Shown in pieces: positions 1 to 64,000 of a stretch of DNA of 64,000 nucleotides. The notes under the pieces were generated by a model. The model saw only the letters and a program-made list of their open reading frames with translations. It ran no database searches and was not told the origin of the DNA. Made by a program: the position numbers and the translations under genes. Each line of letters begins with the position of its first letter. Position 1 is the first letter of the stretch. The DNA lies in the IMG/VR virus record IMGVR_UViG_3300046660_000488, positions 1 to 64,000 of that record; one strand, 5' to 3'.

Positions 1-161
1 TCACCATCACGTTCCCACCCGGCACAACCGGGCAGGAGGTGAGGGATTACGGCATGAGCATGATCGCCACGATGCTCGTGGAAGTGGCCAGAGCGACGCC
101 GGGCGGCATGGACGTTCTCATGGCGGAATTGGCCAAATGGGAAGCGCTCGATCAAGCCTGA
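1..161 (+). CDS. hypothetical protein, 3' part (truncated by window start)
   Basis: Open frame from position 3 to TGA at 159-161 with GC3-rich codons. Confidence 0.5.
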   Translation, partial: TITFPPGTTGQEVRDYGMSMIATMLVEVARATPGGMDVLMAELAKWEALDQA

Positions 162-170
162 ATCATATTG

Positions 171-188
171 AATCTGGTTAACCAGATT
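171..188. promoter_or_regulatory. palindromic operator-like site AATCTGGTTAACCAGATT
   Basis: Perfect 18-bp intergenic palindrome; variants recur across the window. Confidence 0.55.
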
Positions 189-202
189 TCTAAGATGGGG
201 AC

Positions 203-511
203 ATGGATAGCATGTCGCCCCTCACCCCTGCTCAGCGCCTTCAGGAGACCTACCAAATTTTGGAAGGTCTGAAGCCTGCTGTCGAGTTCGAGGTGTCCAT
301 TTACTCGGACGTCAAGCTGCGGATGCGGGGCTCGAACCACGCGGATGTCCCACTGGACACGGTCGATTTTGGGTTCGAAGCGGTCGGTGACGCCCGGCAA
401 GCCATCGGTCAAATCCTGACTGACCCGGCCAATTTGGAGCCGTGCCAGTTCATTTTCTGGTCGCTCGCCGACCTGCATCACTACGTCGTTCACCTGAAAT
501 CGAGCGCGTAG
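203..511 (+). CDS. hypothetical protein
   Basis: 102-aa ORF between intergenic gaps. Confidence 0.6.
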   Translation: MDSMSPLTPAQRLQETYQILEGLKPAVEFEVSIYSDVKLRMRGSNHADVPLDTVDFGFEAVGDARQAIGQILTDPANLEPCQFIFWSLADLHHYVVHLKSSA

Positions 512-615
512 TTATCCCCATTCCGACCCGGATTTAAGGCGGCATTTTACGCCCCCGGCTCGGCCTAAATACCCGTCCGCAAATTTGTTCAAGTCATTTT
601 CTGGAGACCATTTCT

Positions 616-1635
616 ATGTCCGCACCTCCTGCCATGCTTCTCGATCCCGGCTTCAATCTGACATTGCGTCCGATGAAGTACCCGCAGTTCTACGACATGT
701 TCGTCAAGGCTCAGGAGAACAACTGGTCGGTGCAGGAGATTTCGTTCTCGACGGACCTGATTGACCTTCGCGAGAAGGTCACGGCGCCGGAAGTGCACAT
801 CATCAAGCGCATCGTGGCCTATTTCGCGACCGGCGACACCATCGTCGGCAACAACGCGGCCCTGACGCTCTACCGTCACGTCAACAGCCCGGAAGCCCGC
901 CTCTATTATGGGCGCCAGATTTTCGAGGAAGCGCTGCACGTGCAGTTCTACCTCACCCTGCTGGACAACTACATCCCCGACCACGGCGAACGTGAGGCGA
1001 TGTTCGACGCCATCAACAACGTCCCGTCCATCAAGGCCAAGGCCGACTGGACGTTCAAGTGGATGGATCAGATGAACGGCATTGACCGTCTGGAGACGGA
1101 CGAGCAGCGCAAGACCTTCCTGATGAACCTGCTCGCCTTCACGATGGGCGTGGAAGGTCTCTTTTTCTTCGCCGCGTTCGCCTACGTCTACTACCTGCGT
1201 GACCGTGGCCTGCTCCACGGGCTGGCCTCGGGTACGAACTGGGTGTTCCGCGACGAGTCGTTCCACATGCAGTTCGGCTTCTCCGTCATCGACGCCGTCC
1301 GCAAAGAAATGCCGCACCTGATGGATGCGGACATGGAGCAGCGCATCTACGACATGGTCGATGAGGCCATCGAATGTGAAATGATGTTCGCTCACGACGT
1401 GCTCGACATTGGCATTCTTGGACTGTCTGTCAACGACATGCACGAATACCTCCGCTACGTCGCGGACGGTCACCTGACCCGGCTGGGTCTGGCGAAACGC
1501 TACAACGCGAAGTGCCCCTTCGACTTCATGCTCAAGCAGGACATCCAAGCCCTGACGAGTTTCTTCGAGCGCACTGTTGCAGAATACACCGTGGGTATCG
1601 GTGGTGAAGTCAGTTTCGACGACGCTGACTTCTAG
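616..1635 (+). CDS. nrdB: ribonucleotide-diphosphate reductase beta (R2) subunit
   Basis: Di-iron ligands and radical Tyr: FATGD, EEALHVQFY, VEGLFF, RDESFH; C-terminal FFE..V.EY. Confidence 0.96.
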   Translation: MSAPPAMLLDPGFNLTLRPMKYPQFYDMFVKAQENNWSVQEISFSTDLIDLREKVTAPEVHIIKRIVAYFATGDTIVGNNAALTLYRHVNSPEARLYYGRQIFEEALHVQFYLTLLDNYIPDHGEREAMFDAINNVPSIKAKADWTFKWMDQMNGIDRLETDEQRKTFLMNLLAFTMGVEGLFFFAAFAYVYYLRDRGLLHGLASGTNWVFRDESFHMQFGFSVIDAVRKEMPHLMDADMEQRIYDMVDEAIECEMMFAHDVLDIGILGLSVNDMHEYLRYVADGHLTRLGLAKRYNAKCPFDFMLKQDIQALTSFFERTVAEYTVGIGGEVSFDDADF

Positions 1636-1661
1636 TTTACCCGAATAGTTCCTTCTGGGAG

Positions 1662-1693
1662 AGGGTCGATTTCGCGAGAAATCGGCCCTTTTT
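1662..1693 (+). terminator. intrinsic terminator
   Basis: AGGGTCGATTTC-gcga-GAAATCGGCCCT followed by a T-run. Confidence 0.8.
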
Positions 1694-1818
1694 CATGTCT
1701 TGGTTTGAAAGTGTGCTTGTTTGTATACTGTGACTGTACTTATAGGCCAAGTATCAAACCGTTTGACCATTATGTGGGACGTGGTATAATTGCATCATTC
1801 CTTCAACGGAGAGCAACT

Positions 1819-2118
1819 ATGCCTAAACCTACTTCTGAGCACCAAAACCGCATCTGGATTGAACTTGAAAAGCCCCCGAAGAAAATGGCGTCGGCGGAAA
1901 CCCACTTGCTTGGTCATGCTCGCGCCAAACTGGCCAACAACCTGATCGACCGGTTGATGGAGCCATCAGAGCGTAATCCCACCAAGACCCACGTTTTTTG
2001 GAGCGAGCGGGATTACGCATACTGCTTCATGAGCGGTGGGTGGGGAAGCTACGTGGTGGCTGAAGACAATGGACATTGGTACAGCCTCGACTACTTTGGG
2101 CGGCCCTTAACAGAGTAG
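1819..2118 (+). CDS. hypothetical protein
   Basis: ATG 1819 with GGAGAG SD. Confidence 0.65.
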   Translation: MPKPTSEHQNRIWIELEKPPKKMASAETHLLGHARAKLANNLIDRLMEPSERNPTKTHVFWSERDYAYCFMSGGWGSYVVAEDNGHWYSLDYFGRPLTE

Positions 2119-2296
2119 TTCGGGCCTCTACATGCGAGGGGAAGTGGAGGTGTGCACCTCCATTTTCCCCTTGTATTTCAAGGTATCGCATTACGTGTTG
2201 AAAAATATCTGGGTTGTGGACGCAATTTTCGTTGACGAAAGTTGGTTCCCCCTCCATTATGCGGCTCGTAAATGTAACCCTCTCAGAGGAAGCCAG

Positions 2297-3055
2297 ATGG
2301 CTGACGAAAATAAGGGCGGTTTTCTCGGTCGAGCCTTCGGGGCACTCATGGACGAGATCAGCGAGCCACCGCCCGGCTCTGCCCCGGTGAAAAAGTCGCG
2401 GGCCAAGACGCCGCCGATTCCGGCGCTCGATGAAGCACCGGCCGCGCCCGCCAACTATGTCCCGCCTCCGGTCAGCGCGCCGATGAGCATGACCCCGGCC
2501 GCAGCCGCCTACGCGCAAACGCCGTTCTCGGCGGCGATGACCGTGGCCGCCGCACCGCCCGTCGATGAGAAGACCTTGGGTCTGATCAACGAGAGCGTCT
2601 TCACGGCCGAGACCAAGTACGTCCAATTCGACAACGTCTGGAACGCGCTCAACCGCACCGGCGACGTCGGTCAGGTCGTCACCGTCCTGAAGATGACGGT
2701 CAAGGACGCCACGCCGGACAACATCATCGCCGACATCGACGTCCATCTGAAGGCGCTGGCCGCCACGCAGAAGACCGCCAACGAAGAGTTGGAGGGAGCC
2801 GCCAAGTCGATGCTGGGCGGCGCCGACCAACTGGTCGCCGACCTCGTCGCCCAGAACGCCGCAGCGCAAGCCGAGATCGAGCGCCACCAGCGCGAAATGG
2901 GCGAGCGCAACACGCTGATGAACCAAACTCAGCAGAAGCGTATCGCCGACGAGCAGAACATCGCCAGCGCCAAGGCGCGAACCGAAGCGGCGATCCAATT
3001 CGTTTCCGCCCGCTTGAGCACGGCCAAGGCCGCGCTCAGCGCCCTTCCGAAATAA
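2297..3055 (+). CDS. Pro/Ala-rich coiled-coil protein, first gene of the ABC/OmpA operon
   Basis: ATG 2297 after GAGGA; helical heptad-like C-terminal half. Confidence 0.75.
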   Translation: MADENKGGFLGRAFGALMDEISEPPPGSAPVKKSRAKTPPIPALDEAPAAPANYVPPPVSAPMSMTPAAAAYAQTPFSAAMTVAAAPPVDEKTLGLINESVFTAETKYVQFDNVWNALNRTGDVGQVVTVLKMTVKDATPDNIIADIDVHLKALAATQKTANEELEGAAKSMLGGADQLVADLVAQNAAAQAEIERHQREMGERNTLMNQTQQKRIADEQNIASAKARTEAAIQFVSARLSTAKAALSALPK

Positions 3056-3068
3056 GGACCATCCCAAC

Positions 3069-4160
3069 ATGGCTCTGAACGATCTCACCACCACGAGCGG
3101 TGGTAGCCCCCAGCGCTGGGTTCCGCCCGGCGAGAAGAAACTGAAGAATTGGCTGATGATCGGCACCGTGGGTGTCGTCGGCGGCGGGGTCTTCCTGTTC
3201 TTCGGCAACCAAGTCGTGCCCCTGTTCACGAAGGCGGTGGTCAACATCACCGACCTGCTGAACACCGGCATGGGCATGGTCTGGGTGGCCGCTGGCCTGC
3301 TCGCCTCGGTGATCGCCTTCAAGGAAATCTTCCTGCCGGGCGGCAAGATCAACGGCCTGATCCAGCAATTCTATTCCAGCCTCGCCTACCGGGCGCGTAT
3401 GGAATTGCTGGTCGAGGACCCGATCTCGCCGCTGAAGGACAACCGCGAGCGGGTCGCCCGCGAGAAGGAAATCTACTCGAACGAATTCGCGAAATTCGAC
3501 GGGCAGGTCTCGGCCTTCAAGCAAAGCCAGCAGGAATTCCTGCTAAAGGCCAAGGAAGCCGGGAAGCGCGCTAAGGCCGCGCATGACGCCCTCGGTTCGC
3601 TGGGTCAGGACGGCGATCCGGATGTCGTCGGCCGCTATCAGAAGGCGTTCCGCGACGAGAGCTATCGTTCGCAGGAAGCCAAGAAGACGGCGGACAACTT
3701 CGCGGAAGGTATCGAGACTCTGTCTCGCATCCGCAAGATCATCCTGCGTCTGGACGAGGCCGCCGACGAGATCATCCGTCGTCTGGACATCGACATCGAA
3801 AATCTGACTGCGCGTTGGAACATGTCGAAGACCATGCGCTCGATGCGCGACGCCGCCAACAAGATCATCAAGTCCGACAGCAAGACTTCGCTCGCGAAGG
3901 AAGCTGAGGCGATGATCAACCAAAACTACGCCCAGTCCATCGGCATGCTCGAAAACATGCGCGATCAGGCGATGCCGATGCTCCAGTCCATGGACCTCGA
4001 TCAACTGGCCGCCGCGAACGACATGCTCGACCAATGGGAGCAGGAATTGGTCGCTCTTCCGTCGTCGGGCGACAGCAGCGGCGTTCGCGTCGGCGCCGTC
4101 CTCCCCAACGCTCACCAGCAAGGTGCTGTTGCCCCCGGCAAGTTCACCTCGCTGCTGTAA
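3069..4160 (+). CDS. membrane-anchored coiled-coil protein (PspA-like architecture)
   Basis: Two N-terminal hydrophobic segments followed by long charged helices. Confidence 0.7.
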   Translation: MALNDLTTTSGGSPQRWVPPGEKKLKNWLMIGTVGVVGGGVFLFFGNQVVPLFTKAVVNITDLLNTGMGMVWVAAGLLASVIAFKEIFLPGGKINGLIQQFYSSLAYRARMELLVEDPISPLKDNRERVAREKEIYSNEFAKFDGQVSAFKQSQQEFLLKAKEAGKRAKAAHDALGSLGQDGDPDVVGRYQKAFRDESYRSQEAKKTADNFAEGIETLSRIRKIILRLDEAADEIIRRLDIDIENLTARWNMSKTMRSMRDAANKIIKSDSKTSLAKEAEAMINQNYAQSIGMLENMRDQAMPMLQSMDLDQLAAANDMLDQWEQELVALPSSGDSSGVRVGAVLPNAHQQGAVAPGKFTSLL

Positions 4161-4211
4161 CCCTTTTCCACCGCGTACCCCCTTTCCGTTTGCAACAGAG
4201 GGCCACAACAC

Positions 4212-5984
4212 ATGGCTATCAAGAAACAATACCAGTACATCGGGTACGGCCTCGCGGCCCTGCTCGTGGTCGGCGGCCTGAAGCTCGGCATGAACTCGGG
4301 CGTCATCCCGACGCCGTCGCTGTTCAAGTCCAAGGTTCCGGAAAAGTCCGAGAGCTTGGCGGGCAACGTCGCCGTCAGCAAGCCGACGCAGGTCTATGAA
4401 CTGGCCGCCAGCCCGGTCGGCGCGCCGTCCGCGCCGGTCAGCATCGAGTCGATCTCGTGGAACGGCACGGCGCCGACCACCTTCGCCAACGGTGGCCCGA
4501 CCACCACGCCGGATTCGCTGATCGCGAAGTACACCGGCGCGACGGTGAACATCAGCGCCCAAGACAACTACGACAACATGAAGACGAACCTGATCAAGTT
4601 CGCCACCGGCGTCTCGAAGGGTGAATCCGCGCCGCAGGGCTCGGCCTTCGTCCAGATCATGGGCGACGGCTACCCGGCGTTCGTCTCGACCCTCCAGAAG
4701 GCCATGCCGAAGGGCCAAGAAGTCGAGGTGGTCTACGTCACCGGCTTCTCTTACGGCGAGGACAAGTGCATGGGTCCGGCCGCCGCCAAACAAGGCAAGG
4801 ACGGCGCCAAGGGCCTGCTGATCGCCGCCGTCCCCTATGACGGCGACTGGAACATCTGCGTGAAGTGGGCCTCGGACAACGAGATCGCCATCAACACCGA
4901 CCAGAAGACGTTCGACCCGAACGCGATCAACTTCGTCGATACGACCTCGTTCCAAGAAGCCGACGAGAAGTACATCACCGGCGCCTCGGAAACCCGCGAC
5001 GAGATCGTCAACGGCAAGAAAACCGGCAAGAAGGTCACCGTGAAGGTCAACGGCGTCGCCACGTGGACGCCGGGCGACGTGGCCGTGGCCAAGCAAAAGG
5101 GCGGCCTCGTCACCCTCGCCTCGACCAAGGACTACAACCAGCAGATGCCTGCCGTCCTGATCGGCAACAAGCAATGGATGGCCGAACACAAGGCCTTCGT
5201 TGTCAACCTGATCAAGGCGCTGGACCGCTCGGCCTTCGCGATCCGCAACGGCGACACCGGCTTCGGCAAGACCCAAGCCGCCGTCTATGGCACGGCCGGT
5301 GGCCCGCCCTCGACCGCCGAATTCTGGATCAAGTACTACAACGGCTACAACGACACCGACGCGACCGGCATGCCGATCTCGCTGGGCGGATCGCGCGCCG
5401 TGACCGCCGCTGAAGTCAAGACCTACTTCGGTCTGACCCCCGGCTCGTCGAACAAGTACAAGACCGTCTACGACGTGTTCGGCGGCTACGCTCGGGATTA
5501 CTACCCCGACGCCGTGCCGGAGATCATCCCCTACGAGAAGGTCGTGAACACCGAATACCTGCTGGCCGCGCTGGAAGGCGTGAACGTCGGGGCCGCCAAG
5601 TCCGAATTCGAGACCAAGCAAGCCATCACGCAAGCCGTCTCGACCAAGGCCTACGCCATCCAATTCACCACCGGCACGGCCACGATCACCCCCGCTTCGG
5701 TCCGCCTGCTGACCAGCATCCAAGAAAGCGCCGCAATCGCCGGTGGGCTGCGTATCCAGATCAGCGGCCACACGGACGACACCGGCTCGGTGGCGACCAA
5801 CACGGCCCTGTCCAAGGCCCGCGCTCAGGCCGTCGCCGACTGGCTGTCCAGCCGCTACCCGAACGACTTCCCGGCCAACCGCATGGAAGTGATCGGCTAC
5901 GGCTCGGATATGCCGAAGGCTTCGAACGATACGGAAGCGGGCCGCGCCCAAAACCGTCGCGTCGAAATCCTGCTCGGCAAGTAA
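4212..5984 (+). CDS. ABC substrate-binding (NMT1/SsuA-like) domain fused to C-terminal OmpA-like peptidoglycan-binding domain
   Basis: N-terminal TM/signal segment; OmpA motifs ISGHTDDTG, LSKARAQAV, GYG..P.ASN, NRRVEI. Confidence 0.85.
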   Translation: MAIKKQYQYIGYGLAALLVVGGLKLGMNSGVIPTPSLFKSKVPEKSESLAGNVAVSKPTQVYELAASPVGAPSAPVSIESISWNGTAPTTFANGGPTTTPDSLIAKYTGATVNISAQDNYDNMKTNLIKFATGVSKGESAPQGSAFVQIMGDGYPAFVSTLQKAMPKGQEVEVVYVTGFSYGEDKCMGPAAAKQGKDGAKGLLIAAVPYDGDWNICVKWASDNEIAINTDQKTFDPNAINFVDTTSFQEADEKYITGASETRDEIVNGKKTGKKVTVKVNGVATWTPGDVAVAKQKGGLVTLASTKDYNQQMPAVLIGNKQWMAEHKAFVVNLIKALDRSAFAIRNGDTGFGKTQAAVYGTAGGPPSTAEFWIKYYNGYNDTDATGMPISLGGSRAVTAAEVKTYFGLTPGSSNKYKTVYDVFGGYARDYYPDAVPEIIPYEKVVNTEYLLAALEGVNVGAAKSEFETKQAITQAVSTKAYAIQFTTGTATITPASVRLLTSIQESAAIAGGLRIQISGHTDDTGSVATNTALSKARAQAVADWLSSRYPNDFPANRMEVIGYGSDMPKASNDTEAGRAQNRRVEILLGK

Positions 5985-6040
5985 GCTGGAAGGGGAGGGC
6001 TCCGGCCCTCCCCGACCTTCCCTCTCTTTAAGGGCCAGTT

Positions 6041-6817
6041 ATGAAAAACCTCCACCTACCCACGGCCGTGCTCCCCAACGAAACGGTCAAGTCCAACGTC
6101 ACCCTGATGATCGGGCTGGGTTGGATCGCTCTGGTGGCCCTGTTCTGGGCGACCGTTCAGGTCCCCATGGTTCCTGCCCCCGGCCCCACGCTTGGCGAGA
6201 TCGTCAACCAGTGGAACAAGGGCGCCTTCTATCAATTGCTCGCCAGCCTCACGATCAGCTTCGAAGCGATCCTCTGGGCCATCGGCATCGGCCTCGGCCT
6301 CGCCTATCTCGCCACCATCCCGCTGTTCAAGCCATTCGTTAGCGCGCTGGGAAAGCTGCGCTTCCTGAGCCTCAGCGGCACGGTTCTGGTTTTCGTGGCC
6401 TCGTTCTCGGGCCACGGCCTGAAGGTCGCCGTCCTGACCTTCACCATCGTCACCTTCCTGCTCAACGACATGCTTCGGGTGATCGACTCGATCCCGCAGG
6501 AGAAATTCGACCACGCCCGGACGCTCGGCTTCAACCGCTGGGAAGTCCTGCGCGAGGTCGTCATCCGGGGCACGCTGCACGAGGCCTTCGACTCCCTCCG
6601 CATGAACGCCGCCATCGCGTGGATGATGCTGACGGCCGTCGAGACCCTGTCACGCTCGGAAGGCGGCGTCGGCGTCCTGTTGCTGGCCTTGCAGAAATCC
6701 TTCAACCTCCCGGCCGTCTTCGCCGTCCAGATCATGATTTTCGCGGTCGGCATTGCCCAAGACCAGATCATCAAGGGCGCCAAGGCTGCGTTCTGCCCCT
6801 ACACGGTTCGGAAGTGA
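6041..6817 (+). CDS. ABC transporter permease (SsuC/TauC-like)
   Basis: Multiple TM helices; EAA-like loop DHARTLGFNRWEVLREVV. Confidence 0.88.
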   Translation: MKNLHLPTAVLPNETVKSNVTLMIGLGWIALVALFWATVQVPMVPAPGPTLGEIVNQWNKGAFYQLLASLTISFEAILWAIGIGLGLAYLATIPLFKPFVSALGKLRFLSLSGTVLVFVASFSGHGLKVAVLTFTIVTFLLNDMLRVIDSIPQEKFDHARTLGFNRWEVLREVVIRGTLHEAFDSLRMNAAIAWMMLTAVETLSRSEGGVGVLLLALQKSFNLPAVFAVQIMIFAVGIAQDQIIKGAKAAFCPYTVRK

Positions 6818-6822
6818 GCATC

Positions 6823-7767
6823 ATGAGCCTCATCGACGGTCTTCTGTCGGCCAACGAGCCCGACGTCCAGCCGGTGTCCAACGCGGTCACCAACCTCAAC
6901 CCCAACGTCGCGGTGGACGATTACCAGTTCACCAAGAACGAAAACCTGCTCCGGATCACCGGGCTCGGTGTTTCCTTCGGCGATAAGGTCGTCCTGCGGG
7001 ACGTGAACCTCGACCTGCGGAACATCGTGCGGCCGGGCCACAGCCAAGGTCAGGTCACCGCTCTGATCGCCCCTTCGGGCATGGGCAAGACCCAACTGTT
7101 CCGCTGCATCGCGGGCATCCAAGTCCCGACGACCGGCGCGGTGTTCATCAACACCACCGGAGGTGAGGTCGATCCGGCGACGCAGACGCCAGTTCGTCCC
7201 GGTCAAGTCGGCGTGGTGGCCCAAAACTACCCGCTGTTCATGCACCTGACGGTCATGGCAAACCTGCTGATGGCCGCCAAGAAGCGTGAGAAGAACACCG
7301 CTCACGCCAAGGCGATCTGCCTCGACTATCTGGAGCGCTTCGGCCTGTCCGACCGCGCCGACGTCTATCCGCACCAGCTTTCGGGCGGCCAGCGCCAGCG
7401 CGTCGCCATCATTCAGCAAATGGTCTCCTGCGGCCACATGCTGCTGATGGACGAGCCTTTCTCGGGCCTCGACATCCTCGTCAAGGAAAAGGTCGAGAAC
7501 CTGATCAAGGCCGTCGCGGCTCAGGACGAACTGAACACCGTGATCATCACGACTCACGACATTCAGGCCGCCATCGCCTGCGCTGACACGATTCTGCTGA
7601 TGGGCCGCGAGCGTGACCCGGAGACCAACGCGATCATCCCCGGCGCCAAGATCGTCGAGGAAATCGATCTGGCCTCCATGGGCCTGACGTGGCGGCCGAA
7701 CGTCACCGAATTGCCCCAATTCTTCGAGTTGGAAAAGATGATCAAGGCTCGCTTCCACGACCTCTGA
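6823..7767 (+). CDS. ABC transporter ATP-binding protein (SsuB/TauB-like)
   Basis: Walker A APSGMGKT, signature LSGGQRQR, Walker B LLMDEPFSGLD, H-loop THD. Confidence 0.93.
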   Translation: MSLIDGLLSANEPDVQPVSNAVTNLNPNVAVDDYQFTKNENLLRITGLGVSFGDKVVLRDVNLDLRNIVRPGHSQGQVTALIAPSGMGKTQLFRCIAGIQVPTTGAVFINTTGGEVDPATQTPVRPGQVGVVAQNYPLFMHLTVMANLLMAAKKREKNTAHAKAICLDYLERFGLSDRADVYPHQLSGGQRQRVAIIQQMVSCGHMLLMDEPFSGLDILVKEKVENLIKAVAAQDELNTVIITTHDIQAAIACADTILLMGRERDPETNAIIPGAKIVEEIDLASMGLTWRPNVTELPQFFELEKMIKARFHDL

Positions 7768-7792
7768 TCCACAACTTTCTTAACCAAGATTG

Positions 7793-7824
7793 ATGGCGCG
7801 CTCTGGACAGGGGCGCGCCATTTT
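7793..7824 (+). terminator. intrinsic terminator
   Basis: ATGGCGCGC...GCGCGCCAT hairpin followed by TTT. Confidence 0.7.
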
Positions 7825-7872
7825 CGTATGCTGGAAATGTGGTAAACCAGATTTCAGCGTAGACACATTTCG

Positions 7873-8202
7873 ATGCTCACCCTTGACGAAACGCTGTACT
7901 ACTATGACGAGCCCTTGCTGGCGACGTTCCGAGACGAGACGGGTGCACTGTTCATCGGCGTCAAGGTATACGATCCGAAGAAAGAGGAATTCTCGGAGCA
8001 CGACAACCCGTATTTGATCACCGATCTGCTCGACAGCACGTATCAGCAGATCATCAACAACCAGATCAAGCTACACGATGCGTTCCTACTCGGGACGAAA
8101 TGGCGGGTCTACAACTACGACCACGACGATTTCTTCTTCACGCCTGTGTCGCTGAAGAAAGCCCAGCCGCACTTTCCGGGTAAGACCTACCTATCAAGGT
8201 AA
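7873..8202 (+). CDS. hypothetical protein
   Basis: 109-aa ORF. Confidence 0.7.
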   Translation: MLTLDETLYYYDEPLLATFRDETGALFIGVKVYDPKKEEFSEHDNPYLITDLLDSTYQQIINNQIKLHDAFLLGTKWRVYNYDHDDFFFTPVSLKKAQPHFPGKTYLSR

Positions 8203-8233
8203 TTGACGTAGAATTTCACGTCCGTCAGGATGT

Positions 8234-8415
8234 GGATACTCTCTGAGTGTGTCCCAGACGGGGCTTACCTCTTCGGCGACGGCCGAAAGGCATGAGGGGA
8301 GTCTAAAGAACACTCGTTGGCGTGGTTCGGGCCGTTAACCCGAGCGCATGGCGAGTATAAACAAACCCTGAACCGGTGCAGGGAGTGTGGACGTGGGTCG
8401 CTCCTACGTCCACAC
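8234..8415 (+). ncRNA. candidate structured RNA upstream of argS
   Basis: TTGACG-N17-CAGGAT promoter; nested helices ATACTC/GAGTAT and GAGTGT/ACACTC, GCC-GAAA-GGC tetraloop, terminal GTGTGGACGT/ACGTCCACAC stem. Confidence 0.55.
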
Positions 8416-8458
8416 GGCCGGGCTTGACCTAATCTGGTCAACCAAATAGTGTGCCGGG

Positions 8459-10063
8459 ATGAAAAACCATTCCGCCTTGACCGCAGCCTTCGAAATGGAA
8501 GGTATCGATCCCGCGCTCGCGGTGCTCGTTCCCTGCGAAAAGCCCGATCTGGCCGATTTCCAGTGCAACGGCGCGTTCCTCGCCGCGCGCGACATGAAGA
8601 CGAACCCGCGCGCGCTGGCTCAGGCGGTTGTTGATCGCATGGGGGACGACCGGTTTTCGGTGGCCGGACCCGGCTACATCAACGTCAAGCTCACCCTCGA
8701 CGACCTCATCACGGCGCTGTTCGTGGACGAGAACGTCAGCGCCGCGCCCAAGAAAATCTACCTCGACTTTGGCGGCCCCAACGTGGCCAAGTCCATGCAC
8801 GTGGGCCACATGCGCTCGCTGTTCATCGGCGACGCCCTCCAGCGCATCCTACGGGCCGCCGGGCACACCGTGGTGTCGGACATCCATCTTGGTGATTGGG
8901 GCCTTCAAATGGGCCTGCTGACGGCCGCCCTGATGAAGACCACGCCGGAGTCCGAAATCACCCTGAAGATGCTGGAGGAAGCCTACCCGGCCGCCTCGCT
9001 TCGCGCCAAGGAAGACCCCGAGTTCAAGAAAGCCGCCCAACAGGCGACCCGGACTATTCAGAACCCGATGTGGGCGACCGAAGAGCGCTCTTTCTGGGAA
9101 GCGATGGTCCGGGTGTCGGTTGACGACATCAAGCGCCAGCTAAAGCGCCTCGGGATCGAGTTCACGCTGTTCCACGGCGAGAGCACCGTCGCCCGGCTGG
9201 TTCCCGGCATCGTCAAGCAGTTCGTCGATACGCTCATGGCCGTCGAGTCAGACGGCGCCATCGTCGTGCCATCGCTCAACGAGGATGAGCCGCCCATGAT
9301 CCTCCGCAATTCGGAGGGCGGATACCTCTACGCCGCCAGCGATCTGGTCACCATCTTCGAGCGGGCCAAGGACGAAGCCGACGAGATCATCTACGTCGTC
9401 GATCAGCGTCAGGCGTTGCACTTCAAACAACTGTTCGCGTTCGCGGAGAACATTTTCTCGGCCAAGCTGGTCCATGCCGGGTTCGGCACGGTCAACGGCC
9501 CGGACGGCAAGCCGCTGAAGACCCGCGACGGCGGCGTTCCCAAGCTGGACGATCTGGTCCACCAGACCTATCTGGCCGCGCACGCCAAGAACCCTGAGTC
9601 GATCACACGGTCGGAGCAGGTCGGTCTGGCGTGTCTGAAGTTTGGCGACCTGATGAACCCGCGCGAGTCGAGCTACAATTTCGACCCGGACAAGTTCACC
9701 GCCCACGAGGGTAAGACCGGCGCCTACCTTCTGTACCAGTGCGTGCGGATCAAGAGCATTCTGCGTGATCAGCCGGAAGATGACCTGTCGTTCGCCGAAG
9801 TCGCCAACGTCGGCGAGGAAGAACGCACGCTGGTGTTCAAGATGGCCTATGGCTTCACTCAAGCCATGGAGCGCGCCGTTACGCGCCTGTCGCCGAAAGA
9901 GATCGCCGATTACACCTACGATCTTGCACAGACGTTCTCCAAATACTACGCGCACAACCAGATCGCGGGTAATCGGGCGCGTCTTGCTCTGGCGAAGGGC
10001 GTTCACGACCGCCTTGTATACTGCCTCGACTTGCTTGGCATCCAAGTCCCCGACAAGATGTGA
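8459..10063 (+). CDS. argS: arginyl-tRNA synthetase
   Basis: ADFQCN, VAGPGYIN, PNVAKSMHVGHMRS (HIGH), GDWGLQMG, YVVDQRQ.LHF, KTRDGG, YLLYQCVRIKSIL. Confidence 0.96.
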   Translation: MKNHSALTAAFEMEGIDPALAVLVPCEKPDLADFQCNGAFLAARDMKTNPRALAQAVVDRMGDDRFSVAGPGYINVKLTLDDLITALFVDENVSAAPKKIYLDFGGPNVAKSMHVGHMRSLFIGDALQRILRAAGHTVVSDIHLGDWGLQMGLLTAALMKTTPESEITLKMLEEAYPAASLRAKEDPEFKKAAQQATRTIQNPMWATEERSFWEAMVRVSVDDIKRQLKRLGIEFTLFHGESTVARLVPGIVKQFVDTLMAVESDGAIVVPSLNEDEPPMILRNSEGGYLYAASDLVTIFERAKDEADEIIYVVDQRQALHFKQLFAFAENIFSAKLVHAGFGTVNGPDGKPLKTRDGGVPKLDDLVHQTYLAAHAKNPESITRSEQVGLACLKFGDLMNPRESSYNFDPDKFTAHEGKTGAYLLYQCVRIKSILRDQPEDDLSFAEVANVGEEERTLVFKMAYGFTQAMERAVTRLSPKEIADYTYDLAQTFSKYYAHNQIAGNRARLALAKGVHDRLVYCLDLLGIQVPDKM

Positions 10064-10124
10064 TTGACTGGCGGTTCGAACTGTGCTTTAACGCGGGTTC
10101 CTGCAATATTGGAGGCCTGCAATA

Positions 10125-10934
10125 ATGGCATATTCGGATCGTCACGTTATCAAGAGCGTGAACCCCAGCATCGAGCGCGGCATCACCACGCACTGCGGGG
10201 AGACCTACGACAATTCGCTCTTGCATTCGAGCCGTTATCTGACGGACGATCCGGTTCGGGACGGCGCGGTCCTCTGCTCCAAATGCTCGACCAAGGCTTT
10301 CGCCGCGATCCTGAAGAAGGAACCGAACGGCTTCACGCTGGGCGAGCGCACCGACCAGTCCAAGACCATCGGCTACAGCAGCTTCCGGTCGGTCTACCCC
10401 GTCTACGACGCCACCGGCGATCTGGTCGCCTACATCGCGATCAAGAGCGGTTGGGGAGGATCGTGGAACATCTATCCGCTGGAATCCCGCCTGACGCTGC
10501 GCGCGGCGCGCGAGGGCGCTGAGACCCAAGACCCAGCGATGTCCAAAGAGCCCGCCAAGCGGACGCGCTATCTCTCGGACGGCGCGCCTCTCGTGGTGGC
10601 CCATTCGACCTACACTTCGAAGGAACATGCCCTGACGGCGGTTCCTGCCGCGCTGGCCAACGGCCATATCAAGAGCCGGACCACGATCATCGCTGAAGAG
10701 CAGGCCGCTCGCAAGCGCTGGATGGACGATCAGGCTGAGCGTGAACGGGAAGCCGTCGAGCGCGAGGTCGAGCGCGTCGAGAACAAGCGCATCCGTGACG
10801 AGAAAATCGCGCACATCACCGAAGCCTTCACCGCCATGTGCCGGACCGACAGCAAGCTGTCCAACTTCGAGCGCGACGCTGTCGCAACGGCCGCCGAAAT
10901 GCTCGGCATCAAGATTCCGGACGTGGTCCTATGA
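10125..10934 (+). CDS. hypothetical protein
   Basis: ORF with GGAGG SD; ATGA coupling to the next gene. Confidence 0.75.
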   Translation: MAYSDRHVIKSVNPSIERGITTHCGETYDNSLLHSSRYLTDDPVRDGAVLCSKCSTKAFAAILKKEPNGFTLGERTDQSKTIGYSSFRSVYPVYDATGDLVAYIAIKSGWGGSWNIYPLESRLTLRAAREGAETQDPAMSKEPAKRTRYLSDGAPLVVAHSTYTSKEHALTAVPAALANGHIKSRTTIIAEEQAARKRWMDDQAEREREAVEREVERVENKRIRDEKIAHITEAFTAMCRTDSKLSNFERDAVATAAEMLGIKIPDVVL

Positions 10935-11158
10935 ACATCGACGCCCTGATCGCGGACGCCAAGGAATTCAAGGTCCCTGTTCCCGAATTGGGAACACTGA
11001 CTTCGGAGGCTGCGGCCCAAGTCACCGCCTGTTATGCGGCGGCCGACTGGCTGGAAAGCCAAGGACGGCACGCCGACGCCAAGGAAGCCCGACGCTGGGG
11101 CGCGATCCACAACGCCCGCTTCGTGCGGCTGTGGGCCACGGCGGAGGCCGCCCTGTGA
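10931..11158 (+). CDS. hypothetical protein
   Basis: Translationally coupled ORF. Confidence 0.65.
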   Translation: MNIDALIADAKEFKVPVPELGTLTSEAAAQVTACYAAADWLESQGRHADAKEARRWGAIHNARFVRLWATAEAAL

Positions 11159-11436
11159 GCCTCCTGACACCGGAACAGTCGCGCGAGATCGAGATCAAGC
11201 AAGTCCGCGCCCGCGATTACATCGCAGTCAGCCCGTATCTGGTGCATGGTGGGATCGACAGCCTGACCACGATCAAGTCGGCCGCCGCCTTGGTGGGCGG
11301 CGTTTTCGATGGTGGTGAGTGGAACACTCCCATGTACGTTCGCTGTATTCGCCACCTGTCAGACGAGGACATCGGCTTGCTTCTGGACCTCCTGAAGGAA
11401 GCCACGCATGACAAACCAGCAAAGATCAAACTATGA
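11155..11436 (+). CDS. hypothetical protein
   Basis: GTGA-coupled ORF. Confidence 0.6.
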   Translation: MSLLTPEQSREIEIKQVRARDYIAVSPYLVHGGIDSLTTIKSAAALVGGVFDGGEWNTPMYVRCIRHLSDEDIGLLLDLLKEATHDKPAKIKL

Positions 11437-11978
11437 ACGACACCAAGATCAGCAAATTCCTGTCCCTGATCCTCCGGCATGATCCGGCGGCCGGGGGCAT
11501 CACACTCGACGCCTACGGCTGGACGCCCGTCGCCGACGTGGTCAAGGCCGTGCAGAGCAAGGTCGAGCCGACGTTTGCCGAAACGGACCTGAACCGGATC
11601 GTCGAGGAATCTGAGAAGAAACGCTTCGCGTTCAGCGACAACTACATCCGGGCCAACCAAGGCCACTCGGTCGAGGTTGAACTTGGTCTGGAGACCACTC
11701 GTCCGCCAACCAAGCTGTTCCACGGCACGACGGCCAAGGCGTGGGACATGATCCGGTCCAGCCGTGGGCTGAACAAGATGGAGCGCCACGCGGTCCACCT
11801 GTCGCCGGACGTCGCCACGGCCACGATTGTCGGCGCCCGGCGCGGCAAGCCGTTCATCCTCGTCATCGACACCGACGCCATGTTCGTGGACGGCCACGAC
11901 TTCCAAGTCTCGGCCAACGGTGTCTGGCTGACCGACGAGGTCCCGCTGAAGTACATCAGCGTGCTGACCGATGGCTGA
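11433..11978 (+). CDS. kptA: RNA 2'-phosphotransferase (Tpt1/KptA)
   Basis: SKFLSLILRH, KKRF, IRANQGHS, LFHGT, M.RHAVHLS, NGVWLTDEVP. Confidence 0.95.
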   Translation: MNDTKISKFLSLILRHDPAAGGITLDAYGWTPVADVVKAVQSKVEPTFAETDLNRIVEESEKKRFAFSDNYIRANQGHSVEVELGLETTRPPTKLFHGTTAKAWDMIRSSRGLNKMERHAVHLSPDVATATIVGARRGKPFILVIDTDAMFVDGHDFQVSANGVWLTDEVPLKYISVLTDG

Positions 11979-12204
11979 TTATCCGGGCGACCCGACCAAG
12001 CAACCGCCGGAATGCAAGGACGTGTTCACGCCGTTCTCGGACTCGTTTCCGCGCGATCCGATGGTGGACGGTCCCTTCGGCTCTGGCCGCTGGAGCAAGT
12101 GCCCGAACCTGAAGGAACGGGACGATACCAGCATGGAAGCCGAGACATGGGAGTGCAGCGTCTGCGGCAAGAGCTACAAGCTCCACTACGAAGACATGGC
12201 ATGA
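11971..12204 (+). CDS. small Cys-containing protein
   Basis: CxxC (CSVC) plus further Cys; coupled to neighbours. Confidence 0.65.
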   Translation: MADYPGDPTKQPPECKDVFTPFSDSFPRDPMVDGPFGSGRWSKCPNLKERDDTSMEAETWECSVCGKSYKLHYEDMA

Positions 12205-12443
12205 CGTTCCGGACCAAGTACGATGACCCGAAGTTTGGCGTAAAGCGCCCGGCAGACGACTATGAAGACATGGTCCGGCAGGTCAGCGTCTTGCGTCCGG
12301 ACGCCTACATCGAAGGATCGGCCGGGTTCGACTGGATGATCATGAGCCGCGACAACCGCGAGCAGGTCGGCGTTGCCCGAGCCAACCCGACGACCGGGAA
12401 GTACTGGTTCAGGCTGCTGGAGGCGGGATCGCTACCTTGGTAG
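12201..12443 (+). CDS. hypothetical protein
   Basis: ATGA-coupled ORF. Confidence 0.6.
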   Translation: MTFRTKYDDPKFGVKRPADDYEDMVRQVSVLRPDAYIEGSAGFDWMIMSRDNREQVGVARANPTTGKYWFRLLEAGSLPW

Positions 12444-13029
12444 CCGCCACGTAGCCCATCAGGGCGCGGATCGCCGCCTTGCCGCTGGCCAGCAGGTCAC
12501 GGCTCCCAATACCGGCCCAGACGCCGTGCGGAACCGGCGGACCCTCTGGCAGATGGTTCCAGCCCAGCTTGGCCTTGCCCACCCAGACGTACCAGCACTC
12601 GTCTTTCTGGTCGAAGACGTAGGCCTCGCACGGCCCACCGTCGAAACGGTCGATGAACATCTGCACCGCCCACGCCGTGCCGCCCGACACGATGCCCTTG
12701 TTGTCGATGGTGGCGACCGCGTAGACGCGCTCGGCGTCGCGGACCTGATACCAGTTCCGACGCAGCAGGTTGGCGATCCACGGCTTGTGGCTCGGGAAAT
12801 AGCGGCCGAGCGTCTTGGCGGCGCGCTCGCAGTACGGGTCAGCCTGATTGAGCATTTCCTGCGGCAGGACGACGACCTCGTTCACCGGCGCTTCGGACTT
12901 GGCCGCATGCTTGGCGAAGCTCCAATGCACGACGGTGTGCCCGGCCATGCCTGCCGTCATCCCCCACTGGAGGTCCGCGCCTTCGGCGCCGCCGCTGAGG
13001 CAGACGTTTCCGTTGAGGATGTTGGTCAT
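12409..13029 (-). CDS. SLOG-superfamily (DprA/YspA-like) nucleotide-binding protein
   Basis: SGGAEGAD..W, LLRRNWYQV, GGTAWAV, AGIGSR. Confidence 0.65.
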   Translation of the reverse strand: MTNILNGNVCLSGGAEGADLQWGMTAGMAGHTVVHWSFAKHAAKSEAPVNEVVVLPQEMLNQADPYCERAAKTLGRYFPSHKPWIANLLRRNWYQVRDAERVYAVATIDNKGIVSGGTAWAVQMFIDRFDGGPCEAYVFDQKDECWYVWVGKAKLGWNHLPEGPPVPHGVWAGIGSRDLLASGKAAIRALMGYVAATKVAIPPPAA

Positions 13030-13517
13030 TTGGGCTTCAGCAAATCGAGGGAGTCGAGGGTGAACATGGGCGGACCTTCATGGTCGTAGGTGAGGACTGG
13101 CGAGGTTTCGCGCAGGCCTCGGCCCTTCCCCATGAACGTGCTCAGGTAACTCTGCATGACGTTGGTCTTGCCGCTGGAGCCGTTAGCCCCAAACACCTTG
13201 GTCATCAGGGTTTGTAGAACTCGCTCGCGAGCGGTGCGCTCGTCGATGATCTCTTGGACGCTGGTCAGGTGGTCGGCGAAGAACAGCTTGAAGAGGACCG
13301 CGTCTCGCTGGTCGTCTTCAAGGAAGACCGTGAAATAGACCGTATGCAGCGTCCCCATCATCGGGTTGAAGAAATCTGCGACCGGGCAGAGCTTGGACCG
13401 ATCCATGACGTAGCTACCCTTGGACTGGTTTTCGAGCCAATCCTTCGCCGCGTCGTATTCGCTCTCTGGGATGTTGAAGTGCATCCAGTCTTCGTGAACT
13501 TCAGCTTCTTCAGTCAT
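13026..13517 (-). CDS. hypothetical protein (DAVLFKLF paralog family)
   Basis: RDAVLFKLFF motif. Confidence 0.7.
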   Translation of the reverse strand: MTEEAEVHEDWMHFNIPESEYDAAKDWLENQSKGSYVMDRSKLCPVADFFNPMMGTLHTVYFTVFLEDDQRDAVLFKLFFADHLTSVQEIIDERTARERVLQTLMTKVFGANGSSGKTNVMQSYLSTFMGKGRGLRETSPVLTYDHEGPPMFTLDSLDLLKPK

Positions 13518-13902
13518 AAGATAGTTCCTGCAACTGTTTGCTGAATTCGGTGGCAGAAATCAAGTTTTGTTCACGAAGATGTATCAGTCTTGCCATCTGT
13601 ATTTGGTATTTCTGGATGCTCAACACTTGAATTTCACTCAATAGTTCGTCAGAGTGGAACAGCTTGAACAGCACGGCATCGCGATCTGCTTCCAAACGCA
13701 CGACGTAGAAATCGCCCCGATCATCCCAACAGTAATCTTCTTCTTCGTATTTCCGGAAGAACCCAACCGTTATGCGTGCCGATCCGATGGCCTGCGTCAT
13801 CAGCCAGTCGTTGGCGCTGACGATATAGCCCTTTGGGACGAGGAACCTATGCCAGTTCGACCGATCCGGCTCGTAGTCGATATGGGTGCAGACGGAGATC
13901 AT
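13510..13902 (-). CDS. hypothetical protein (DAVLFKLF paralog family)
   Basis: RDAVLFKLFH motif; start chosen by ATGA overlap. Confidence 0.7.
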   Translation of the reverse strand: MISVCTHIDYEPDRSNWHRFLVPKGYIVSANDWLMTQAIGSARITVGFFRKYEEEDYCWDDRGDFYVVRLEADRDAVLFKLFHSDELLSEIQVLSIQKYQIQMARLIHLREQNLISATEFSKQLQELSYD

Positions 13903-14261
13903 TCCGCGCCGACCAGTGCGCGATAGGACGGCGTGAAGCAATAGAACGGCTCATCCCGATGATTGCAGGTCCACTGGTTGTCAGAATAATGCTGTCTGAT
14001 CTTGGCTTCGACGATCAGGTCTTTGCTGTTGTACAGATCGTCGCTGAACACCAGTTTGAACAGCGGGGCGCCGCGTGCATCGTTAAGCACTCGGACACGA
14101 TAGAAATTGTGAACGATGAACGCGCCCTCGTCGGGCAAGACATCGTAGCCCAGCATGTTGCTGTAGCCGTAGGGCACGATCTCGTGCTCCACGGAATTGT
14201 GGACCAGCCATTCAACGGCCGCGTCCTTGGTGGATTTGCGGATGTAGAAATCGTGGGCCAT
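13899..14261 (-). CDS. hypothetical protein (DAVLFKLF paralog family)
   Basis: GAPLFKLVF motif. Confidence 0.7.
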   Translation of the reverse strand: MAHDFYIRKSTKDAAVEWLVHNSVEHEIVPYGYSNMLGYDVLPDEGAFIVHNFYRVRVLNDARGAPLFKLVFSDDLYNSKDLIVEAKIRQHYSDNQWTCNHRDEPFYCFTPSYRALVGAE

Positions 14262-14809
14262 CAGGTGTTCGCCAGATTGAAGGGTTCCATGACCCCGCCG
14301 GAGAATTTCGCAGCGGCGGCCAGCGCCTTCTCGACTTTCTCTTTCGGGGACAGCTTGGCAGATTTCTCGGTGGCGTGCAGCGATCCCAAGGCGAAGCTCT
14401 CGCCGCAGCCCACGGCCTCGTAGCCGTCAAGGCTCTCGCCGACTTGGAAGTCGCTGTCGATCCGGAACAGACGGCCGCGCACGCCCACGAGGAACGTGCC
14501 GCCGGTCTCGCGGTTGGAGTCCACGTAAGCGTAGCCTTCTTCCTTGAAGACCTTGCGGACGGCCGGGATGAACTTCTTGACCATGTACGCCATCATGTCG
14601 TCCTCGTCGGCCTTGGTGACCTCCGGCGGCGTGAAGACGTACTGGAGGATTTGCCCCATCCGGAATGACGAGGTGAAGCCCATGACGAACTCGTCGTTCA
14701 GGAACACCTTCTTATCCTTCCGGGCGGTGAGGTCGAGGCCGGACACACCAGCGCTATCGCCTCCGAGATAGACCTTGCCCTTCTGGGCGACGCCGACAAT
14801 ACACGTCAT
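14261..14809 (-). CDS. HslV/proteasome-beta-like Ntn threonine protease
   Basis: N-terminal M-T-CIVG, GGDS, K33-like KKVF, AVGCGESFALG. Confidence 0.8.
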   Translation of the reverse strand: MTCIVGVAQKGKVYLGGDSAGVSGLDLTARKDKKVFLNDEFVMGFTSSFRMGQILQYVFTPPEVTKADEDDMMAYMVKKFIPAVRKVFKEEGYAYVDSNRETGGTFLVGVRGRLFRIDSDFQVGESLDGYEAVGCGESFALGSLHATEKSAKLSPKEKVEKALAAAAKFSGGVMEPFNLANT

Positions 14810-14838
14810 TTGGGAACCTTGAAATGGTAAACGAAAAT

Positions 14839-15543
14839 CTACGCGGCCAGAGCCAGACGAGCAATACCCTCGTGCAACGCCTCGATAGTTTTCTCGTTGT
14901 GCAGCGTGACGTCAACGGGATAACCGATCCACGCCCACTCGGATTCGTGGGCTTTCTTCTCCAGATCGTAGCGGATGAAATCGTTGAGCGGATAATGGCC
15001 GCCGTCCGCGATCCAGCCGCCCCGGAAGGTGTCTCGGATGTATTGGTCGTTCTGGGTCTTGTAGCCATTGACGATCATGGCCTGATCCCACCACGGCGGC
15101 TCCGGGCCGCGCTTTACGCGGATGACCGTCGAGCCGTATTTCTTGCGGCCGAGATCGAGTTCGTTGGGGAAGCGGCCGTCGATCAGGACCACCCGCGAGT
15201 CGGCCGGGAGCAGGCTCAGCTTGCGGTCGATGTTGTTGATCCAGATGTTCTGGTTGAAGTGTTCGCGGAACAGGTTCGTGCCGACCAGTTGCATGGCCAT
15301 GCGCGGCGAGAAGCCCTTGATCCCGAGGCGTTCTTCCCACCATGGATCGACCTGCTCGCGCCACGCCCGGCTCTGCGGCGTGATGCCTTCGAGCATGGAT
15401 CGTTCCCAGCAGAAAATCGCGGCCAGCGCGTCTTTCAGGGCTTCGGCGAAGCTGAAGGGGATAAAGCCGTGCTGCTCAACGAGGTGGCGGGCGGCTGTGT
15501 CTTTGCCGCTCTTGGCAAAGCCTACAAGTGAAATGACCTGCAT
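14839..15543 (-). CDS. deoxynucleoside monophosphate kinase (T4 gp1-like)
   Basis: GFAKSGKDT P-loop, SFAEALKD, PRMAMQLVGT, DGRFPNE, H.SE. Confidence 0.9.
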   Translation of the reverse strand: MQVISLVGFAKSGKDTAARHLVEQHGFIPFSFAEALKDALAAIFCWERSMLEGITPQSRAWREQVDPWWEERLGIKGFSPRMAMQLVGTNLFREHFNQNIWINNIDRKLSLLPADSRVVLIDGRFPNELDLGRKKYGSTVIRVKRGPEPPWWDQAMIVNGYKTQNDQYIRDTFRGGWIADGGHYPLNDFIRYDLEKKAHESEWAWIGYPVDVTLHNEKTIEALHEGIARLALAA

Positions 15544-15608
15544 GTGAAGAACACCTTAAAGTATTCTTCATCATACTTCGGACGAAAATTCCGGGTCACT
15601 ATTCCCGT

Positions 15609-15824
15609 TCAGAAATCGTCGTCGTACACGCCCCAAAACGGCAACTCGTACTGTTCGGGCTCAGGCGGCGGCTTAGGCCTAGACGACAGCCACTCTCGGC
15701 ACTGTTGAATGTGGGCCAGATACTTGTAGTGGACTTTGTCGTAGCTCATTTCGACATAGTCGAACGCGATATGACGGATCAGTCCTTCGGCGTCGAGCCG
15801 GTTGGTGTACTTGGCGTATGACAT
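15609..15824 (-). CDS. hypothetical protein
   Basis: Short ORF MSYAKY... Confidence 0.55.
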   Translation of the reverse strand: MSYAKYTNRLDAEGLIRHIAFDYVEMSYDKVHYKYLAHIQQCREWLSSRPKPPPEPEQYELPFWGVYDDDF

Positions 15825-16159
15825 TGCTTGAACCCTCTCGGGCGCGGCGTGGTGGCGTCGTGCAGGGCGACCGCCTGCCTCGTCATGCCCATCCATGCCA
15901 ACACCTGCACGAGCGGGTGCGCGACGACGTTGTGGAACGCCCACGCACCCTTCTTCCATTTCAGGCGCCGACCCTCCATCGCGGAGGGCTTCATCACCCA
16001 CACGGCCTCGATGGCGTCGAAGCCGATAGCCGTGTAGGTGTCGCCTTGGAAGGTGATGATGTCCACTTCCTGCTGCTCAAGGCGCTCGATGTCGAGCCGC
16101 TTGACGTCGTCGAGCGGGATCAGGACGTTCTGAGCCTTGAGGCAGATCGGGGGTTTCAC
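15779..16159 (-). CDS. hypothetical protein
   Basis: GTGA-coupled ORF with W.FHN..AHP...LHD motif. Confidence 0.6.
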   Translation of the reverse strand: MKPPICLKAQNVLIPLDDVKRLDIERLEQQEVDIITFQGDTYTAIGFDAIEAVWVMKPSAMEGRRLKWKKGAWAFHNVVAHPLVQVLAWMGMTRQAVALHDATTPRPRGFKQCHTPSTPTGSTPKD

Positions 16160-16353
16160 CCGAGGAACAGGACCGGCCACACCGGCGTCTTCAGCAGGAT
16201 CGACACGCGGCTCTTGGCGTTCTCGCGCTGCACGTCCGTGCCATGGGCTTCGACGATCATGTGGACCCAGTTGTAGCCGAAGAAGGCCACGGCCGGGACC
16301 AGCCACAGGACCAGCAGGACGTTGACGACGATGTGGAAAATCGTTTCGATCAT
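16156..16353 (-). CDS. small membrane protein
   Basis: Hydrophobic helix; AAGGA SD. Confidence 0.6.
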   Translation of the reverse strand: MIETIFHIVVNVLLVLWLVPAVAFFGYNWVHMIVEAHGTDVQRENAKSRVSILLKTPVWPVLFLG

Positions 16354-16378
16354 CACAAATTCCTTTATAAACAAATAG

Positions 16379-16633
16379 TTAAATCTCAGGCCCAAATACG
16401 GCGACGACGTCCGGGTGGGACATGGGTAGAGCCTCGGCGGTTTCCCGGCTCATGGTGTTGCCGCTCGGCTCGTAGAGAAACCGCCCATCGGGCTTCCGGA
16501 TGAAGACGCGGCCCAAGTCGTCCTTGACGATCATCGGCGAGACCAGCATGGCCGCGTGGATGCTATAGGCATCCTGATCCAAGCGGCCCACGCTCTGACG
16601 CACAACGAATAGATCACCAACGGCGAAGGTCAT
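16379..16633 (-). CDS. hypothetical protein
   Basis: ORF MTFAVGD... Confidence 0.55.
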   Translation of the reverse strand: MTFAVGDLFVVRQSVGRLDQDAYSIHAAMLVSPMIVKDDLGRVFIRKPDGRFLYEPSGNTMSRETAEALPMSHPDVVAVFGPEI

Positions 16634-16664
16634 GATCAACTCGTAAACCAATCGTAAAAAGGCG

Positions 16665-17009
16665 TCAATCTTTTGGTGTGACGAACTCGGCCAGCTTGGC
16701 GAAGTAGCGCCCGGCGCGCTCATGTAGGGCCTTGACCGCCTCCGCCTGTGTTTTCTTTCGCGCCACGACCCGCTTATCGAAGAATTCCTCTTCGGTGAGG
16801 TTGCGGTTGTCACGGCCCATCTTGCCGGTGACCCGGACGATTGGCGCGGTGACACGGACCTCCCACATCCCATCCGGCGCCTTGTAGATGGTCCCGATCA
16901 GGATGCAGGTGGGCGTCGTCTCGGTCATTTCGAACGCGGACAGGAACTCCATGAACAAGGAGCCTGAGCCGTCCGGGTTCATCCGCCAGTAGAACGGGTT
17001 CGCGGCCAT
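16665..17009 (-). CDS. hypothetical protein
   Basis: Coupled ORF. Confidence 0.65.
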   Translation of the reverse strand: MAANPFYWRMNPDGSGSLFMEFLSAFEMTETTPTCILIGTIYKAPDGMWEVRVTAPIVRVTGKMGRDNRNLTEEEFFDKRVVARKKTQAEAVKALHERAGRYFAKLAEFVTPKD

Positions 17010-17554
17010 CAGGCGGCCCGCCAGCGATGGTCGAGGATGCGACGCTCTTCATCCCGCTTGGCGGCGGCCATGGCCGCCTGCGTGTAGAACGAGGCGATGC
17101 GGTAAAGGCCGACGCTCAGGGCAAGCATCTGCTCGAAGGTGTCCACGATGTAGACGTTCGGATGTGGGTTGGCCGCCAGATGGGCCTTGACCAAGGTCCG
17201 GGCGCGCACGCTCTCCTTGAACGCCACGGCGTCAGCCTTAAGGGCTTCGCAGGGCTCGGGGGAGATCATCACGATCACGAAGCGACCTTCGTTGAGGTCG
17301 GTGACCGCTTGGAGGATCGAGAAGCCGACCTCAGCCAGCGATCCGCTCCCGTAGGTCTCGTCGGTGACGGGGAACAGGATGATCTCGTCGGTGCGAAGGT
17401 GCTCGGCTTCGACGGCCGCCAATTCCGGCTTCCAGTCCTTGACCTTCGGGTTGAAGTAGTCAATGCCGTAGCCGTTGTAGTGGACCATGAACGGACGTCT
17501 CCACTCGGAGTCGCCGCAAGTGCCGAAGAGGCCAATGGTGGGGCGGTAATTCAT
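17009..17554 (-). CDS. nucleoside 2-deoxyribosyltransferase-like protein
   Basis: GLFGTC..WR, YFNP...W...E, ILF, SLAEVG pattern. Confidence 0.6.
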   Translation of the reverse strand: MNYRPTIGLFGTCGDSEWRRPFMVHYNGYGIDYFNPKVKDWKPELAAVEAEHLRTDEIILFPVTDETYGSGSLAEVGFSILQAVTDLNEGRFVIVMISPEPCEALKADAVAFKESVRARTLVKAHLAANPHPNVYIVDTFEQMLALSVGLYRIASFYTQAAMAAAKRDEERRILDHRWRAA

Positions 17555-18096
17555 CGCCAGAATGCCTTCCGGTTGTTGGTCTTGGGGTGCACGAACTCGC
17601 GATCATCCGGGGATGACCGTGTGTTCCATTTAATGAGCACCCCATCAATCGACGGAGAAGCAGTTGCGGCGATGCTGCAACCGAAACACTGTATCTGGAA
17701 AAAGTTCGCTTTCCAAATCCTTTGTGAAACGTAGGCTCCACCCCCGGCCGGGCGCTCCAACCACTTCATGTGTGGTGTGCAGTCGCAGAACGGGCACGGC
17801 AATACACCGACGCCTTGGAAATGAAACTCGTCCTCGACTTCGTCGCCGGTGACACAGCGCCACTGAGTTCCGGCCGGGACCTTGTACTCCCAGCCGTTCC
17901 AGTGTGCGAAATCCGGCAACATTTCCCGGCGATCCTTCACGCCGTTGCTGTGCGGCGATGCAGGCTCGACCCACGCCGGACGGTCGATGTTCTTGCTACC
18001 GATCACGGCCACCATGTCGAGGCGCCACCAGTACAGGCCGCGTTCCGTGGGAAACGTGGCCTCATCCTTCGGGTCGAGGGTGATCCAATCGCTCAT
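17551..18096 (-). CDS. hypothetical protein with Lar-like Zn-ribbon
   Basis: LPCPFC ... QCFGC ... KWNTR. Confidence 0.6.
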   Translation of the reverse strand: MSDWITLDPKDEATFPTERGLYWWRLDMVAVIGSKNIDRPAWVEPASPHSNGVKDRREMLPDFAHWNGWEYKVPAGTQWRCVTGDEVEDEFHFQGVGVLPCPFCDCTPHMKWLERPAGGGAYVSQRIWKANFFQIQCFGCSIAATASPSIDGVLIKWNTRSSPDDREFVHPKTNNRKAFWR

Positions 18097-18488
18097 CCGG
18101 GGTAGCTCGACGAATAGCGCGATCCCATGGATCGCAGGCGAACACCATGGAAGTGAAGCGTGCCGCACACGAAATTGTGGCGGTAGCCTTTGTTCTTGAG
18201 GAACGCGGTCATGTCGCTCTCGCTGATCGAGACGTCTTCCGTCGCTTCACGCTGCATGAAGCGCATGAAGTCATCCTTCCAAATCCAGTTGTACATGTCG
18301 CGGGCTTTCGCTTCCGCGTCATGGGTTTTGTCCAGACAGCGTTCATGCCACGTTTCGAGCAGGTGAAGCTCGTGAGTGCTTAGACGCGGGAGCGGGAATT
18401 TCGAAACAAGCGGAGTGACCGAAACGACCAGAGCACCGGATTCGGCCATGGTCCGCTTGCCTTTGCGGCCGAATAGTCCGAACTTCAT
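18093..18488 (-). CDS. hypothetical protein
   Basis: Coupled ORF. Confidence 0.6.
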   Translation of the reverse strand: MKFGLFGRKGKRTMAESGALVVSVTPLVSKFPLPRLSTHELHLLETWHERCLDKTHDAEAKARDMYNWIWKDDFMRFMQREATEDVSISESDMTAFLKNKGYRHNFVCGTLHFHGVRLRSMGSRYSSSYPG

Positions 18489-19351
18489 GCTTCCAACACC
18501 CGCTTGGCCCATGCCGTGAAATAGGACGACACCTGATCAATGCACCGATCCAGCGGGATATGGCCGCGCGGCTGGGTGTTGTCGAACAATTCCTGAGCCT
18601 TGGCCATCACCTCTTCCGTGGTGAACGTTTTCGGGATGGTCGTCTTGGGCTCGCGACGGCATCCTTCCCAGATGGCGCGGTACGGCTGACCGAAGTTGGT
18701 CGGGAACGGACGGTAGGTCATCCAGATATCCATGATGTAGGCGATCTCGTCATTAGACCCCACGGTCTGGCCTTCGCGAGCCAGAAAGGCGATGGTCCCA
18801 TGCTCCCGCGACATGACGACATCGTGAAGGACGCCGTCCTTCTCGAACGTCAGCAGTAGGTCGCCGTACCGAACGTGGGAGCAGTCTTGGACATGCCACT
18901 TGACGATGGTCGATTGACCGGGTTGATCCTTGCCACCAATCTCATCACGTGGCGACAGCGAACACAGACACTCGCAATAGCCCGGATCGCCACTCGCTTT
19001 TTTCTTCTCGAAGCGTTCAATGAACTCGGCCCGCGATATCGGCGTCGGCGGGTAGATGTCACACACGTGTTCGCCGGGGTGGACGACGCCGTCGTGCGCG
19101 TAGGCGTAATCGACATAGCCGTCGATTGGCGCGCCGTACTGGACGATCAGGTCACCGCCTTGCAGACCGACTTGTCCGGCGATCTCGAACACGACCTCGC
19201 CTTTGGCAACGTAATCGCCGCCCTGCTTGACCCGCGTCAGATTCTTGACCTTGGGGTTGAACTGGTTCCCGTCATTGAACCAGTCCCCGGCAGTCATTCG
19301 CCATTCGCCGCGCTCGACCTCGAAGCTTTTTCCGTAATCGGTGTCGGCCAT
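18485..19351 (-). CDS. protein with two degenerate biotinyl/lipoyl-like domains
   Basis: IVKWHVQDCSHVRYGDLLLTFE...GTIAFLAREGQTV and GDYVAKGEVVFEI...APIDGYV. Confidence 0.55.
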   Translation of the reverse strand: MADTDYGKSFEVERGEWRMTAGDWFNDGNQFNPKVKNLTRVKQGGDYVAKGEVVFEIAGQVGLQGGDLIVQYGAPIDGYVDYAYAHDGVVHPGEHVCDIYPPTPISRAEFIERFEKKKASGDPGYCECLCSLSPRDEIGGKDQPGQSTIVKWHVQDCSHVRYGDLLLTFEKDGVLHDVVMSREHGTIAFLAREGQTVGSNDEIAYIMDIWMTYRPFPTNFGQPYRAIWEGCRREPKTTIPKTFTTEEVMAKAQELFDNTQPRGHIPLDRCIDQVSSYFTAWAKRVLEA

Positions 19352-19353
19352 GA

Positions 19354-20118
19354 TCAGCCTTGCACGGCGGCGATGAAGGCGGTGCGGGCCTCTTCAGTGG
19401 CGAACGTCATCGACTGGGGGAGGCCGATGTTGGATTGAGCGACGACGTCTGTATAGCGCGCGAAGACGTCATTCGAGTTGTCGGCGATCCACTGGTTGAT
19501 GTTTGCCACGTCCTTGGCCGTGGCGTCGATCAGCAGCAGTGGTTGGGCCTTGGGATGGAAGCCCGAGGCCTTGTGGTTGAACATGCCGTGGAAGGGTTCT
19601 TCCAGCTTCACGCCGAATTGGCTGGCCTCGTAACTGATCCCCTCTTCGATCAGGAACGGCAAGTCGATGCCCAATTCCTTCAGCGCGTCAGCGCCACGCT
19701 CGGAGACTTGATACAAGCCGAGATAGAACAGTCCCACGTAATGGGCTTCGATCTCTTCTTCAGACTGGACAGTGAAGACTTCGTTCAAGCTGGCGCGTTG
19801 AAGAGCCTTCTCGGCCTTGTCTTCATCGTCGTCATCTTCGTTGTCCAGAATTTCGCAGAGATCGACCGTTTCGCCCGTATTGACCTGAGCGAAAATCTCG
19901 TCAAAGCGGGCGATGACCTTGGCGGCGTCCCAGCCGATGATCCGCCCGGTGTTGATGTCGATCTCAAGCTCGATCTCGTCACTGCCACCCTCGCCGATCC
20001 CGAGGCCATCGGGGACGTAGCCGTCGTGTTCGATCTCGCGATCACCCAGCGTGAGGGTCGCGCCGAGCAGCCCATGGGTCGGCGCGCCGATGGACATTTT
20101 GCGGACGGGATTGGTCAT
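19354..20118 (-). CDS. acidic hypothetical protein
   Basis: 254-aa ORF in operon. Confidence 0.7.
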   Translation of the reverse strand: MTNPVRKMSIGAPTHGLLGATLTLGDREIEHDGYVPDGLGIGEGGSDEIELEIDINTGRIIGWDAAKVIARFDEIFAQVNTGETVDLCEILDNEDDDDEDKAEKALQRASLNEVFTVQSEEEIEAHYVGLFYLGLYQVSERGADALKELGIDLPFLIEEGISYEASQFGVKLEEPFHGMFNHKASGFHPKAQPLLLIDATAKDVANINQWIADNSNDVFARYTDVVAQSNIGLPQSMTFATEEARTAFIAAVQG

Positions 20119-21443
20119 GCGACGAGGCCACCGGTCTTTTGGCTGAGATCGAAGTTGCGCTCGATGAAGTCAATGACCTTGCGAGCGGGCGTGTGGCGGC
20201 TGAAGACGATGTTCGGCCCGTGGTTGTCCAGCATGACGACCTTCAGCGACCGGTCATCGGTCAGCCCGAGATTGTCCGACGTGTTCTGGCCACACTGGTG
20301 GCTTCCGCACTCGTTGGGCCACTGCGCGGCCACATTGACCGGGTCCGCGTGGTCAGCCTTCAGCGGGCAGTGGAAGTGGACGATGCAGTCGGCGTCCGGA
20401 TGCTCTTTGAAGATGATCCGCTGCGACTGGCCGCCGACCGAAGGCTTGGCGCCGAACGCGATGACGTTGTCGTCGCCTTGGTACTCGATCTGCACCATGC
20501 CGATTTCGCGCAGGTTGTTGAAGTTGGCCTTGCGCTTGGAGGTGATGATGGTCTGGTCGTTGTACTTGAAGGCGAAGTGACCAACGGTCGCGCCACGGAA
20601 CAGCTTGTAGGCGCCGTGGTCGATGCAGTGGTTCACGACCTCGCGGAGGTTTTCCGGAACCAGCGGCGAGTCCCACGGCACGGGCTCGCCCGGCACGACG
20701 GTCGAGCGGGTGAAGGTGTTGGACGACCGGGCCATGACGATGTCCACCAGACGCTTTAGGGCGGCCTTGCGATCCGTGCCGAAGTCCTCGTTGGTCTCTT
20801 CCGGCATCACGATCATGTTGCGGCGGGTGACCGTGTCGTTGGCGAACACCAGATTGATCCCAGCGCCTTTGAGGCTGTCGAGGGCGATCCGGTATTGCTC
20901 TTCAGGCGTCGCGTTGGTGGTGGTCTTGAAGCCGACCACGAAGATGTCCTTGCGATCCCGGCGGATGGTCTCCAGCAGCTTCGGCGCGGCCGTCAGACGC
21001 AGGTCCACCGGACCATCGCGGCTCTTCAGGCGCTCGGCGTGAGAGCCGCGCGGGATGGGGATGGAGATTTCACCCAGAGAGCCGTTGGCGTAGTTCACCT
21101 CGACCACGTCGGCGACGTAATCGCAGAGCGCCACGTTCATGATGATGACGCGGGTCTCCGGGTCAGCCTTCAACTGCTCCAGCAGTTCAGCAACGTCATC
21201 GTTGGTGACCAGCGTGCTCTGATGCGGCGCGGCCAGCACCGTCTGGTGCAGGGTGACGCGCTCGGCTGCGACACGGTTGGCGACGCTCGATGGAATGGAC
21301 GAATCCACATCGGCGGCAACCCGGCGGACGAACAGCCCGTAGAGTTCGCGCGCCGTGCCGCCACGGGCTGGAGCCGCCAGCGCCAGATGGTTGCGGATGA
21401 AGCTGAGCGTCCCGCCGCCCAGAACGTGGATTTTGTTGCCCAT
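20115..21443 (-). CDS. CoaB/DFP-like domain fused to class II aldolase/adducin-like domain
   Basis: CoaB-like GGGT...GGTA, NVALCDY, VVGFKTT, LVFANDT; aldolase-like HPDADCIVHFH and LDNHG. Confidence 0.7.
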   Translation of the reverse strand: MGNKIHVLGGGTLSFIRNHLALAAPARGGTARELYGLFVRRVAADVDSSIPSSVANRVAAERVTLHQTVLAAPHQSTLVTNDDVAELLEQLKADPETRVIIMNVALCDYVADVVEVNYANGSLGEISIPIPRGSHAERLKSRDGPVDLRLTAAPKLLETIRRDRKDIFVVGFKTTTNATPEEQYRIALDSLKGAGINLVFANDTVTRRNMIVMPEETNEDFGTDRKAALKRLVDIVMARSSNTFTRSTVVPGEPVPWDSPLVPENLREVVNHCIDHGAYKLFRGATVGHFAFKYNDQTIITSKRKANFNNLREIGMVQIEYQGDDNVIAFGAKPSVGGQSQRIIFKEHPDADCIVHFHCPLKADHADPVNVAAQWPNECGSHQCGQNTSDNLGLTDDRSLKVVMLDNHGPNIVFSRHTPARKVIDFIERNFDLSQKTGGLVA

Positions 21444-21453
21444 GTCGGACCCC

Positions 21454-22122
21454 TTAGTACTGGCCAGCCTTCAGCAGAGCTTCGTTGTAGACCATGCCAG
21501 CGGTTATCATCGCGGCCTTGAGTTCGTCGAGCGTGCCGCCGGAGACGTAGATCATGTTCTCGCTGGCCTCGTCGAATTCGATCTCGTCGGGGATGTTCGG
21601 GAACAGGTGGCAAATCATCGGCGAGACGTGCCAGTCGGTGATGCACTTGTTCTTGTCCCAATAGCCCTTGGGACAGGTCATCATGCTGATCGACTCGCCG
21701 TCTTCGCTCATTTCGAAGTCGTCGTCGAACGCGGCGATCACGAAATACATCGGCTCGGTGGTGGTCAGATACGGCGGCGGATAGTCGTAGTCTTCGACCA
21801 CGCCGTTGATCGACGCCCGGTGGCCCGTCGAAGGGCTGGCCAGCATAATGTAGTCGGCGTCATCGTCGGCCGGTTCGGTCAGCACCCAGTCTTGGATGCC
21901 GGTCTTGATCGCGATCATGTTGATCGCGTCCCACGCGGTTTGGTTGTCAACCTGCTGGAGGTCGTCGCCCACCGAACGGATTAGCAGCTTGTGCTGCGTG
22001 TTCTCGAACAGCCGGGCTTCGACGCCGCTGACCTTCCGTTTGCTGAGACGCTTCCACTGGGACGCCTCCGTGCCCGGAAACTTGGCGACGAGGGCTTGCT
22101 TGATTTCGTCAGAAGCAGACAC
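21454..22122 (-). CDS. hypothetical protein
   Basis: 222-aa ORF. Confidence 0.7.
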   Translation of the reverse strand: MSASDEIKQALVAKFPGTEASQWKRLSKRKVSGVEARLFENTQHKLLIRSVGDDLQQVDNQTAWDAINMIAIKTGIQDWVLTEPADDDADYIMLASPSTGHRASINGVVEDYDYPPPYLTTTEPMYFVIAAFDDDFEMSEDGESISMMTCPKGYWDKNKCITDWHVSPMICHLFPNIPDEIEFDEASENMIYVSGGTLDELKAAMITAGMVYNEALLKAGQY

Positions 22123-22138
22123 AGTGGAAGCTCACAGG

Positions 22139-23152
22139 TTAGGGGTGGAGGCGGTGGTTCTTGACCTTCGGCTTCGCGTTTTGCTTGCGGCCGAAGACGG
22201 CGCCAGCCGTGTCCAGAGGGACGTGGTAGAACGCCCGGCCGTCGCGGACCGGATAGGACGGATCGTGGGTCAGGACGGCGTAGCTCTTGCCGTCCTCCGA
22301 GCCCGCCGCGATGGTCGCAGTCAAGGCTTCGTGCGAGGTGGCTTCCAGACAGATGCACGTGCCGAACCCACCGGCCGAGATCGACCAGTCGAGCAGGGCG
22401 TACAGCAGCGGGTTGGAATAGGTGTCGTGCTGGACGATGTGATCGACCTTGTCTTGCAGGGCGCGAACCCGGTCGGCGAAGTCCTCGACGGACTTGACGT
22501 CCTTGCCGAACAGAATTTCCCAGACCAGTTGGTTGGCTGCGTGCGTGCCTTGGGCGATGGCCTTACCGGGGTTCATCGACTCCAGATCGTTGCGGACCAG
22601 AACGTAGAGGATCGGCAGGTCGGCGTACTCGTCGTACGCTTCGACCTCTTCGGCGACCTCGTCTTCCGTCTCCGACATGGCGCGAAGCGCGTCCAGAAAC
22701 TTGGAGGCGCGATCCAGAATGTCGTCGGTGTCGCCGAACGTGTAGGCGCGCCGGAAGCTCTCGGCGGCCTTGAAGACCGCCGCTTCGGACGGGGTCGGGT
22801 CGAAGCTGATGTCGTTGACGACCTCTTGCTCGGCCGCCTTGAATTGCTTCCACAGGGCCGGGTCGATCACGCCCTTGGTCAGGCTGGCGTTGGGGACCAT
22901 CTGGCCGTCAACCACCCGGAGCAGGTGCTGGGAGACCATGATCTGCGTCACGGCCAGAAACTTGCCGAAAGGACCGGTGTCCAGATTGAGATCGGACAGT
23001 TGGGCGGTCGGGAAATCTTGGAAGACCGGGACGTCAGCGGTCATGACCGGGCGCTGAATCTCCGCCAGTGCATCGCCGACATCATAACCAAGCTCGATGG
23101 CTCGGCTGATCGACATGCGGACGAGGACTTCGCGTTCTTTGGCGTCGGTCAC
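22139..23152 (-). CDS. protein with C-terminal peptidyl-tRNA hydrolase 2 (Pth2)-like domain
   Basis: YVLVRNDL.SMNPGKAIAQGTHAA ... D ... T..AVFG; start set at GTG after GGGAG. Confidence 0.7.
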   Translation of the reverse strand: MTDAKEREVLVRMSISRAIELGYDVGDALAEIQRPVMTADVPVFQDFPTAQLSDLNLDTGPFGKFLAVTQIMVSQHLLRVVDGQMVPNASLTKGVIDPALWKQFKAAEQEVVNDISFDPTPSEAAVFKAAESFRRAYTFGDTDDILDRASKFLDALRAMSETEDEVAEEVEAYDEYADLPILYVLVRNDLESMNPGKAIAQGTHAANQLVWEILFGKDVKSVEDFADRVRALQDKVDHIVQHDTYSNPLLYALLDWSISAGGFGTCICLEATSHEALTATIAAGSEDGKSYAVLTHDPSYPVRDGRAFYHVPLDTAGAVFGRKQNAKPKVKNHRLHP

Positions 23153-23191
23153 AAATTTCTCCCTGACAGTGGAGCGTGACACTTACTACAC

Positions 23192-23440
23192 CTATTTGTT
23201 TTGGTCAACCAGTTTTGGACGGTCCCGGTAGTAGAGATAAAACTGCCAAAACTTCAGACATGCCCAAAACCCTTCGGCAAGACCGAAGGGCCAAGCTCCC
23301 TGAAGGAAGCCGTAGGCCGACCCCGCCAGACAGGCGAAGCCGAACAGGAACGTGTACCAGTGGTTCTTACGCTCAAGGCCGTCACACACGATCATCGCGG
23401 TGACGGCCAGAAGCCCGAACCCTGATAGAGGGGTGATCAA
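23192..23440 (-). CDS. small multi-pass membrane protein
   Basis: Three hydrophobic segments, YGFLQGAWPFG..E. Confidence 0.65.
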   Translation of the reverse strand: MITPLSGFGLLAVTAMIVCDGLERKNHWYTFLFGFACLAGSAYGFLQGAWPFGLAEGFWACLKFWQFYLYYRDRPKLVDQNK

Positions 23441-24621
23441 GCGTCTACGGCGTGCGGGAGGAACCGCGCGCTGTCTTCGTCCACGATCAGCTTGGAAGCC
23501 TCGCGGATGCTGACGCCACACGGCTCGCCGCCGACGATCCACGAAGCGATGATCGGAGCATGATCGCCCAGCGGGACGACGCGCTCTTGGTACATCACCT
23601 CGGAGCCCGCGTATCCACCACCGGTCTGGTCGATGACCTGCCCGGCGATGTCACGGATGACGATGTTCTGACCACCGTGGCCGTTCAGCGGCTTGGCCAC
23701 CGACTCGAACCACTGGGCCTGCGGCGACGTCGCCGAATGGACCAGCAGCGGGTGGTAGGCGTTGCCGTCCCACATGTCCACGAACAGGCGGTTGTTGGAC
23801 GCCAGCATCTTCCACGCCGGTTCGATCAGCCGGAGGCGATTGTTCATCGCTTCGTCGATCAGCTTGGGGCCGAACTGGTCGTTCAGCATCCACGCCAGCG
23901 GGCACAGCTTCAGCATCGTGGTGATCGACTGCCCGTCGCCGTCCACGAAATGCTCGGAGTAGTCGTCTTCCGACAGGCCGACATCGGTCAGCAGAAGGAA
24001 ACGCGCATCCACTCCGGCTTCGTTGGCGATATTGCCCAGATAGTCGGCCACGCCTTGCTGATCCGGTTCCGGCATGCAGGTGACGTGGACGAGGCTACCC
24101 CGGCGCCGTTCAGTGTCGGTCATCACCCGCGTCCGGCTCTCGCCTGCGATACGCTGGAACATGTCGAACAGCCGGTCATGGATGCCGTTGAACTGGTTGC
24201 CGCCCGGATAGGTGGCGTCCAGCCATTGGCGCTGCATGATGCTGGCCTCCAGCAGGCCCGAAGGATTGTCCCCGTTGAACGAGATCACCTTCGGACCTTC
24301 GGCGGTCATGGCGATGTTGAACCGTCCGTACAGGGACGGTTGCTGATCGCTGTCAGACCAGCTTTTCTCGATCAACGCGATCTGGTCGGGGTTGTACCCG
24401 TAGAAAATCAGTTCGCGCCGCTCAATGACTCGGCCGATGGTCTCCAGAAGCATCGCGTAGGCTTCGCGGGTTGCTTCGAACAGACCACCAGCGTCAGCGT
24501 CGGTCAGGCTGTAGTAGGCCGATTCATCCCAGTACGGGCGACCCGGCGTGTGCCAGTTGAAGCCGATGTCCGAGGCGTTGGCCTGCCAGTCCGGACGCGG
24601 CGTGATGCTGATGCGCTGCAT
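23437..24621 (-). CDS. glutathionylspermidine synthase family (YgiC/YjfC-like) ATP-grasp protein, degenerate active site
   Basis: PRPDWQ, YWDESAYY, SLYGRF, LLEAS..Q..W, QFN.IH, IEPAWK, SWIVG. Confidence 0.88.
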   Translation of the reverse strand: MQRISITPRPDWQANASDIGFNWHTPGRPYWDESAYYSLTDADAGGLFEATREAYAMLLETIGRVIERRELIFYGYNPDQIALIEKSWSDSDQQPSLYGRFNIAMTAEGPKVISFNGDNPSGLLEASIMQRQWLDATYPGGNQFNGIHDRLFDMFQRIAGESRTRVMTDTERRRGSLVHVTCMPEPDQQGVADYLGNIANEAGVDARFLLLTDVGLSEDDYSEHFVDGDGQSITTMLKLCPLAWMLNDQFGPKLIDEAMNNRLRLIEPAWKMLASNNRLFVDMWDGNAYHPLLVHSATSPQAQWFESVAKPLNGHGGQNIVIRDIAGQVIDQTGGGYAGSEVMYQERVVPLGDHAPIIASWIVGGEPCGVSIREASKLIVDEDSARFLPHAVDA

Positions 24622-24627
24622 GGATGC

Positions 24628-25566
24628 TTACCGGCGACGGCTGGAGGACGACGAGGACTTGTAGCTGCTCGACGACGAGGACGACTTGTAGGACGAGGAC
24701 GACGACGAGGACGAACCCCACGACGAAGACGATTTCGACGGCGACTTGTAGCTGCTCGACGAAGACGACGAACCCCACGACGAGGACGACGGCGCCTTGT
24801 AGCTGCTGCTGCTCGACGGCGCGGCCTTGTAGGACGACGACGCCCAGCCCGACGAGGTCGGCTTGGTCTTGTAGCTGGCCGAGTTGTCGTTCGCGGCCGT
24901 GGCGCCGAAGCCGCCGCGTTTGGCGGTGTTGTAGCTCGAAGCCGACGTGGCCGGGCTGTTGTACGACGAAGCGGGCGAGGCCTTGTAGCTGCTGGCCGAC
25001 GTCGAGGCGGTCACCGGGACGGCGCGAGCCTTGTCATAGGACTTGTTTGCGGCCGTCTGACCGAAACCACCGCGCTTGACGGTCGGCGCCGGAGCGTAGT
25101 TGTCGTTCGAGTACGAGCGAGCGTAGCTCGACGCCTTCGGCGGGTGATAGGTGCGGAAGTTGGGGTTGGAGGTCGAGTACGACCGGTAGTAGGTGCGGTA
25201 GTTGTCGCCGCGCCAGTAGTTGTTGTCGCGCCAGCCGTTGTTGTTGCTGTTCAGCATCTGGCTGATCAACATGCCGGTGATCAGAGGACCGTAGATGTCC
25301 TGACCGTTCTCGCTGCGGCTTTCGCAGTTGCCGTAGCCGAATTGGGCCTCGCACTGCGACTTGGCGCTGTAGCGCGGCGCGTTCTGCTGGGCCGACGACA
25401 CGGCCTGCACGCAGGCGTCACGGTTGGGATTGTCCATCCCGGCCATGCAGTCGGCGACGGCGACGTCAAATTTCGACAGCGGCTGCTGGGGTTGTTGCTG
25501 GCCGCAGGCGGCCAGCGAGAGGCTGACCACCGACATGGCGGCGAGGGCGAGGATGCTCTTACGCAT
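24628..25566 (-). CDS. DUF1190 (YgiB/YjfM-like) lipoprotein with Ser-rich tail
   Basis: Lipobox LAAC; APRY..K..CE.QFG.GNC; P.ITG...SQ; RGGFG motifs. Confidence 0.8.
   Translation of the reverse strand: MRKSILALAAMSVVSLSLAACGQQQPQQPLSKFDVAVADCMAGMDNPNRDACVQAVSSAQQNAPRYSAKSQCEAQFGYGNCESRSENGQDIYGPLITGMLISQMLNSNNNGWRDNNYWRGDNYRTYYRSYSTSNPNFRTYHPPKASSYARSYSNDNYAPAPTVKRGGFGQTAANKSYDKARAVPVTASTSASSYKASPASSYNSPATSASSYNTAKRGGFGATAANDNSASYKTKPTSSGWASSSYKAAPSSSSSYKAPSSSSWGSSSSSSSYKSPSKSSSSWGSSSSSSSSYKSSSSSSSYKSSSSSSRRR
24640..25000 (-). repeat. low-complexity Ser-rich coding repeats (SSSSYK / SSSWG)
   Basis: Repeated CTTGTAG-CTGCTC/GACGAGGAC units on the + strand. Confidence 0.7.
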
Positions 25567-26377
25567 TGGAGGTGGTTCCGATCTGGAGGGGAGCCGCCGT
25601 GGCCGGAGCCGGGGCGCCCAGCGCCGCGAGGCGTTGCGAGAAGGGGAGGCTCGACGAAGTGCCTTTGACTTCGGCGAGAGCGGCGAGAACGTTCGGGTCT
25701 TCGAGCGAGCCGTCTTCGACCTGCGTCAGGACCGTGGCCTTGATCTTCAGGGCTTCGGCGTTGCCGCGCGCGGCGTCCGTCTGGCGCTTCATCGACGTCA
25801 GCGCCGAGTTCAGGCCGTCCGGCTCGTTGTTGCGGAGACCTGCGACTTCAGCCGCTTGGTTGGCGCGCATCTGGGCCTGCTCTTCGGCCAGCTTGGCGCG
25901 GGCCAGTTCGCGGGCGCCCTGCGTCAGGTTCTTCTGGGCCGTCCGAAGGGCTTCAGCCTTCTCGCGGTAGATGGTCTCGGTCTCGGTGACCAGCGCCTTG
26001 GCGTCGGCGGCTTCGGAGACCTCGCGGTCCATTTCGACCTTGGCCTCTTCCAGCGTGTTCAGCAGGCCGTTCAGGCTGGTGGCCAGAGCGGCTTTCTGCG
26101 GACCTTCCGGCGCGGCCTCGTACTTGGCGTTCAGCACCTGCGCGCCTTGTGCGAAGCGGTCGAACTTGGCCTTGGCCGCGACCGCTTCAGTTTCTTCACG
26201 CGCGGCGTCGGTTTTCACCTTCGCCAGCATGACGCCGACCTTGTCGAGGTTCTGTTCCATCATCGCCAGTTGCGCGTCCGAAGCGGTGGACGGGTCGAGG
26301 TTGACGATGGCGTCAGTGACTTCTTGGATGGCTTTCTTGCCGTGCGCGCCACCAAGGGCGCGAAGGAAACCAAGCAC
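25559..26377 (-). CDS. PspA/IM30 (YjfJ-like) coiled-coil protein
   Basis: All-helical Ala/Glu-rich protein with DP motif and C-terminal RLAAL; sits directly upstream of ygiB/ygiC-like genes as in yjfJ-M-C loci. Confidence 0.65.
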   Translation of the reverse strand: MLGFLRALGGAHGKKAIQEVTDAIVNLDPSTASDAQLAMMEQNLDKVGVMLAKVKTDAAREETEAVAAKAKFDRFAQGAQVLNAKYEAAPEGPQKAALATSLNGLLNTLEEAKVEMDREVSEAADAKALVTETETIYREKAEALRTAQKNLTQGARELARAKLAEEQAQMRANQAAEVAGLRNNEPDGLNSALTSMKRQTDAARGNAEALKIKATVLTQVEDGSLEDPNVLAALAEVKGTSSSLPFSQRLAALGAPAPATAAPLQIGTTSNA

Positions 26378-26453
26378 AGGGTATCTCCCGTTGGGTGGAG
26401 TTGGAATAAGGCTCGCACCGTAGCGGGTATTATGGATTTGGTCTACTAAAATC

Positions 26454-26753
26454 TCACGAAAGGGGTTTCGGTGTAACCCCATGATTTTTCATGATATTTT
26501 CCATCGTTTCGATGGCGTGATCATGGTCGCTGATTTTGTCCTCGAATCGAGAAATCATGATTTCAATCATGCGCTCACCGTCGCCGTTGCCCATGAAGGA
26601 CCAGCGCTGCGACAAGTCTTTGTGCTGTGCACGGACGTTCTGCAACTGCAAGGTTGCCATTCGGTGCATTTCCGGTATGACCCGGAGAGGCACAGTTTCG
26701 AAATCTCGCAAGTCACCGTCGTTGTCGTAGATGACGTAGTCAATCTCGTCCAT
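26454..26753 (-). CDS. hypothetical protein
   Basis: Short ORF. Confidence 0.55.
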   Translation of the reverse strand: MDEIDYVIYDNDGDLRDFETVPLRVIPEMHRMATLQLQNVRAQHKDLSQRWSFMGNGDGERMIEIMISRFEDKISDHDHAIETMENIMKNHGVTPKPLS

Positions 26754-27354
26754 GGTGATCCACCGGCCGATAGGGAGGGAGTGTTGCAAGGCGACGCTTG
26801 ACGTCTTCCCAGCTTGCGGGCTTCAGCCCCCAGCAATCGGCGCCGATGTCCGTGCGTTGGTCGCACTCGGCTTCCTTGAGTGAGCCGTGGCTGTGACCAT
26901 AGAGCATGATCGAACCGTGGTGCGACTTGTTCCAGACCATCGACGCATAGTGGAAGATGCAGATCATCTTGCCGTCCAAGCGGATTTCCATGTAGGGCTC
27001 GGACGATTGCCAGAGGCTGGACAGTCGAATTTCCACGTTGTCGTGGTTGCCCCAGACGAAATGCTTGCGGCCGTTCAGGCGCTCCAAGTATTTCTCTTCA
27101 GCCCCATGGGCCATCGCGAAGTCACCGGCGTGGTAGACATCGTCGTCGGGGTCAACCCGCTCGTTCCAGTAGCGGATCATGTCCTCGTCCATGCGCGCGA
27201 CGTCTAGGAAGACCTTCGGCTGACCCTTGTCGTCGAGGACCGGGCGGTTCTGGCTATCGAGGATGGGCTTGGAGTACGGCCGGTTGCAGTACTTGATCAC
27301 GTTGCGATGGCCAAAATGCGTATCGCTAGTGAACCATGTTTTTCTCTTTCTCAT
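26740..27354 (-). CDS. calcineurin-like metallophosphoesterase
   Basis: SDTHFGH, GDF, GNHD, FHY, GHSH. Confidence 0.92.
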   Translation of the reverse strand: MRKRKTWFTSDTHFGHRNVIKYCNRPYSKPILDSQNRPVLDDKGQPKVFLDVARMDEDMIRYWNERVDPDDDVYHAGDFAMAHGAEEKYLERLNGRKHFVWGNHDNVEIRLSSLWQSSEPYMEIRLDGKMICIFHYASMVWNKSHHGSIMLYGHSHGSLKEAECDQRTDIGADCWGLKPASWEDVKRRLATLPPYRPVDHHGRD

Positions 27355-27361
27355 CCACCCA

Positions 27362-27721
27362 TTATGCGGGAGGGAGATATTTTTGGTCAACCACTTCGTA
27401 ATCGGCGTCGATCACCCCGTCGTCGGCCTTCGCCTTAGCACGGGCGCGGAGGATTGCTTTTTCGTGCTCGATCTCGCGCTCGTACATATCGCGCATGAAC
27501 TCCATCATGACCTCAGCTTGAATGCCGAGCGCGATAGCCTTGCGGGTCTCCGGATCGTAGCTGGACCAGTCGTCGTCGAGGTGGCGCGCCTCGCGCTTGG
27601 CCCGAAGCTCGGCCATGCCGCGATCATGCTCGTCCCAGATGTGCTTGGCGTACAGCAGCGGGGCGAAGACGATGGCGAACAGGAAGATGGTCATGAACGC
27701 ATCCATGAATTCACGCATCAT
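27362..27721 (-). CDS. membrane-anchored hypothetical protein
   Basis: N-terminal TM; GGAGG SD. Confidence 0.65.
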   Translation of the reverse strand: MMREFMDAFMTIFLFAIVFAPLLYAKHIWDEHDRGMAELRAKREARHLDDDWSSYDPETRKAIALGIQAEVMMEFMRDMYEREIEHEKAILRARAKAKADDGVIDADYEVVDQKYLPPA

Positions 27722-28163
27722 CGTCCCTCCAAGCCGTCAGTTGGCCCTTTTCCGGAACCGCGTGAACGGCGCTGTCCAGAACCGTTACGATGGCGGGAAA
27801 CAGGCGACCGCCGCCCATTCCTCGGATGATCAGCACCGCGCCGCTTTCTTTGTCGGTGACGACCTCATGCTCGTCCGTGGGATCGTAACGACCGGCCGCG
27901 ATCTCCCGCAGTTTCGCCCGGTGCGGTTCGAGGTCGATTTTCACGACCCGTTCAAGATAGCGCAGCAGCGCATGGTCGCTGACATGCAGCATGTCTATCG
28001 GCGCTTCGGCTTGCCGTATCGCTTCGTTGACCATCGTGAGGCGATGCTGCATCGACTTGGTCTCGCTCGACATCGAGCTTAGGGCCGAGCGCAACTCGCG
28101 CTGCATTTGACGCATGTCTTCCGGCGACAGCCCGAGCATGTAGAGCGGATTCAGATCAGACAC
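27711..28163 (-). CDS. hypothetical protein (SDHALLRYLER motif)
   Basis: Motif resembles RelE/BECR-like phage proteins. Confidence 0.6.
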   Translation of the reverse strand: MSDLNPLYMLGLSPEDMRQMQRELRSALSSMSSETKSMQHRLTMVNEAIRQAEAPIDMLHVSDHALLRYLERVVKIDLEPHRAKLREIAAGRYDPTDEHEVVTDKESGAVLIIRGMGGGRLFPAIVTVLDSAVHAVPEKGQLTAWRDDDA

Positions 28164-28167
28164 TAAT

Positions 28168-28581
28168 TCAGTCCCAGAGTTCAACGGGAACGATGTGCCC
28201 GTCAGATTCAAGCTCGCGCTGCGTTGAAAGCGCGAGGTCGAGCGCTTCCTGATTGCTGTTCTCGTAGTCGCCGTGGTCCTTATCGACCAACGGCGTGCCC
28301 GGCTGAGCCCACCCACCCGGAGCTTCCTTCCACTTGTGGGAGAGGTACTTCCATTCGAGATCGACGGCCAGCCTATGGTCCGTGAACAGCGGGATCGGCG
28401 GATCGGCCATGTAGTGCAGGACGCCGTCGATTTCCTTCAGCCAGCCGCGCGAGACAACGCGAGGCACGCCGTTGGAGAACGTCGCCTTCTCGTCGTAGCT
28501 GATCTTGTAGACCTCGTCTTCCGCGTCATCTTCCAGCCGACGCTGGGAGCGGGATTTCGCGGCCTTGTTCTTGGCTGACAT
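28168..28581 (-). CDS. hypothetical protein
   Basis: Coupled ORF. Confidence 0.65.
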   Translation of the reverse strand: MSAKNKAAKSRSQRRLEDDAEDEVYKISYDEKATFSNGVPRVVSRGWLKEIDGVLHYMADPPIPLFTDHRLAVDLEWKYLSHKWKEAPGGWAQPGTPLVDKDHGDYENSNQEALDLALSTQRELESDGHIVPVELWD

Positions 28582-29082
28582 TCACTCGGTCTCGTTCAGG
28601 ATCGCGCGTTGCTCGGCCGGAAATTCGCCAACGCGGGTCTTGGTCCCGGCCGCCACGTTCACGATGGTGTCGCGCGTGTCAACGGCGTCTTCGATCTCGG
28701 CCAGCACCTTGGCCAGCAGGGCGCGGGCGCCGCCGGTGGCGTCTTGGGTGCGTTCCAGATGATCGACGACGGCCCGGTACAGGTCAAGGCCGTGATCTTG
28801 GGTGGCTCGACGCAGACGGTTGCGCGTCCAGAATTCGTTCTCACGACCGATGCGACGGCCGCCGCTGGCGATCAGGTCGTCGATGGCGCCCTTGGCGTCT
28901 TTCACAGTCTGGAACCACGCCGCGCCGGGCATGTCCTCGACCGTGCCGAATTCGGCCGGGAAGACGTTATAGCCCTGCGTGACCTTGTGGCCGTCGATCA
29001 GGAAGCCGTCGCCGAAATCGCGCTTATGCGTGATCTTGTAGCCGCGATAGAGGACCGCGTATTGGGGATCGGTGTAGAGCAC
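28582..29082 (-). CDS. hypothetical protein
   Basis: GGAGG SD with GTG start. Confidence 0.7.
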   Translation of the reverse strand: MLYTDPQYAVLYRGYKITHKRDFGDGFLIDGHKVTQGYNVFPAEFGTVEDMPGAAWFQTVKDAKGAIDDLIASGGRRIGRENEFWTRNRLRRATQDHGLDLYRAVVDHLERTQDATGGARALLAKVLAEIEDAVDTRDTIVNVAAGTKTRVGEFPAEQRAILNETE

Positions 29083-29091
29083 GGTGACCTC

Positions 29092-29340
29092 CTAGTCCTT
29101 GGGCTGACGCACGCGCCAGACCTTGTTGTCGAAATCCACGAGGCCAGCCTTGCGGGCTTTCTGGAGAAGGCGGTTGGCCACCTCTTGGCGAGCCCACAGG
29201 TCGTTGGGCTCGTAACCGGCGCGGCCGAGAGCCGACGCGATTTCGAGGTTGGTGAAGACGCCGGTCATGTGACGCAGGGCCGAACGAACCTGCTCTTCAG
29301 TGGCGATCTTGCCCTTGTAGTTGATGGCGCTGTCGAGCAT
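29092..29340 (-). CDS. small putative winged-helix protein
   Basis: GGAGG SD; helix-helix-W strand pattern. Confidence 0.6.
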   Translation of the reverse strand: MLDSAINYKGKIATEEQVRSALRHMTGVFTNLEIASALGRAGYEPNDLWARQEVANRLLQKARKAGLVDFDNKVWRVRQPKD

Positions 29341-29395
29341 GTGGCCTCCGCAATTGAACAGAGCCACACAGTACTACATTTTGAAGTAGTGTCAA

Positions 29396-29929
29396 CTACA
29401 GTTTTGAAGTTTTCACGTGCGAGAGGCAAGACGTATCAGCTAGAAGGATATCTGCTTGCTCGGTCCCGTAATTGTCAGGGATGATCCATCCTTCAAATCC
29501 TTGACGACGAAGGTGTTGCATCAGGTCCATGGCATACTCGCGCATACCGTTTCCGTCATCGACGCCTTCGTATTCGGCGTAGTAATCCATGATGGATCGG
29601 GTGAGAACCGCGAGACGGACCGGCCGTGAAACCGTGTACGTGATCAGTCGAGGCTTTCCGTCTTGATCAGACCAAGTAGAAAAATACTTTGCTGTATCAA
29701 CAGAGTTGGTTACCCACGAGAAATCATCGAGGCCATTACGCTCGTCGAACTTGGCGTTTGTTCCGTGATACACCGTCGTTCCTTTCTGAAGAACGTACTC
29801 GTCCGGGGCCGGAGGCCCATCGTCCTCATCTTCATCCTCATTGTCGTAACCGTCGTCATCACGGTCGTCGCCGTACTCTTGGAGGTTCAGGCTCTCCATG
29901 AGGGAGATAAAATCACGAAACTGGCTCAT
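29396..29929 (-). CDS. late, putatively virion-packaged ADP-ribosyltransferase-like protein
   Basis: TAAATA 5 nt before ATG; MSQFRDFISLMES leader; VYHGT, WVT...A.YF, GFEGW. Confidence 0.6.
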   Translation of the reverse strand: MSQFRDFISLMESLNLQEYGDDRDDDGYDNEDEDEDDGPPAPDEYVLQKGTTVYHGTNAKFDERNGLDDFSWVTNSVDTAKYFSTWSDQDGKPRLITYTVSRPVRLAVLTRSIMDYYAEYEGVDDGNGMREYAMDLMQHLRRQGFEGWIIPDNYGTEQADILLADTSCLSHVKTSKL

Positions 29930-29987
29930 GCCCGTATTTATGTGGTAAATAGGAATTGCGGACCATCCCGGTCCGAGGAGAAAAGTC

Positions 29988-30683
29988 ATGAAAAGGCTTC
30001 TTGAAATCCGCTCCGCTGAAGGCGGCGCCGATTCCCAACTGTTCGTCCAAGACCTGACCAAGTCGTACCTGCGTCTCTTCGCTCGCAAGGGCTGAAAGCA
30101 CCGCGTCGTTCGGGAACGGCCGTCAGACGCGGGCCTCTACGAGATCACCATCGAAGTCATTGGCTCTGGGGTCTCCAAACTCGAAAATGAAATCGGTGGC
30201 CACCGCATCCAGCGTGTGCCGCCAACAGAAAAACGGGGCCGGGTTCACACCAGCACCGTGACTGTCGCTGTCGTCGATCCTGACGTCGCGGTGTCGGACG
30301 TCTATGCCAAGCGCTCAGACAAAGACTTCCGCATCGAATGGTTCAGCGGCTCCGGCGCGGGCGGTCAACACCGCAACAAGCACCAGAACTCGTGCCGCGT
30401 GCACCACATCCCCACTGGAGTCTGTGAAGCACGTCAGGGCCGTGAGCGTATCTCCAATCTGAAGGACGCCATGGCCGCCATCAACGTCACCCTCGACAAG
30501 ATGGAGCGCGGGGATGTCGGGGCCACCTTGGCTTCGGTTCGCAAGGACCAAGTCGGGAGCGGAATGCGCGGCGATAAGACCGTGACAATCCGTTTCCAAG
30601 ACGATAAAGTGGTGCACGAAAATGGAAAAGCCATGACCGCCACTCGTTATATGAAGGGCTTCATGGACGATGTGTGGAGCTAA
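29988..30683 (+). CDS. RF1-like class I peptide chain release factor with in-frame UGA (30093-30095), probable readthrough
   Basis: LLEIRSAEGGADSQLF...RKG*KHRV continuing in the same frame to E.GGHRIQRVPPTEKRGRVHTSTVTVAV and SGAGGQH.NK; GAGGAG SD. Confidence 0.85.
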
Positions 30684-30685
30684 TT

Positions 30686-31129
30686 ATGGCGCGTTGGGAA
30701 ATCGGGGTCGCGAGCACCACCAGTGATGAGACCAACTGGACCGGTGAATACGTGCTCGCCAACCACGAAGGCCAAGCGCTTGAGCAGGCGGAGTTCAACG
30801 GGTACTATCGCAATGTGCGCGTGCGGCCGGAGCAGATTGACGTCGCTCCGGCCTTCGACCCGGACACAGCCTTCACGACCCGATACGCTTACATCGACCA
30901 GTCGAAACCGTTTGGTGACGGCTTCACCGGCGTTCGGATCGAGGAAGACGGGAAACCGGACAAGATCATATACGCCATCGACCCCTCTGGCGCGCCAAAG
31001 GTAGAGCCTGAGCCCGAGTACGATCTTCTTGACTTGCATGGCAAGACGATGGGGATCATGGCCATCATCGCGAGTGCTTGCTTTGTGCTCGGAATGCTGG
31101 TAGTCGGGCTCACTCAACTGTTTAGGTGA
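30686..31129 (+). CDS. hypothetical protein with C-terminal TM helix
   Basis: ORF immediately after the RF stop codon. Confidence 0.65.
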   Translation: MARWEIGVASTTSDETNWTGEYVLANHEGQALEQAEFNGYYRNVRVRPEQIDVAPAFDPDTAFTTRYAYIDQSKPFGDGFTGVRIEEDGKPDKIIYAIDPSGAPKVEPEPEYDLLDLHGKTMGIMAIIASACFVLGMLVVGLTQLFR

Positions 31130-31132
31130 CCC

Positions 31133-31711
31133 ATGAAACTGATCGTAACGACCGTCGAGAGCGTCGAGCCTTGGGGCGAAAAGCTGTCCCTCGTGAAGGT
31201 GGCCGGTGTCGAACACACCGTCGTCGCCAACCGTAAGGACGATGGTTCGTTCCGCTGGGAAGTCGGCCAACCGGTCGTCTACGTCCCCGAGAACGCGATC
31301 CTGCCGCAGGACGTCCTGCTCCTGCGCGGGTACTGGGAAGCCGGAGCCAAGAAGGGCATGCTGGCCAGCGGCAAGGGCAACCGGGTCAAGGGTCGCACCT
31401 TCGGCAAGGTCACGGCCGAGGACGGCACGGTCACCGATCCGGGCGTCGAGTCCAAGGGTCTGCTGTTCAAGGTCGATCCGAAGTTCACTGACACCGGCCG
31501 GAAGATGAACGTCAGCCGGGTTCGGGTGGACAACGACCTCACCGTCGTCGGCGATCCCACCGAAGAATACACCATCGACTTCGACACCAAGACCATCGGC
31601 GGCGACTATCACTCCGAAGGCTTCTCGGGCAAGCAGGTCGTTGTCTTCAAGAACGTCCAGATCGGCGACGACGTGACCGAATTCTTCGGCGCCACGGAAT
31701 TCACCGGCTAA
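31133..31711 (+). CDS. stand-alone OB-fold (tRNA-binding / RNA ligase N-terminal-like) protein
   Basis: VG..VVYVPE.AILP, RVK...F, S.GLL, GDDVTEFFG. Confidence 0.6.
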   Translation: MKLIVTTVESVEPWGEKLSLVKVAGVEHTVVANRKDDGSFRWEVGQPVVYVPENAILPQDVLLLRGYWEAGAKKGMLASGKGNRVKGRTFGKVTAEDGTVTDPGVESKGLLFKVDPKFTDTGRKMNVSRVRVDNDLTVVGDPTEEYTIDFDTKTIGGDYHSEGFSGKQVVVFKNVQIGDDVTEFFGATEFTG

Positions 31712-31733
31712 CCGTTGATCTGGTGACCAAATG

Positions 31734-31762
31734 AAAAGGCTCCCCAATCGGGGAGCCTTTTT
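31734..31762. terminator. bidirectional intrinsic terminator
   Basis: AAAAGGCTCCCC-aatc-GGGGAGCCTTTTT. Confidence 0.85.
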
Positions 31763-31764
31763 AG

Positions 31765-31995
31765 TTCGGTGAACGAGATTCGTCGTTGACCCGACACAAG
31801 ATACGGTTAACTTAAGCGCCAGCCGCGCCCCGGCTGAGACTTGAGCCGCAGCCAATGCGTTCCAGTCCGCAGAGAAAGCAGGATCGGTCTCGAAGGCCCG
31901 CCGGAGCCGCCCGGCGGGCCTTCACACGTGCGACCTTACGCGCCCCGAGCTTCACCCACACAAAGCTTGGTAGGTAGGTCGTCCACCCGTGGCTC
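31765..31995 (-). ncRNA. candidate late structured RNA
   Basis: TAAATA on the minus strand at 31996-32001; no credible ORF; 13-bp GC hairpin plus nested stems. Confidence 0.4.
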
Positions 31996-32005
31996 TATTT
32001 AGACG

Positions 32006-32037
32006 AAAAAGCCCGCCGCATGAGCGACGGGCTTCTT
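32006..32037 (-). terminator. intrinsic terminator
   Basis: AAAAAGCCCG...CGGGCTT hairpin; T-run on the minus strand. Confidence 0.7.
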
Positions 32038-32083
32038 CAGATGGTGCTACAAAACAGCACACCCCAAGGTGGAGTTACCGGTG

Positions 32084-32341
32084 TCAGCGAATCTTGCCGA
32101 GGAGTCGGTTGGCGCGGGTCAGGATCGCGGCGACGTCTTCGGCCAGAGCGTCGGTCTCGCCGATGCGCTTGATCTCGCTCAGAACCTGAGCGACTTCGCG
32201 CTCGATGCGCTGGACTTCGACATAGGTGAAGGCCAGCTTTTCCAGTTCGCTCTTGCGAGCCTTGGTCTGGATGCCGCTCAGGATGTCGGCGAAAGTGGCG
32301 GTCTCGGCGGTGGGAACAGCAGCGGCAACGGCGTCGGTCAT
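32084..32341 (-). CDS. hypothetical protein (paralog of 32429-32725)
   Basis: SELEKLA..Y...EIKRIGET. Confidence 0.7.
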   Translation of the reverse strand: MTDAVAAAVPTAETATFADILSGIQTKARKSELEKLAFTYVEVQRIEREVAQVLSEIKRIGETDALAEDVAAILTRANRLLGKIR

Positions 32342-32428
32342 GAAATGGCTCTTCTGAATTGGTGAGCGAATGAGGCCCTATGGTTAGCAGCCGTTAGGCG
32401 CCCTTGCAAGCATTTCGTTTACGAGATT

Positions 32429-32725
32429 TCAGAGGCGGAACGGCAGGCTTGGCTCAAACGCACGCCATTTCGTCGGGACCATGTCCGGATCGCCAGCCGT
32501 GGCGTTCTGCGCGCGGCGGTAGACGTCCCAGACGATACCTTCAGGCGGATGGCCTTCGGTCTCGCCGATACGCCTGATCTCGGCCTTCAGCGGGTCCAGA
32601 ACGTTGCGGATGAACTCGTCGATGCTGTGGTAGGCGTTGGCGAGGTTTTCGAGGTCGCTGCGGCGGTGCACAAGCGATTGCTCGGCAAGCACCTTCTCAA
32701 AATCGGTCATGACAAAATGGCTCAA
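32429..32725 (-). CDS. hypothetical protein (paralog of 32084-32341)
   Basis: SDLENLA..Y...EIRRIGET. Confidence 0.7.
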   Translation of the reverse strand: MSHFVMTDFEKVLAEQSLVHRRSDLENLANAYHSIDEFIRNVLDPLKAEIRRIGETEGHPPEGIVWDVYRRAQNATAGDPDMVPTKWRAFEPSLPFRL

Positions 32726-32769
32726 AGGAAATATCCCTTATGCCTAACATGTCGTTTACCAAACTGCAA

Positions 32770-34437
32770 TTAATCTGCGCTTTGGCCCTTGAGCCATTCG
32801 TAGAAATCTTGGATCGTCAGACCGTGATGGTGGGGCTGCTTGATCATCGACGGATCGAAAATCATGTAGGTCCACGCGGCCTTGGCGTTGGCCAGCTTGC
32901 GGATTTCAATGGTCTCGGGGAATTTGATGCCGGTGGCGCCCAGCGCTTTCAGGTGATCGACGAACTCCGGCTGGTCCAGCAACCACCACCAGTGAGCTTG
33001 GATCAGGCTGGTCGTTGACGTTCCGTATTCCTCCTGCACGAGACGCAGGCCCAGCTTGCGAACGCTGACCGGCGATCTCGCGTAGTCCAGCACCTTGCTG
33101 GTGTCCACGTAGCAACGGAGCACGTCATAGTTGGCCCCGCTCTCAGCGCGGTTCGAGCCGAAATAGTTGGCCAGTTCCTTGCTGTCGGTCAGGAAGACGC
33201 CTTGGTTCTGAACCGTGCGGATCGACCCGAGGAACCCACCGCGCTGGCCCTTGGTCAGAGCAAAGCCGCTGGCCTTGATCTCGGCCGCCAGATGGCGCGG
33301 TGTGCCGTGGTAGAGGGGCGTGAGACCTTCCAAGGGTTTCTGGGCTTCCTCGCGCTTCTGCATCAGCAGAGCGTTGAGCGCTTGCAGCTTGTCCTTCGGG
33401 GCTCGACGCAGGCTGTCGGTGAACGCCTCGTAGCTGGACATGTCGAGACCAGACATATCGGGAGCATCCTCGGTGACCGGCTCCTTGAACATGTCGCCCA
33501 GTTCGCGACCGGTCAGGCCGGTCCCGTACTTGGTGTTGAACGTCACGTCGTCGCTGTTGAAATAACGACGCAGGCATTGCTCGACATTCACCGTGTCAGG
33601 AACCCCAACAACCGCGACGGTGTCGTCATACGGGCTGAGGCTCGCGTCGATCCGCTGCTCGGTGTCGTAGGGAATATGCAAGGCAATCGCGCCCTGAGCG
33701 TGGATCGCATATCGGGCGACCCAGAGGTAGATGTCCGCACCGACGACGAGACCCCGCAGGTCGCCGGTTTGGCACAGCTTCGTTATGGCTTTGGGGCTGG
33801 GGTTCTTGTAGGCGCGAAATCGCGGGTCAGCGGCCGGAAGCTCAGCTTCCGTGATCGCCTGTCCTTTGAATTCCTTGACCCACTGCATGACGCGCGGCTT
33901 GACCGACGCCATGGAATCTCGCCACTCGCGGTTCCGCCGGAAGAATGCCGGATCATGCGCGTGTGCGCGATCTCCAAGAGCTTTGACATCTTCAGCGTCG
34001 ATGTTCAGATCGACCACCGTGCCGTCTTCGAGCTTCAGAAACTGGTGGTCCCAGCTTCCTTCGATTTGGCCGCCGAACAGTTGCTGCGCGAACAGTGATG
34101 TGAACTTGCAGGAATACGACAGATCGGCCGGTTCCGGCGCGTAGCGTTCCTTCGCGCGCTCTTTCCATTTGGCCATCGCGAACTCGCGAGCCTTGGCGAT
34201 GTTCTCCGGAGTGGGCTCCAGCAGGCCAGCCTCTTCGGTCATCAGCTTGGCGATCCGGGGCTTGAACAGCTTCTGGTCGCCCTTGTCGGTCTTCAGGACA
34301 GGCTGGTTGTTCTTGTCCTTCGTGAAGCCCTTGACCTTGGCCTTGCGGTTCTTGAACTTGCCGACCAATACAGTGTCACCGACCTCAATGTCAGGCAACT
34401 CCAGAGTTTCGGATTCCAAGATTTCTTTCCAGCGCAT
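32770..34437 (-). CDS. late multidomain internal-virion-like protein with C-terminal ART-like domain
   Basis: TAAATA 4 nt before ATG; MRWKEILESE; LYHGT...GVFLT...A.YF. Confidence 0.7.
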   Translation of the reverse strand: MRWKEILESETLELPDIEVGDTVLVGKFKNRKAKVKGFTKDKNNQPVLKTDKGDQKLFKPRIAKLMTEEAGLLEPTPENIAKAREFAMAKWKERAKERYAPEPADLSYSCKFTSLFAQQLFGGQIEGSWDHQFLKLEDGTVVDLNIDAEDVKALGDRAHAHDPAFFRRNREWRDSMASVKPRVMQWVKEFKGQAITEAELPAADPRFRAYKNPSPKAITKLCQTGDLRGLVVGADIYLWVARYAIHAQGAIALHIPYDTEQRIDASLSPYDDTVAVVGVPDTVNVEQCLRRYFNSDDVTFNTKYGTGLTGRELGDMFKEPVTEDAPDMSGLDMSSYEAFTDSLRRAPKDKLQALNALLMQKREEAQKPLEGLTPLYHGTPRHLAAEIKASGFALTKGQRGGFLGSIRTVQNQGVFLTDSKELANYFGSNRAESGANYDVLRCYVDTSKVLDYARSPVSVRKLGLRLVQEEYGTSTTSLIQAHWWWLLDQPEFVDHLKALGATGIKFPETIEIRKLANAKAAWTYMIFDPSMIKQPHHHGLTIQDFYEWLKGQSAD

Positions 34438-34507
34438 GCTTTATTTAGTGCATGTAATTGATGCTGGGTTGTAGTATTCATCTACAACTCTTAGGCATAT
34501 TCGCTAC

Positions 34508-35209
34508 ATGACTGCTCCCCCGATTCCGATCCATCAACGCATTGTAACTGCCGCGTCTCGTAAGGTCGATGCCGTTACACACCAGATGCTTGGTCGCAAG
34601 AACATTCGCACGATGAATGTTTCGGTTGAACAAGGTTTGGAAAACGACTACGAGCTTTCAACCGAAATCGTCTCCGTGGTCAGCGACCAGATCGCCGTGG
34701 AATGCGCGACCGAAGCGCTGGCCAAGGCCAGAGCCCTGACCCACCGGGATGCCTTCAAGATCGCGTGGGTCGATGATCTATCAATCGGCGATTGGGCTGT
34801 GGAACGCCGGGCTGAAAATGCTCGTTTCATCGCGGCTCTGTTGAAGCACACCACGCGCGAACATCACGACCAATCGGATCGCGTGGTGTTCATGTCGCCC
34901 ACCGTCTACAGCATTCTGGCCGCGTTCAAGGTGATCAGCATCCTAGACGGCGACGAGGCAAAGACCTTGGACGACGACGCCTTCCTGCAATCGCGTGGAA
35001 CGTTCAATGGCGCCAAGGTGCTGGTAGAGACCGGCGCTGGGCCATACGACGCTGTGGTCGTGGCCAAGGAGGGATGGCTGACCTATGCGGGTGAGGGCCT
35101 GAGCGCCAGTCCGGCCGGGTCAATCGTTCTGGATCGAATTGTTGAGGTCGATCCGTCGAAGGTGGTCATTCTGCTGACCAATTCCGATTTCCATTCTGCC
35201 GAAGGCTGA
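34508..35209 (+). CDS. truncated major-capsid (gp23/gp24)-like paralog
   Basis: A.SRK, ELSTEI, VFMSPTVYSIL, GTFNGAKVLV resemble T4 gp23 P-domain segments. Confidence 0.45.
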   Translation: MTAPPIPIHQRIVTAASRKVDAVTHQMLGRKNIRTMNVSVEQGLENDYELSTEIVSVVSDQIAVECATEALAKARALTHRDAFKIAWVDDLSIGDWAVERRAENARFIAALLKHTTREHHDQSDRVVFMSPTVYSILAAFKVISILDGDEAKTLDDDAFLQSRGTFNGAKVLVETGAGPYDAVVVAKEGWLTYAGEGLSASPAGSIVLDRIVEVDPSKVVILLTNSDFHSAEG

Positions 35210-35211
35210 CG

Positions 35212-35886
35212 TCAGGATGACGCGCCAGCATCCTCACCGATGTTGGCGCTGTCATCGTCGTACGTGCCAGCGTTGAAGATCGACTTGACTTGGTTCGGGT
35301 TGAACACGCCGAACGTCAGGTGACCGTCTTCGATCATCTGCACGCCATCGAAGCCGAACACGTCGAAGATGCTCCGGATGATCGCCGCGCCTTGAGCGCC
35401 GAACATCGACGTCGAGTGCAGCCAGAAATCGAAGCGGTCGTAATGCGGGCCGCTCTCTTCCATCCGAGCGTAGTATCGAACCTGATCAATCAGGGCGCTC
35501 AGCTTCTTCGACACGTCGTCGTTGATCGCAAAACCGTTCTCCATGGCCTGCTCGGTCATGGCGTAGAAGAATTCGCCAACCGTCACTGTCTTGGATAGGC
35601 CCAAATCTGCATTGAACGGGTTCTCGATCCGCATGTAGAGCGGGATGACGTTCGCGTGGCCTTGGCCATAGTCGTCGCGCATCTGCGCGTAGTCGTTGGC
35701 CAGTTCGTTGTTGACGCTGGCCCAAACCATGCCCTTGAACGAGTCGAAGGTCTGCCCCGTTCCGTGGAACAGGACGAGAGGATTGCCGCTGCTGTCTACA
35801 GCCTTGCTGTTGCGGAACCAACGCTTGAACGCATCCGAGAACGTGCGTTCATGGTGGCGTTCGACGATCTCGATGAACTCGCGCAT
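35212..35886 (-). CDS. ART-PolyVal-like ADP-ribosyltransferase-fold protein
   Basis: MREFIEIVE; FKRWF..SK.VD..G.PL.LFHGT; A.DYA; VIPLYMRIENP; GFDGV; F.P.QVKS. Confidence 0.75.
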   Translation of the reverse strand: MREFIEIVERHHERTFSDAFKRWFRNSKAVDSSGNPLVLFHGTGQTFDSFKGMVWASVNNELANDYAQMRDDYGQGHANVIPLYMRIENPFNADLGLSKTVTVGEFFYAMTEQAMENGFAINDDVSKKLSALIDQVRYYARMEESGPHYDRFDFWLHSTSMFGAQGAAIIRSIFDVFGFDGVQMIEDGHLTFGVFNPNQVKSIFNAGTYDDDSANIGEDAGASS

Positions 35887-35887
35887 C

Positions 35888-36850
35888 TTATTGCCCCGTG
35901 CCAGCGTTGCGGCGCCGGGCGCGGCCGTTGTCCAGTTGGTTGGCGGTCTTGCCAGCTTCGACGAACTTGACCTTGAAGGGGCTGGCCTTGAATTTCGCGA
36001 TCAGAGCCTGATACTCGGCCAAGGCCTTGTCGTCGTAGTCGTTCCACCACAGTTTGTCGCGATCCGCCGGTTCGGGGTCAGCGTACTTGGCCGGGATCGC
36101 CACGACGATCTGGGTGGACGGCGGGACTTTCAGGGTCTCGTTGGGGACCAGCCATTCGGCTTCGTCCGCATAGACGTTGGCTTGACGAACGACGGCGCCA
36201 GACACCGCCGGATACCACTTCGAGCGGTTCTGCGGCGAGAAAAAACGGACGTACTCAGTGCCGTAGTAACCGGCGGCCTTGGCCGCCTGATAGTAGAGGT
36301 TGGCGTAATCGGCGATGGACGACAGGCGAAGGCCGTTGGCTTCATAGTCACCGAAGCTGGCATCATCGACGGCCGGATACTTCGTGCTCGGAGCGACGCC
36401 CTTGCGGAGCAAGTCGGCGATGTAGGAGGCGTTGTTGGTCACGGTTCCGCCGTCACCCTGAATCTTCAGTTTCGGGAAGCACCCATAGATCAGATTGTCG
36501 CCCTGCGAGCGCGCGACGTCCTTGATGCTGAGGATGCGGCCGATGATCGCCGAGTTATTGGCGACCAGCTTTTCAGGATCGTTGTAGCCGACGCGCGTCA
36601 CGCGGTTCATCCGGACAACGTCCTGAGCGGGCATGACGAAGAAGACGTTGCGGCCGACGTTAGGGCTGAAGTTGGCCCAGATCGTCTTGGACGAACTGAT
36701 GCCCTTCACGCCGTGCAGGATGCCGGTCTGGAAGAAATCGTCGTTCAGGTGCTCTGGGCGTGCGGCCAGATAGAATTTGTCGCCGCGCAAGCCGACATCG
36801 GCGAAGCTACGTTCGAGCAGGGGCTTGGGGAGGATTTCACGAAAACGCAT
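35888..36850 (-). CDS. late internal-virion-like protein
   Basis: TAAATA 5 nt before ATG; MRFREIL...LLE; DEAEW (ExE). Confidence 0.7.
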   Translation of the reverse strand: MRFREILPKPLLERSFADVGLRGDKFYLAARPEHLNDDFFQTGILHGVKGISSSKTIWANFSPNVGRNVFFVMPAQDVVRMNRVTRVGYNDPEKLVANNSAIIGRILSIKDVARSQGDNLIYGCFPKLKIQGDGGTVTNNASYIADLLRKGVAPSTKYPAVDDASFGDYEANGLRLSSIADYANLYYQAAKAAGYYGTEYVRFFSPQNRSKWYPAVSGAVVRQANVYADEAEWLVPNETLKVPPSTQIVVAIPAKYADPEPADRDKLWWNDYDDKALAEYQALIAKFKASPFKVKFVEAGKTANQLDNGRARRRNAGTGQ

Positions 36851-36858
36851 GCCCGTAT

Positions 36859-37074
36859 TTAGGGTCGCCAGAGGTGCTTTCGTTTCCGGGTTTTGACCAC
36901 GACCTTGCCATCATCGTCCACGTACATTCCGACGTAAACCTCTTCCTCACCAGCCTCGCGTTTCTCGCGGACCATCTGCTCGCCGTTGACGATCAGGTCG
37001 CACAGGACGCGGATAGTCGCGGCCGTCAGGATGGCGAGGATCGTGACGCCGACGAATTGAACGAGCGGGATCAT
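36859..37074 (-). CDS. small membrane protein
   Basis: N-terminal TM; ATGA coupling. Confidence 0.55.
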   Translation of the reverse strand: MIPLVQFVGVTILAILTAATIRVLCDLIVNGEQMVREKREAGEEEVYVGMYVDDDGKVVVKTRKRKHLWRP

Positions 37075-37400
37075 TCGGCGACCAAGCCTTCGAAATTCTC
37101 CATGTTCAACTCGTCGGCGCCGTAGATGCCGATTGCCCGGCGAACGAACGAATTCCACTGCGTCAGGTGCGGGCGGCCCATGTAGCAGCAGCGGATGACG
37201 CAGATCAGGGCGTCCATGTTAAGGTCCGCCGGATTCGTGCGCTCATAGAAATCGTCGATGACGCTGAACTGGCCGTCCACCATCAAGTCCTGAAGCGCAT
37301 TGAAGATAATGCACACCTGACCCGTGGTTAGCTCGTCCAGTTCAGCAGGAAGCAAGGCCTCCCAGTCAGTCGTATTCGTATTCAGGTCGGGCACGATCAT
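37071..37400 (-). CDS. hypothetical protein (start uncertain)
   Basis: ORF filling the gap in the operon. Confidence 0.5.
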   Translation of the reverse strand: MIVPDLNTNTTDWEALLPAELDELTTGQVCIIFNALQDLMVDGQFSVIDDFYERTNPADLNMDALICVIRCCYMGRPHLTQWNSFVRRAIGIYGADELNMENFEGLVAE

Positions 37401-38214
37401 CACCATAGCCGGGGCGGTCCACGGGTTGCCCGTAGAAATTCCCCTGCTGGTAATTTGCCACACGAGTGCCCAACAAGTCCAAATCAAAGATGGCCTTCCA
37501 CATTTCCATCTGGCCGATGTAGCCTTTCTTGCCGCTCTGGGCCTGCGCGACGACCTTCTCGAAGTCCTCCTGTGACGGCATCCACCGGAATTCGATGAAA
37601 TGCGTCTTGTCGTCTTCGGCGTTGTAGCCGGGGATCGTCAGGATGGCTTCCTTGACCGTCTCCGCCGGTTCATCGGCCATTTCATCGCTCCACGAGTGCT
37701 TGCGCTTGCACACGAACACGTCCTCTCGCGCCAGCAGGATTTCCGCCAGCTTCTTGAGGTCGTACCGACCATTGTGCATGGCCGCGTCGATGTAGTCGGC
37801 CCGCTGGCCCATGGGCAGAAGACGGCCCTGATAGTCGCGGTACAGGCCTTCGTCGCCGCCGTAGACAAGGTCTTCCAGCGTCGCTTCGCCGTCCTCGAAT
37901 TGCTCGAAGACGCCCTTGGGCGACTTCGTCTCGGCCGAAGGCCGGTGGAAACGACCGAACCGGCGGATGTGCTCGCGGCGTTCGGCGTTCAGGACGGCGA
38001 TATGCTTGGCGAATTCACCCTTGCCGAGCTTGAGCTTGGCCATGACGGAGTCGGTGCAGAACCCTTGGGTCAGCGAGTTGCTGATCACCGTTCCGCTTTC
38101 CTTGACCGTGCGGATCGTCCGCCGGGCCACGTTGAGGTTTGGCGCCAGAACGATGTGTTCGAACTTGCGCTCGTAGCGCACGGTCTCGACCTTCTCGAAC
38201 GTCACTACTTCCAC
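37366..38214 (-). CDS. hypothetical protein
   Basis: AGGAG SD; 282 aa. Confidence 0.7.
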   Translation of the reverse strand: MEVVTFEKVETVRYERKFEHIVLAPNLNVARRTIRTVKESGTVISNSLTQGFCTDSVMAKLKLGKGEFAKHIAVLNAERREHIRRFGRFHRPSAETKSPKGVFEQFEDGEATLEDLVYGGDEGLYRDYQGRLLPMGQRADYIDAAMHNGRYDLKKLAEILLAREDVFVCKRKHSWSDEMADEPAETVKEAILTIPGYNAEDDKTHFIEFRWMPSQEDFEKVVAQAQSGKKGYIGQMEMWKAIFDLDLLGTRVANYQQGNFYGQPVDRPGYGDDRARPEYEYD

Positions 38215-38346
38215 AACGGTCTCCTTCTAAGTTTTCAGACGAGTTCTATACTACAGGAGCAACCACAGGTCAATGGGCTAAAAGCCATTATTTGCAACGG
38301 GGTTGAACCCATAAATAGAGGTCAACTTCATCCAGAGGACGACTTC

Positions 38347-40176
38347 ATGGGCATGGTCTATCGCGGCGGTTTCCGCACCATTACGGGTCTCACGCACCCC
38401 TCGCCGGTTCCGGGCGTGACTTCGCGTTTCATCCCCAACGGCATCGGCTTCCGTCCGGGTGGCGGCCAAGTGATGGCCACGTGCAGCAACATGACCGCAG
38501 TCGGTTACATTGCCAACGGCCCGAAGGTCAACGGCACGGTCAACAACTTCGACGGCAAGGTTGACATCTATCAGACCGACGTTGATGGCGCCATCGTCAG
38601 CAAGATCGTCGAGATCACCCCGGACCCGAACACCTTCTATGCCAAGGCTGTTCCGCAGGGCATCTGGTTCTCGCCTGACTCCAACTACATCGCCATCAAA
38701 TGGTCGATCACCGGCAACACAGCAGCAACCGGCATCTATGTCTACAGCCGTAGCAACGCCGACTTCACGCTGTCGCAGTTCATCCAGTATGGCAACTCGC
38801 TCATCTGGCATTCCAACAGCATCAACTTCCTCGTCACGCGCACGACCGGCCAAGGCTATCCGCAGATCGGCCGCGCTGATCTTGGCGCTCCGCTGACCAC
38901 GCTGGCCAATGCTTCGCCGACGCTGAACCTTGGCATCCAAGGCTTCCAGTGGGCATGGTGTGGTGATGACCTGCTCGGCGTCTATGCCGACTCGGTTGAC
39001 GCCAGCAAGAACAAGCTGGTGACCTATCGCAAGGGCGCGGCCAATGCCGTCAGCGCAACCCGCCTGTCGTATGGCGCTTTGGTTCTGGGCGGCGCGGGCA
39101 ACACACGCATTCTGGGCCTAAACGAAACCAACCGCGTCGTGCTGTACGGACCGAACGCGGCCATCAACTTGATCAATGACTACAACTACGCCAACGGCGT
39201 GCTGACCGCGCGTCCGGGTCCTTCGGTCAAGAGCGCGACGACCTACGGCGCCATCAGCTACTCGAAGACCAAGAAGCGCATCATCATGGACAACGGGACC
39301 GAAACCCGCATCTTCCAAGATGTGGGCGGCGTGTTCACCTCAGTGTCCAGCAGCAAGATCGCGGTCGATTACGGCGCGGTCGTAGACATCAAGCAGAACG
39401 AAACGTCTGGTGCTGTCATGGTGCTTGGTACGGATGAAATCACGACCTACCAAATCCCCAGCGTCGGTTTCTCGCCGGTCAACAACACCAAGCGCACCGG
39501 CGCCAACCAGTTGATGTACTCGTGGGATTTCCAGACCAACATCAACCCGACCGTCGAGACCAGCTTCGGCTCAGCACCGACCATGGTGGTCAAGGGTTCG
39601 CCGACCATCGCTCCGGCGCCGGGCAACGCGGGCAAGAACGCGCTCTATCTGGGCACGGCTGGCGTGGACATGATCGCCCTGCCGCGTCAACGCGATCTGG
39701 AGTTCATGTACAAGGCCTACACGCTGGAATTCTGGGTCTACCAGATCGCCAAGACGGCTCCGGGCATGATCATCGGCGACTCGGCCAACCGTGGCCTGCA
39801 ATTCACCAGCAGCAGCAGCACGTCTTCGACTGTTCAGGTCTCCACGCTCGGCCAGACTTCCACGTCGGCCGGTTGGTCCAGCAATGGCATCACGGTCAAC
39901 AAGTGGCACTTCGTGTCCATCGTCATGAACGGCACGACGCTGACGACTTACCTCAATGGCTATCAGGGATCGGGCACGACGGTGTCGATGCTTCCGTTCA
40001 ACGGCACATCCTACTATCCGTCTGATCTTGACTGGGCTTATTTCTGCCTTGGCGGCAAGGTCAACGCTGACGGCTCGGTGGCCGGTAGCGGCTTCAAGGG
40101 CTATCTGCGCGGCGTGAAGCTCTACAACTACGCCAAGTCCTACACCGGCATCCCGTTCGCTCTGCCGACGTTCTAA
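38347..40176 (+). CDS. tail fibre / receptor-binding-like protein (beta-rich, C-terminal LamG domain)
   Basis: TAAATA at 38312; FSPDSNYIA propeller-like blade; YTLEFWVY...WHFVSIV...YLNG...F.GYL. Confidence 0.75.
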   Translation: MGMVYRGGFRTITGLTHPSPVPGVTSRFIPNGIGFRPGGGQVMATCSNMTAVGYIANGPKVNGTVNNFDGKVDIYQTDVDGAIVSKIVEITPDPNTFYAKAVPQGIWFSPDSNYIAIKWSITGNTAATGIYVYSRSNADFTLSQFIQYGNSLIWHSNSINFLVTRTTGQGYPQIGRADLGAPLTTLANASPTLNLGIQGFQWAWCGDDLLGVYADSVDASKNKLVTYRKGAANAVSATRLSYGALVLGGAGNTRILGLNETNRVVLYGPNAAINLINDYNYANGVLTARPGPSVKSATTYGAISYSKTKKRIIMDNGTETRIFQDVGGVFTSVSSSKIAVDYGAVVDIKQNETSGAVMVLGTDEITTYQIPSVGFSPVNNTKRTGANQLMYSWDFQTNINPTVETSFGSAPTMVVKGSPTIAPAPGNAGKNALYLGTAGVDMIALPRQRDLEFMYKAYTLEFWVYQIAKTAPGMIIGDSANRGLQFTSSSSTSSTVQVSTLGQTSTSAGWSSNGITVNKWHFVSIVMNGTTLTTYLNGYQGSGTTVSMLPFNGTSYYPSDLDWAYFCLGGKVNADGSVAGSGFKGYLRGVKLYNYAKSYTGIPFALPTF

Positions 40177-40182
40177 ACAAGC

Positions 40183-40217
40183 AAAGGCCCGCTGGTAATT
40201 ACTCCAGCGGGCCGTTT
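40183..40217. terminator. intrinsic terminator between convergent units
   Basis: AAAGGCCCGCTGG-taattact-CCAGCGGGCCGTTT. Confidence 0.75.
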
Positions 40218-40390
40218 GCCGTCTCACTCTGCTATATTGCCGGTTCCGTCTCTCGGATGCTCCGGCCGGAGCATTCCGAGGTTCTTCACCACTATGCGCT
40301 GGAGGGAGTCGAACCCTTCAGCTTCCAGACTTGCACTGCGCTTCAAGCAGAACCCTACTACCGTTCAGGTGGGTGACCTCGTAGACAAGC
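40218..40390 (-). ncRNA. candidate tRNA-like ncRNA
   Basis: TTGCAC-N17-TATATG promoter; paired termini; D-like, anticodon-like and AGGG-TTCGACT-CCCT T-arm hairpins; no CCA end. Confidence 0.6.
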
Positions 40391-40521
40391 CTCCATATAG
40401 CACCACGACATCGTGGGTGCAACCCCTCTCGTAAACGAAAACAATACTTCAAAACTGTGCTTGACGTTCCAAGCACAGTGTAGTAGAAGCTTGTTCAACG
40501 TCATCAACACGGAGGCCTCTC

Positions 40522-40938
40522 ATGTCGCTCGGTAAAACTCTCGCCACCCAAGCTGACGAACGCGCCGCCGCCCATATCGCCGCCGAGCACGCCAAGTCCG
40601 TGGCCGCGCTGGCGAAGATCAAGGCCGACAAGGCTGCGGTCACCGCGTTTCTGGCCACCGTCCGCGCGGCCATCGAGTTCGCCGCCGATACCTCCACCAC
40701 CTACAAGTCGCCGACCACGCAACGAGAGCGCGGCGACGCCTTCAGCACCTATTCGTGGAAGGAACGCACCAAGGACGTTCCCTACGCCAAGGGCTCGTGG
40801 GAAGACCCGGCCAGCCCCTACTATCCCGAGTGGAAGGAATTCGCCGACTGGGCGACCTCGGAAGACCTGAACCCGCGCCTCGTCTACGAGCACGACGGCA
40901 TGGGCATGGAGTCGTGGTACGTGGTGCGGATCGACTAG
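40522..40938 (+). CDS. hypothetical protein
   Basis: GGAGG SD; TTGACG-type promoter upstream. Confidence 0.75.
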   Translation: MSLGKTLATQADERAAAHIAAEHAKSVAALAKIKADKAAVTAFLATVRAAIEFAADTSTTYKSPTTQRERGDAFSTYSWKERTKDVPYAKGSWEDPASPYYPEWKEFADWATSEDLNPRLVYEHDGMGMESWYVVRID

Positions 40939-40940
40939 CC

Positions 40941-41171
40941 ATGAGCGAGGTCCACATCAACAAACGGGTGGCGATCTCGGCCTTGGCCCTCAAGGCGGGG
41001 ATCAAGCATCTGCACGACAACGGGTTCAACGGCGCGGATGAATTCAACATCCGCTCGACGACCTACCGCGTCTATTTCGTGGATTTTCTCCGCGAAACCA
41101 TCCAGTCTTCGGACATGCCGCCGGAGGCCATTCCGGTCCTCGAAGGCATGATCAGCGAACTGGTGCACTAA
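40941..41171 (+). CDS. hypothetical protein
   Basis: ORF in operon. Confidence 0.65.
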   Translation: MSEVHINKRVAISALALKAGIKHLHDNGFNGADEFNIRSTTYRVYFVDFLRETIQSSDMPPEAIPVLEGMISELVH

Positions 41172-41172
41172 C

Positions 41173-41505
41173 GTGGAAGACCGAACGCCCGAAGGCTACC
41201 TCGACTGGATGCGGGAATCCAACCCGAACATCGTCCACATCGAGTTGATCGACGACGAGCGCTGGGTGATGATCGAGCGCTTGATGTACCACTACACGAT
41301 CAAGACGGGCACGGTGAATGACTTCTTCACCGGCTACGAGGATCGCTGGTGCATCGCGAACCTCCAACGGGCGCTGATCTCGTTCGCAGAATGGAAGACC
41401 CGTGGCTTCGAAGGCGAGCCCACGCTGTGGCATCGTCATCCCAATTCCGGGCGGCGGCGTGATCAAGACAACCCGGTCGCAGCAACCGAACACATCGCGC
41501 AATAG
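41173..41505 (+). CDS. hypothetical protein
   Basis: ORF in operon (EP..WHRHP..GRRR). Confidence 0.7.
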   Translation: MEDRTPEGYLDWMRESNPNIVHIELIDDERWVMIERLMYHYTIKTGTVNDFFTGYEDRWCIANLQRALISFAEWKTRGFEGEPTLWHRHPNSGRRRDQDNPVAATEHIAQ

Positions 41506-41513
41506 GAGGTCCC

Positions 41514-41660
41514 ATGCTTTCGTCTCTACCAAAGCCCACTGAGGTTCCTCTGGCGACGTATCGTTTCTTCTTGCGGTTCTGGGGAGAGGTCGGCGATCTA
41601 CTAACGAAACCGTGGCCGAAAGCCAATGCGTGGTTCAATGCCAATGTCAAAGATGGCTAA
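41514..41660 (+). CDS. small hypothetical protein (48 aa)
   Basis: AGGAGG SD; fills the gap between neighbours. Confidence 0.55.
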   Translation: MLSSLPKPTEVPLATYRFFLRFWGEVGDLLTKPWPKANAWFNANVKDG

Positions 41661-41943
41661 GCGCAAAGTCTGGCGCCGTCGATCCACTAAGCCCAACACC
41701 GTCGCGGTCTACTATGGTCGCGACGATGATGGGGCGATTGGCTTAATCGGCGGATGGGGCGATGGAGCACGCAGGGGCGACGCGATGTTCCTGATGTGGG
41801 CGCTGGGCGAAGATCGCAACCGGCCGTCGTTCGAGACCTTCCCCGGCCTGAAGAAAGAACCGTCCATCCTCGCCGAGCTTGAGGCGAGAGGATACGACCT
41901 GACCACCCTGAAGATCAGCATCGAAAGGAAGCAAGAGCCATGA
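41653..41943 (+). CDS. hypothetical protein
   Basis: EL..RGYDLTTLK.SI motif. Confidence 0.65.
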   Translation: MAKRKVWRRRSTKPNTVAVYYGRDDDGAIGLIGGWGDGARRGDAMFLMWALGEDRNRPSFETFPGLKKEPSILAELEARGYDLTTLKISIERKQEP

Positions 41944-42125
41944 GCATCATCGCCGACCTCAAGAGCCTTCAGGCTGGTTTCGATAAAGAAACTCGTGACG
42001 CCATCACCGCCTCCAAGGCGCTGACCGGCGCCGCGCGCGACGATCAAATCCGCGCATCGGTCGCCGCCTTCCATAAATCGCAGGGCGTCGCCGCCGCGAT
42101 CACGCTCGTGGAAAATGCAGTCTGA
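41940..42125 (+). CDS. small hypothetical protein
   Basis: ATGA-coupled ORF. Confidence 0.6.
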   Translation: MSIIADLKSLQAGFDKETRDAITASKALTGAARDDQIRASVAAFHKSQGVAAAITLVENAV

Positions 42126-42136
42126 AAAATAAGTGG

Positions 42137-42166
42137 TTGACGAAAACGTCCCACTCAGGATAAATA
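42137..42166 (+). promoter_or_regulatory. promoter of the leader peptide/tRNA-Thr operon
   Basis: TTGACG at 42137-42142 and TAAATA at 42161-42166. Confidence 0.7.
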
Positions 42167-42171
42167 AGAAC

Positions 42172-42213
42172 ATGAACCGGATGACCACACGAACGACAAC
42201 CACCATCGCCTGA
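42172..42213 (+). CDS. Thr-rich leader peptide MNRMTTRTTTTIA (ThrL-like)
   Basis: 6 Thr codons within 7 consecutive codons; near-leaderless; directly upstream of three tRNA-Thr genes. Confidence 0.8.
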   Translation: MNRMTTRTTTTIA

Positions 42214-42261
42214 AGCGCATTCGCGCGCAGGTCTCGATGGTTATTGTGGGTTGTTTCTTGT

Positions 42262-42336
42262 GCCGGTGTAGCTCAGGGGTAGAGCGGAACTTTCGTAAAG
42301 TGATTGTCGGGGGTTCGATTCCCTCCTCCGGCACCA
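42262..42336 (+). tRNA. tRNA-Thr(CGT), atypical
   Basis: Cloverleaf with CCA; loop TT-CGT-AA; U-U in acceptor stem and only 3 Watson-Crick pairs in anticodon stem. Confidence 0.85.
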
Positions 42337-42359
42337 GAAACAACCCACATCCTTGTTCT

Positions 42360-42445
42360 GCCAACGTGGCTCAGTGGCGACAGCACCGGCTTTGTAAGCC
42401 GCCTCCGCAAGGACACCGTGGGTTCGAGTCCCACCGTTGGCTCCA
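42360..42445 (+). tRNA. tRNA-Thr(TGT) with long variable arm
   Basis: GCCAACG/CGTTGGC acceptor, loop TT-TGT-AA, variable hairpin TCC-GCAA-GGA, GTGGG-TTCGAGT-CCCAC, T-CCA. Confidence 0.9.
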
Positions 42446-42458
42446 ACTTTCTTGATAT

Positions 42459-42534
42459 GCTGGCGTGGCACAGTTGGTAGCGCGCTATACTCGTAATATA
42501 GAGGTCATCGGTTCGAATCCGGTCGCCAGCACCA
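42459..42534 (+). tRNA. tRNA-Thr(CGT)
   Basis: GCTGGCG/CGCCAGC acceptor, CTATA-CT-CGT-AA-TATAG, T-loop TTCGAAT, A-CCA. Confidence 0.93.
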
Positions 42535-42939
42535 TCAACTACTCTTTCCTTCAGCATAGCGCACACGCCTAATGTGGCGTCCATTCCCACGGTTCTTGTT
42601 CCGATACGTCGGCGTGAGCGAATGACAGTTGCAGCACAAAAGCCGCAGGTTGCTAAGCGCGTGATTGTCGGCGTTCCCATCCGCGTGGTCAACCTCGACA
42701 TCAACTGGGCGTTTTGTCTGATCCCAAACGCATTCCGGGTCCATGCAGATGTTACCATGCGTAACCAGCATGTATTTGCGTAGGGTCTGTGGATGAACTC
42801 TCACCCCGCTTTTGATTAGCTCGACCGTTGCAGACCACTTGTGTAAACCTTGGCAAGCATTATTACAATACTTACCGTGCGTGTTCTTTTGACGTATTTT
42901 CTCTGTGCCACACTGAAGGCACGTGAATGTTTCAGACAT
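42535..42939 (-). CDS. HNH endonuclease
   Basis: CxxC Zn motifs; VEVDHADGNADNH.LSNLRLLCCNCH. Confidence 0.9.
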   Translation of the reverse strand: MSETFTCLQCGTEKIRQKNTHGKYCNNACQGLHKWSATVELIKSGVRVHPQTLRKYMLVTHGNICMDPECVWDQTKRPVDVEVDHADGNADNHALSNLRLLCCNCHSLTPTYRNKNRGNGRHIRRVRYAEGKSS

Positions 42940-42978
42940 TCACAACTATAGTTCAGATGACTATTTTCCGTCGATTTG

Positions 42979-44067
42979 TTAGCGCGTCGGCGCCCGAACG
43001 CCCTTGTGGATGTCGCTGGCATCCTCGTCGTCGCCCGCCACGCTTTGGGTCGAAACCCGGAAGCTGTTGGCCTTTTCGACATCCCAGAGCACGAACGCCC
43101 GGTGCATGTGGCCACCCAGTCCACGAGGACCCGTGCCGCCCAGTCGCACGCCGCCTTGGTATTCGAGGCCGGTATAGCCAGCATTCAGCAGGTCTTGGAT
43201 CAGAAGCTGCTGGCGTTCCTTGTCTCTGAACACGAAGTAGCCTGAGTGCGTGCCGTTCCAGAAGAAATCCAGCGTCGGGTTCTCGCCCTTGCCGCCAAGC
43301 TGATGGTCGGTCCACGCATAATACGTGCCGTGTTTTTTGTAGCCTTCAATGAAGTCCCAGAACTTGTTCCCATTGCTGTCCGAACCGTAGTGACGCAGGT
43401 CGAACGGACGCTCTTCATCGCCCTTGGCGGCGCGCACGAACGCCTTGTAGACGATGGCAAGTTGATCGTCGGTCAACGGCCGCTCGGCGTGCATGGTGCG
43501 CTCCAGATAGTCGGCAGGGACCTCGAACGTGGTCACGACGCCGGGACGATCTGCCTTGGTCAGGACGAACTCGCCCGTGGTCAACTGGGTGACCCGGACC
43601 TTGCCCCTCAGCGCCTCGAAATCCTTCTTGGCCTTGCCGAACAGGTTCTGGAGAACCTTGCGTTGGCCAGCTTCGAACTCTCCCCGAAAATCGTCGCCAC
43701 GGGCTGCTTTCTCGGCAGGGTCCATGTTCCAGAACCGGCCGTTGGCGTCGGCGCGGTACTGCTGGAGCACCAGATCAAGCTCGTACTTCGTCTTCATGAC
43801 GTGGACGAGGTAGGATTGGATAAGGTCTTTCTTGGATCGGGCGCCTTCGCCCTGATCGGTGCGCTTGCGGAACAGGACGTTCTCGTCGGCCGCCTTGCTG
43901 GCGGTGTAATCTCGCGCGATGGACGGGCTGTCGGTCAAGTACAGGCCCATGCCCAGCAGGGCGTCATAATCGGTCTTGTCGATGTCGAACATTTCGATGG
44001 AGGATGCGTCGCCACGATACAGGGTGACTGTGCTTTTCTCTTCGAACAAGGCAATGAATTCGCGCAT
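42979..44067 (-). CDS. late internal-virion-like ART-fold protein
   Basis: TAAATA 4 nt before ATG; MREFIALFEE; LYRGD, G.GLYLTDS...A.DY, GYTGLEY. Confidence 0.7.
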   Translation of the reverse strand: MREFIALFEEKSTVTLYRGDASSIEMFDIDKTDYDALLGMGLYLTDSPSIARDYTASKAADENVLFRKRTDQGEGARSKKDLIQSYLVHVMKTKYELDLVLQQYRADANGRFWNMDPAEKAARGDDFRGEFEAGQRKVLQNLFGKAKKDFEALRGKVRVTQLTTGEFVLTKADRPGVVTTFEVPADYLERTMHAERPLTDDQLAIVYKAFVRAAKGDEERPFDLRHYGSDSNGNKFWDFIEGYKKHGTYYAWTDHQLGGKGENPTLDFFWNGTHSGYFVFRDKERQQLLIQDLLNAGYTGLEYQGGVRLGGTGPRGLGGHMHRAFVLWDVEKANSFRVSTQSVAGDDEDASDIHKGVRAPTR

Positions 44068-44114
44068 GTCGTATTTAGGTTGACATTTGGTTAACCAAAC
44101 CATAAATACAGACG

Positions 44115-44153
44115 ATGACCATCAAGTTCTACATGGAGTTCGACACCTTTTAG
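44115..44153 (+). CDS. candidate short upstream ORF MTIKFYMEFDTF
   Basis: ATG 6 nt after TAAATA; stops 26 nt before the next gene. Confidence 0.4.
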   Translation: MTIKFYMEFDTF

Positions 44154-44179
44154 GTTACTTGACCTGAGAGGAAACGAAC

Positions 44180-44566
44180 GTGAAATCCCACTACGAGAAG
44201 GCCCAAGGCTACGGAGACGAGCCGGGGCAATACCGCTACAGCCTTAGCTGCGGCGGCTACCACCGTGCAATCCACACCTTCCCCGAACTGCGCGACCGTG
44301 ACGCCGTCATCTACGACGACGAGCTGCGCGACCTGAAGGTTTTCCCCCGCGCCAGCCGCAGCCACGGGGTGCTCGACGCATGGAACGACTTCAACATCAA
44401 GTCCAACTACGGCCGTAGCTGGAAGCGCTACACCAAGCACCGCAAGCAGTGGATGGTTGGCGACGATCCCAAGTCGATCTCCCGCAACGAGAACAACCGG
44501 CTGCTCTGGTCGGCCTACATGATCTACCTGAACATGGGCGGCGATCTGGACAAATACCGTTGGTGA
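44180..44566 (+). CDS. basic hypothetical protein (RSWKRY...RKQW)
   Basis: GAGGA SD with GTG start. Confidence 0.7.
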   Translation: MKSHYEKAQGYGDEPGQYRYSLSCGGYHRAIHTFPELRDRDAVIYDDELRDLKVFPRASRSHGVLDAWNDFNIKSNYGRSWKRYTKHRKQWMVGDDPKSISRNENNRLLWSAYMIYLNMGGDLDKYRW

Positions 44567-44584
44567 GCATGGCCTAAATACGGC

Positions 44585-45253
44585 ATGCGCTTCTTCCAAC
44601 TCGTTGAAACTCCGACACTTCCCCCAGCCTTCAAGGCGTGGTTCGGGCAGAGCAAGGTCGTGGACGCGAGCGGCCAGCCGCTGCGCGTCTACCACGGCAC
44701 GGAAAAGGACTTCGACGAGTTCGGATACGGCATCCAGCCCGGCGCCGATCAGATCGGCTCAGGTTTCTATTTCACCACCGATCCGGCCGAAGCCAGCGGC
44801 TACGCCGGTGGAAGCCAAGGCGCTCGCGTGATCCCGGCCTATCTGTCGATCCAGAATCCTCTGGACGCGGACAAGGTCGGAACCCTGACGCCCGTGCAGG
44901 CGGCCAAGATCATTCAGATGTCACCGCGTCTGGAGGATGTCTTCGGAGACTGGGACGACGGCTCGGGGAACAAGCGTCAGGTGATGGCGACCATGGCCAA
45001 CACCTACGCCTTCCAGAACGGCAACATCGTCCGGCGTCTGTTCTCGATGGCCAACGACATCTACGGCGACCAGCATGCAGACGCCTTCAACAAGGCGCTG
45101 CATGTCGTGCTCGGCTATGATGGCGTGTTCAAGACGCACGACGACTGCGTCCACTGGGTGGCGTGGTTCCCGCAGCAGGTGAAGGCCGCGACCAACAGCG
45201 GGACATTCGACCCGGCCAACCCCAAGTTCACCGAAGCCTTCAGAAGGCCTTAG
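44585..45253 (+). CDS. ART-PolyVal-like ADP-ribosyltransferase-fold protein
   Basis: TAAATA 4 nt before ATG; FKAWFGQSKVVD..G.PLRVYHGT, GFYFT, ASGYA, VIPAYLSIQNP, GYDGV, P.QVK. Confidence 0.8.
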   Translation: MRFFQLVETPTLPPAFKAWFGQSKVVDASGQPLRVYHGTEKDFDEFGYGIQPGADQIGSGFYFTTDPAEASGYAGGSQGARVIPAYLSIQNPLDADKVGTLTPVQAAKIIQMSPRLEDVFGDWDDGSGNKRQVMATMANTYAFQNGNIVRRLFSMANDIYGDQHADAFNKALHVVLGYDGVFKTHDDCVHWVAWFPQQVKAATNSGTFDPANPKFTEAFRRP

Positions 45254-45476
45254 CGAACGCCTTGACGGCGCGCGCGAAACGCTCCGCGAAGGTTGGGCCT
45301 CGCGGAGGTTTCGGCACGGCGTTGAAGTTACTACCGCCGTTGGAGCCGCAGCACAGGTTGGTGCAGGTGATGTAGCCGTCCGAGCAATTCTCGTCCGCCA
45401 CTTCGGCGTCGGTCTCAAGCTCTTTCCGCATGCCGTCTTCACCGCAGATCGGACAGTTCACCCACACCCTCGTCAT
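45240..45476 (-). CDS. small Zn-ribbon protein
   Basis: CPIC ... CTNLCC. Confidence 0.65.
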   Translation of the reverse strand: MTRVWVNCPICGEDGMRKELETDAEVADENCSDGYITCTNLCCGSNGGSNFNAVPKPPRGPTFAERFARAVKAFAKAF

Positions 45477-47050
45477 TCGATCTCACCCTTCACGGCCCGG
45501 TTCAGCAGGTCGATGGTGTTCTGACGCCCGTAGGCGGCCGTGAACGACCCGAAGCGCGGACCCTGCTCGTCACCGAACAGAACCTCGTACAGGCTCTGGA
45601 ACCATGCCCGCAGGGGCTGGAAATCGTGAGCCTTGCCGACCTCGTAGACCTCGAATTGATAGGCCTCCGGGTCGAGCCCATCAGCCATCTTCTCGAACCG
45701 CTCGACCAGATCGAGGAAGGCCGTGGCCTCCTGTTCGGTCGGGGCGCGTCGCTGGCGATCCTGTAGCAGGATGTCGCGGGCATAGTTGATCGCCCCGTCG
45801 ATCAGAGGGGTCAGGAAGGCCAGATCACCGGCCGACAGCGCCTTGTACTGTCGCAGGTAGGCGATCAGGCTCTCACGATCCTTGGCGCCGGACACCACCG
45901 CCAGATTCAGCAGCAGGCCATAGGTCACGTCGCTGCTGTAAGGCGGCGGCGTATCCCCGTGGATGTGCCAGATCGGCGAGTCGAGCTTGGCCGCGCCGGT
46001 GAGAGCCGGATAGGCGACCAGCGCCTTCAGGTACTCGTCGGTGGCGCGCGGAACCGTCTTGGCCGTGAAAATCTTGGCCTCGCGCGGCTTCAGGAACATG
46101 AAGTAGGCCAGCGGCCCCGTGGTGCTGTAGCGGCTCCACGTCTCCATGCTCATGCCGTTGCCGGACGACTTCGATTGCTTGCGGCCCTCGTCGTCGAGGA
46201 ACAGTTCATAGGTGAACGTCATCGGAGGCTTGCCGCCGATGGCCTTGCAGATGCGCGACGACAGCACGGCGCTGTCCATCAAGTCCTTGCCGTGCATTTC
46301 GTAGTCCACGTCGAAGACGACCCAGCGAGCGGCCCAGTCCACCTTCCACTGAAGCTTGGCGGCGCCTCCGCGCACGTCGATCAGCATGTCCACGCCCGCG
46401 TCGAACGTCGAATCCTTGAAGAACAGGCCGCGTCCGGCGTCGCCGAAGTCCTCAGACGGTCGGACGCTGGCATCGGCCAGCAAGACGCCGGAGTAAGCCA
46501 GCGGCATGAAGGCCGAGTACGTCGCCTTGCGGGCGTCACGCAGGGTCGGGAGCATGATCGCCTGAACAGCGTCGTAGCTGAGCAAGACGCGCTGTAGCAC
46601 GTCGTCGAACACGCCGTTGCGATAGCACTCGGTCGCCGAAATTAACTCGACGTCCTCGAAGCCCGACTGCTCGATGAAAGCCTTCAGCGCCGCGTTGTTG
46701 CGGTGCGCGAAGCTCTCGTACTCACCGAAAGGATCGGGGACCATCGTCAGCGGCTTGCCGAGGTGTTCGGCCATGCTTTCGGGCATGCCGTCCGGAACCT
46801 TGCGGAAGCCGTCGTAGTCGTCGCTGAAGACGATGAGGCGCGTGGCGACCGTGCCGCCCGTCAACTCGATGAAGGCGTCGCGAACCATCTGGGTGCGCGT
46901 GACCTCGCCGAACGTGCCGATGTGCGGGGCGCCCGAAGGACCAAAGCCGGTCTGGAACGTGACCAGCTTCTTGTCACCGACACGCTTCAGCAGAGCACGA
47001 GCCTGCTCGAACGGCCACGACTTGGCGTTCTGCGCGTCAGGATTGGTCAT
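45473..47050 (-). CDS. class I lysyl-tRNA synthetase
   Basis: SWPFE.A, TGFGPSGAPHIGTFGEV.RT, SDD.DGFRKVP, KLQWKVDW..RW, DYEM.GKDL, KQSKSSGNG, GPRFGSF. Confidence 0.95.
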   Translation of the reverse strand: MTNPDAQNAKSWPFEQARALLKRVGDKKLVTFQTGFGPSGAPHIGTFGEVTRTQMVRDAFIELTGGTVATRLIVFSDDYDGFRKVPDGMPESMAEHLGKPLTMVPDPFGEYESFAHRNNAALKAFIEQSGFEDVELISATECYRNGVFDDVLQRVLLSYDAVQAIMLPTLRDARKATYSAFMPLAYSGVLLADASVRPSEDFGDAGRGLFFKDSTFDAGVDMLIDVRGGAAKLQWKVDWAARWVVFDVDYEMHGKDLMDSAVLSSRICKAIGGKPPMTFTYELFLDDEGRKQSKSSGNGMSMETWSRYSTTGPLAYFMFLKPREAKIFTAKTVPRATDEYLKALVAYPALTGAAKLDSPIWHIHGDTPPPYSSDVTYGLLLNLAVVSGAKDRESLIAYLRQYKALSAGDLAFLTPLIDGAINYARDILLQDRQRRAPTEQEATAFLDLVERFEKMADGLDPEAYQFEVYEVGKAHDFQPLRAWFQSLYEVLFGDEQGPRFGSFTAAYGRQNTIDLLNRAVKGEIE

Positions 47051-47051
47051 G

Positions 47052-47840
47052 TCAGGCGTACTCCTTCACCTTGGTACGGATTTTATCGAAGGCGAACGTA
47101 TAGTTCCTTTTGAGAAGAAGTTCAACCCTCTTTGGCACGATGCACTCCAAGTATTTTGGGTCATCGTCGTAGAAGGAAGTAGGAAACTCAGGGAGGTCAT
47201 ACTTGCTCTTCTTGAGGGTCGCGCGTACGTCCGAAAGCAAAGGGAAGCGGGTGTTCGCATCCCGCTGGCTGAAGAAGCCAAAGCGTTGGATCGGCTTGGT
47301 GAACCCAAGTGTGTGAGCATCGGTGCTGAAGTCGCCGTCGAAGCCGCCGAGATTCCACGGAGACGCGCCCAGCGGCACGATGGTCAAGTGCGTCTGGTCG
47401 GCGCCAGCGGACTTGGCGATGATGGCGACGTATTCTTCTTCGTTCACGTGGCCGAGGCGGGAGACCGTGCAGAACGGGACGATCTTGCGATCCCGTGATT
47501 CCGTCCAGTTGATATGCCGCTGAATGACCGTCCACTCCCCGTTCGTGAACAGGTAGCGGTACTGCCAGCCACAATCCTCCGACAGGAAATTCTCCATCGT
47601 GATGATGCGGCGAGCTTCCTCGCCCCAGCCACCCGGATCGTAGAAGCACGTCTTGGCCTTGGTGGGCTCAAGGGCCTCGATCTGCCGATCCCAGCGGACG
47701 AGAGCGGCGGCTTTGGTCGGGCTGTTGTAATGCTCATGGAGCATGCGGCCCGTCCACGACAGGTAGGCGCTGCTTCCGACGTAATTGCACTCGACCTGTC
47801 CGTCCGGCCGCTCGAAGCCGATCAATCCGCGCGTACCCAT
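47052..47840 (-). CDS. hypothetical protein
   Basis: MGTRGLIG...G.ML.EHYN...Y.YLF..GEW, a phage-type motif set. Confidence 0.7.
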   Translation of the reverse strand: MGTRGLIGFERPDGQVECNYVGSSAYLSWTGRMLHEHYNSPTKAAALVRWDRQIEALEPTKAKTCFYDPGGWGEEARRIITMENFLSEDCGWQYRYLFTNGEWTVIQRHINWTESRDRKIVPFCTVSRLGHVNEEEYVAIIAKSAGADQTHLTIVPLGASPWNLGGFDGDFSTDAHTLGFTKPIQRFGFFSQRDANTRFPLLSDVRATLKKSKYDLPEFPTSFYDDDPKYLECIVPKRVELLLKRNYTFAFDKIRTKVKEYA

Positions 47841-48109
47841 CAGAGACCAACCTTCTCGCAAGGGACCACGACGGCGATCCCGTCATTCATCCGGGGTGAC
47901 GAAATGCCCATGCAGATTCCGCGCTTGTTCTTCACGTAGATCAGGCTGTCGGCGACGAACTGTGCGCGGTCTCGGACCGGGTCAGTCTGGGCCGAGCCGG
48001 GCGCGCGGCGCGGCATGGCGTGATGCGACACGAACCACATGAACAAGAACCCGAACAGCAGGAGTGCTCCGGCGACCACGTTCCAGATTTTGGTGATGGT
48101 TTTCTTCAT
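47840..48109 (-). CDS. small membrane protein
   Basis: N-terminal TM, two Cys. Confidence 0.65.
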   Translation of the reverse strand: MKKTITKIWNVVAGALLLFGFLFMWFVSHHAMPRRAPGSAQTDPVRDRAQFVADSLIYVKNKRGICMGISSPRMNDGIAVVVPCEKVGL

Positions 48110-48643
48110 CGGCTGACCGTGCCAGAGTGGCTAATTTTGGTCAACCAAAACGAAACGAGCCCGCCTGTGTTAAACGGCGGGCTCTGGTCTCAAATGGTTA
48201 AAATATATGAGTTGCCAACGCGAGGCTGGCGGTTGGACCATGCACCTGTGGCCATGGCCCCTGTTGAAATAAGGGTCAAAAATTTTTTAAGTTTCAAAAA
48301 AGCTGTAACCAGCCCCGAGTACTATTTAGTGCCCTAACGTCGTGATTTGCAAGATGTTTCTTTAGATCGCCGAGCAAAGATAGCCGATAAGCTGGACGAT
48401 CAACCAGACTGCAAAGAAGAAACTCGCCGCGAATACCATCGCCAGTATAGCGATCAGCGCGAAGAGCCAATGAGTGAAGCCGATTACTACTTTACGGCCG
48501 CGATTGCCAGCAAGATGAGCCAAGCGAAGAATCCAATGAATGAACCGGTCTCTACCAGTTCGCTATAGTTGCGGTGTTGCATTTTTTCTTTCTCCATTTC
48601 GTACAGCGCTATTTATGCTGCACTGCACAAATGGAGACCGAAT

Positions 48644-48964
48644 TTAACGCATCGCTTTGGCTGCTGAGTCGCCGTACTTGAGGATCGTCAGGTACTTGAT
48701 GGCGTGGCCAACGTGGTTCTTGATCTCCATCAGTTCGTCGATCCGGGTATAGATCGGATAGACGGTGATGCCCTGCGTGCGGGCCACCATCAGAGCGTGG
48801 TTGATCTCGATGGCGGTCTGATTGTAGGCCTCTTCGAAGGCGTTCTCGACGTCCTCGTAGTTCACGCCGTCGAACGCCTTCAGATACTCGAACCCAGCGC
48901 TTACCAGCCGGTGAATGACCAGCAGAGTTGCCAGCGGGCTGAGGCCGTCTTGTTGATCACTCAT
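48644..48964 (-). CDS. hypothetical protein
   Basis: Coupled ORF. Confidence 0.6.
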   Translation of the reverse strand: MSDQQDGLSPLATLLVIHRLVSAGFEYLKAFDGVNYEDVENAFEEAYNQTAIEINHALMVARTQGITVYPIYTRIDELMEIKNHVGHAIKYLTILKYGDSAAKAMR

Positions 48965-49484
48965 CCTTGAGACTTTCGAAACGCACCAATCTGGAGTAGG
49001 GCAGGTTGTAGCAGGCCGCCTTGACTTCCCAGCCATTTGACGGGTCGATGTCGCCGACCTTCAGATAGGTCGCCTTGTCTTTGTAGGCTTCCTTCTCGAT
49101 CACCCCGAGGACGAACCCGCGCTGATAATCCTGCGTGTTCTTCGGCCGGTAGAGCGACACGAACACGTAGAAGTCGGCCTTCTGGGACGTGTTGAAATTG
49201 GCCACCGACGCCTCGTAGTCGATCCGGGGCTCGACCGTGCGATCCTTGGTCTTCACCTCGATGGACAGGTGCTCCATCGTGATGTCGTGCTGGTAGGTGT
49301 TGTGCGAGGTCGATCCGGGGAAAGCCTTGAGCACGACTTCCTCGCCGAGGAAGCCCGCCAGATTGCCTTCGCCGCGCCGGATGGAGTTCCGCAGGGCGCC
49401 CATTTCCTTGGCCTTCTCTGAGGCGCGGGAAACCATTTCCGAGGTGATCTCAACCTCGATGAAGCCGTTGTCGAGGATTTTCAT
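48957..49484 (-). CDS. putative PD-(D/E)xK nuclease-fold protein
   Basis: G.LGE ... HDI....IEVKTK ... DFYVFV. Confidence 0.55.
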   Translation of the reverse strand: MKILDNGFIEVEITSEMVSRASEKAKEMGALRNSIRRGEGNLAGFLGEEVVLKAFPGSTSHNTYQHDITMEHLSIEVKTKDRTVEPRIDYEASVANFNTSQKADFYVFVSLYRPKNTQDYQRGFVLGVIEKEAYKDKATYLKVGDIDPSNGWEVKAACYNLPYSRLVRFESLKDE

Positions 49485-49735
49485 TTGCGGAACATCGCCA
49501 TGAAGATCATCCAGATCAGCGAGATCGGCCAGAAGATGGCCAGCCCGAGGGCGGTGACTTTCTGGGTGGTTTCGTTGACTTCCCAACCCTGTTCCTCGCG
49601 GATTTCGACGATGGCTTGCTCCATCGCGGCGAGGTAGATTTTCAGGAAGGGGTTGATGCCAAGCAGCCAGATCGTCGCCAAGATCAGCGGCATCCAGTGG
49701 ATCGCTTGGAACTGTTGGATCAAATAGTCCATCAT
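49481..49735 (-). CDS. small membrane protein
   Basis: Two TM helices. Confidence 0.65.
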   Translation of the reverse strand: MMDYLIQQFQAIHWMPLILATIWLLGINPFLKIYLAAMEQAIVEIREEQGWEVNETTQKVTALGLAIFWPISLIWMIFMAMFRK

Positions 49736-50073
49736 CGCCTTGCAAAATATCTGGTGGCGAAATCCTTAGCGGACTCCACCACTTGCTTCGAAATAGACGA
49801 GTGATGCTTTCCAGATTGGAACACGTAGGTGAAACCATCACCCGTGTGCTCCAGCGTGAAGATGATCTTGGTTCCGGCGTCTGTCTCTTCAGCCACAACG
49901 ACTGCGTAACGGGGGCCAGACGTCGAGGCTTTGAGCGTGAAGCACGCGCCGTCAACGACGTACCGGCCGTCCTTGGGAGCGCCCTGCTCGACCGTCAAAT
50001 AGGCGGCTCGCGCGAGGAATTCCCCGAGAGACTTGGCATTACCCCACAATACGGGGTTGAACTCTAAAATCAC
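49732..50073 (-). CDS. hypothetical protein
   Basis: ORF coupled to the downstream gene. Confidence 0.55.
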   Translation of the reverse strand: MILEFNPVLWGNAKSLGEFLARAAYLTVEQGAPKDGRYVVDGACFTLKASTSGPRYAVVVAEETDAGTKIIFTLEHTGDGFTYVFQSGKHHSSISKQVVESAKDFATRYFARR

Positions 50074-50130
50074 TTAGACACCACAAATGTCGTTTACCAA
50101 ATTTAGGCGAGAACGATATTGGGTGCAACA

Positions 50131-50163
50131 AAAAAGCGTCCGACCCGAAGGTCAGACGCTTTT
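50131..50163. terminator. bidirectional intrinsic terminator
   Basis: AAAAAGCGTC.GACC-cgaa-GGTC.GACGCTTTTT. Confidence 0.85.
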
Positions 50164-50164
50164 C

Positions 50165-50393
50165 CGATCTGCTCGCTCAATTTTCGCCGAGGGCAAGCGT
50201 TAGGGTTTTCGAGGCCCTGTCGGCGTGACGGCGCCGGAACCCTTTGTATAACCGGAAGCTCAACCCGGCACTGCAATTACGTTCGCAATTACGCCCAGCC
50301 TTCCCGCCGGATTGGGGCCAGAGTTTGTATCGCCAACTCAGGTCAGAACACGGGCTAGTCCTCCAGAGCAGGTGGCCACCCGCCCTCTTGGAC
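50165..50393 (-). ncRNA. candidate ~230-nt ncRNA with its own promoter
   Basis: TTGCTC-N17-TATCCT promoter with operator in the spacer; terminator downstream; no credible ORF. Confidence 0.5.
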
Positions 50394-50441
50394 CTGCACA
50401 GGATAGGCGATCTGGTAAACCAGAGCAAGGGTCCAGATACG

Positions 50442-50474
50442 AAAAATCCCCGGTGAGCCTTGGCTGACCGGGGA
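50442..50474 (-). terminator. intrinsic terminator
   Basis: TCCCCGGT.AGCC-aa-GGCT.ACCGGGGA-TTTTT on the minus strand. Confidence 0.75.
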
Positions 50475-50725
50475 CCAACGAACGCGCCGGAGCGCGCTTG
50501 CTTTGGGCGGTAAGCATTAACCCGCTCAGACTCCCGGCGCCGGGTTTCTGACCAGCCGAATCCCGAGGGATAGGACTGTCCTTAATGACTTAGGAGTACC
50601 TTGAGAAGCATGGCCGGTCAAGGCATCCCAGAGGGCGCGCGAGACATTACGTCCCCGGTGGAGCGCCGACCCGCCGCATGCCTCCGGCCGGAAAGCATGC
50701 GGAAAACTGGTGAGGGGTCGCGCAC

Positions 50726-51040
50726 AAAATAAGAGAGCCGCTTTCCGTTTGGTGACCCCGGTTTGAAGGGGATCAGGTCCACGGTCAGCGGCTCTCCGCC
50801 CAATCTGATTGCTCAGTCGGGTTGCCTCTTACGACCCGCCGTTTCCGGCTCCGCTGGAGGACTTTTTGGCTTCTCCACTGGGTTTGAACCTTGTGGATGG
50901 CCGGTAGCTTTCGACCTTTCGGTCTAGGCCTCGCACTGGGGTTCGACGCCAGTACCGCTTTAGTCCGTAGCTTTGTGGGCCGTAGGACTTCCTTGGGGTT
51001 CGAAGCCAAGGGTTTGCTTCGACTTTCGTCTTAGCGGGGT
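50726..51040 (-). ncRNA. structured RNA segment with repeated T-loop-like and GNRA hairpins
   Basis: Four TC(G/A)AACC-loop hairpins and two GAAA hairpins; ends in a GAGAGCCGCT/AGCGGCTCTC stem plus TTATTTT. Confidence 0.5.
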
Positions 51041-51044
51041 CTCG

Positions 51045-52205
51045 ATGGCTTGAGACTACAGCCATAGAACAACCGATCTTTACCCAAGGGTGTTCTCAAG
51101 GTTGCGGCCCTGAGTTTCTTGGTTATCCACGGCCAGCCCACGTGTTACGGCAGGTCAGGTCGTATCGGTCCGTGTCGCCTTGTTCCTACCTCGCGGTAGA
51201 CGAGTGGCTTTTCTCGCGTCGCTTCATACTACTCGACACTTCCCATCCCTCCTGCTTCGCGGGCAGTTCACGGCTGCAACACCGTTAAGAAATCTTCCGT
51301 ATCGACAAGGGCGACTTTGCCGGTCATTCCCCTGCCCCAATTCTCTTGCGAGTTGGGGATTAGACACTTTTCGTATGAAGCCGGGTCAGGCTTGTGCTTT
51401 TGTTTTGAGGACGGTTTTGACACCGCGACCTACAGCTTGGAAGGCTGTCGCTCTACCACTGAGCTACATCAAATCCACTGGGACGTGCTGACCCGTTGCT
51501 CCATAAGGCTTTCACCCTACAGAATACAACACACCCCGTTCGTTTCATCCTGCTAAGACTACTCCGAGAAACCTTTGGACAACGTGCCTGAGCCCGTCAC
51601 CCTCGATCATGCCGCACGCCCTTTCCCGCTAAGGATCGAACCTTACGACTATCCGTTACTTTCTCCCATGGATGGGTTTGCGTGCCATGGATACCGGGTG
51701 CGAACCCGATTTGAGCTACCTTCCTCGTCGGTTAGGCAACTTCCTATCCCCTCTCGGAGACCCATGACCCCACCTTCCGGAATATCTCCCATCCTCTGGT
51801 AAGGCGTGGAAGACCCTCTCGGGAAGCTCGGACCTGTATAGGTGGACAGCCACCGAAGTGACAGCGGGGTTATGTGGACATACCCCCTTTGAGCCCATTG
51901 CTGGGCCTCATCCTTTACGGCGCTATACCGCCGTTCCGCACCACAAGTGATTACCGTTCCTCTTACGAATACCCGAAGGCATCGTATTTGACCCGGCTCT
52001 GCTTGTGGGCAGATACGCTCAGCACTGTGGATCGTCTTCTTGCGAAGGCCATCCGAAGAAACTAAAGCGCGCCATCCGAAAACGTCGCTACTTCGATCTC
52101 ATCACATGGTCTAAGCGGTCGTTCGAAACCACTTTGCTGCCTCTCGACAGCAGTACCAAGCCACGTCTCCGGAGCGAACCCCGTTGCCGTGCCGATCATT
52201 GACCG
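51045..52205 (-). ncRNA. GOLLD-like giant ncRNA (~1.15 kb)
   Basis: TTGACG-N17-TAAGTT promoter; no coding signal; dense hairpins with GNRA/UUCG loops; embedded tRNA-like element; 3' motifs (GTGTTGTATT...GCAAC, AAAAGTG, GAGTAG, GTGGATAA, GTAGTCTCA) recalled from memory as GOLLD-like, not searched. Confidence 0.6.
51403..51473 (-). tRNA. tRNA-Gly(TCC)-like element embedded in the large RNA (probably not a functional tRNA)
   Basis: Canonical D arm GCTC-AGTGGTA-GAGC and ACAGC-CT-TCC-AA-GCTGT; aberrant T loop; AT-rich acceptor; no CCA. Confidence 0.7.
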
Positions 52206-52212
52206 GAGAACC

Positions 52213-52241
52213 AACTTACCGACTTCTTTATTCCTCGTCAA
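52213..52241 (-). promoter_or_regulatory. sigma70-like promoter for the giant ncRNA
   Basis: TTGACG-17 nt-TAAGTT preceded by an A-tract. Confidence 0.7.
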
Positions 52242-52532
52242 CCACTTTTTTTCGTTCGATCCGAAGATTTTCGCGAACCAGTTTGTCAACCCGGATTTCC
52301 GGAAGCCGCTGAGGTGTTTCCCTCGACCGACCGTGAAATCAACATACCCAGACCCCCTGATCGGTGCAACACAAAAAGTGCGAAAAACCGTCATTTGCCT
52401 GCATGATCTGTGGACAAGTCTGAAACATCGTTTGATTTCAAAGACTTGCGACGCTTCTACCAGATCGTCTTCGATCAATTAACGTGCGTTCGCGCGGATT
52501 TGGTTCAGAGAATGGTCATGCTTCGGACGATT

Positions 52533-53066
52533 TCAGTCCCAACCATTGCCTTCCAGCGGATGGGGCTCGTCGGCTGGGATGGTCCAGAATTTCCCGTCAC
52601 CCTGCGAACAGAGTTTCCACATGGTCGCCTTGCTCAATATGCGCGCGGCGACCGGCTCACCGGGGTTGAGGCGGTCGAAGGTGAACACGGGGTTGTCTTT
52701 CCGCAGTTTGCGGTTCCGCAGGATCGACAGGTAATAATGCTCGGTGGCTTCCCAGTCGATCTCACCGGAGGCCGTATCGACCAGCAGGCCGCGCTGCACA
52801 TAAGAGAGCGCGGCGTCGAGCTTGGGCGTGGGGAACGTCATCACGCACCAGAAGGCGCCGGAGCGGATCGGCTTGTCGATCTCGATGTAGCCGAGGACGT
52901 GGGCGGCCAAATTGATGATGCTCGCGTGATAGATGCGCGCATCTTCTTCGCTGTCGTAGGGGATGCCCTCGATCTCACCCATCGCATAGTCGCGGTTCAA
53001 TGAACCCTGCGACAGCTTGAGCAGATGGTTTTCTTGGCTGGGTGAGAGGCGTGTCGGCAGAGACAT
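52533..53066 (-). CDS. hypothetical protein
   Basis: 177-aa ORF abutting the upstream gene. Confidence 0.65.
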   Translation of the reverse strand: MSLPTRLSPSQENHLLKLSQGSLNRDYAMGEIEGIPYDSEEDARIYHASIINLAAHVLGYIEIDKPIRSGAFWCVMTFPTPKLDAALSYVQRGLLVDTASGEIDWEATEHYYLSILRNRKLRKDNPVFTFDRLNPGEPVAARILSKATMWKLCSQGDGKFWTIPADEPHPLEGNGWD

Positions 53067-53564
53067 TTAGACGATCAGGCGCGAGACCTGTAGGCCGCCG
53101 TTGAACTCGCAGACCGTGCCGATCTTCAGATCGTCGTAGCTGTGGTGGATCGTGACCACGGTCCACGTATATTCTTGGCCTTCCATGGCCGCGCAGAATT
53201 CCCGCGCATATTGCTCTTCGGCGAAGGCGGCGGCGAAATGGCGCTCTTCGTTCAGCCAGCCGGGCTTGTGGCGGAAGACGACGGCCTTGATCTTGTCCGA
53301 TCCGGCGTAGGACGTGAGCATCGGGGCGAACCGGGCATAGGCGGCTTGGCGCTCCAGTTGCTTGGGGTGCATGCCGGTATGGACGGCCGGATCGCCGCTC
53401 AGCGCCGGACAGATGTCGTCCTCGCCGTATTTGCAGCCGCCGAGGTTTTCACCCTCGTTGCAGTGGGACATATGCACGCCATACTGGCGATGGTCGGCTC
53501 GGATGATCTCGCGTGCTTCGGTCATGGCCCTCTCCCGGTTTGTAACCGTTGTCTCATAGCACAT
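53067..53564 (-). CDS. hypothetical protein (start may be 53525)
   Basis: H..HC....GCKYG.D..CP motif. Confidence 0.65.
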   Translation of the reverse strand: MCYETTVTNRERAMTEAREIIRADHRQYGVHMSHCNEGENLGGCKYGEDDICPALSGDPAVHTGMHPKQLERQAAYARFAPMLTSYAGSDKIKAVVFRHKPGWLNEERHFAAAFAEEQYAREFCAAMEGQEYTWTVVTIHHSYDDLKIGTVCEFNGGLQVSRLIV

Positions 53565-53649
53565 TCTGTAGCACAGTCAAGCCCTAAACAGCATTCCTCC
53601 AAGTCTGGCCCGTCATAAATAACCGATCTGCTTTATCGGTGTTTGAATT

Positions 53650-56600
53650 ATGACGACTCATTACTCCGGCCTTCAATTGCGCGGCAACTTGTTCATCAAC
53701 AAGGAACTGCAACCGGCTGTCGTTTGGGTTTCTCCTCTGCGTAAGGCTCTGGGTCCGTATGGCTCGGACCTTAATCCCAGCAAAGATGTTGACATCACGT
53801 TCGTCGCTCACGCAAGCGACCCGAACGCTGTGCTTGTCTATTCCGTCGTCGTGGGGGTTGTTCCGGACGGACTGACGCTCGATTCAGCAACCGGTAAGAT
53901 GGTTGGCACGCTGACCGCGTCCGAAGGTCTGGCCGAATTCACCGTGCGCGCCACGATCCAGAACACTCAACTGTTCGCCGAGCGCCACTTCCGCATGGTC
54001 ATCGGCAACGCCCCGCCGCCCGTCTGGATCACGCCCGCTGGCCTGATCGACGAAGTCGGTGAGAGCGAGACCTACACCACCACCCTGCTGGCCGAAGACC
54101 CCTACGAGCTTCCGGTCACCTATTTCCTCGTGGGCGGCTCCCTGCCGCCGGGCATGTTCCTCAACAGCACCACGGGCCAAATCTACGGTTCGACGCCCGA
54201 CCTCGACGATGACATGATCTGCGACTTCACGGTCTCGGCGTCGAACAACTCGCGCAACACCACGCGCGATTTCACGATCTACCTGACCGCCACGCCGCCC
54301 GGCGACGCGGCGTACTGGATCACGCCTGCCGGTGACGTGGGCGAAGGCTACGAACTGACTGAATTCACGTTCGACCATCTGGAAGCCATCGACCCGAACG
54401 CCCTGCCGATCACCTACGTCCGCGTCGCCGGTAACATTCCGGACGGCCTAATGGTCGATGCCAACAGCGGCGTGATCTACGGAACCATGGGTCCGCAGGC
54501 CGACGACACCCTGTTCAAGTTCATCATGGGCGCGCGCACGTCGGTCTACACGACCAAGCGCATGTTCACGATCATGGTCAAGCACGTCACGCCCCCGAGC
54601 TTCGGCGACGACAACCCGACACAGATCACGATGCGCGGTCTGGAGAACGAGGTGTTCTACAGCAACGCCGTGCACGCCACGAGCCCGACGCCGATCCCGA
54701 TCACCTACACGATCACGAACCTTCCGACCCCGCTGATCTTCAGCCCGTTCACGGCTGAAATCCACGGCATCATGCCGCCGGTCATCGAAGACGCCGACCA
54801 CATCTACAACATGGTCGTCACGGCCTCGAACGGCATCAAGTCAAAGAGCGTCACGGTCCAACTGACCGACGAGAAGAACCTGCCGCCGTATTTCACGGTC
54901 TCGGGATCGCTCGGCGAAGCGCTGGGCGGCAAGCCGTTCAACGCGCCTGTCCCGCTGGCCATCGACCCCAACGGCGTCCAGACCGTCTACACGCTGCTGA
55001 ACCCGGAAGACCTGCCGGAATCCATCACGTGGGACGCCAGCGTCGGCCTGCTCACGGGTACGTATCCGCCTGCCCCGACCGAAGACGTGATCACCACGTT
55101 CCAACTGCAAGTCTTCGACGGCGTGTTCACGACCAATGCGACGCTGACGATCACGTCGTGGCTGAACACGGAGCCGGAATGGATTACCGCACCGGGCCAG
55201 ATCGGCACGATCATCGAGAACCACAACGGATCGTTCGTGGTTGAAGCCCGCGATCCACAGAACGAGCCGATCATCTACTCTCGTGTCGGCGGCGCCTTCC
55301 CGCCGGGCATGGACATTGACCCGAACACGGGCGCGATCAGCGGCCCTGACGTCGGCCCGGTTCTCGATGTCGATTTCGACATCTACGACTTCGTCATCCG
55401 AGCCGACGATGGCGTGCTGTTCACCGACCGCGCCTTCCGCATCGTCGTGACCAAGGACTACCCGCCGATCTGGGACACGCAGCCGGGCGTCATCGTTGAC
55501 GTGCTCGCCGGTAAGCAATTCACCTTCCAGCTTGAGGCCCACGATCCGAACGGCACGACGCCGGTCTATTCGGTGATCGACGATGGCGGTCTTCCGATTG
55601 TCGATCCGACCACGCAACTTCTCTACGAAGAGAGCGGCGTGATCATCAACGGTCGCACCATCCGCGCCAAGATGCCCCAGCCGTCCAACCCGGCCGATGA
55701 GTCCGAAGACTTCAACCTCATCATGTCCATTGATGATGGCTACAACCCGCCGGTTGAGCGCACCTTCACGCTCCGGACCAACCGCAACACGCCGCCGGTT
55801 TGGAACACCAACATCTACGCCAGCAACTTCGTGGTCGTGCCGACCACGGCCAACATCGCCACCTATCAAATTGGCAACCCGCTGGTTAAGACCGAAACGT
55901 TGTCGAACGGCAACGTGGTCATCTACTCGCTGCTCGACCAGTACGAGACCGAAGTAATCGACCTCCAGCTTGGTGCTGACGATCCGCAGACCGGCGTGGA
56001 CAGCCTCTACTACTTCTACTCGGATTCGTCGTCCGTCTTCGAATTCAACGGCCAAGAGGGCGTTGGTGATGACGGCGTGCTGTTCATCAACCAGAACACC
56101 GGGCGCCTGACCGGCCGTGTCCCGACCGTGGATGCCGACAAGTTCTGGCACATCAACGTCACGGCTTACGACAAGACCGAAGTCTCGATGGAAAACCGCT
56201 ACTACGGCACGCCGCAGCGGTTCCTGCTCTCGACCCGCTTCAACAAGCCGCCGGAGTGGATCACCGCGCAGAACATCGGCCGCGTCGAACGTCTGGCCTA
56301 CACCCTGCAATTCAACGCGATCAACAAGGGCAACCTGCCGGAAATGCAGTACGTGCTGAACAGCGGCGTGCTCCCGGCCAACATGACCCTGACGAACACG
56401 GGCGTCCTGTCCACGACCCTGCCGCCTAACAAGACGGAAGCGGTCGAAGAGGACAAGACCTACACGTTCGCGGTCACGGCCAACAACGGCATCAAGCAGT
56501 CCACTAAGTCGTTCAACTTCACGGTCTACAAAAACCTCGAACCGGTGTGGGAACCCGCGACCCTCGAAGGTCTGGGCCAAATCCCGTTCACCGGCCAAAT

Positions 56601-59600
56601 CTCCGCGACCGATCCGAACCAAGGCTTCGGCGATCCTCTGGTTTACACCATCGTGGACCGCTCGCAGGTTCCGTCGTCGGTCAAGTTCAACATCGCCGAT
56701 CCGTTCGGCGCCTCGGTGGTGTCCTACCAGACGTTCGACGCCGACTATGTCGATTACAAGGATGCGGCCCAGTGGTCGTTCGTTGGCAACCCCGCGCTGG
56801 TTCCGGGCAAGTTTGGCAACGCCGTCAGCATGGATGGCACGAGCTACCTGACCGCCGAAGTGGGCGCTCTGGGTCAATCGCCGTTCACGTTCGAGACGTG
56901 GTTCAAGCGCGACGGTGGCGGTCCGGTGCAGCACCTGATCACGCTGGGTGATCTGGGTGAAAACGGCGTCAGCCTCTACCTCGACAACGGCGTTCTCAAG
57001 CTGGACGAAGACACGATCAACGTCCTGAACGGGACCGCGTCGATCTCCGACACCGCGTGGCATCACGTGGCGCTGGTCCGCGACGGCAACGACTACACGA
57101 TCTATCTGGACGGCGTCGTTGACGCGCAGATCACCATGCCGACCGTCGCGTCCCTCTCCGCGACGACGTTGCTGCTTGGCTCGTTCGGCATCACGCCGGA
57201 CACGCTGTTCACCGGCGCTCTGGATGATTTCCGCCTGACAGCCGCCGCTCGCTACACGCAGGCCTTCACGGCGCCGACCAAGGCGTTCGACCGCACGATC
57301 ACGGGAGTCATCACCGGCAACCTGCCGCTGGTGCAAGCCGACGCCTATTACCCGTTCGACGTCAGCGTCTCCGACAATCTCGTCAGCGTTCCGGCCTCGT
57401 TCACGATCCACAACATCCACGACCAAGACCCGATGTGGAGCACGCCCATGGGCCTGATCTACAGCAACTTGGAAGACACGCCGTTCACGTTGACTGTCGG
57501 CGCGGCCGATCCGGAAGCCAACCAAATCGCGTACTCGCTGTTCTCGGGGACCTTCCCGTTCACGCTGAACTCGGTCACGGGTGAGATTTCGGGCACGCTT
57601 CCGTCTGTCTCGACCGATACCGACTACGACTTCACCCTGCGCGCGTCGGATGGCATCCATATCTCGGATCGCAGTTTCCGCATCACGTCTGAAGACAACC
57701 TGCCGCCGGTCTGGGTGTCGTGCAGCACCACGATGGACATGCACGCTCTTGGTGGCGAGTTCTCGTCCTACCAGTTCGAGGCTACCGACCCGAACGGCCG
57801 TCCGACGCTGACCTACGCCATCACTGGTGGCACGACGCCTCCGGGCCTCAACTTCGGAACGGGTGGAGCCCTGACGGGCACGTTGAACACCGTTCAGGCC
57901 GACCAAGACTACACCTTCGACGTCACTGTTTCTGATGGCGTCTTCTTCGTGCCGCGCACGTTCACGTACCGCGCCCTGCTGAACCGCGCGCCGTATTACG
58001 TCCCGAACGCGACGACGATCCTGACCCAGTTCGAGCAGACGTTCATCGCCGATACGCTCGACCCTATCGACATCTACGACCCGGATGGTTCGGAACTGAC
58101 GATCCAAGTCCAGCCGCCGCAATTCCCGCTCCAGTACCACGTTGACAATGCGGGAACGGATCACGCGACTGTTTGGATCACGGGCGGTTCTCTGCCTGCC
58201 GTGATGACCGACACCACGTACCAGATGACAATTCTGGCCGACGATGGCGTCAACTTCCGCTCGCAGCAATACGCCTTCCGCGTCAAGTTCAACTCGCCGC
58301 CGTCGTTCACGTCGCCTGCAACGTTCCCTGACGCGGTCGAGCAGACTCCGTACTATGCCGTGGCCAACGCCGTCTCGAACGGCATGCCGGTGTTCTACGC
58401 CGTCGTCGGCGGAATGCTTCCTCCGGGCCTGACCCTGAACGTAGCCAACGGCGCGATCACGGGTACGGCGCCGCTCGTCGATGATGACCAGCAGTTCCCG
58501 TTCCAACTCCAAGCCACGACCGGCATCAAGGCGACTGTGCAGGACGCCGTCATCACGGTCCGCAAGAACCTGCCGCCGGTGTGGCTGACGACGACGCTCG
58601 CCAACGTGATGGAGAACACGGTCATCACGCCGTTCCAACTGGTGGCGACCGACCCGAACCATCAGGCGATCACCTACACGTGGCTGAGCGGCTTCCTGCC
58701 GCCGGGCCTGACGGCCAACTACGTCATCAACCCGAACACGGTGACCATCATCGGCAACACGCCGATCTTGGCCAACGACACGGTCTACAATTTCCGCGTC
58801 GGCGCGTCGGACGGCTACATCCGCACGGACCGCGATTTCGTCCTGACCGTGAAGTACAACCAGCCGCCGGTCTGGGTGACCAATGCTGGCCTGATCGCCA
58901 CGGTCAACGAACAAGACAGCCTCAGCAACCAGACGCGCGTCATCGCGACCGATCCGGAAGTGCAGGGCATCACCTACGCGATCCACAACACGGCTGCATG
59001 GCCGGGCTGGCTGACGCTGCAAACCAATGGCTTCCTGACTGGCACGGCGCCGCAGACCGCCAACGGTTTCACGACCGCTTTCGAGATCGACGCCAGCGAC
59101 GGCAACCGCTTCGTCACGCGCCAATTCTCGATCAACGTTCAGCACGTCGGCACACCGCCGACTTGGATCACGCCTGCTGGCCAAATTCTGGCTGGAGACG
59201 AAGGTAACTCGGCCGTCTTCACGCTGGTCGCCAACGACAATGTCTACCACGACACGGTGACCTACGCGCTGAACTCGACCGGGTTCCCGAGCACGATGAC
59301 GCTGCTGTCCAACGGCTACATCTACGGCACGTACCCGAGCATTTCGACGACGACCACGTACACCTTCGACGTGGCCGCAATCAACGTCTTGGCCGAAAAG
59401 CGTATTCGCCAATTCAGCATCACGTCGAACAACGTCGATTACCTGCAAGTCACCAGCCCGACCGGCGTCAATACGTACTATGGCAAGGGCGATGTCGTTC
59501 CGATGACGACAGAAGGCGAATGGACGGTTACCGTCCTGAAGCCTCTGAAGCTGAACGGCAAGCTCTGGGGCGCTGGCGGCGGCACGACCAACGGTGGCGC

Positions 59601-60315
59601 TGGCGGCTTCACGACGGGTGACACGGCTACCCTCACGACCGGAACGATCCTCCGGGCATGGGTCGGCGGCGGCGGCTTCGTCGGTAGCCCGACCCTTGGG
59701 CACGACGGTCCCTTCGGCAATGGCGGCAACTGCGGACGTCCCAACGGCGGTGGCATTTCTCTCGGCACGGGCGGTGGTCTCACCGGTCTGTTCCTAAGCT
59801 CCGTCTCGCAAGGCAACGCTCTGCTCGTCGCGGGCGCTGGCGGCGGCGGCGGCACGTCCGGTCCAGCGGCTGGCGCTGGTGGCGGCACGGTCGGCGCGAA
59901 GGGTAACGACTCCGGAAACGGTGGCGGCGGCTTCGGCGGCACGCAAACCAGTGGTGGTGCACGTGGTGGATCGTCCGGTTTCGACACCAACTCTCTGGGT
60001 GGTAGCGCGCTTACAGGTGGCCGTGGTGCGGCCAATATCTCGTCGATTTACTCACCCGGCGGCGGCGGTGCAGGTTACTGGGGTGGTGGCGCCGGTTACG
60101 GCAACAACCAATGGGGCGGCGCCGGTGGCGGTGGTTCGGGCTATCTGGCTGCGAGCATCACCAACGGTTCGCTCACGGCCGGTTCCGGTACGACGCCCGC
60201 TAACGCCAACGATAGTGACCGCCTTACCTACGCACCCAATGCCGGTAGCCCCGGCTTGTCGAACACGTCGAACTCACAAGCTCCGGCGGGTCTCATGGTC
60301 CTTCGGATTCTCTAA
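53650..60315 (+). CDS. giant virion structural protein (tail fibre/baseplate-like): tandem Ig/cadherin-like repeats, LamG domain, Gly-rich C-terminus
   Basis: TAAATA at 53616; repeats N..P.W.T..G ... A.DP ... Y....G.LP.G ... G.I.G ... F...A.DG ... R.F; FTFETWF...WHHVALVR...DDFR; WGAGGG Gly-rich tail. Confidence 0.9.
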   Translation: MTTHYSGLQLRGNLFINKELQPAVVWVSPLRKALGPYGSDLNPSKDVDITFVAHASDPNAVLVYSVVVGVVPDGLTLDSATGKMVGTLTASEGLAEFTVRATIQNTQLFAERHFRMVIGNAPPPVWITPAGLIDEVGESETYTTTLLAEDPYELPVTYFLVGGSLPPGMFLNSTTGQIYGSTPDLDDDMICDFTVSASNNSRNTTRDFTIYLTATPPGDAAYWITPAGDVGEGYELTEFTFDHLEAIDPNALPITYVRVAGNIPDGLMVDANSGVIYGTMGPQADDTLFKFIMGARTSVYTTKRMFTIMVKHVTPPSFGDDNPTQITMRGLENEVFYSNAVHATSPTPIPITYTITNLPTPLIFSPFTAEIHGIMPPVIEDADHIYNMVVTASNGIKSKSVTVQLTDEKNLPPYFTVSGSLGEALGGKPFNAPVPLAIDPNGVQTVYTLLNPEDLPESITWDASVGLLTGTYPPAPTEDVITTFQLQVFDGVFTTNATLTITSWLNTEPEWITAPGQIGTIIENHNGSFVVEARDPQNEPIIYSRVGGAFPPGMDIDPNTGAISGPDVGPVLDVDFDIYDFVIRADDGVLFTDRAFRIVVTKDYPPIWDTQPGVIVDVLAGKQFTFQLEAHDPNGTTPVYSVIDDGGLPIVDPTTQLLYEESGVIINGRTIRAKMPQPSNPADESEDFNLIMSIDDGYNPPVERTFTLRTNRNTPPVWNTNIYASNFVVVPTTANIATYQIGNPLVKTETLSNGNVVIYSLLDQYETEVIDLQLGADDPQTGVDSLYYFYSDSSSVFEFNGQEGVGDDGVLFINQNTGRLTGRVPTVDADKFWHINVTAYDKTEVSMENRYYGTPQRFLLSTRFNKPPEWITAQNIGRVERLAYTLQFNAINKGNLPEMQYVLNSGVLPANMTLTNTGVLSTTLPPNKTEAVEEDKTYTFAVTANNGIKQSTKSFNFTVYKNLEPVWEPATLEGLGQIPFTGQISATDPNQGFGDPLVYTIVDRSQVPSSVKFNIADPFGASVVSYQTFDADYVDYKDAAQWSFVGNPALVPGKFGNAVSMDGTSYLTAEVGALGQSPFTFETWFKRDGGGPVQHLITLGDLGENGVSLYLDNGVLKLDEDTINVLNGTASISDTAWHHVALVRDGNDYTIYLDGVVDAQITMPTVASLSATTLLLGSFGITPDTLFTGALDDFRLTAAARYTQAFTAPTKAFDRTITGVITGNLPLVQADAYYPFDVSVSDNLVSVPASFTIHNIHDQDPMWSTPMGLIYSNLEDTPFTLTVGAADPEANQIAYSLFSGTFPFTLNSVTGEISGTLPSVSTDTDYDFTLRASDGIHISDRSFRITSEDNLPPVWVSCSTTMDMHALGGEFSSYQFEATDPNGRPTLTYAITGGTTPPGLNFGTGGALTGTLNTVQADQDYTFDVTVSDGVFFVPRTFTYRALLNRAPYYVPNATTILTQFEQTFIADTLDPIDIYDPDGSELTIQVQPPQFPLQYHVDNAGTDHATVWITGGSLPAVMTDTTYQMTILADDGVNFRSQQYAFRVKFNSPPSFTSPATFPDAVEQTPYYAVANAVSNGMPVFYAVVGGMLPPGLTLNVANGAITGTAPLVDDDQQFPFQLQATTGIKATVQDAVITVRKNLPPVWLTTTLANVMENTVITPFQLVATDPNHQAITYTWLSGFLPPGLTANYVINPNTVTIIGNTPILANDTVYNFRVGASDGYIRTDRDFVLTVKYNQPPVWVTNAGLIATVNEQDSLSNQTRVIATDPEVQGITYAIHNTAAWPGWLTLQTNGFLTGTAPQTANGFTTAFEIDASDGNRFVTRQFSINVQHVGTPPTWITPAGQILAGDEGNSAVFTLVANDNVYHDTVTYALNSTGFPSTMTLLSNGYIYGTYPSISTTTTYTFDVAAINVLAEKRIRQFSITSNNVDYLQVTSPTGVNTYYGKGDVVPMTTEGEWTVTVLKPLKLNGKLWGAGGGTTNGGAGGFTTGDTATLTTGTILRAWVGGGGFVGSPTLGHDGPFGNGGNCGRPNGGGISLGTGGGLTGLFLSSVSQGNALLVAGAGGGGGTSGPAAGAGGGTVGAKGNDSGNGGGGFGGTQTSGGARGGSSGFDTNSLGGSALTGGRGAANISSIYSPGGGGAGYWGGGAGYGNNQWGGAGGGGSGYLAASITNGSLTAGSGTTPANANDSDRLTYAPNAGSPGLSNTSNSQAPAGLMVLRIL

Positions 60316-60872
60316 TCCACGTCCCACGCATCCGAGGCCTTGCGGCGTTCAACGCCCAAGGTCTCGAAGTCCTGCATCTTCCACAGGATCAGGTCTTTTT
60401 CCTCGACGGGAATCCGCATGACCTTCATCGGGTCAACGGTGTAGCGATGCTTGGTGAAGTAGCTGTGTGGATCATCTTGCAAGACCGCACCATGCTTGGC
60501 TACCGCAACGACCTCCACCAAACCAGCGTCGGTGAAGCGCGAAATCTTGCCGATCATCAAGACTTTTTCTTTTGAATTATAAGTCTTTTTGCCGATGAAG
60601 GTGACGTAATGGCCAGCCTTGATCAGGCGTCCTGTCGTATCCCGGTGGGGCTTGATGACCGGCTGGCCGGTTTCGTCCACCTCATCGAAATGGGTGTAGA
60701 TCAGCGATACCGGGACGTCTTTGCCGATGTCCACGGTGATCTTGCGTTTCTTCTCGTCGATCTCGACGATGTCACCAACCGCGCCCTTGTGGCTTCCCTG
60801 CGCGACGTAGAGCCGGTTGGTCTTCCCAGCCTGATACGCGGCGAGAAGGTCTTCGTACTGCCAGTTCTTCAT
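60312..60872 (-). CDS. hypothetical protein with KOW/SH3-like domains
   Basis: V.QGSHKG..G.IV; D.TGR.IK.G..V. Confidence 0.65.
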   Translation of the reverse strand: MKNWQYEDLLAAYQAGKTNRLYVAQGSHKGAVGDIVEIDEKKRKITVDIGKDVPVSLIYTHFDEVDETGQPVIKPHRDTTGRLIKAGHYVTFIGKKTYNSKEKVLMIGKISRFTDAGLVEVVAVAKHGAVLQDDPHSYFTKHRYTVDPMKVMRIPVEEKDLILWKMQDFETLGVERRKASDAWDVD

Positions 60873-61459
60873 CGGAAACGCATCTTCGCCATTACTGCAT
60901 CATACTTGGATTCGAAGGTCAGCAGGTGACCTGAGTAATTGTAGCGCCGCTTGCAGCAGCGGTCGCACCACTCGATGACCGTGTCGCGATCATCGCCGGA
61001 ATCCACCGCGATGGTGTGCAACGAAAGGTCCGGCAGAAGGTCCCACGTGAACTTCGTGACGTCGATGGGAACGCCCTTCTTCTCGGCCGCCCGGACCATC
61101 TTCCGAAGCTCGGTCTTGACCTTCTTCAATTCGTTGTTCGACAGCCGCAGATAGCTTTCGTCGTACGGCATCAGAAATTGGCTGTGGAACGTCGGGTCGT
61201 CGAAATTCAACTGACCGTGCGACGGCATGTGCGAATTGCGCTGGCGATCACGACGCGAGAGTAAGGCGGCGATCTGGCTTTTCGCCGCGCCGGGGACCAG
61301 CGGTGGTGGGGGCTCTTCGACGAACGCCTGAAAGGCGAAATACTGGCCCTCGAACGGCAACCACATCTGGTTCGGATCATACAGGTTCTTGAGTTTGGTG
61401 ATCGGAGCGTTGGTGTACCACTCCAACGCAAACTCAGAATCCATTTTAACCGGCCGCAT
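60869..61459 (-). CDS. hypothetical protein
   Basis: C-terminal EWC...FESKYDAVMAKMRF, related to the DAVLFKL family. Confidence 0.7.
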   Translation of the reverse strand: MRPVKMDSEFALEWYTNAPITKLKNLYDPNQMWLPFEGQYFAFQAFVEEPPPPLVPGAAKSQIAALLSRRDRQRNSHMPSHGQLNFDDPTFHSQFLMPYDESYLRLSNNELKKVKTELRKMVRAAEKKGVPIDVTKFTWDLLPDLSLHTIAVDSGDDRDTVIEWCDRCCKRRYNYSGHLLTFESKYDAVMAKMRFR

Positions 61460-61515
61460 GAACCAAACCCTTATCGTGTCAGGATATTAGCAAGCGGCAA
61501 TTAATTTCGCAAACA

Positions 61516-61545
61516 AAAACCCGATGCCATTGCTGACATCGGGCC
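61516..61545 (-). terminator. intrinsic terminator
   Basis: AAAAACCCGATG...CATCGGG. Confidence 0.65.
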
Positions 61546-61636
61546 TTGTGGTGGGTGGGTATCCAGAGGGTTTGACCGGGTGGTCATAAGTAGTTATGTC
61601 GTGATTCCGACAGAAAACACCGTCTATAAAACGGTG

Positions 61637-62143
61637 TTATTTGCTTGGGATAACGAGGGACTTAAGCTCGTAAGCAACTAAACGTCGATAAGTTTCGTAC
61701 CGAAGCCAAACTTTGGCAAATTCCTTCGTCAATTTCTTCAAATCGGCGTTCAACTGATAGATATTGTTGCGTTTTCCGGTGCGTCGCCAGCCTGAATTAT
61801 TTTCGATCCGAAGCTGATCTACGACGTTGTCTTTGGCGTCTTTCAGGTTGTAGCAGGCGATATGGAGTTCAGCGAGGTGCGGATACTCCGAGAACGCCTC
61901 GAATTCAGGCGTGGACGGAAGACCTATTGCTCCCTCACTTCGGTCGCAGGTGAGGCTATAGTTTGCGAACCCCCGGTGGTCGTTTTTCTTGCTCGATGCC
62001 GCGAGAGCAAAGAGGTAGATCATCGACGCCTGATAGCGCTCACGCAGATCGAAGATGCACGCCTTGTTCAAGACCTCCGTCATGTGGATGGTCTTGTAAT
62101 CCGTCAGCACACCCTCGGTGTCGATGTAGACGCGATGGTCCAT
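61637..62143 (-). CDS. hypothetical protein
   Basis: TGATG-coupled ORF. Confidence 0.6.
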   Translation of the reverse strand: MDHRVYIDTEGVLTDYKTIHMTEVLNKACIFDLRERYQASMIYLFALAASSKKNDHRGFANYSLTCDRSEGAIGLPSTPEFEAFSEYPHLAELHIACYNLKDAKDNVVDQLRIENNSGWRRTGKRNNIYQLNADLKKLTKEFAKVWLRYETYRRLVAYELKSLVIPSK

Positions 62144-62376
62144 CAATACTTGAACTGGTTGAGGCAGGCGAATTTCTTTTCCGTCATCCAACGGATGTTC
62201 ACCGTGGCCCCGGTGTTGACGAGCACTTGATCGACCGCGTCCGGATCAATGGGCGTGACGCTGTGGACGCGCACGAGGCTGGAGTCCATGGTCAGGAACA
62301 GCACCGGGTCCTTGTCGGTGATGGCCATGTAGTCGGCGAGACCAGACGTGTAGGAGACCAGATAGTGCTTGGCCAT
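62143..62376 (-). CDS. hypothetical protein
   Basis: Short ORF in operon. Confidence 0.6.
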   Translation of the reverse strand: MAKHYLVSYTSGLADYMAITDKDPVLFLTMDSSLVRVHSVTPIDPDAVDQVLVNTGATVNIRWMTEKKFACLNQFKY

Positions 62377-62378
62377 GG

Positions 62379-63740
62379 TCAGTCTTTCTCGTTGAAGGCT
62401 TTGCCGTTCAGGTACACCTCGAACATGAAGTGCTCACGGAAATCTCGCCCGACCAACTCGCGCCGCATGGTGTCGGTGTTGACCCGGCTGCGGGTCCGCC
62501 AGACCGTATCGCTGACCTTCTTCAGGTCGGCCGGAAGCATGTGGTCGATGCCCAGATCACCGACCCACGGCTCCCCGGTCTTGCGGAACGGGCGGCCGGG
62601 CGTGAAATGGACCAAGAACCCGTCGTCGGACTCACGGACCACGAAATAGAATTCCTTGGCCCGGTAGGTCTCGTGGTTGGCCTTGCGAGCCTCTTCGTCC
62701 ATGACGTCGATTTCGCCCGCCAGTTCGTTCCACGGGCGCGGCTTCTTCGGACCCTTGTCGTTCTTTTCCACAACGACCGTGCCCTTGGGCACGAGGCGTT
62801 CGCCCAGATCGCTGACGGCGTAGACCTCGTTCTCGACGCCAGCCTCGTTCAGGATGGCGGCGATCTTCTCAGCCTCTCGCACGGTCAGGGTGACCAGCCA
62901 GCAGCCGGTGGGGCTATTGCGGCGCTTGAACGTCTTGCCGACGTCGTAATCCGCGCTCGATAGCAGAGCGACCACGGCAGGGAGCTTGGCGTCCACGACA
63001 TCGATCTTGCGGTACGTGCCGACCGCGCCGCGCGGGTCGATGATCACCATGTCGGTGTCCGGCGCGCTGTCGGGATCGAAGCCTTCAGGCTCGTCCTCAT
63101 AGACGACCGTTTCGCGGTCCACGCCTTCTTGGTTGGTTACCGCCGTCGCCGACTGGATTTCGTACGAGCCGTCCAGCTTCTTGATGATCCGGATGCCGGT
63201 CACCGCTGTCTCGATCTCGACTTCGCCGTTCATTTCGCTGCTGGGCGGCTTGGCGCCACCGAAGCTGTCGCCGCTCGTGCCGTCCATCATCTTCTTGATT
63301 CTGGAGTCGGACTCTTTCTGCTTGTCGGAGCGCGTGTCCCACGGGTCGTGTTCGGTGAGGCCGAGAATTTCGCCGATGGTGCGGTCGTCGTCCGCCTCAT
63401 CTTCCTCGCGTTCCTTGACGATCCGCATCATGGCCTTGTTGCGGCTCTTGGCGTCGGCGCGATCCTCACAGACTACGATGTCGTGCTTGGCATAGAACGC
63501 GGCGCGCTGGGCTTCGTCGGCGAAGATGATACGGTACGGAGGACGCTTGAAGCCCTTGAAGAAGGGGTCTTCCATCAACTCCGGAACCGGGATGTGCTCG
63601 GCCGCCTGCGCGCCGTAATCCTCTTCGTTGATCACGGCGAGAGCGATGTCGTTGAAGAGGGTGTCGAAGTCTGTCGGCTCATCGGCCGCCACGATCATCG
63701 AAACGAGATCGCCATCACCGCGCTCGAAGGCGTAACGCAT
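62379..63740 (-). CDS. acidic hypothetical protein
   Basis: 453-aa ORF with strong GC3 bias. Confidence 0.8.
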   Translation of the reverse strand: MRYAFERGDGDLVSMIVAADEPTDFDTLFNDIALAVINEEDYGAQAAEHIPVPELMEDPFFKGFKRPPYRIIFADEAQRAAFYAKHDIVVCEDRADAKSRNKAMMRIVKEREEDEADDDRTIGEILGLTEHDPWDTRSDKQKESDSRIKKMMDGTSGDSFGGAKPPSSEMNGEVEIETAVTGIRIIKKLDGSYEIQSATAVTNQEGVDRETVVYEDEPEGFDPDSAPDTDMVIIDPRGAVGTYRKIDVVDAKLPAVVALLSSADYDVGKTFKRRNSPTGCWLVTLTVREAEKIAAILNEAGVENEVYAVSDLGERLVPKGTVVVEKNDKGPKKPRPWNELAGEIDVMDEEARKANHETYRAKEFYFVVRESDDGFLVHFTPGRPFRKTGEPWVGDLGIDHMLPADLKKVSDTVWRTRSRVNTDTMRRELVGRDFREHFMFEVYLNGKAFNEKD

Positions 63741-63743
63741 GCA

Positions 63744-64000
63744 CTAAGCTCCAGACAGTTCGACTCCGAACAGGTTCTCTTCGTTTACCAGATTGAGAAC
63801 GTTCAGCCAATAGGTTCCGGGTGTGACCGGAACGAAAACTGCCGTCAAGTCATCTTCGACGGTCAGGTCAGCATCATGCACACGTATCACGTCGTCCATC
63901 AACGACGACAAATGCCATGTCGCGGGCTGCTTCGCGGGTGCGTAGACGACACCGGCCCCACCCTTCGTCAAGCTGATCCAGCAACGAATGGAGAGGTCTT
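63744..64000 (-). CDS. hypothetical protein (may extend beyond the window)
   Basis: ORF ending just upstream of the 63740 start. Confidence 0.45.
   Translation of the reverse strand, partial: DLSIRCWISLTKGGAGVVYAPAKQPATWHLSSLMDDVIRVHDADLTVEDDLTAVFVPVTPGTYWLNVLNLVNEENLFGVELSGA

What the first reader, a model, noticed from the sequence alone, without database searches (positions are those of the whole stretch)
51045..52241. Oversized GOLLD-like giant RNA carrying an embedded tRNA-Gly mimic
Seen: about 2 kb without credible coding signal in an otherwise wall-to-wall genome. A TTGACG-N17-TAAGTT promoter points into it on the minus strand, and it has many stems capped by GNRA/UUCG loops plus extra T-loop hairpins (TAAGG-TTCGAT-CCTTA near 51630). 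At 51403-51473 a tRNA-like element has perfect D and TCC anticodon arms but a broken T loop, a non-Gly acceptor and no CCA. Known: GOLLD RNAs (~800 nt) are phage- and tRNA-associated and can contain tRNAs. The 3' motifs match my recollection of GOLLD, unverified. Inference: an expanded variant that displays an anticodon arm, possibly as a decoy for tRNA-targeting defences.
Basis: partly seen in the sequence, partly recalled or inferred. Interest (0 to 1): 0.8.

Follow-up and report, generated by a model that had tools for sequence, protein, structure and literature searches.

The report
Oversized GOLLD RNA with pseudo-tRNA
This gene-free stretch of a 578-kb phage-like contig encodes a divergent, unusually long member of the known GOLLD family of cage-forming phage RNAs. 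It has a tRNA-shaped insert, which is already documented for the family, so it extends a known kind rather than founding a new one.

Summary
Window 52241-51047 (minus strand) is a structured RNA gene. The Rfam GOLLD model matches 51537-51047 end to end (129.6 bits, E 3.9e-35, below the curated 150-bit cut-off). A tRNA-like element (51473-51403, 56.7 bits) sits in the GOLLD variable linker.

The window is the first 64 kb of a 578,292-bp IMG/VR viral contig that encodes ArgRS, class I LysRS and tRNAs.

One relative was found, a 1.6-kb metagenome contig (L029). It shows that the promoter, a ~400-nt 5' domain, the GOLLD core and a further ~250 nt 3' of the core are conserved, with helix-preserving substitutions. 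The transcript is therefore probably about 1.45-1.5 kb, against about 800 nt for typical GOLLDs.

A tRNA or pseudo-tRNA in the GOLLD linker is already published, and I found one in about half of 26 other GOLLD loci. Here the cloverleaf helices covary, but the anticodon loop differs at 4 of 7 positions (UCC versus AUC with C33) and the T loop is aberrant. It is kept as a shape, not as a decoding tRNA.

The decoy idea has no support. Verdict: a new, expanded variant of a known family, of moderate interest.

The parts
52213..52247 (-). Promoter. The conserved block AAGTGGTTGACGA holds the -35 hexamer TTGACG (52241-52236). A 17-nt spacer follows, then the -10 hexamer TAAGTT (52218-52213).
   Evidence: L029 keeps both hexamers (TTGACG, TAGAGT) and the 17-nt spacing, although 8 of 17 spacer bases differ. 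The same 13-mer lies upstream of the tRNA-Thr array at 42131-42143(+). The generic sigma-70 scan does not call it.
51941..52206 (-). Fast-evolving 5' leader of about 266 nt. It begins with a conserved terminal hairpin (52206-52192).
   Evidence: Identity to L029 is only 28-47% over 52170-51931, although both sides are conserved. The terminal hairpin keeps its pairing through C-G to U.G and G.U to G-C changes. The leader contains 3 UUCG-capped and 2 GNRA-capped hairpins. No covariation signal could be obtained because the alignment is unreliable.
51538..51940 (-). Conserved 5' domain of about 400 nt, the size of a canonical GOLLD 5' domain. It includes the T-loop-like hairpin at 51645-51630.
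   Evidence: Most of it is 85-97% identical to L029, with dips to 60-72% and a hairpin extension of about 39 nt in L029. There are 5 compensatory pair changes against 0.92 expected (P=0.002). A covariance model of 51832-51538 hits directly upstream of the Rfam GOLLD cores in L001/L016/L017/L019 (E 4e-7) and L004 (E 2e-4). In the resulting alignment 89.9% of cells are paired, against 36-44% in slid controls.
51047..51537 (-). GOLLD 3' domain, the part covered by Rfam RF02032. It includes the long-range helix formed by 51381-51373 with 51229-51221.
   Evidence: cmscan scores 129.6 bits, E 3.9e-35, over model positions 1-416 of 416. The family-invariant motifs GAGTAGT, GTGGATAA and GTAGTCTCA are present. 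Fewer pairs are broken against L029 than expected (10 versus 16.5, P=0.01).
51403..51473 (-). tRNA-like (pseudo-tRNA) module in the GOLLD variable linker. It has a UCC anticodon, a 6-nt T loop and a non-Gly acceptor stem.
   Evidence: Rfam tRNA scores 56.7 bits; ARAGORN makes no call. The D and anticodon arms are about 90% identical to phage tRNA-Gly genes. Against L029, pairs 3:70, 50:64 and 53:61 change on both sides and stay paired, and 49:65 goes from G.U to G-C. The anticodon loop differs at 4 of 7 positions and the T loop differs throughout.
50800..51046 (-). Lineage-specific structured 3' extension. It consists of GNRA hairpins and three hairpins with UUCGA/UUCAA-type loops (51011-50991, 50953-50935, 50896-50875), plus a 34-nt block (50933-50900) that is invariant against L029.
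   Evidence: Conservation continues without a break past the Rfam 3' end: 82-85% to 50982, then patchy at 47-85% to about 50825. Fewer pairs are broken than expected (12 versus 21.4, 0 of 2000 permutations). The hairpin at 50953-50935 is rebuilt from different bases in L029. The folding z-score is -6.0. The covariance model R1 finds it only in the window and L029, and in none of 35 other loci.
50726..50796 (-). Putative intrinsic terminator. A 10-bp outer stem (GAGAGCCGCT / AGCGGCTCTC) encloses an inner hairpin and is followed by TTATTTT.
   Evidence: The sequence and coordinates come, and the fold. It is not called by the simple terminator scan, presumably because its loop is larger than the scan allows. 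It is poorly conserved in L029, whose contig ends here. The assignment is inferred.

Best explanation
**What it is.** This is a gene for a divergent GOLLD-family RNA on a 578-kb phage-like contig.

**Transcript (inferred).**
- It is transcribed on the minus strand from its own sigma-70-type promoter (-35 at 52241, -10 at 52218).
- The start is near 52206.
- The end is most likely at the hairpin plus U-run at 50796-50726.
- This gives an RNA of about 1.45-1.5 kb.

**Layout from 5' to 3' (shown from sequence and comparison).**
- A fast-evolving leader of about 266 nt.
- A 5' domain of about 400 nt, homologous to the 5' domains of bona fide GOLLDs.
- The GOLLD 3' domain, which carries a tRNA-shaped module in its variable linker.
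- A structured 3' extension of about 250-320 nt, seen only in this lineage.

**How it probably works (inferred by homology).** By analogy with the solved GOLLD structures, the 3' domains would form the ring and the 5' domains the caps of a homo-oligomeric RNA cage. The linker, and so the tRNA-like module, would face the interior. The leader and the 3' extension would be extra peripheral domains.

**The tRNA module.** It is kept for its L-shaped fold and not for decoding. Its helices covary, while its anticodon and T loops are free to change. It may serve as a handle, or as tethered cargo, for tRNA-binding factors or RNase P. The biological role of the whole family is still unknown.
For: **GOLLD core.**
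- RF02032 matches full length, E 3.9e-35. The relative L029 scores 137.5 bits.
- All motifs that are invariant across 16 GOLLD cores are present.
- The long-range helix is intact.

**5' domain.** It is homologous to that of GOLLDs scoring 195-202 bits on Rfam, and its structure is supported by covariation.

**Boundaries.**
- Promoter hexamers are conserved while the spacer varies.
- The identity profile runs from 52250 to about 50825.
- No promoter-like site was found anywhere in 49800-52800 under the scan's criteria, and no terminator-like site lies on the minus strand between the core and the extension.

**Structure on the minus strand only.** The tetraloop census and folding z-scores of -6.0 and -4.1.

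**Substitutions respect helices**.

**tRNA module.**

**Known family traits.** Cage formation, the linker facing the interior, tRNAs in the linker and phage context are published (PMC12286853, PMC12990946, PMC6582537).

**Source.** The window is bases 1-64000 of IMGVR_UViG_3300046660_000488. It encodes RNR, ArgRS, LysRS and tRNAs.
Against: - The Rfam score is below the curated gathering cut-off (129.6 versus 150 bits).
- Only one close relative exists in the collections searched, so the covariation for the flanks rests on a pairwise comparison and on MFE-predicted helices.
- There is no expression data; both RNA ends are inferred.
- The 5' leader is not alignable and gives no covariation signal.
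- Conservation of the 3' extension is patchy beyond 50980, and the proposed terminator is not conserved in L029, whose contig ends there.
- Two further terminator-ended non-coding units follow (50726-50130), so the true 3' end could lie elsewhere.
- Cage formation is extrapolated from distant family members. The expansions could alter or prevent it.
Confidence: 0.8

Rival explanations
1. The GOLLD RNA has the ordinary size, about 51940 to 51047 (roughly 900 nt). The 5' leader and the 3' extension would then be separate elements: an upstream leader or small RNA, and one or more independent downstream small RNAs or decayed remnants of a tRNA array.
For: - In 8-9 other loci a tRNA gene starts 6-17 nt after the GOLLD 3' hairpin, so the family's usual 3' end is at that hairpin.
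- The extension model R1 finds nothing beside any other GOLLD.
- The leader is hypervariable.
- The extension holds T-arm-like hairpins, which could be tRNA relics.
- Two more terminator-ended non-coding units lie downstream.
Against: - No promoter-like site was found in 49800-52800 under the scan's criteria, and no minus-strand terminator lies between the parts.
- The only promoter conserved in L029 lies upstream of the leader.
- Conservation is continuous across the junction between core and extension.
- Rfam's tRNA model finds nothing in 50720-51046 even at E up to 10.
- The leader starts with a conserved, covarying 5' hairpin placed about 7 nt after the -10 hexamer.
Confidence: 0.17
2. The embedded element is a working tRNA-Gly(UCC). 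RNase P and 3' processing would excise it from the GOLLD precursor, and it would then be used in translation.
For: - The cloverleaf scores 56.7 bits on the Rfam tRNA model.
- The D and anticodon arms are about 90% identical to annotated phage tRNA-Gly genes.
- Some other GOLLD linkers hold tRNAs that look canonical, for example L009 tRNA-Lys at 69.5 bits and L014 tRNA-Tyr at 64.8 bits.
Against: - ARAGORN rejects it.
- The T loop has 6 nt (GUCAAA) with G54, and the closing pair is U53-A61.
- The acceptor stem lacks the bacterial Gly identity set (G1-C72, C2-G71, G3-C70, U73, from established knowledge) and has a U6.C67 mismatch.
- In the closest relative the anticodon loop is CCAUCAC (C33, A34) while the helices are preserved. 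Decoding is therefore not the selected property.
- In Mycolicibacterium aubagnense the pseudo-tRNA inside GOLLD was not detectably expressed on its own (PMC6582537).
Confidence: 0.06
3. The tRNA-like module is a decoy that soaks up host tRNA-targeting defences, such as anticodon nucleases. The cage would display or shield it.
For: - The window's anticodon stem-loop closely resembles a real tRNA-Gly(UCC).
- The anticodon loop changes quickly between close relatives, at 4 of 7 positions inside an otherwise identical 45-nt stretch. That pattern could reflect an arms race.
- The contig invests in tRNA biology: ArgRS, LysRS and tRNAs.
Against: - No defence or counter-defence gene was identified nearby; the neighbours are ORFans.
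- To my knowledge L029's loop (C33, A34-U35-C36) matches no natural tRNA, so it is a poor mimic.
- In the solved structure the linker faces the closed interior of the cage (PMC12286853).
- Rapid loop change is explained equally well by a lack of constraint.
- No covarying partner for the loop exists in cis.
Confidence: 0.07
4. The region is not an RNA gene. It would be degenerate or unannotated protein-coding sequence, or non-functional spacer.
For: Short ORFs of up to 138 aa exist on both strands.
Against: - The Rfam E-value is 3.9e-35.
- Tetraloop enrichment is specific to one strand.
- The substitutions against L029 preserve helices.
- Indels that would shift the frame lie in conserved parts.
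- The candidate ORFs have no Pfam or PHROG hit.
- No reading frame is conserved over its length in L029.
Confidence: 0.01

Closest known systems
GOLLD RNA (Rfam RF02032). Examples: marine env-38 (833 nt, 14-mer cage, PDB 9MEE), Streptococcus agalactiae GOLLD (700 nt, 12-mer) and the GOLLDs of Caulobacter phiCbK-like phages.
   Same: - The 3' domain matches the family model over its full length and has all the invariant motifs.
- A 5' domain of about 400 nt lies directly upstream and is homologous to that of other GOLLDs.
- A variable linker follows the first hairpin.
- The element is phage-borne and also encodes tRNAs.
   Different: - It scores 20 bits below the Rfam gathering cut-off.
- Three hairpins of the core are expanded by about 15-17 nt each.
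- It has an extra hypervariable 5' leader of about 266 nt and a conserved 3' extension of about 250-320 nt, found beside none of the other GOLLD loci examined.
- It has its own promoter and probable terminator, rather than sitting inside a tRNA array with a tRNA 6-17 nt downstream.
- The inferred length is about 1.45-1.5 kb, against 700-833 nt.
GOLLDs of Mycobacterium / Mycolicibacterium tRNA arrays, which have a tRNA-Phe or pseudo-tRNA in J13/15 (Morgado 2020, cited in PMC12990946; Behra 2019, PMC6582537).
   Same: A tRNA-like gene sits in the same linker, and it is judged to be a pseudo-tRNA rather than a separately expressed tRNA.
   Different: The anticodon differs (UCC here). The element and its inferred host differ: a 60% GC megaphage-size contig here, an actinobacterial tRNA island there. 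The pairwise comparison here adds that the cloverleaf helices are maintained by compensatory changes while the anticodon loop drifts.
ROOL RNA (RF03087-type, cage-forming, phage-associated).
   Same: It is a large, ornate phage RNA found near tRNA genes. It forms a homo-oligomeric cage with a disordered internal linker, so the likely mode of action is similar.
   Different: There is no sequence or structure match. Nothing but GOLLD, tRNA and weak small-RNA matches in the terminator-rich stretch 50109-50540 was found in 49500-53200 at E up to 10.
tRNA-like structural modules in larger RNAs, such as the tRNA-like domain of tmRNA and viral 3' tRNA-like structures.
   Same: A tRNA-shaped fold is embedded in a bigger RNA and is kept for its shape or for factor recognition, not for decoding.
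   Different: Those modules are terminal, are aminoacylated, and have defined partners. This one is internal, has no CCA end, and nothing is known about charging or partners.

Membership tests
GOLLD (RF02032) | Score at or above Rfam's curated gathering cut-off of 150 bits | tested here: not met
   The window scores 129.6 bits and L029 137.5 bits. The match is nevertheless full length (positions 1-416 of 416) with E 3.9e-35. Five other environmental GOLLD loci also score 110-150 bits. The cut-off is an operational threshold, not a biological trait.
GOLLD (RF02032) | Invariant sequence motifs of the 3' domain (GAGUAGU, GUGGAUAA, GUARUCUCA, CGAAA-GUGnCUAAU, AAAGCAnAAG) | tested here: met
   All columns that are invariant across 16 aligned GOLLD cores are present in the window.
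GOLLD (RF02032) | Secondary structure of the 3' domain, including the long-range helix that encloses the multi-hairpin core and the terminal hairpin with the GUARUCUCA loop | tested here: met
   The CM alignment flags only a few non-canonical pairs. The 9-bp helix 51381-51373 / 51229-51221 is perfect. The terminal hairpin stem covaries across 16 sequences and is formed here.
GOLLD (RF02032) | Variable linker (J13/15) after the first 3'-domain hairpin, which may carry a tRNA | tested here: met
   The tRNA-like element lies in the model's linker region. tRNA hits lie at the same place in about half of 26 other GOLLD loci. Published in PMC12286853 and PMC12990946.
GOLLD (RF02032) | A 5' domain of about 400 nt upstream, less conserved, forming a separate structural domain | tested here: met
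   Model R2 (window 51832-51538) hits directly upstream of the Rfam cores of L001/L016/L017/L019 (E 4e-7) and L004 (E 2e-4). 89.9% of cells are paired and 28 pairs change on both sides, against 3-8 in slid controls. The alignment was fitted to the model, so it leans towards this structure. The published P1-P13 consensus itself was not available for comparison.
GOLLD (RF02032) | Phage or prophage location, usually next to tRNA genes | tested here: met
   The source is a 578-kb IMG/VR viral contig. The nearest tRNAs (three tRNA-Thr) are 8.5 kb away, not adjacent.
GOLLD (RF02032) | Assembly into a homo-oligomeric nanocage (10- to 14-mers) | not testable with these tools
   This needs in vitro transcription plus cryo-EM or mass photometry. 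The inter-chain contacts could not be mapped without the published 3D or secondary-structure figure.
Functional tRNA-Gly | Cloverleaf recognised by tRNA models | tested here: inconclusive
   Rfam tRNA scores 56.7 bits, above its cut-off of 29, but ARAGORN does not call it.
Functional tRNA-Gly | Canonical 7-nt T loop (U54-U55-C56-R57-A58) closed by G53-C61 | tested here: not met
   The loop has 6 nt (GUCAAA) with G at position 54, and the closing pair is U53-A61 (alignment).
Functional tRNA-Gly | Bacterial glycine identity elements in the acceptor stem (G1-C72, C2-G71, G3-C70, U73; from established knowledge) | tested here: not met
   The stem reads U1-A72, U2-A71, U3-A70, with discriminator A73 and a U6.C67 mismatch.
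Functional tRNA-Gly | Anticodon conserved among close relatives | tested here: not met
   The window has CUUCCAA (UCC) and L029 has CCAUCAC (AUC, C33), although the D arm and anticodon stem are identical.
ROOL | Match to the Rfam ROOL model | tested here: not met
   There is no ROOL hit in 49500-53200 at E up to 10, nor in the window at gathering thresholds.

The most novel reading that the evidence does not exclude
The lineage may have turned GOLLD into a larger, stand-alone tRNA-handling device. In this reading the cage carries a tethered tRNA-shaped module whose anticodon loop is under diversifying selection, acting as bait or decoy for host anticodon nucleases or tRNA-modifying enzymes. 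The new 3' domain, rich in UUCGA-type (T-loop-like) hairpins, would dock tRNA elbows or tRNA-binding proteins. This would be the first concrete functional link between GOLLD cages and tRNA warfare.
Probability: 0.08. Interest if true: 0.8.

Novelty: new variant of a known kind. Interest (0 to 1): 0.4.

Why it matters
GOLLD is one of very few natural RNAs shown to build closed multimeric cages, and its function is unknown.

- **A natural test of what the scaffold tolerates.** This locus is an expanded version of about 1.5 kb, with its own promoter, an extra 3' domain and three enlarged hairpins, on a megaphage-size contig. It could show whether the extra domains decorate the outside or the inside of the cage.
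- **A testable statement about the linker tRNA.** The comparison with L029 suggests the linker tRNA is conserved as a shape, through helix covariation, and not as a decoder, since the anticodon is free to change. This narrows the published hypotheses of tRNA storage or tRNA cargo.
- **A practical point for annotation.** Many real GOLLDs, this one included, fall below Rfam's gathering score, so routine annotation leaves them as unexplained gene-free gaps.

Tried and rejected
**Searches for relatives that found little or nothing.**
- DNA similarity of 50100-52300 to 50,697 phage records matched only generic tRNA pieces.
- Megablast of 40000-64000 against phages and plasmids found nothing.
- The flanking proteins (332 aa and 177 aa) have no syntenic relatives in IMG/VR. 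The 177-aa protein has no homologue at all among 5.8 billion proteins.
- Exact patterns from the 3' extension and from the 5' domain found only the source contig in viral contigs.
- The genome-contig scan gave two unrelated MAG hits with no GOLLD match.
- The single metagenome scan gave only one close relative, L029.

**Analyses that gave no signal.**
- A search for a cis partner that covaries with the anticodon loop found only 4-mers at chance level.
- RNAalifold on a MAFFT alignment of 16 cores recovered only the terminal hairpin, because the alignment is not structure-aware.
- A tblastn test for a conserved reading frame gave fragmented hits in all frames, which reflect DNA identity and not coding.
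- The generic sigma-70 scan found no promoter. The promoter is supported only by comparison.
- L018 and L037 are too similar to each other to test whether other huge-phage GOLLDs also have 3' extensions.

**Literature.** Morgado 2020 (PMC7549688) is not held in the library.
Full report
**1. What is at the coordinates**

The interval lies in the largest ORF-poor gap of the window. Between the ORFs at 48957-49955(-) and 52533-53066(-) nothing exceeds 138 aa. The two largest candidate ORFs have no Pfam or PHROG match.

A gathering-threshold Rfam scan of the whole window reports only four tRNA matches. One of them is at exactly 51403-51473 on the minus strand, at 56.7 bits. ARAGORN finds the three tRNA-Thr genes at 42262-42534 but not this element.

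With E-value reporting, the GOLLD model RF02032 matches 51537-51047(-) over all 416 model positions. The score is 129.6 bits and E is 3.9e-35, which is 20 bits below the curated cut-off of 150. The tRNA-like element falls in the model's variable linker.

- TTGACG-N17-TAAGTT lies at 52241-52213.
- The hairpin TAAGG-TTCGAT-CCTTA lies at 51645-51630.
- GNRA-capped and UUCG-capped hairpins are strongly enriched on the minus strand only. There are 10 against 1.27 expected and 4 against 0.39 expected, reached by none of 300 shuffles. The plus strand has 2 and 0.

**2. Source and context**

A motif scan of IMG/VR returned a locus 100% identical to the window. The contig ranges given for flanking-protein hits show that the window is bases 1-64000 of IMGVR_UViG_3300046660_000488, a contig of 578,292 bp.

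The window encodes:
- a ribonucleotide reductase small subunit, ArgRS and a glutathionylspermidine synthase;
- a class I LysRS and a 2221-aa protein with Ig-like repeats;
- three tRNA-Thr genes.

Most other ORFs have no family match. This fits a huge phage. No similar DNA exists in the phage or plasmid record collections.

**3. Relatives**

The motif pattern GAGTAGT...GTGGATAA...GTARTCTCA recovered 19 viral, 16 metagenomic and 2 genomic loci. In most of the viral and metagenomic loci Rfam confirms GOLLD at 159-304 bits. In six more it scores below the cut-off:
- five score 110-150 bits: L008 149.7, L043 145.7, L009 144.8, L038 130 and L018 110.7;
- L033, which ends near a contig edge, scores 62.

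A sub-threshold score is therefore common among environmental GOLLDs and does not indicate a new class.

The window carries every column that is invariant across 16 aligned GOLLD cores.

Only one locus is a close relative: L029, a 1,597-nt metagenome contig. It is 84% identical over window 51938-50900, with a further match over the promoter. Rfam gives it 137.5 bits for GOLLD and 57.2 bits for tRNA.

**4. Extent of the RNA**

The alignment of the window with L029 (A2) gives this identity profile:

| Window interval | Identity to L029 | Part |
|---|---|---|
| 52250-52171 | about 70% | promoter and 5' start |
| 52170-51931 | 28-47%, effectively unalignable | 5' leader |
| 51930-50982 | mostly 80-97%, with local dips at an L029 hairpin insertion and at 51771-51697 | 5' domain, core, start of extension |
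| 50981-50825 | patchy, 47-85% | 3' extension |
| beyond about 50825 | decays | L029 contig ends near 50735 |

Both sequences have TTGACG, a 17-nt spacer and a TAnnnT hexamer (TAAGTT, TAGAGT). Eight of the 17 spacer bases differ.

The 13-mer AAGTGGTTGACGA occurs exactly twice in the window: at this promoter, and about 120 nt upstream of the tRNA-Thr array. This suggests a shared promoter type for the element's RNA genes.

A hairpin at 52206-52192, about 7 nt after the -10 hexamer, keeps its pairing through C-G to U.G and G.U to G-C changes.

Conservation does not stop at the Rfam 3' end (51047). It continues through a 34-nt invariant block at 50933-50900. No promoter-like site was found in 49800-52800 under the scan's criteria, and no minus-strand terminator separates the core from this extension.

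The first terminator-like structure is at 50796-50726: a 10-bp outer stem, an inner hairpin, then UUAUUUU.

I therefore infer a transcript of about 1.45-1.5 kb running from about 52206 to about 50726. Typical GOLLDs are 700-833 nt (PMC12286853, PMC12990946). The ends are inferred, not shown.

**5. Evidence for structure in each part**

I predicted helices from the window sequence alone. I then scored L029's substitutions against permutations that place the same substitutions at random.

| Part | Result |
|---|---|
| 5' conserved domain (51940-51538) | 5 compensatory pair changes against 0.92 expected (P=0.002) |
| Rfam core | 10 broken pairs against 16.5 expected (P=0.01) |
| 3' extension (51046-50800) | 12 broken pairs against 21.4 expected (0 of 2000 permutations) |
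| 5' leader | no signal, but the alignment there is unreliable |

Folding z-scores are -6.0 for 51050-50720 and -4.1 for 52215-51538.

In the extension:
- a GAAA tetraloop becomes GUAA, which is still a GNRA loop;
- the hairpin at 50953-50935 is rebuilt from different bases in L029, with the stem changing from ACTGG/CCAGT to TAAGG/CCTTA.

A covariance model of the extension (R1) matches only the window and L029 among 37 sources. It is a lineage-specific addition.

A model of the 3' part of the 5' domain (R2, window 51832-51538) matches directly upstream of the Rfam cores of L001/L016/L017/L019 (28.7 bits, E 4e-7) and L004 (20 bits, E 2e-4). On the resulting alignment 89.9% of cells pair, against 36-44% when partners are slid. 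Twenty-eight pairs change on both sides, against 3-8 in the slid controls. That alignment was fitted to the model, so it leans towards this structure.

The 5' domain is thus a genuine GOLLD 5' domain of the usual size, about 400 nt. The extra length comes from three sources:
- the 266-nt leader;
- the 3' extension;
- three core hairpins enlarged by about 15-17 nt each.

**6. The tRNA-like module**

*In the window*:
- It has normal D and anticodon arms.
- The anticodon loop is CUUCCAA (UCC).
- The T stem closes with U53-A61 on a 6-nt loop, GUCAAA.
- The acceptor stem is U1-A72, U2-A71, U3-A70, with U6.C67 mismatched.
- The discriminator is A73, and no CCA is encoded.

The bacterial glycine identity set (G1-C72, C2-G71, G3-C70, U73; established knowledge) is absent. 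The D and anticodon arms are about 90% identical to annotated phage tRNA-Gly genes. The module probably derives from a captured tRNA-Gly.

*Compared with L029*:
- The first 31 nt carry one change, which is compensated (3:70, U-A to C-G).
- The T stem changes at three pairs and all stay paired: C50-G64 to U-A, U53-A61 to G-C, and G49.U65 to G-C.
- The T loop differs throughout: AUCGUAU, 7 nt.
- The anticodon loop differs at 4 of 7 positions: CCAUCAC. ARAGORN reads it as 'tRNA-Asp (atc)', with C at position 33.

Selection therefore keeps the cloverleaf helices but not the decoding loop. No segment elsewhere in the RNA covaries with the anticodon loop.

**7. How this compares with what is known**

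Published work already covers the following:
- GOLLD forms closed 10- to 14-mer cages. The 5' domains form the caps and the 3' domains the ring. The variable linker is disordered and faces the interior (PMC12286853; PMC12990946).
- A Mycolicibacterium GOLLD holds a tRNA-Phe in J13/15.
- In M. aubagnense the internal gene is a pseudo-tRNA with no separate expression (PMC6582537).

In my own sample, Rfam tRNA hits lie inside the GOLLD span in about half of 26 distinct loci. They range from canonical-looking to truncated or rejected by ARAGORN:
- L009 tRNA-Lys scores 69.5 bits and L014 tRNA-Tyr 64.8 bits.
- L003 and L011 match only model positions 7-64 and 8-63.
- L018 is not called by ARAGORN.

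The embedded tRNA is thus a family trait and not a novelty.

What does differ here is the organisation. In 8-9 loci a tRNA gene starts 6-17 nt after the GOLLD 3' hairpin, so GOLLD is normally part of a tRNA array. This locus stands alone, with its own promoter, a 3' extension and a probable terminator. The nearest tRNAs are 8.5 kb away.

**8. Mechanism, with what is shown and what is inferred**

Shown:
- GOLLD homology of the core and of the 5' domain.
- The position and aberrant features of the tRNA-like module.
- Conservation of the promoter and of the 3' extension in one relative.
- Minus-strand-specific signatures of structure.

Inferred:
- The transcript ends.
- That leader, core and extension are one molecule (about 0.6-0.7 likely).
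- That the RNA multimerises into a cage like its solved relatives (about 0.5-0.6).
- That the tRNA module acts through its shape.

The decoy hypothesis is not excluded but has no positive support. L029's non-natural loop and the inward-facing linker argue against it.

**9. Verdict**

This is a new, expanded variant of a known family, not a new class. Interest is moderate. It would be a useful natural construct for structural work on GOLLD, and it supplies a testable statement about the linker tRNA. Neither the family nor the embedded tRNA is new.

Noticed in passing
window 42131-42143 (+) and 52235-52247 (-): The 13-mer AAGTGGTTGACGA, which contains a -35-like TTGACG, occurs exactly twice in the window: upstream of the tRNA-Thr array and upstream of the GOLLD RNA. 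With up to 2 mismatches there are 10 sites against 1.7 expected. It may be an element-specific promoter motif.
   Followed up: partly
window 50726-50442 and 50441-50130 (-): Two further ORF-poor units lie downstream of the RNA. Each ends in a strong hairpin plus T-run, at 50473-50442 and 50163-50130. Folding z-scores are -3.35 and -2.8. Rfam gives only weak sub-threshold small-RNA matches here (sX11, anti-hemB, Xoo2, Atu_C9, asX2). They may be additional small RNAs or read-through 3' parts. Conservation could not be tested because L029 ends before them.
   Followed up: partly
window 42262-42534 (+): An array of three tRNA-Thr genes (CGT, TGT, CGT). ARAGORN gives the middle one 86 nt, which is long for a tRNA-Thr.
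   Followed up: no
window 8459-10063 (+), 45473-47050 (-), 616-1635 (+), 23437-24621 (-): The contig encodes ArgRS, a class I LysRS, a ribonucleotide reductase small subunit and a glutathionylspermidine synthase, among mostly ORFan genes. This is typical of huge phages.
   Followed up: partly
window 53650-60315 (+): A 2221-aa protein with 12 He_PIG Ig-like repeats, a laminin-G/ConA-like domain and a C-terminal glycine-rich domain of the ALK/LTK type. It starts 1.4 kb upstream of the RNA promoter on the opposite strand.
   Followed up: no
L009 798-1046 (-): A 68.8-kb viral contig with a GOLLD and 18 tRNA genes has a full-length but sub-threshold match to archaeal RNase P RNA (RF00373, 54.1 bits against a cut-off of 84, E 1.4e-12) next to the tRNA array.
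   Followed up: no
L001 8908-9279; L017 5323-5694; L019 4853-5224; L008 1953-2032; L010 656-735: Several viral contigs carry tmRNA genes, including two-piece alpha-type tmRNA, within about 2 kb of their GOLLD gene. In L001/L016/L017/L019 ARAGORN reads the linker tRNA-like element with a UCA (opal-reading) anticodon.
   Followed up: no
L018 617-1162; L037 12958-13418: In the 221-224-kb contigs, whose GOLLD scores 110.7 bits, about 550 nt without any ORF of 40 aa or more follow the GOLLD. This stretch includes a long inverted repeat around a T-arm-like sequence. Other huge-phage GOLLDs may therefore also have 3' additions. The two copies are too similar to test this.
   Followed up: partly
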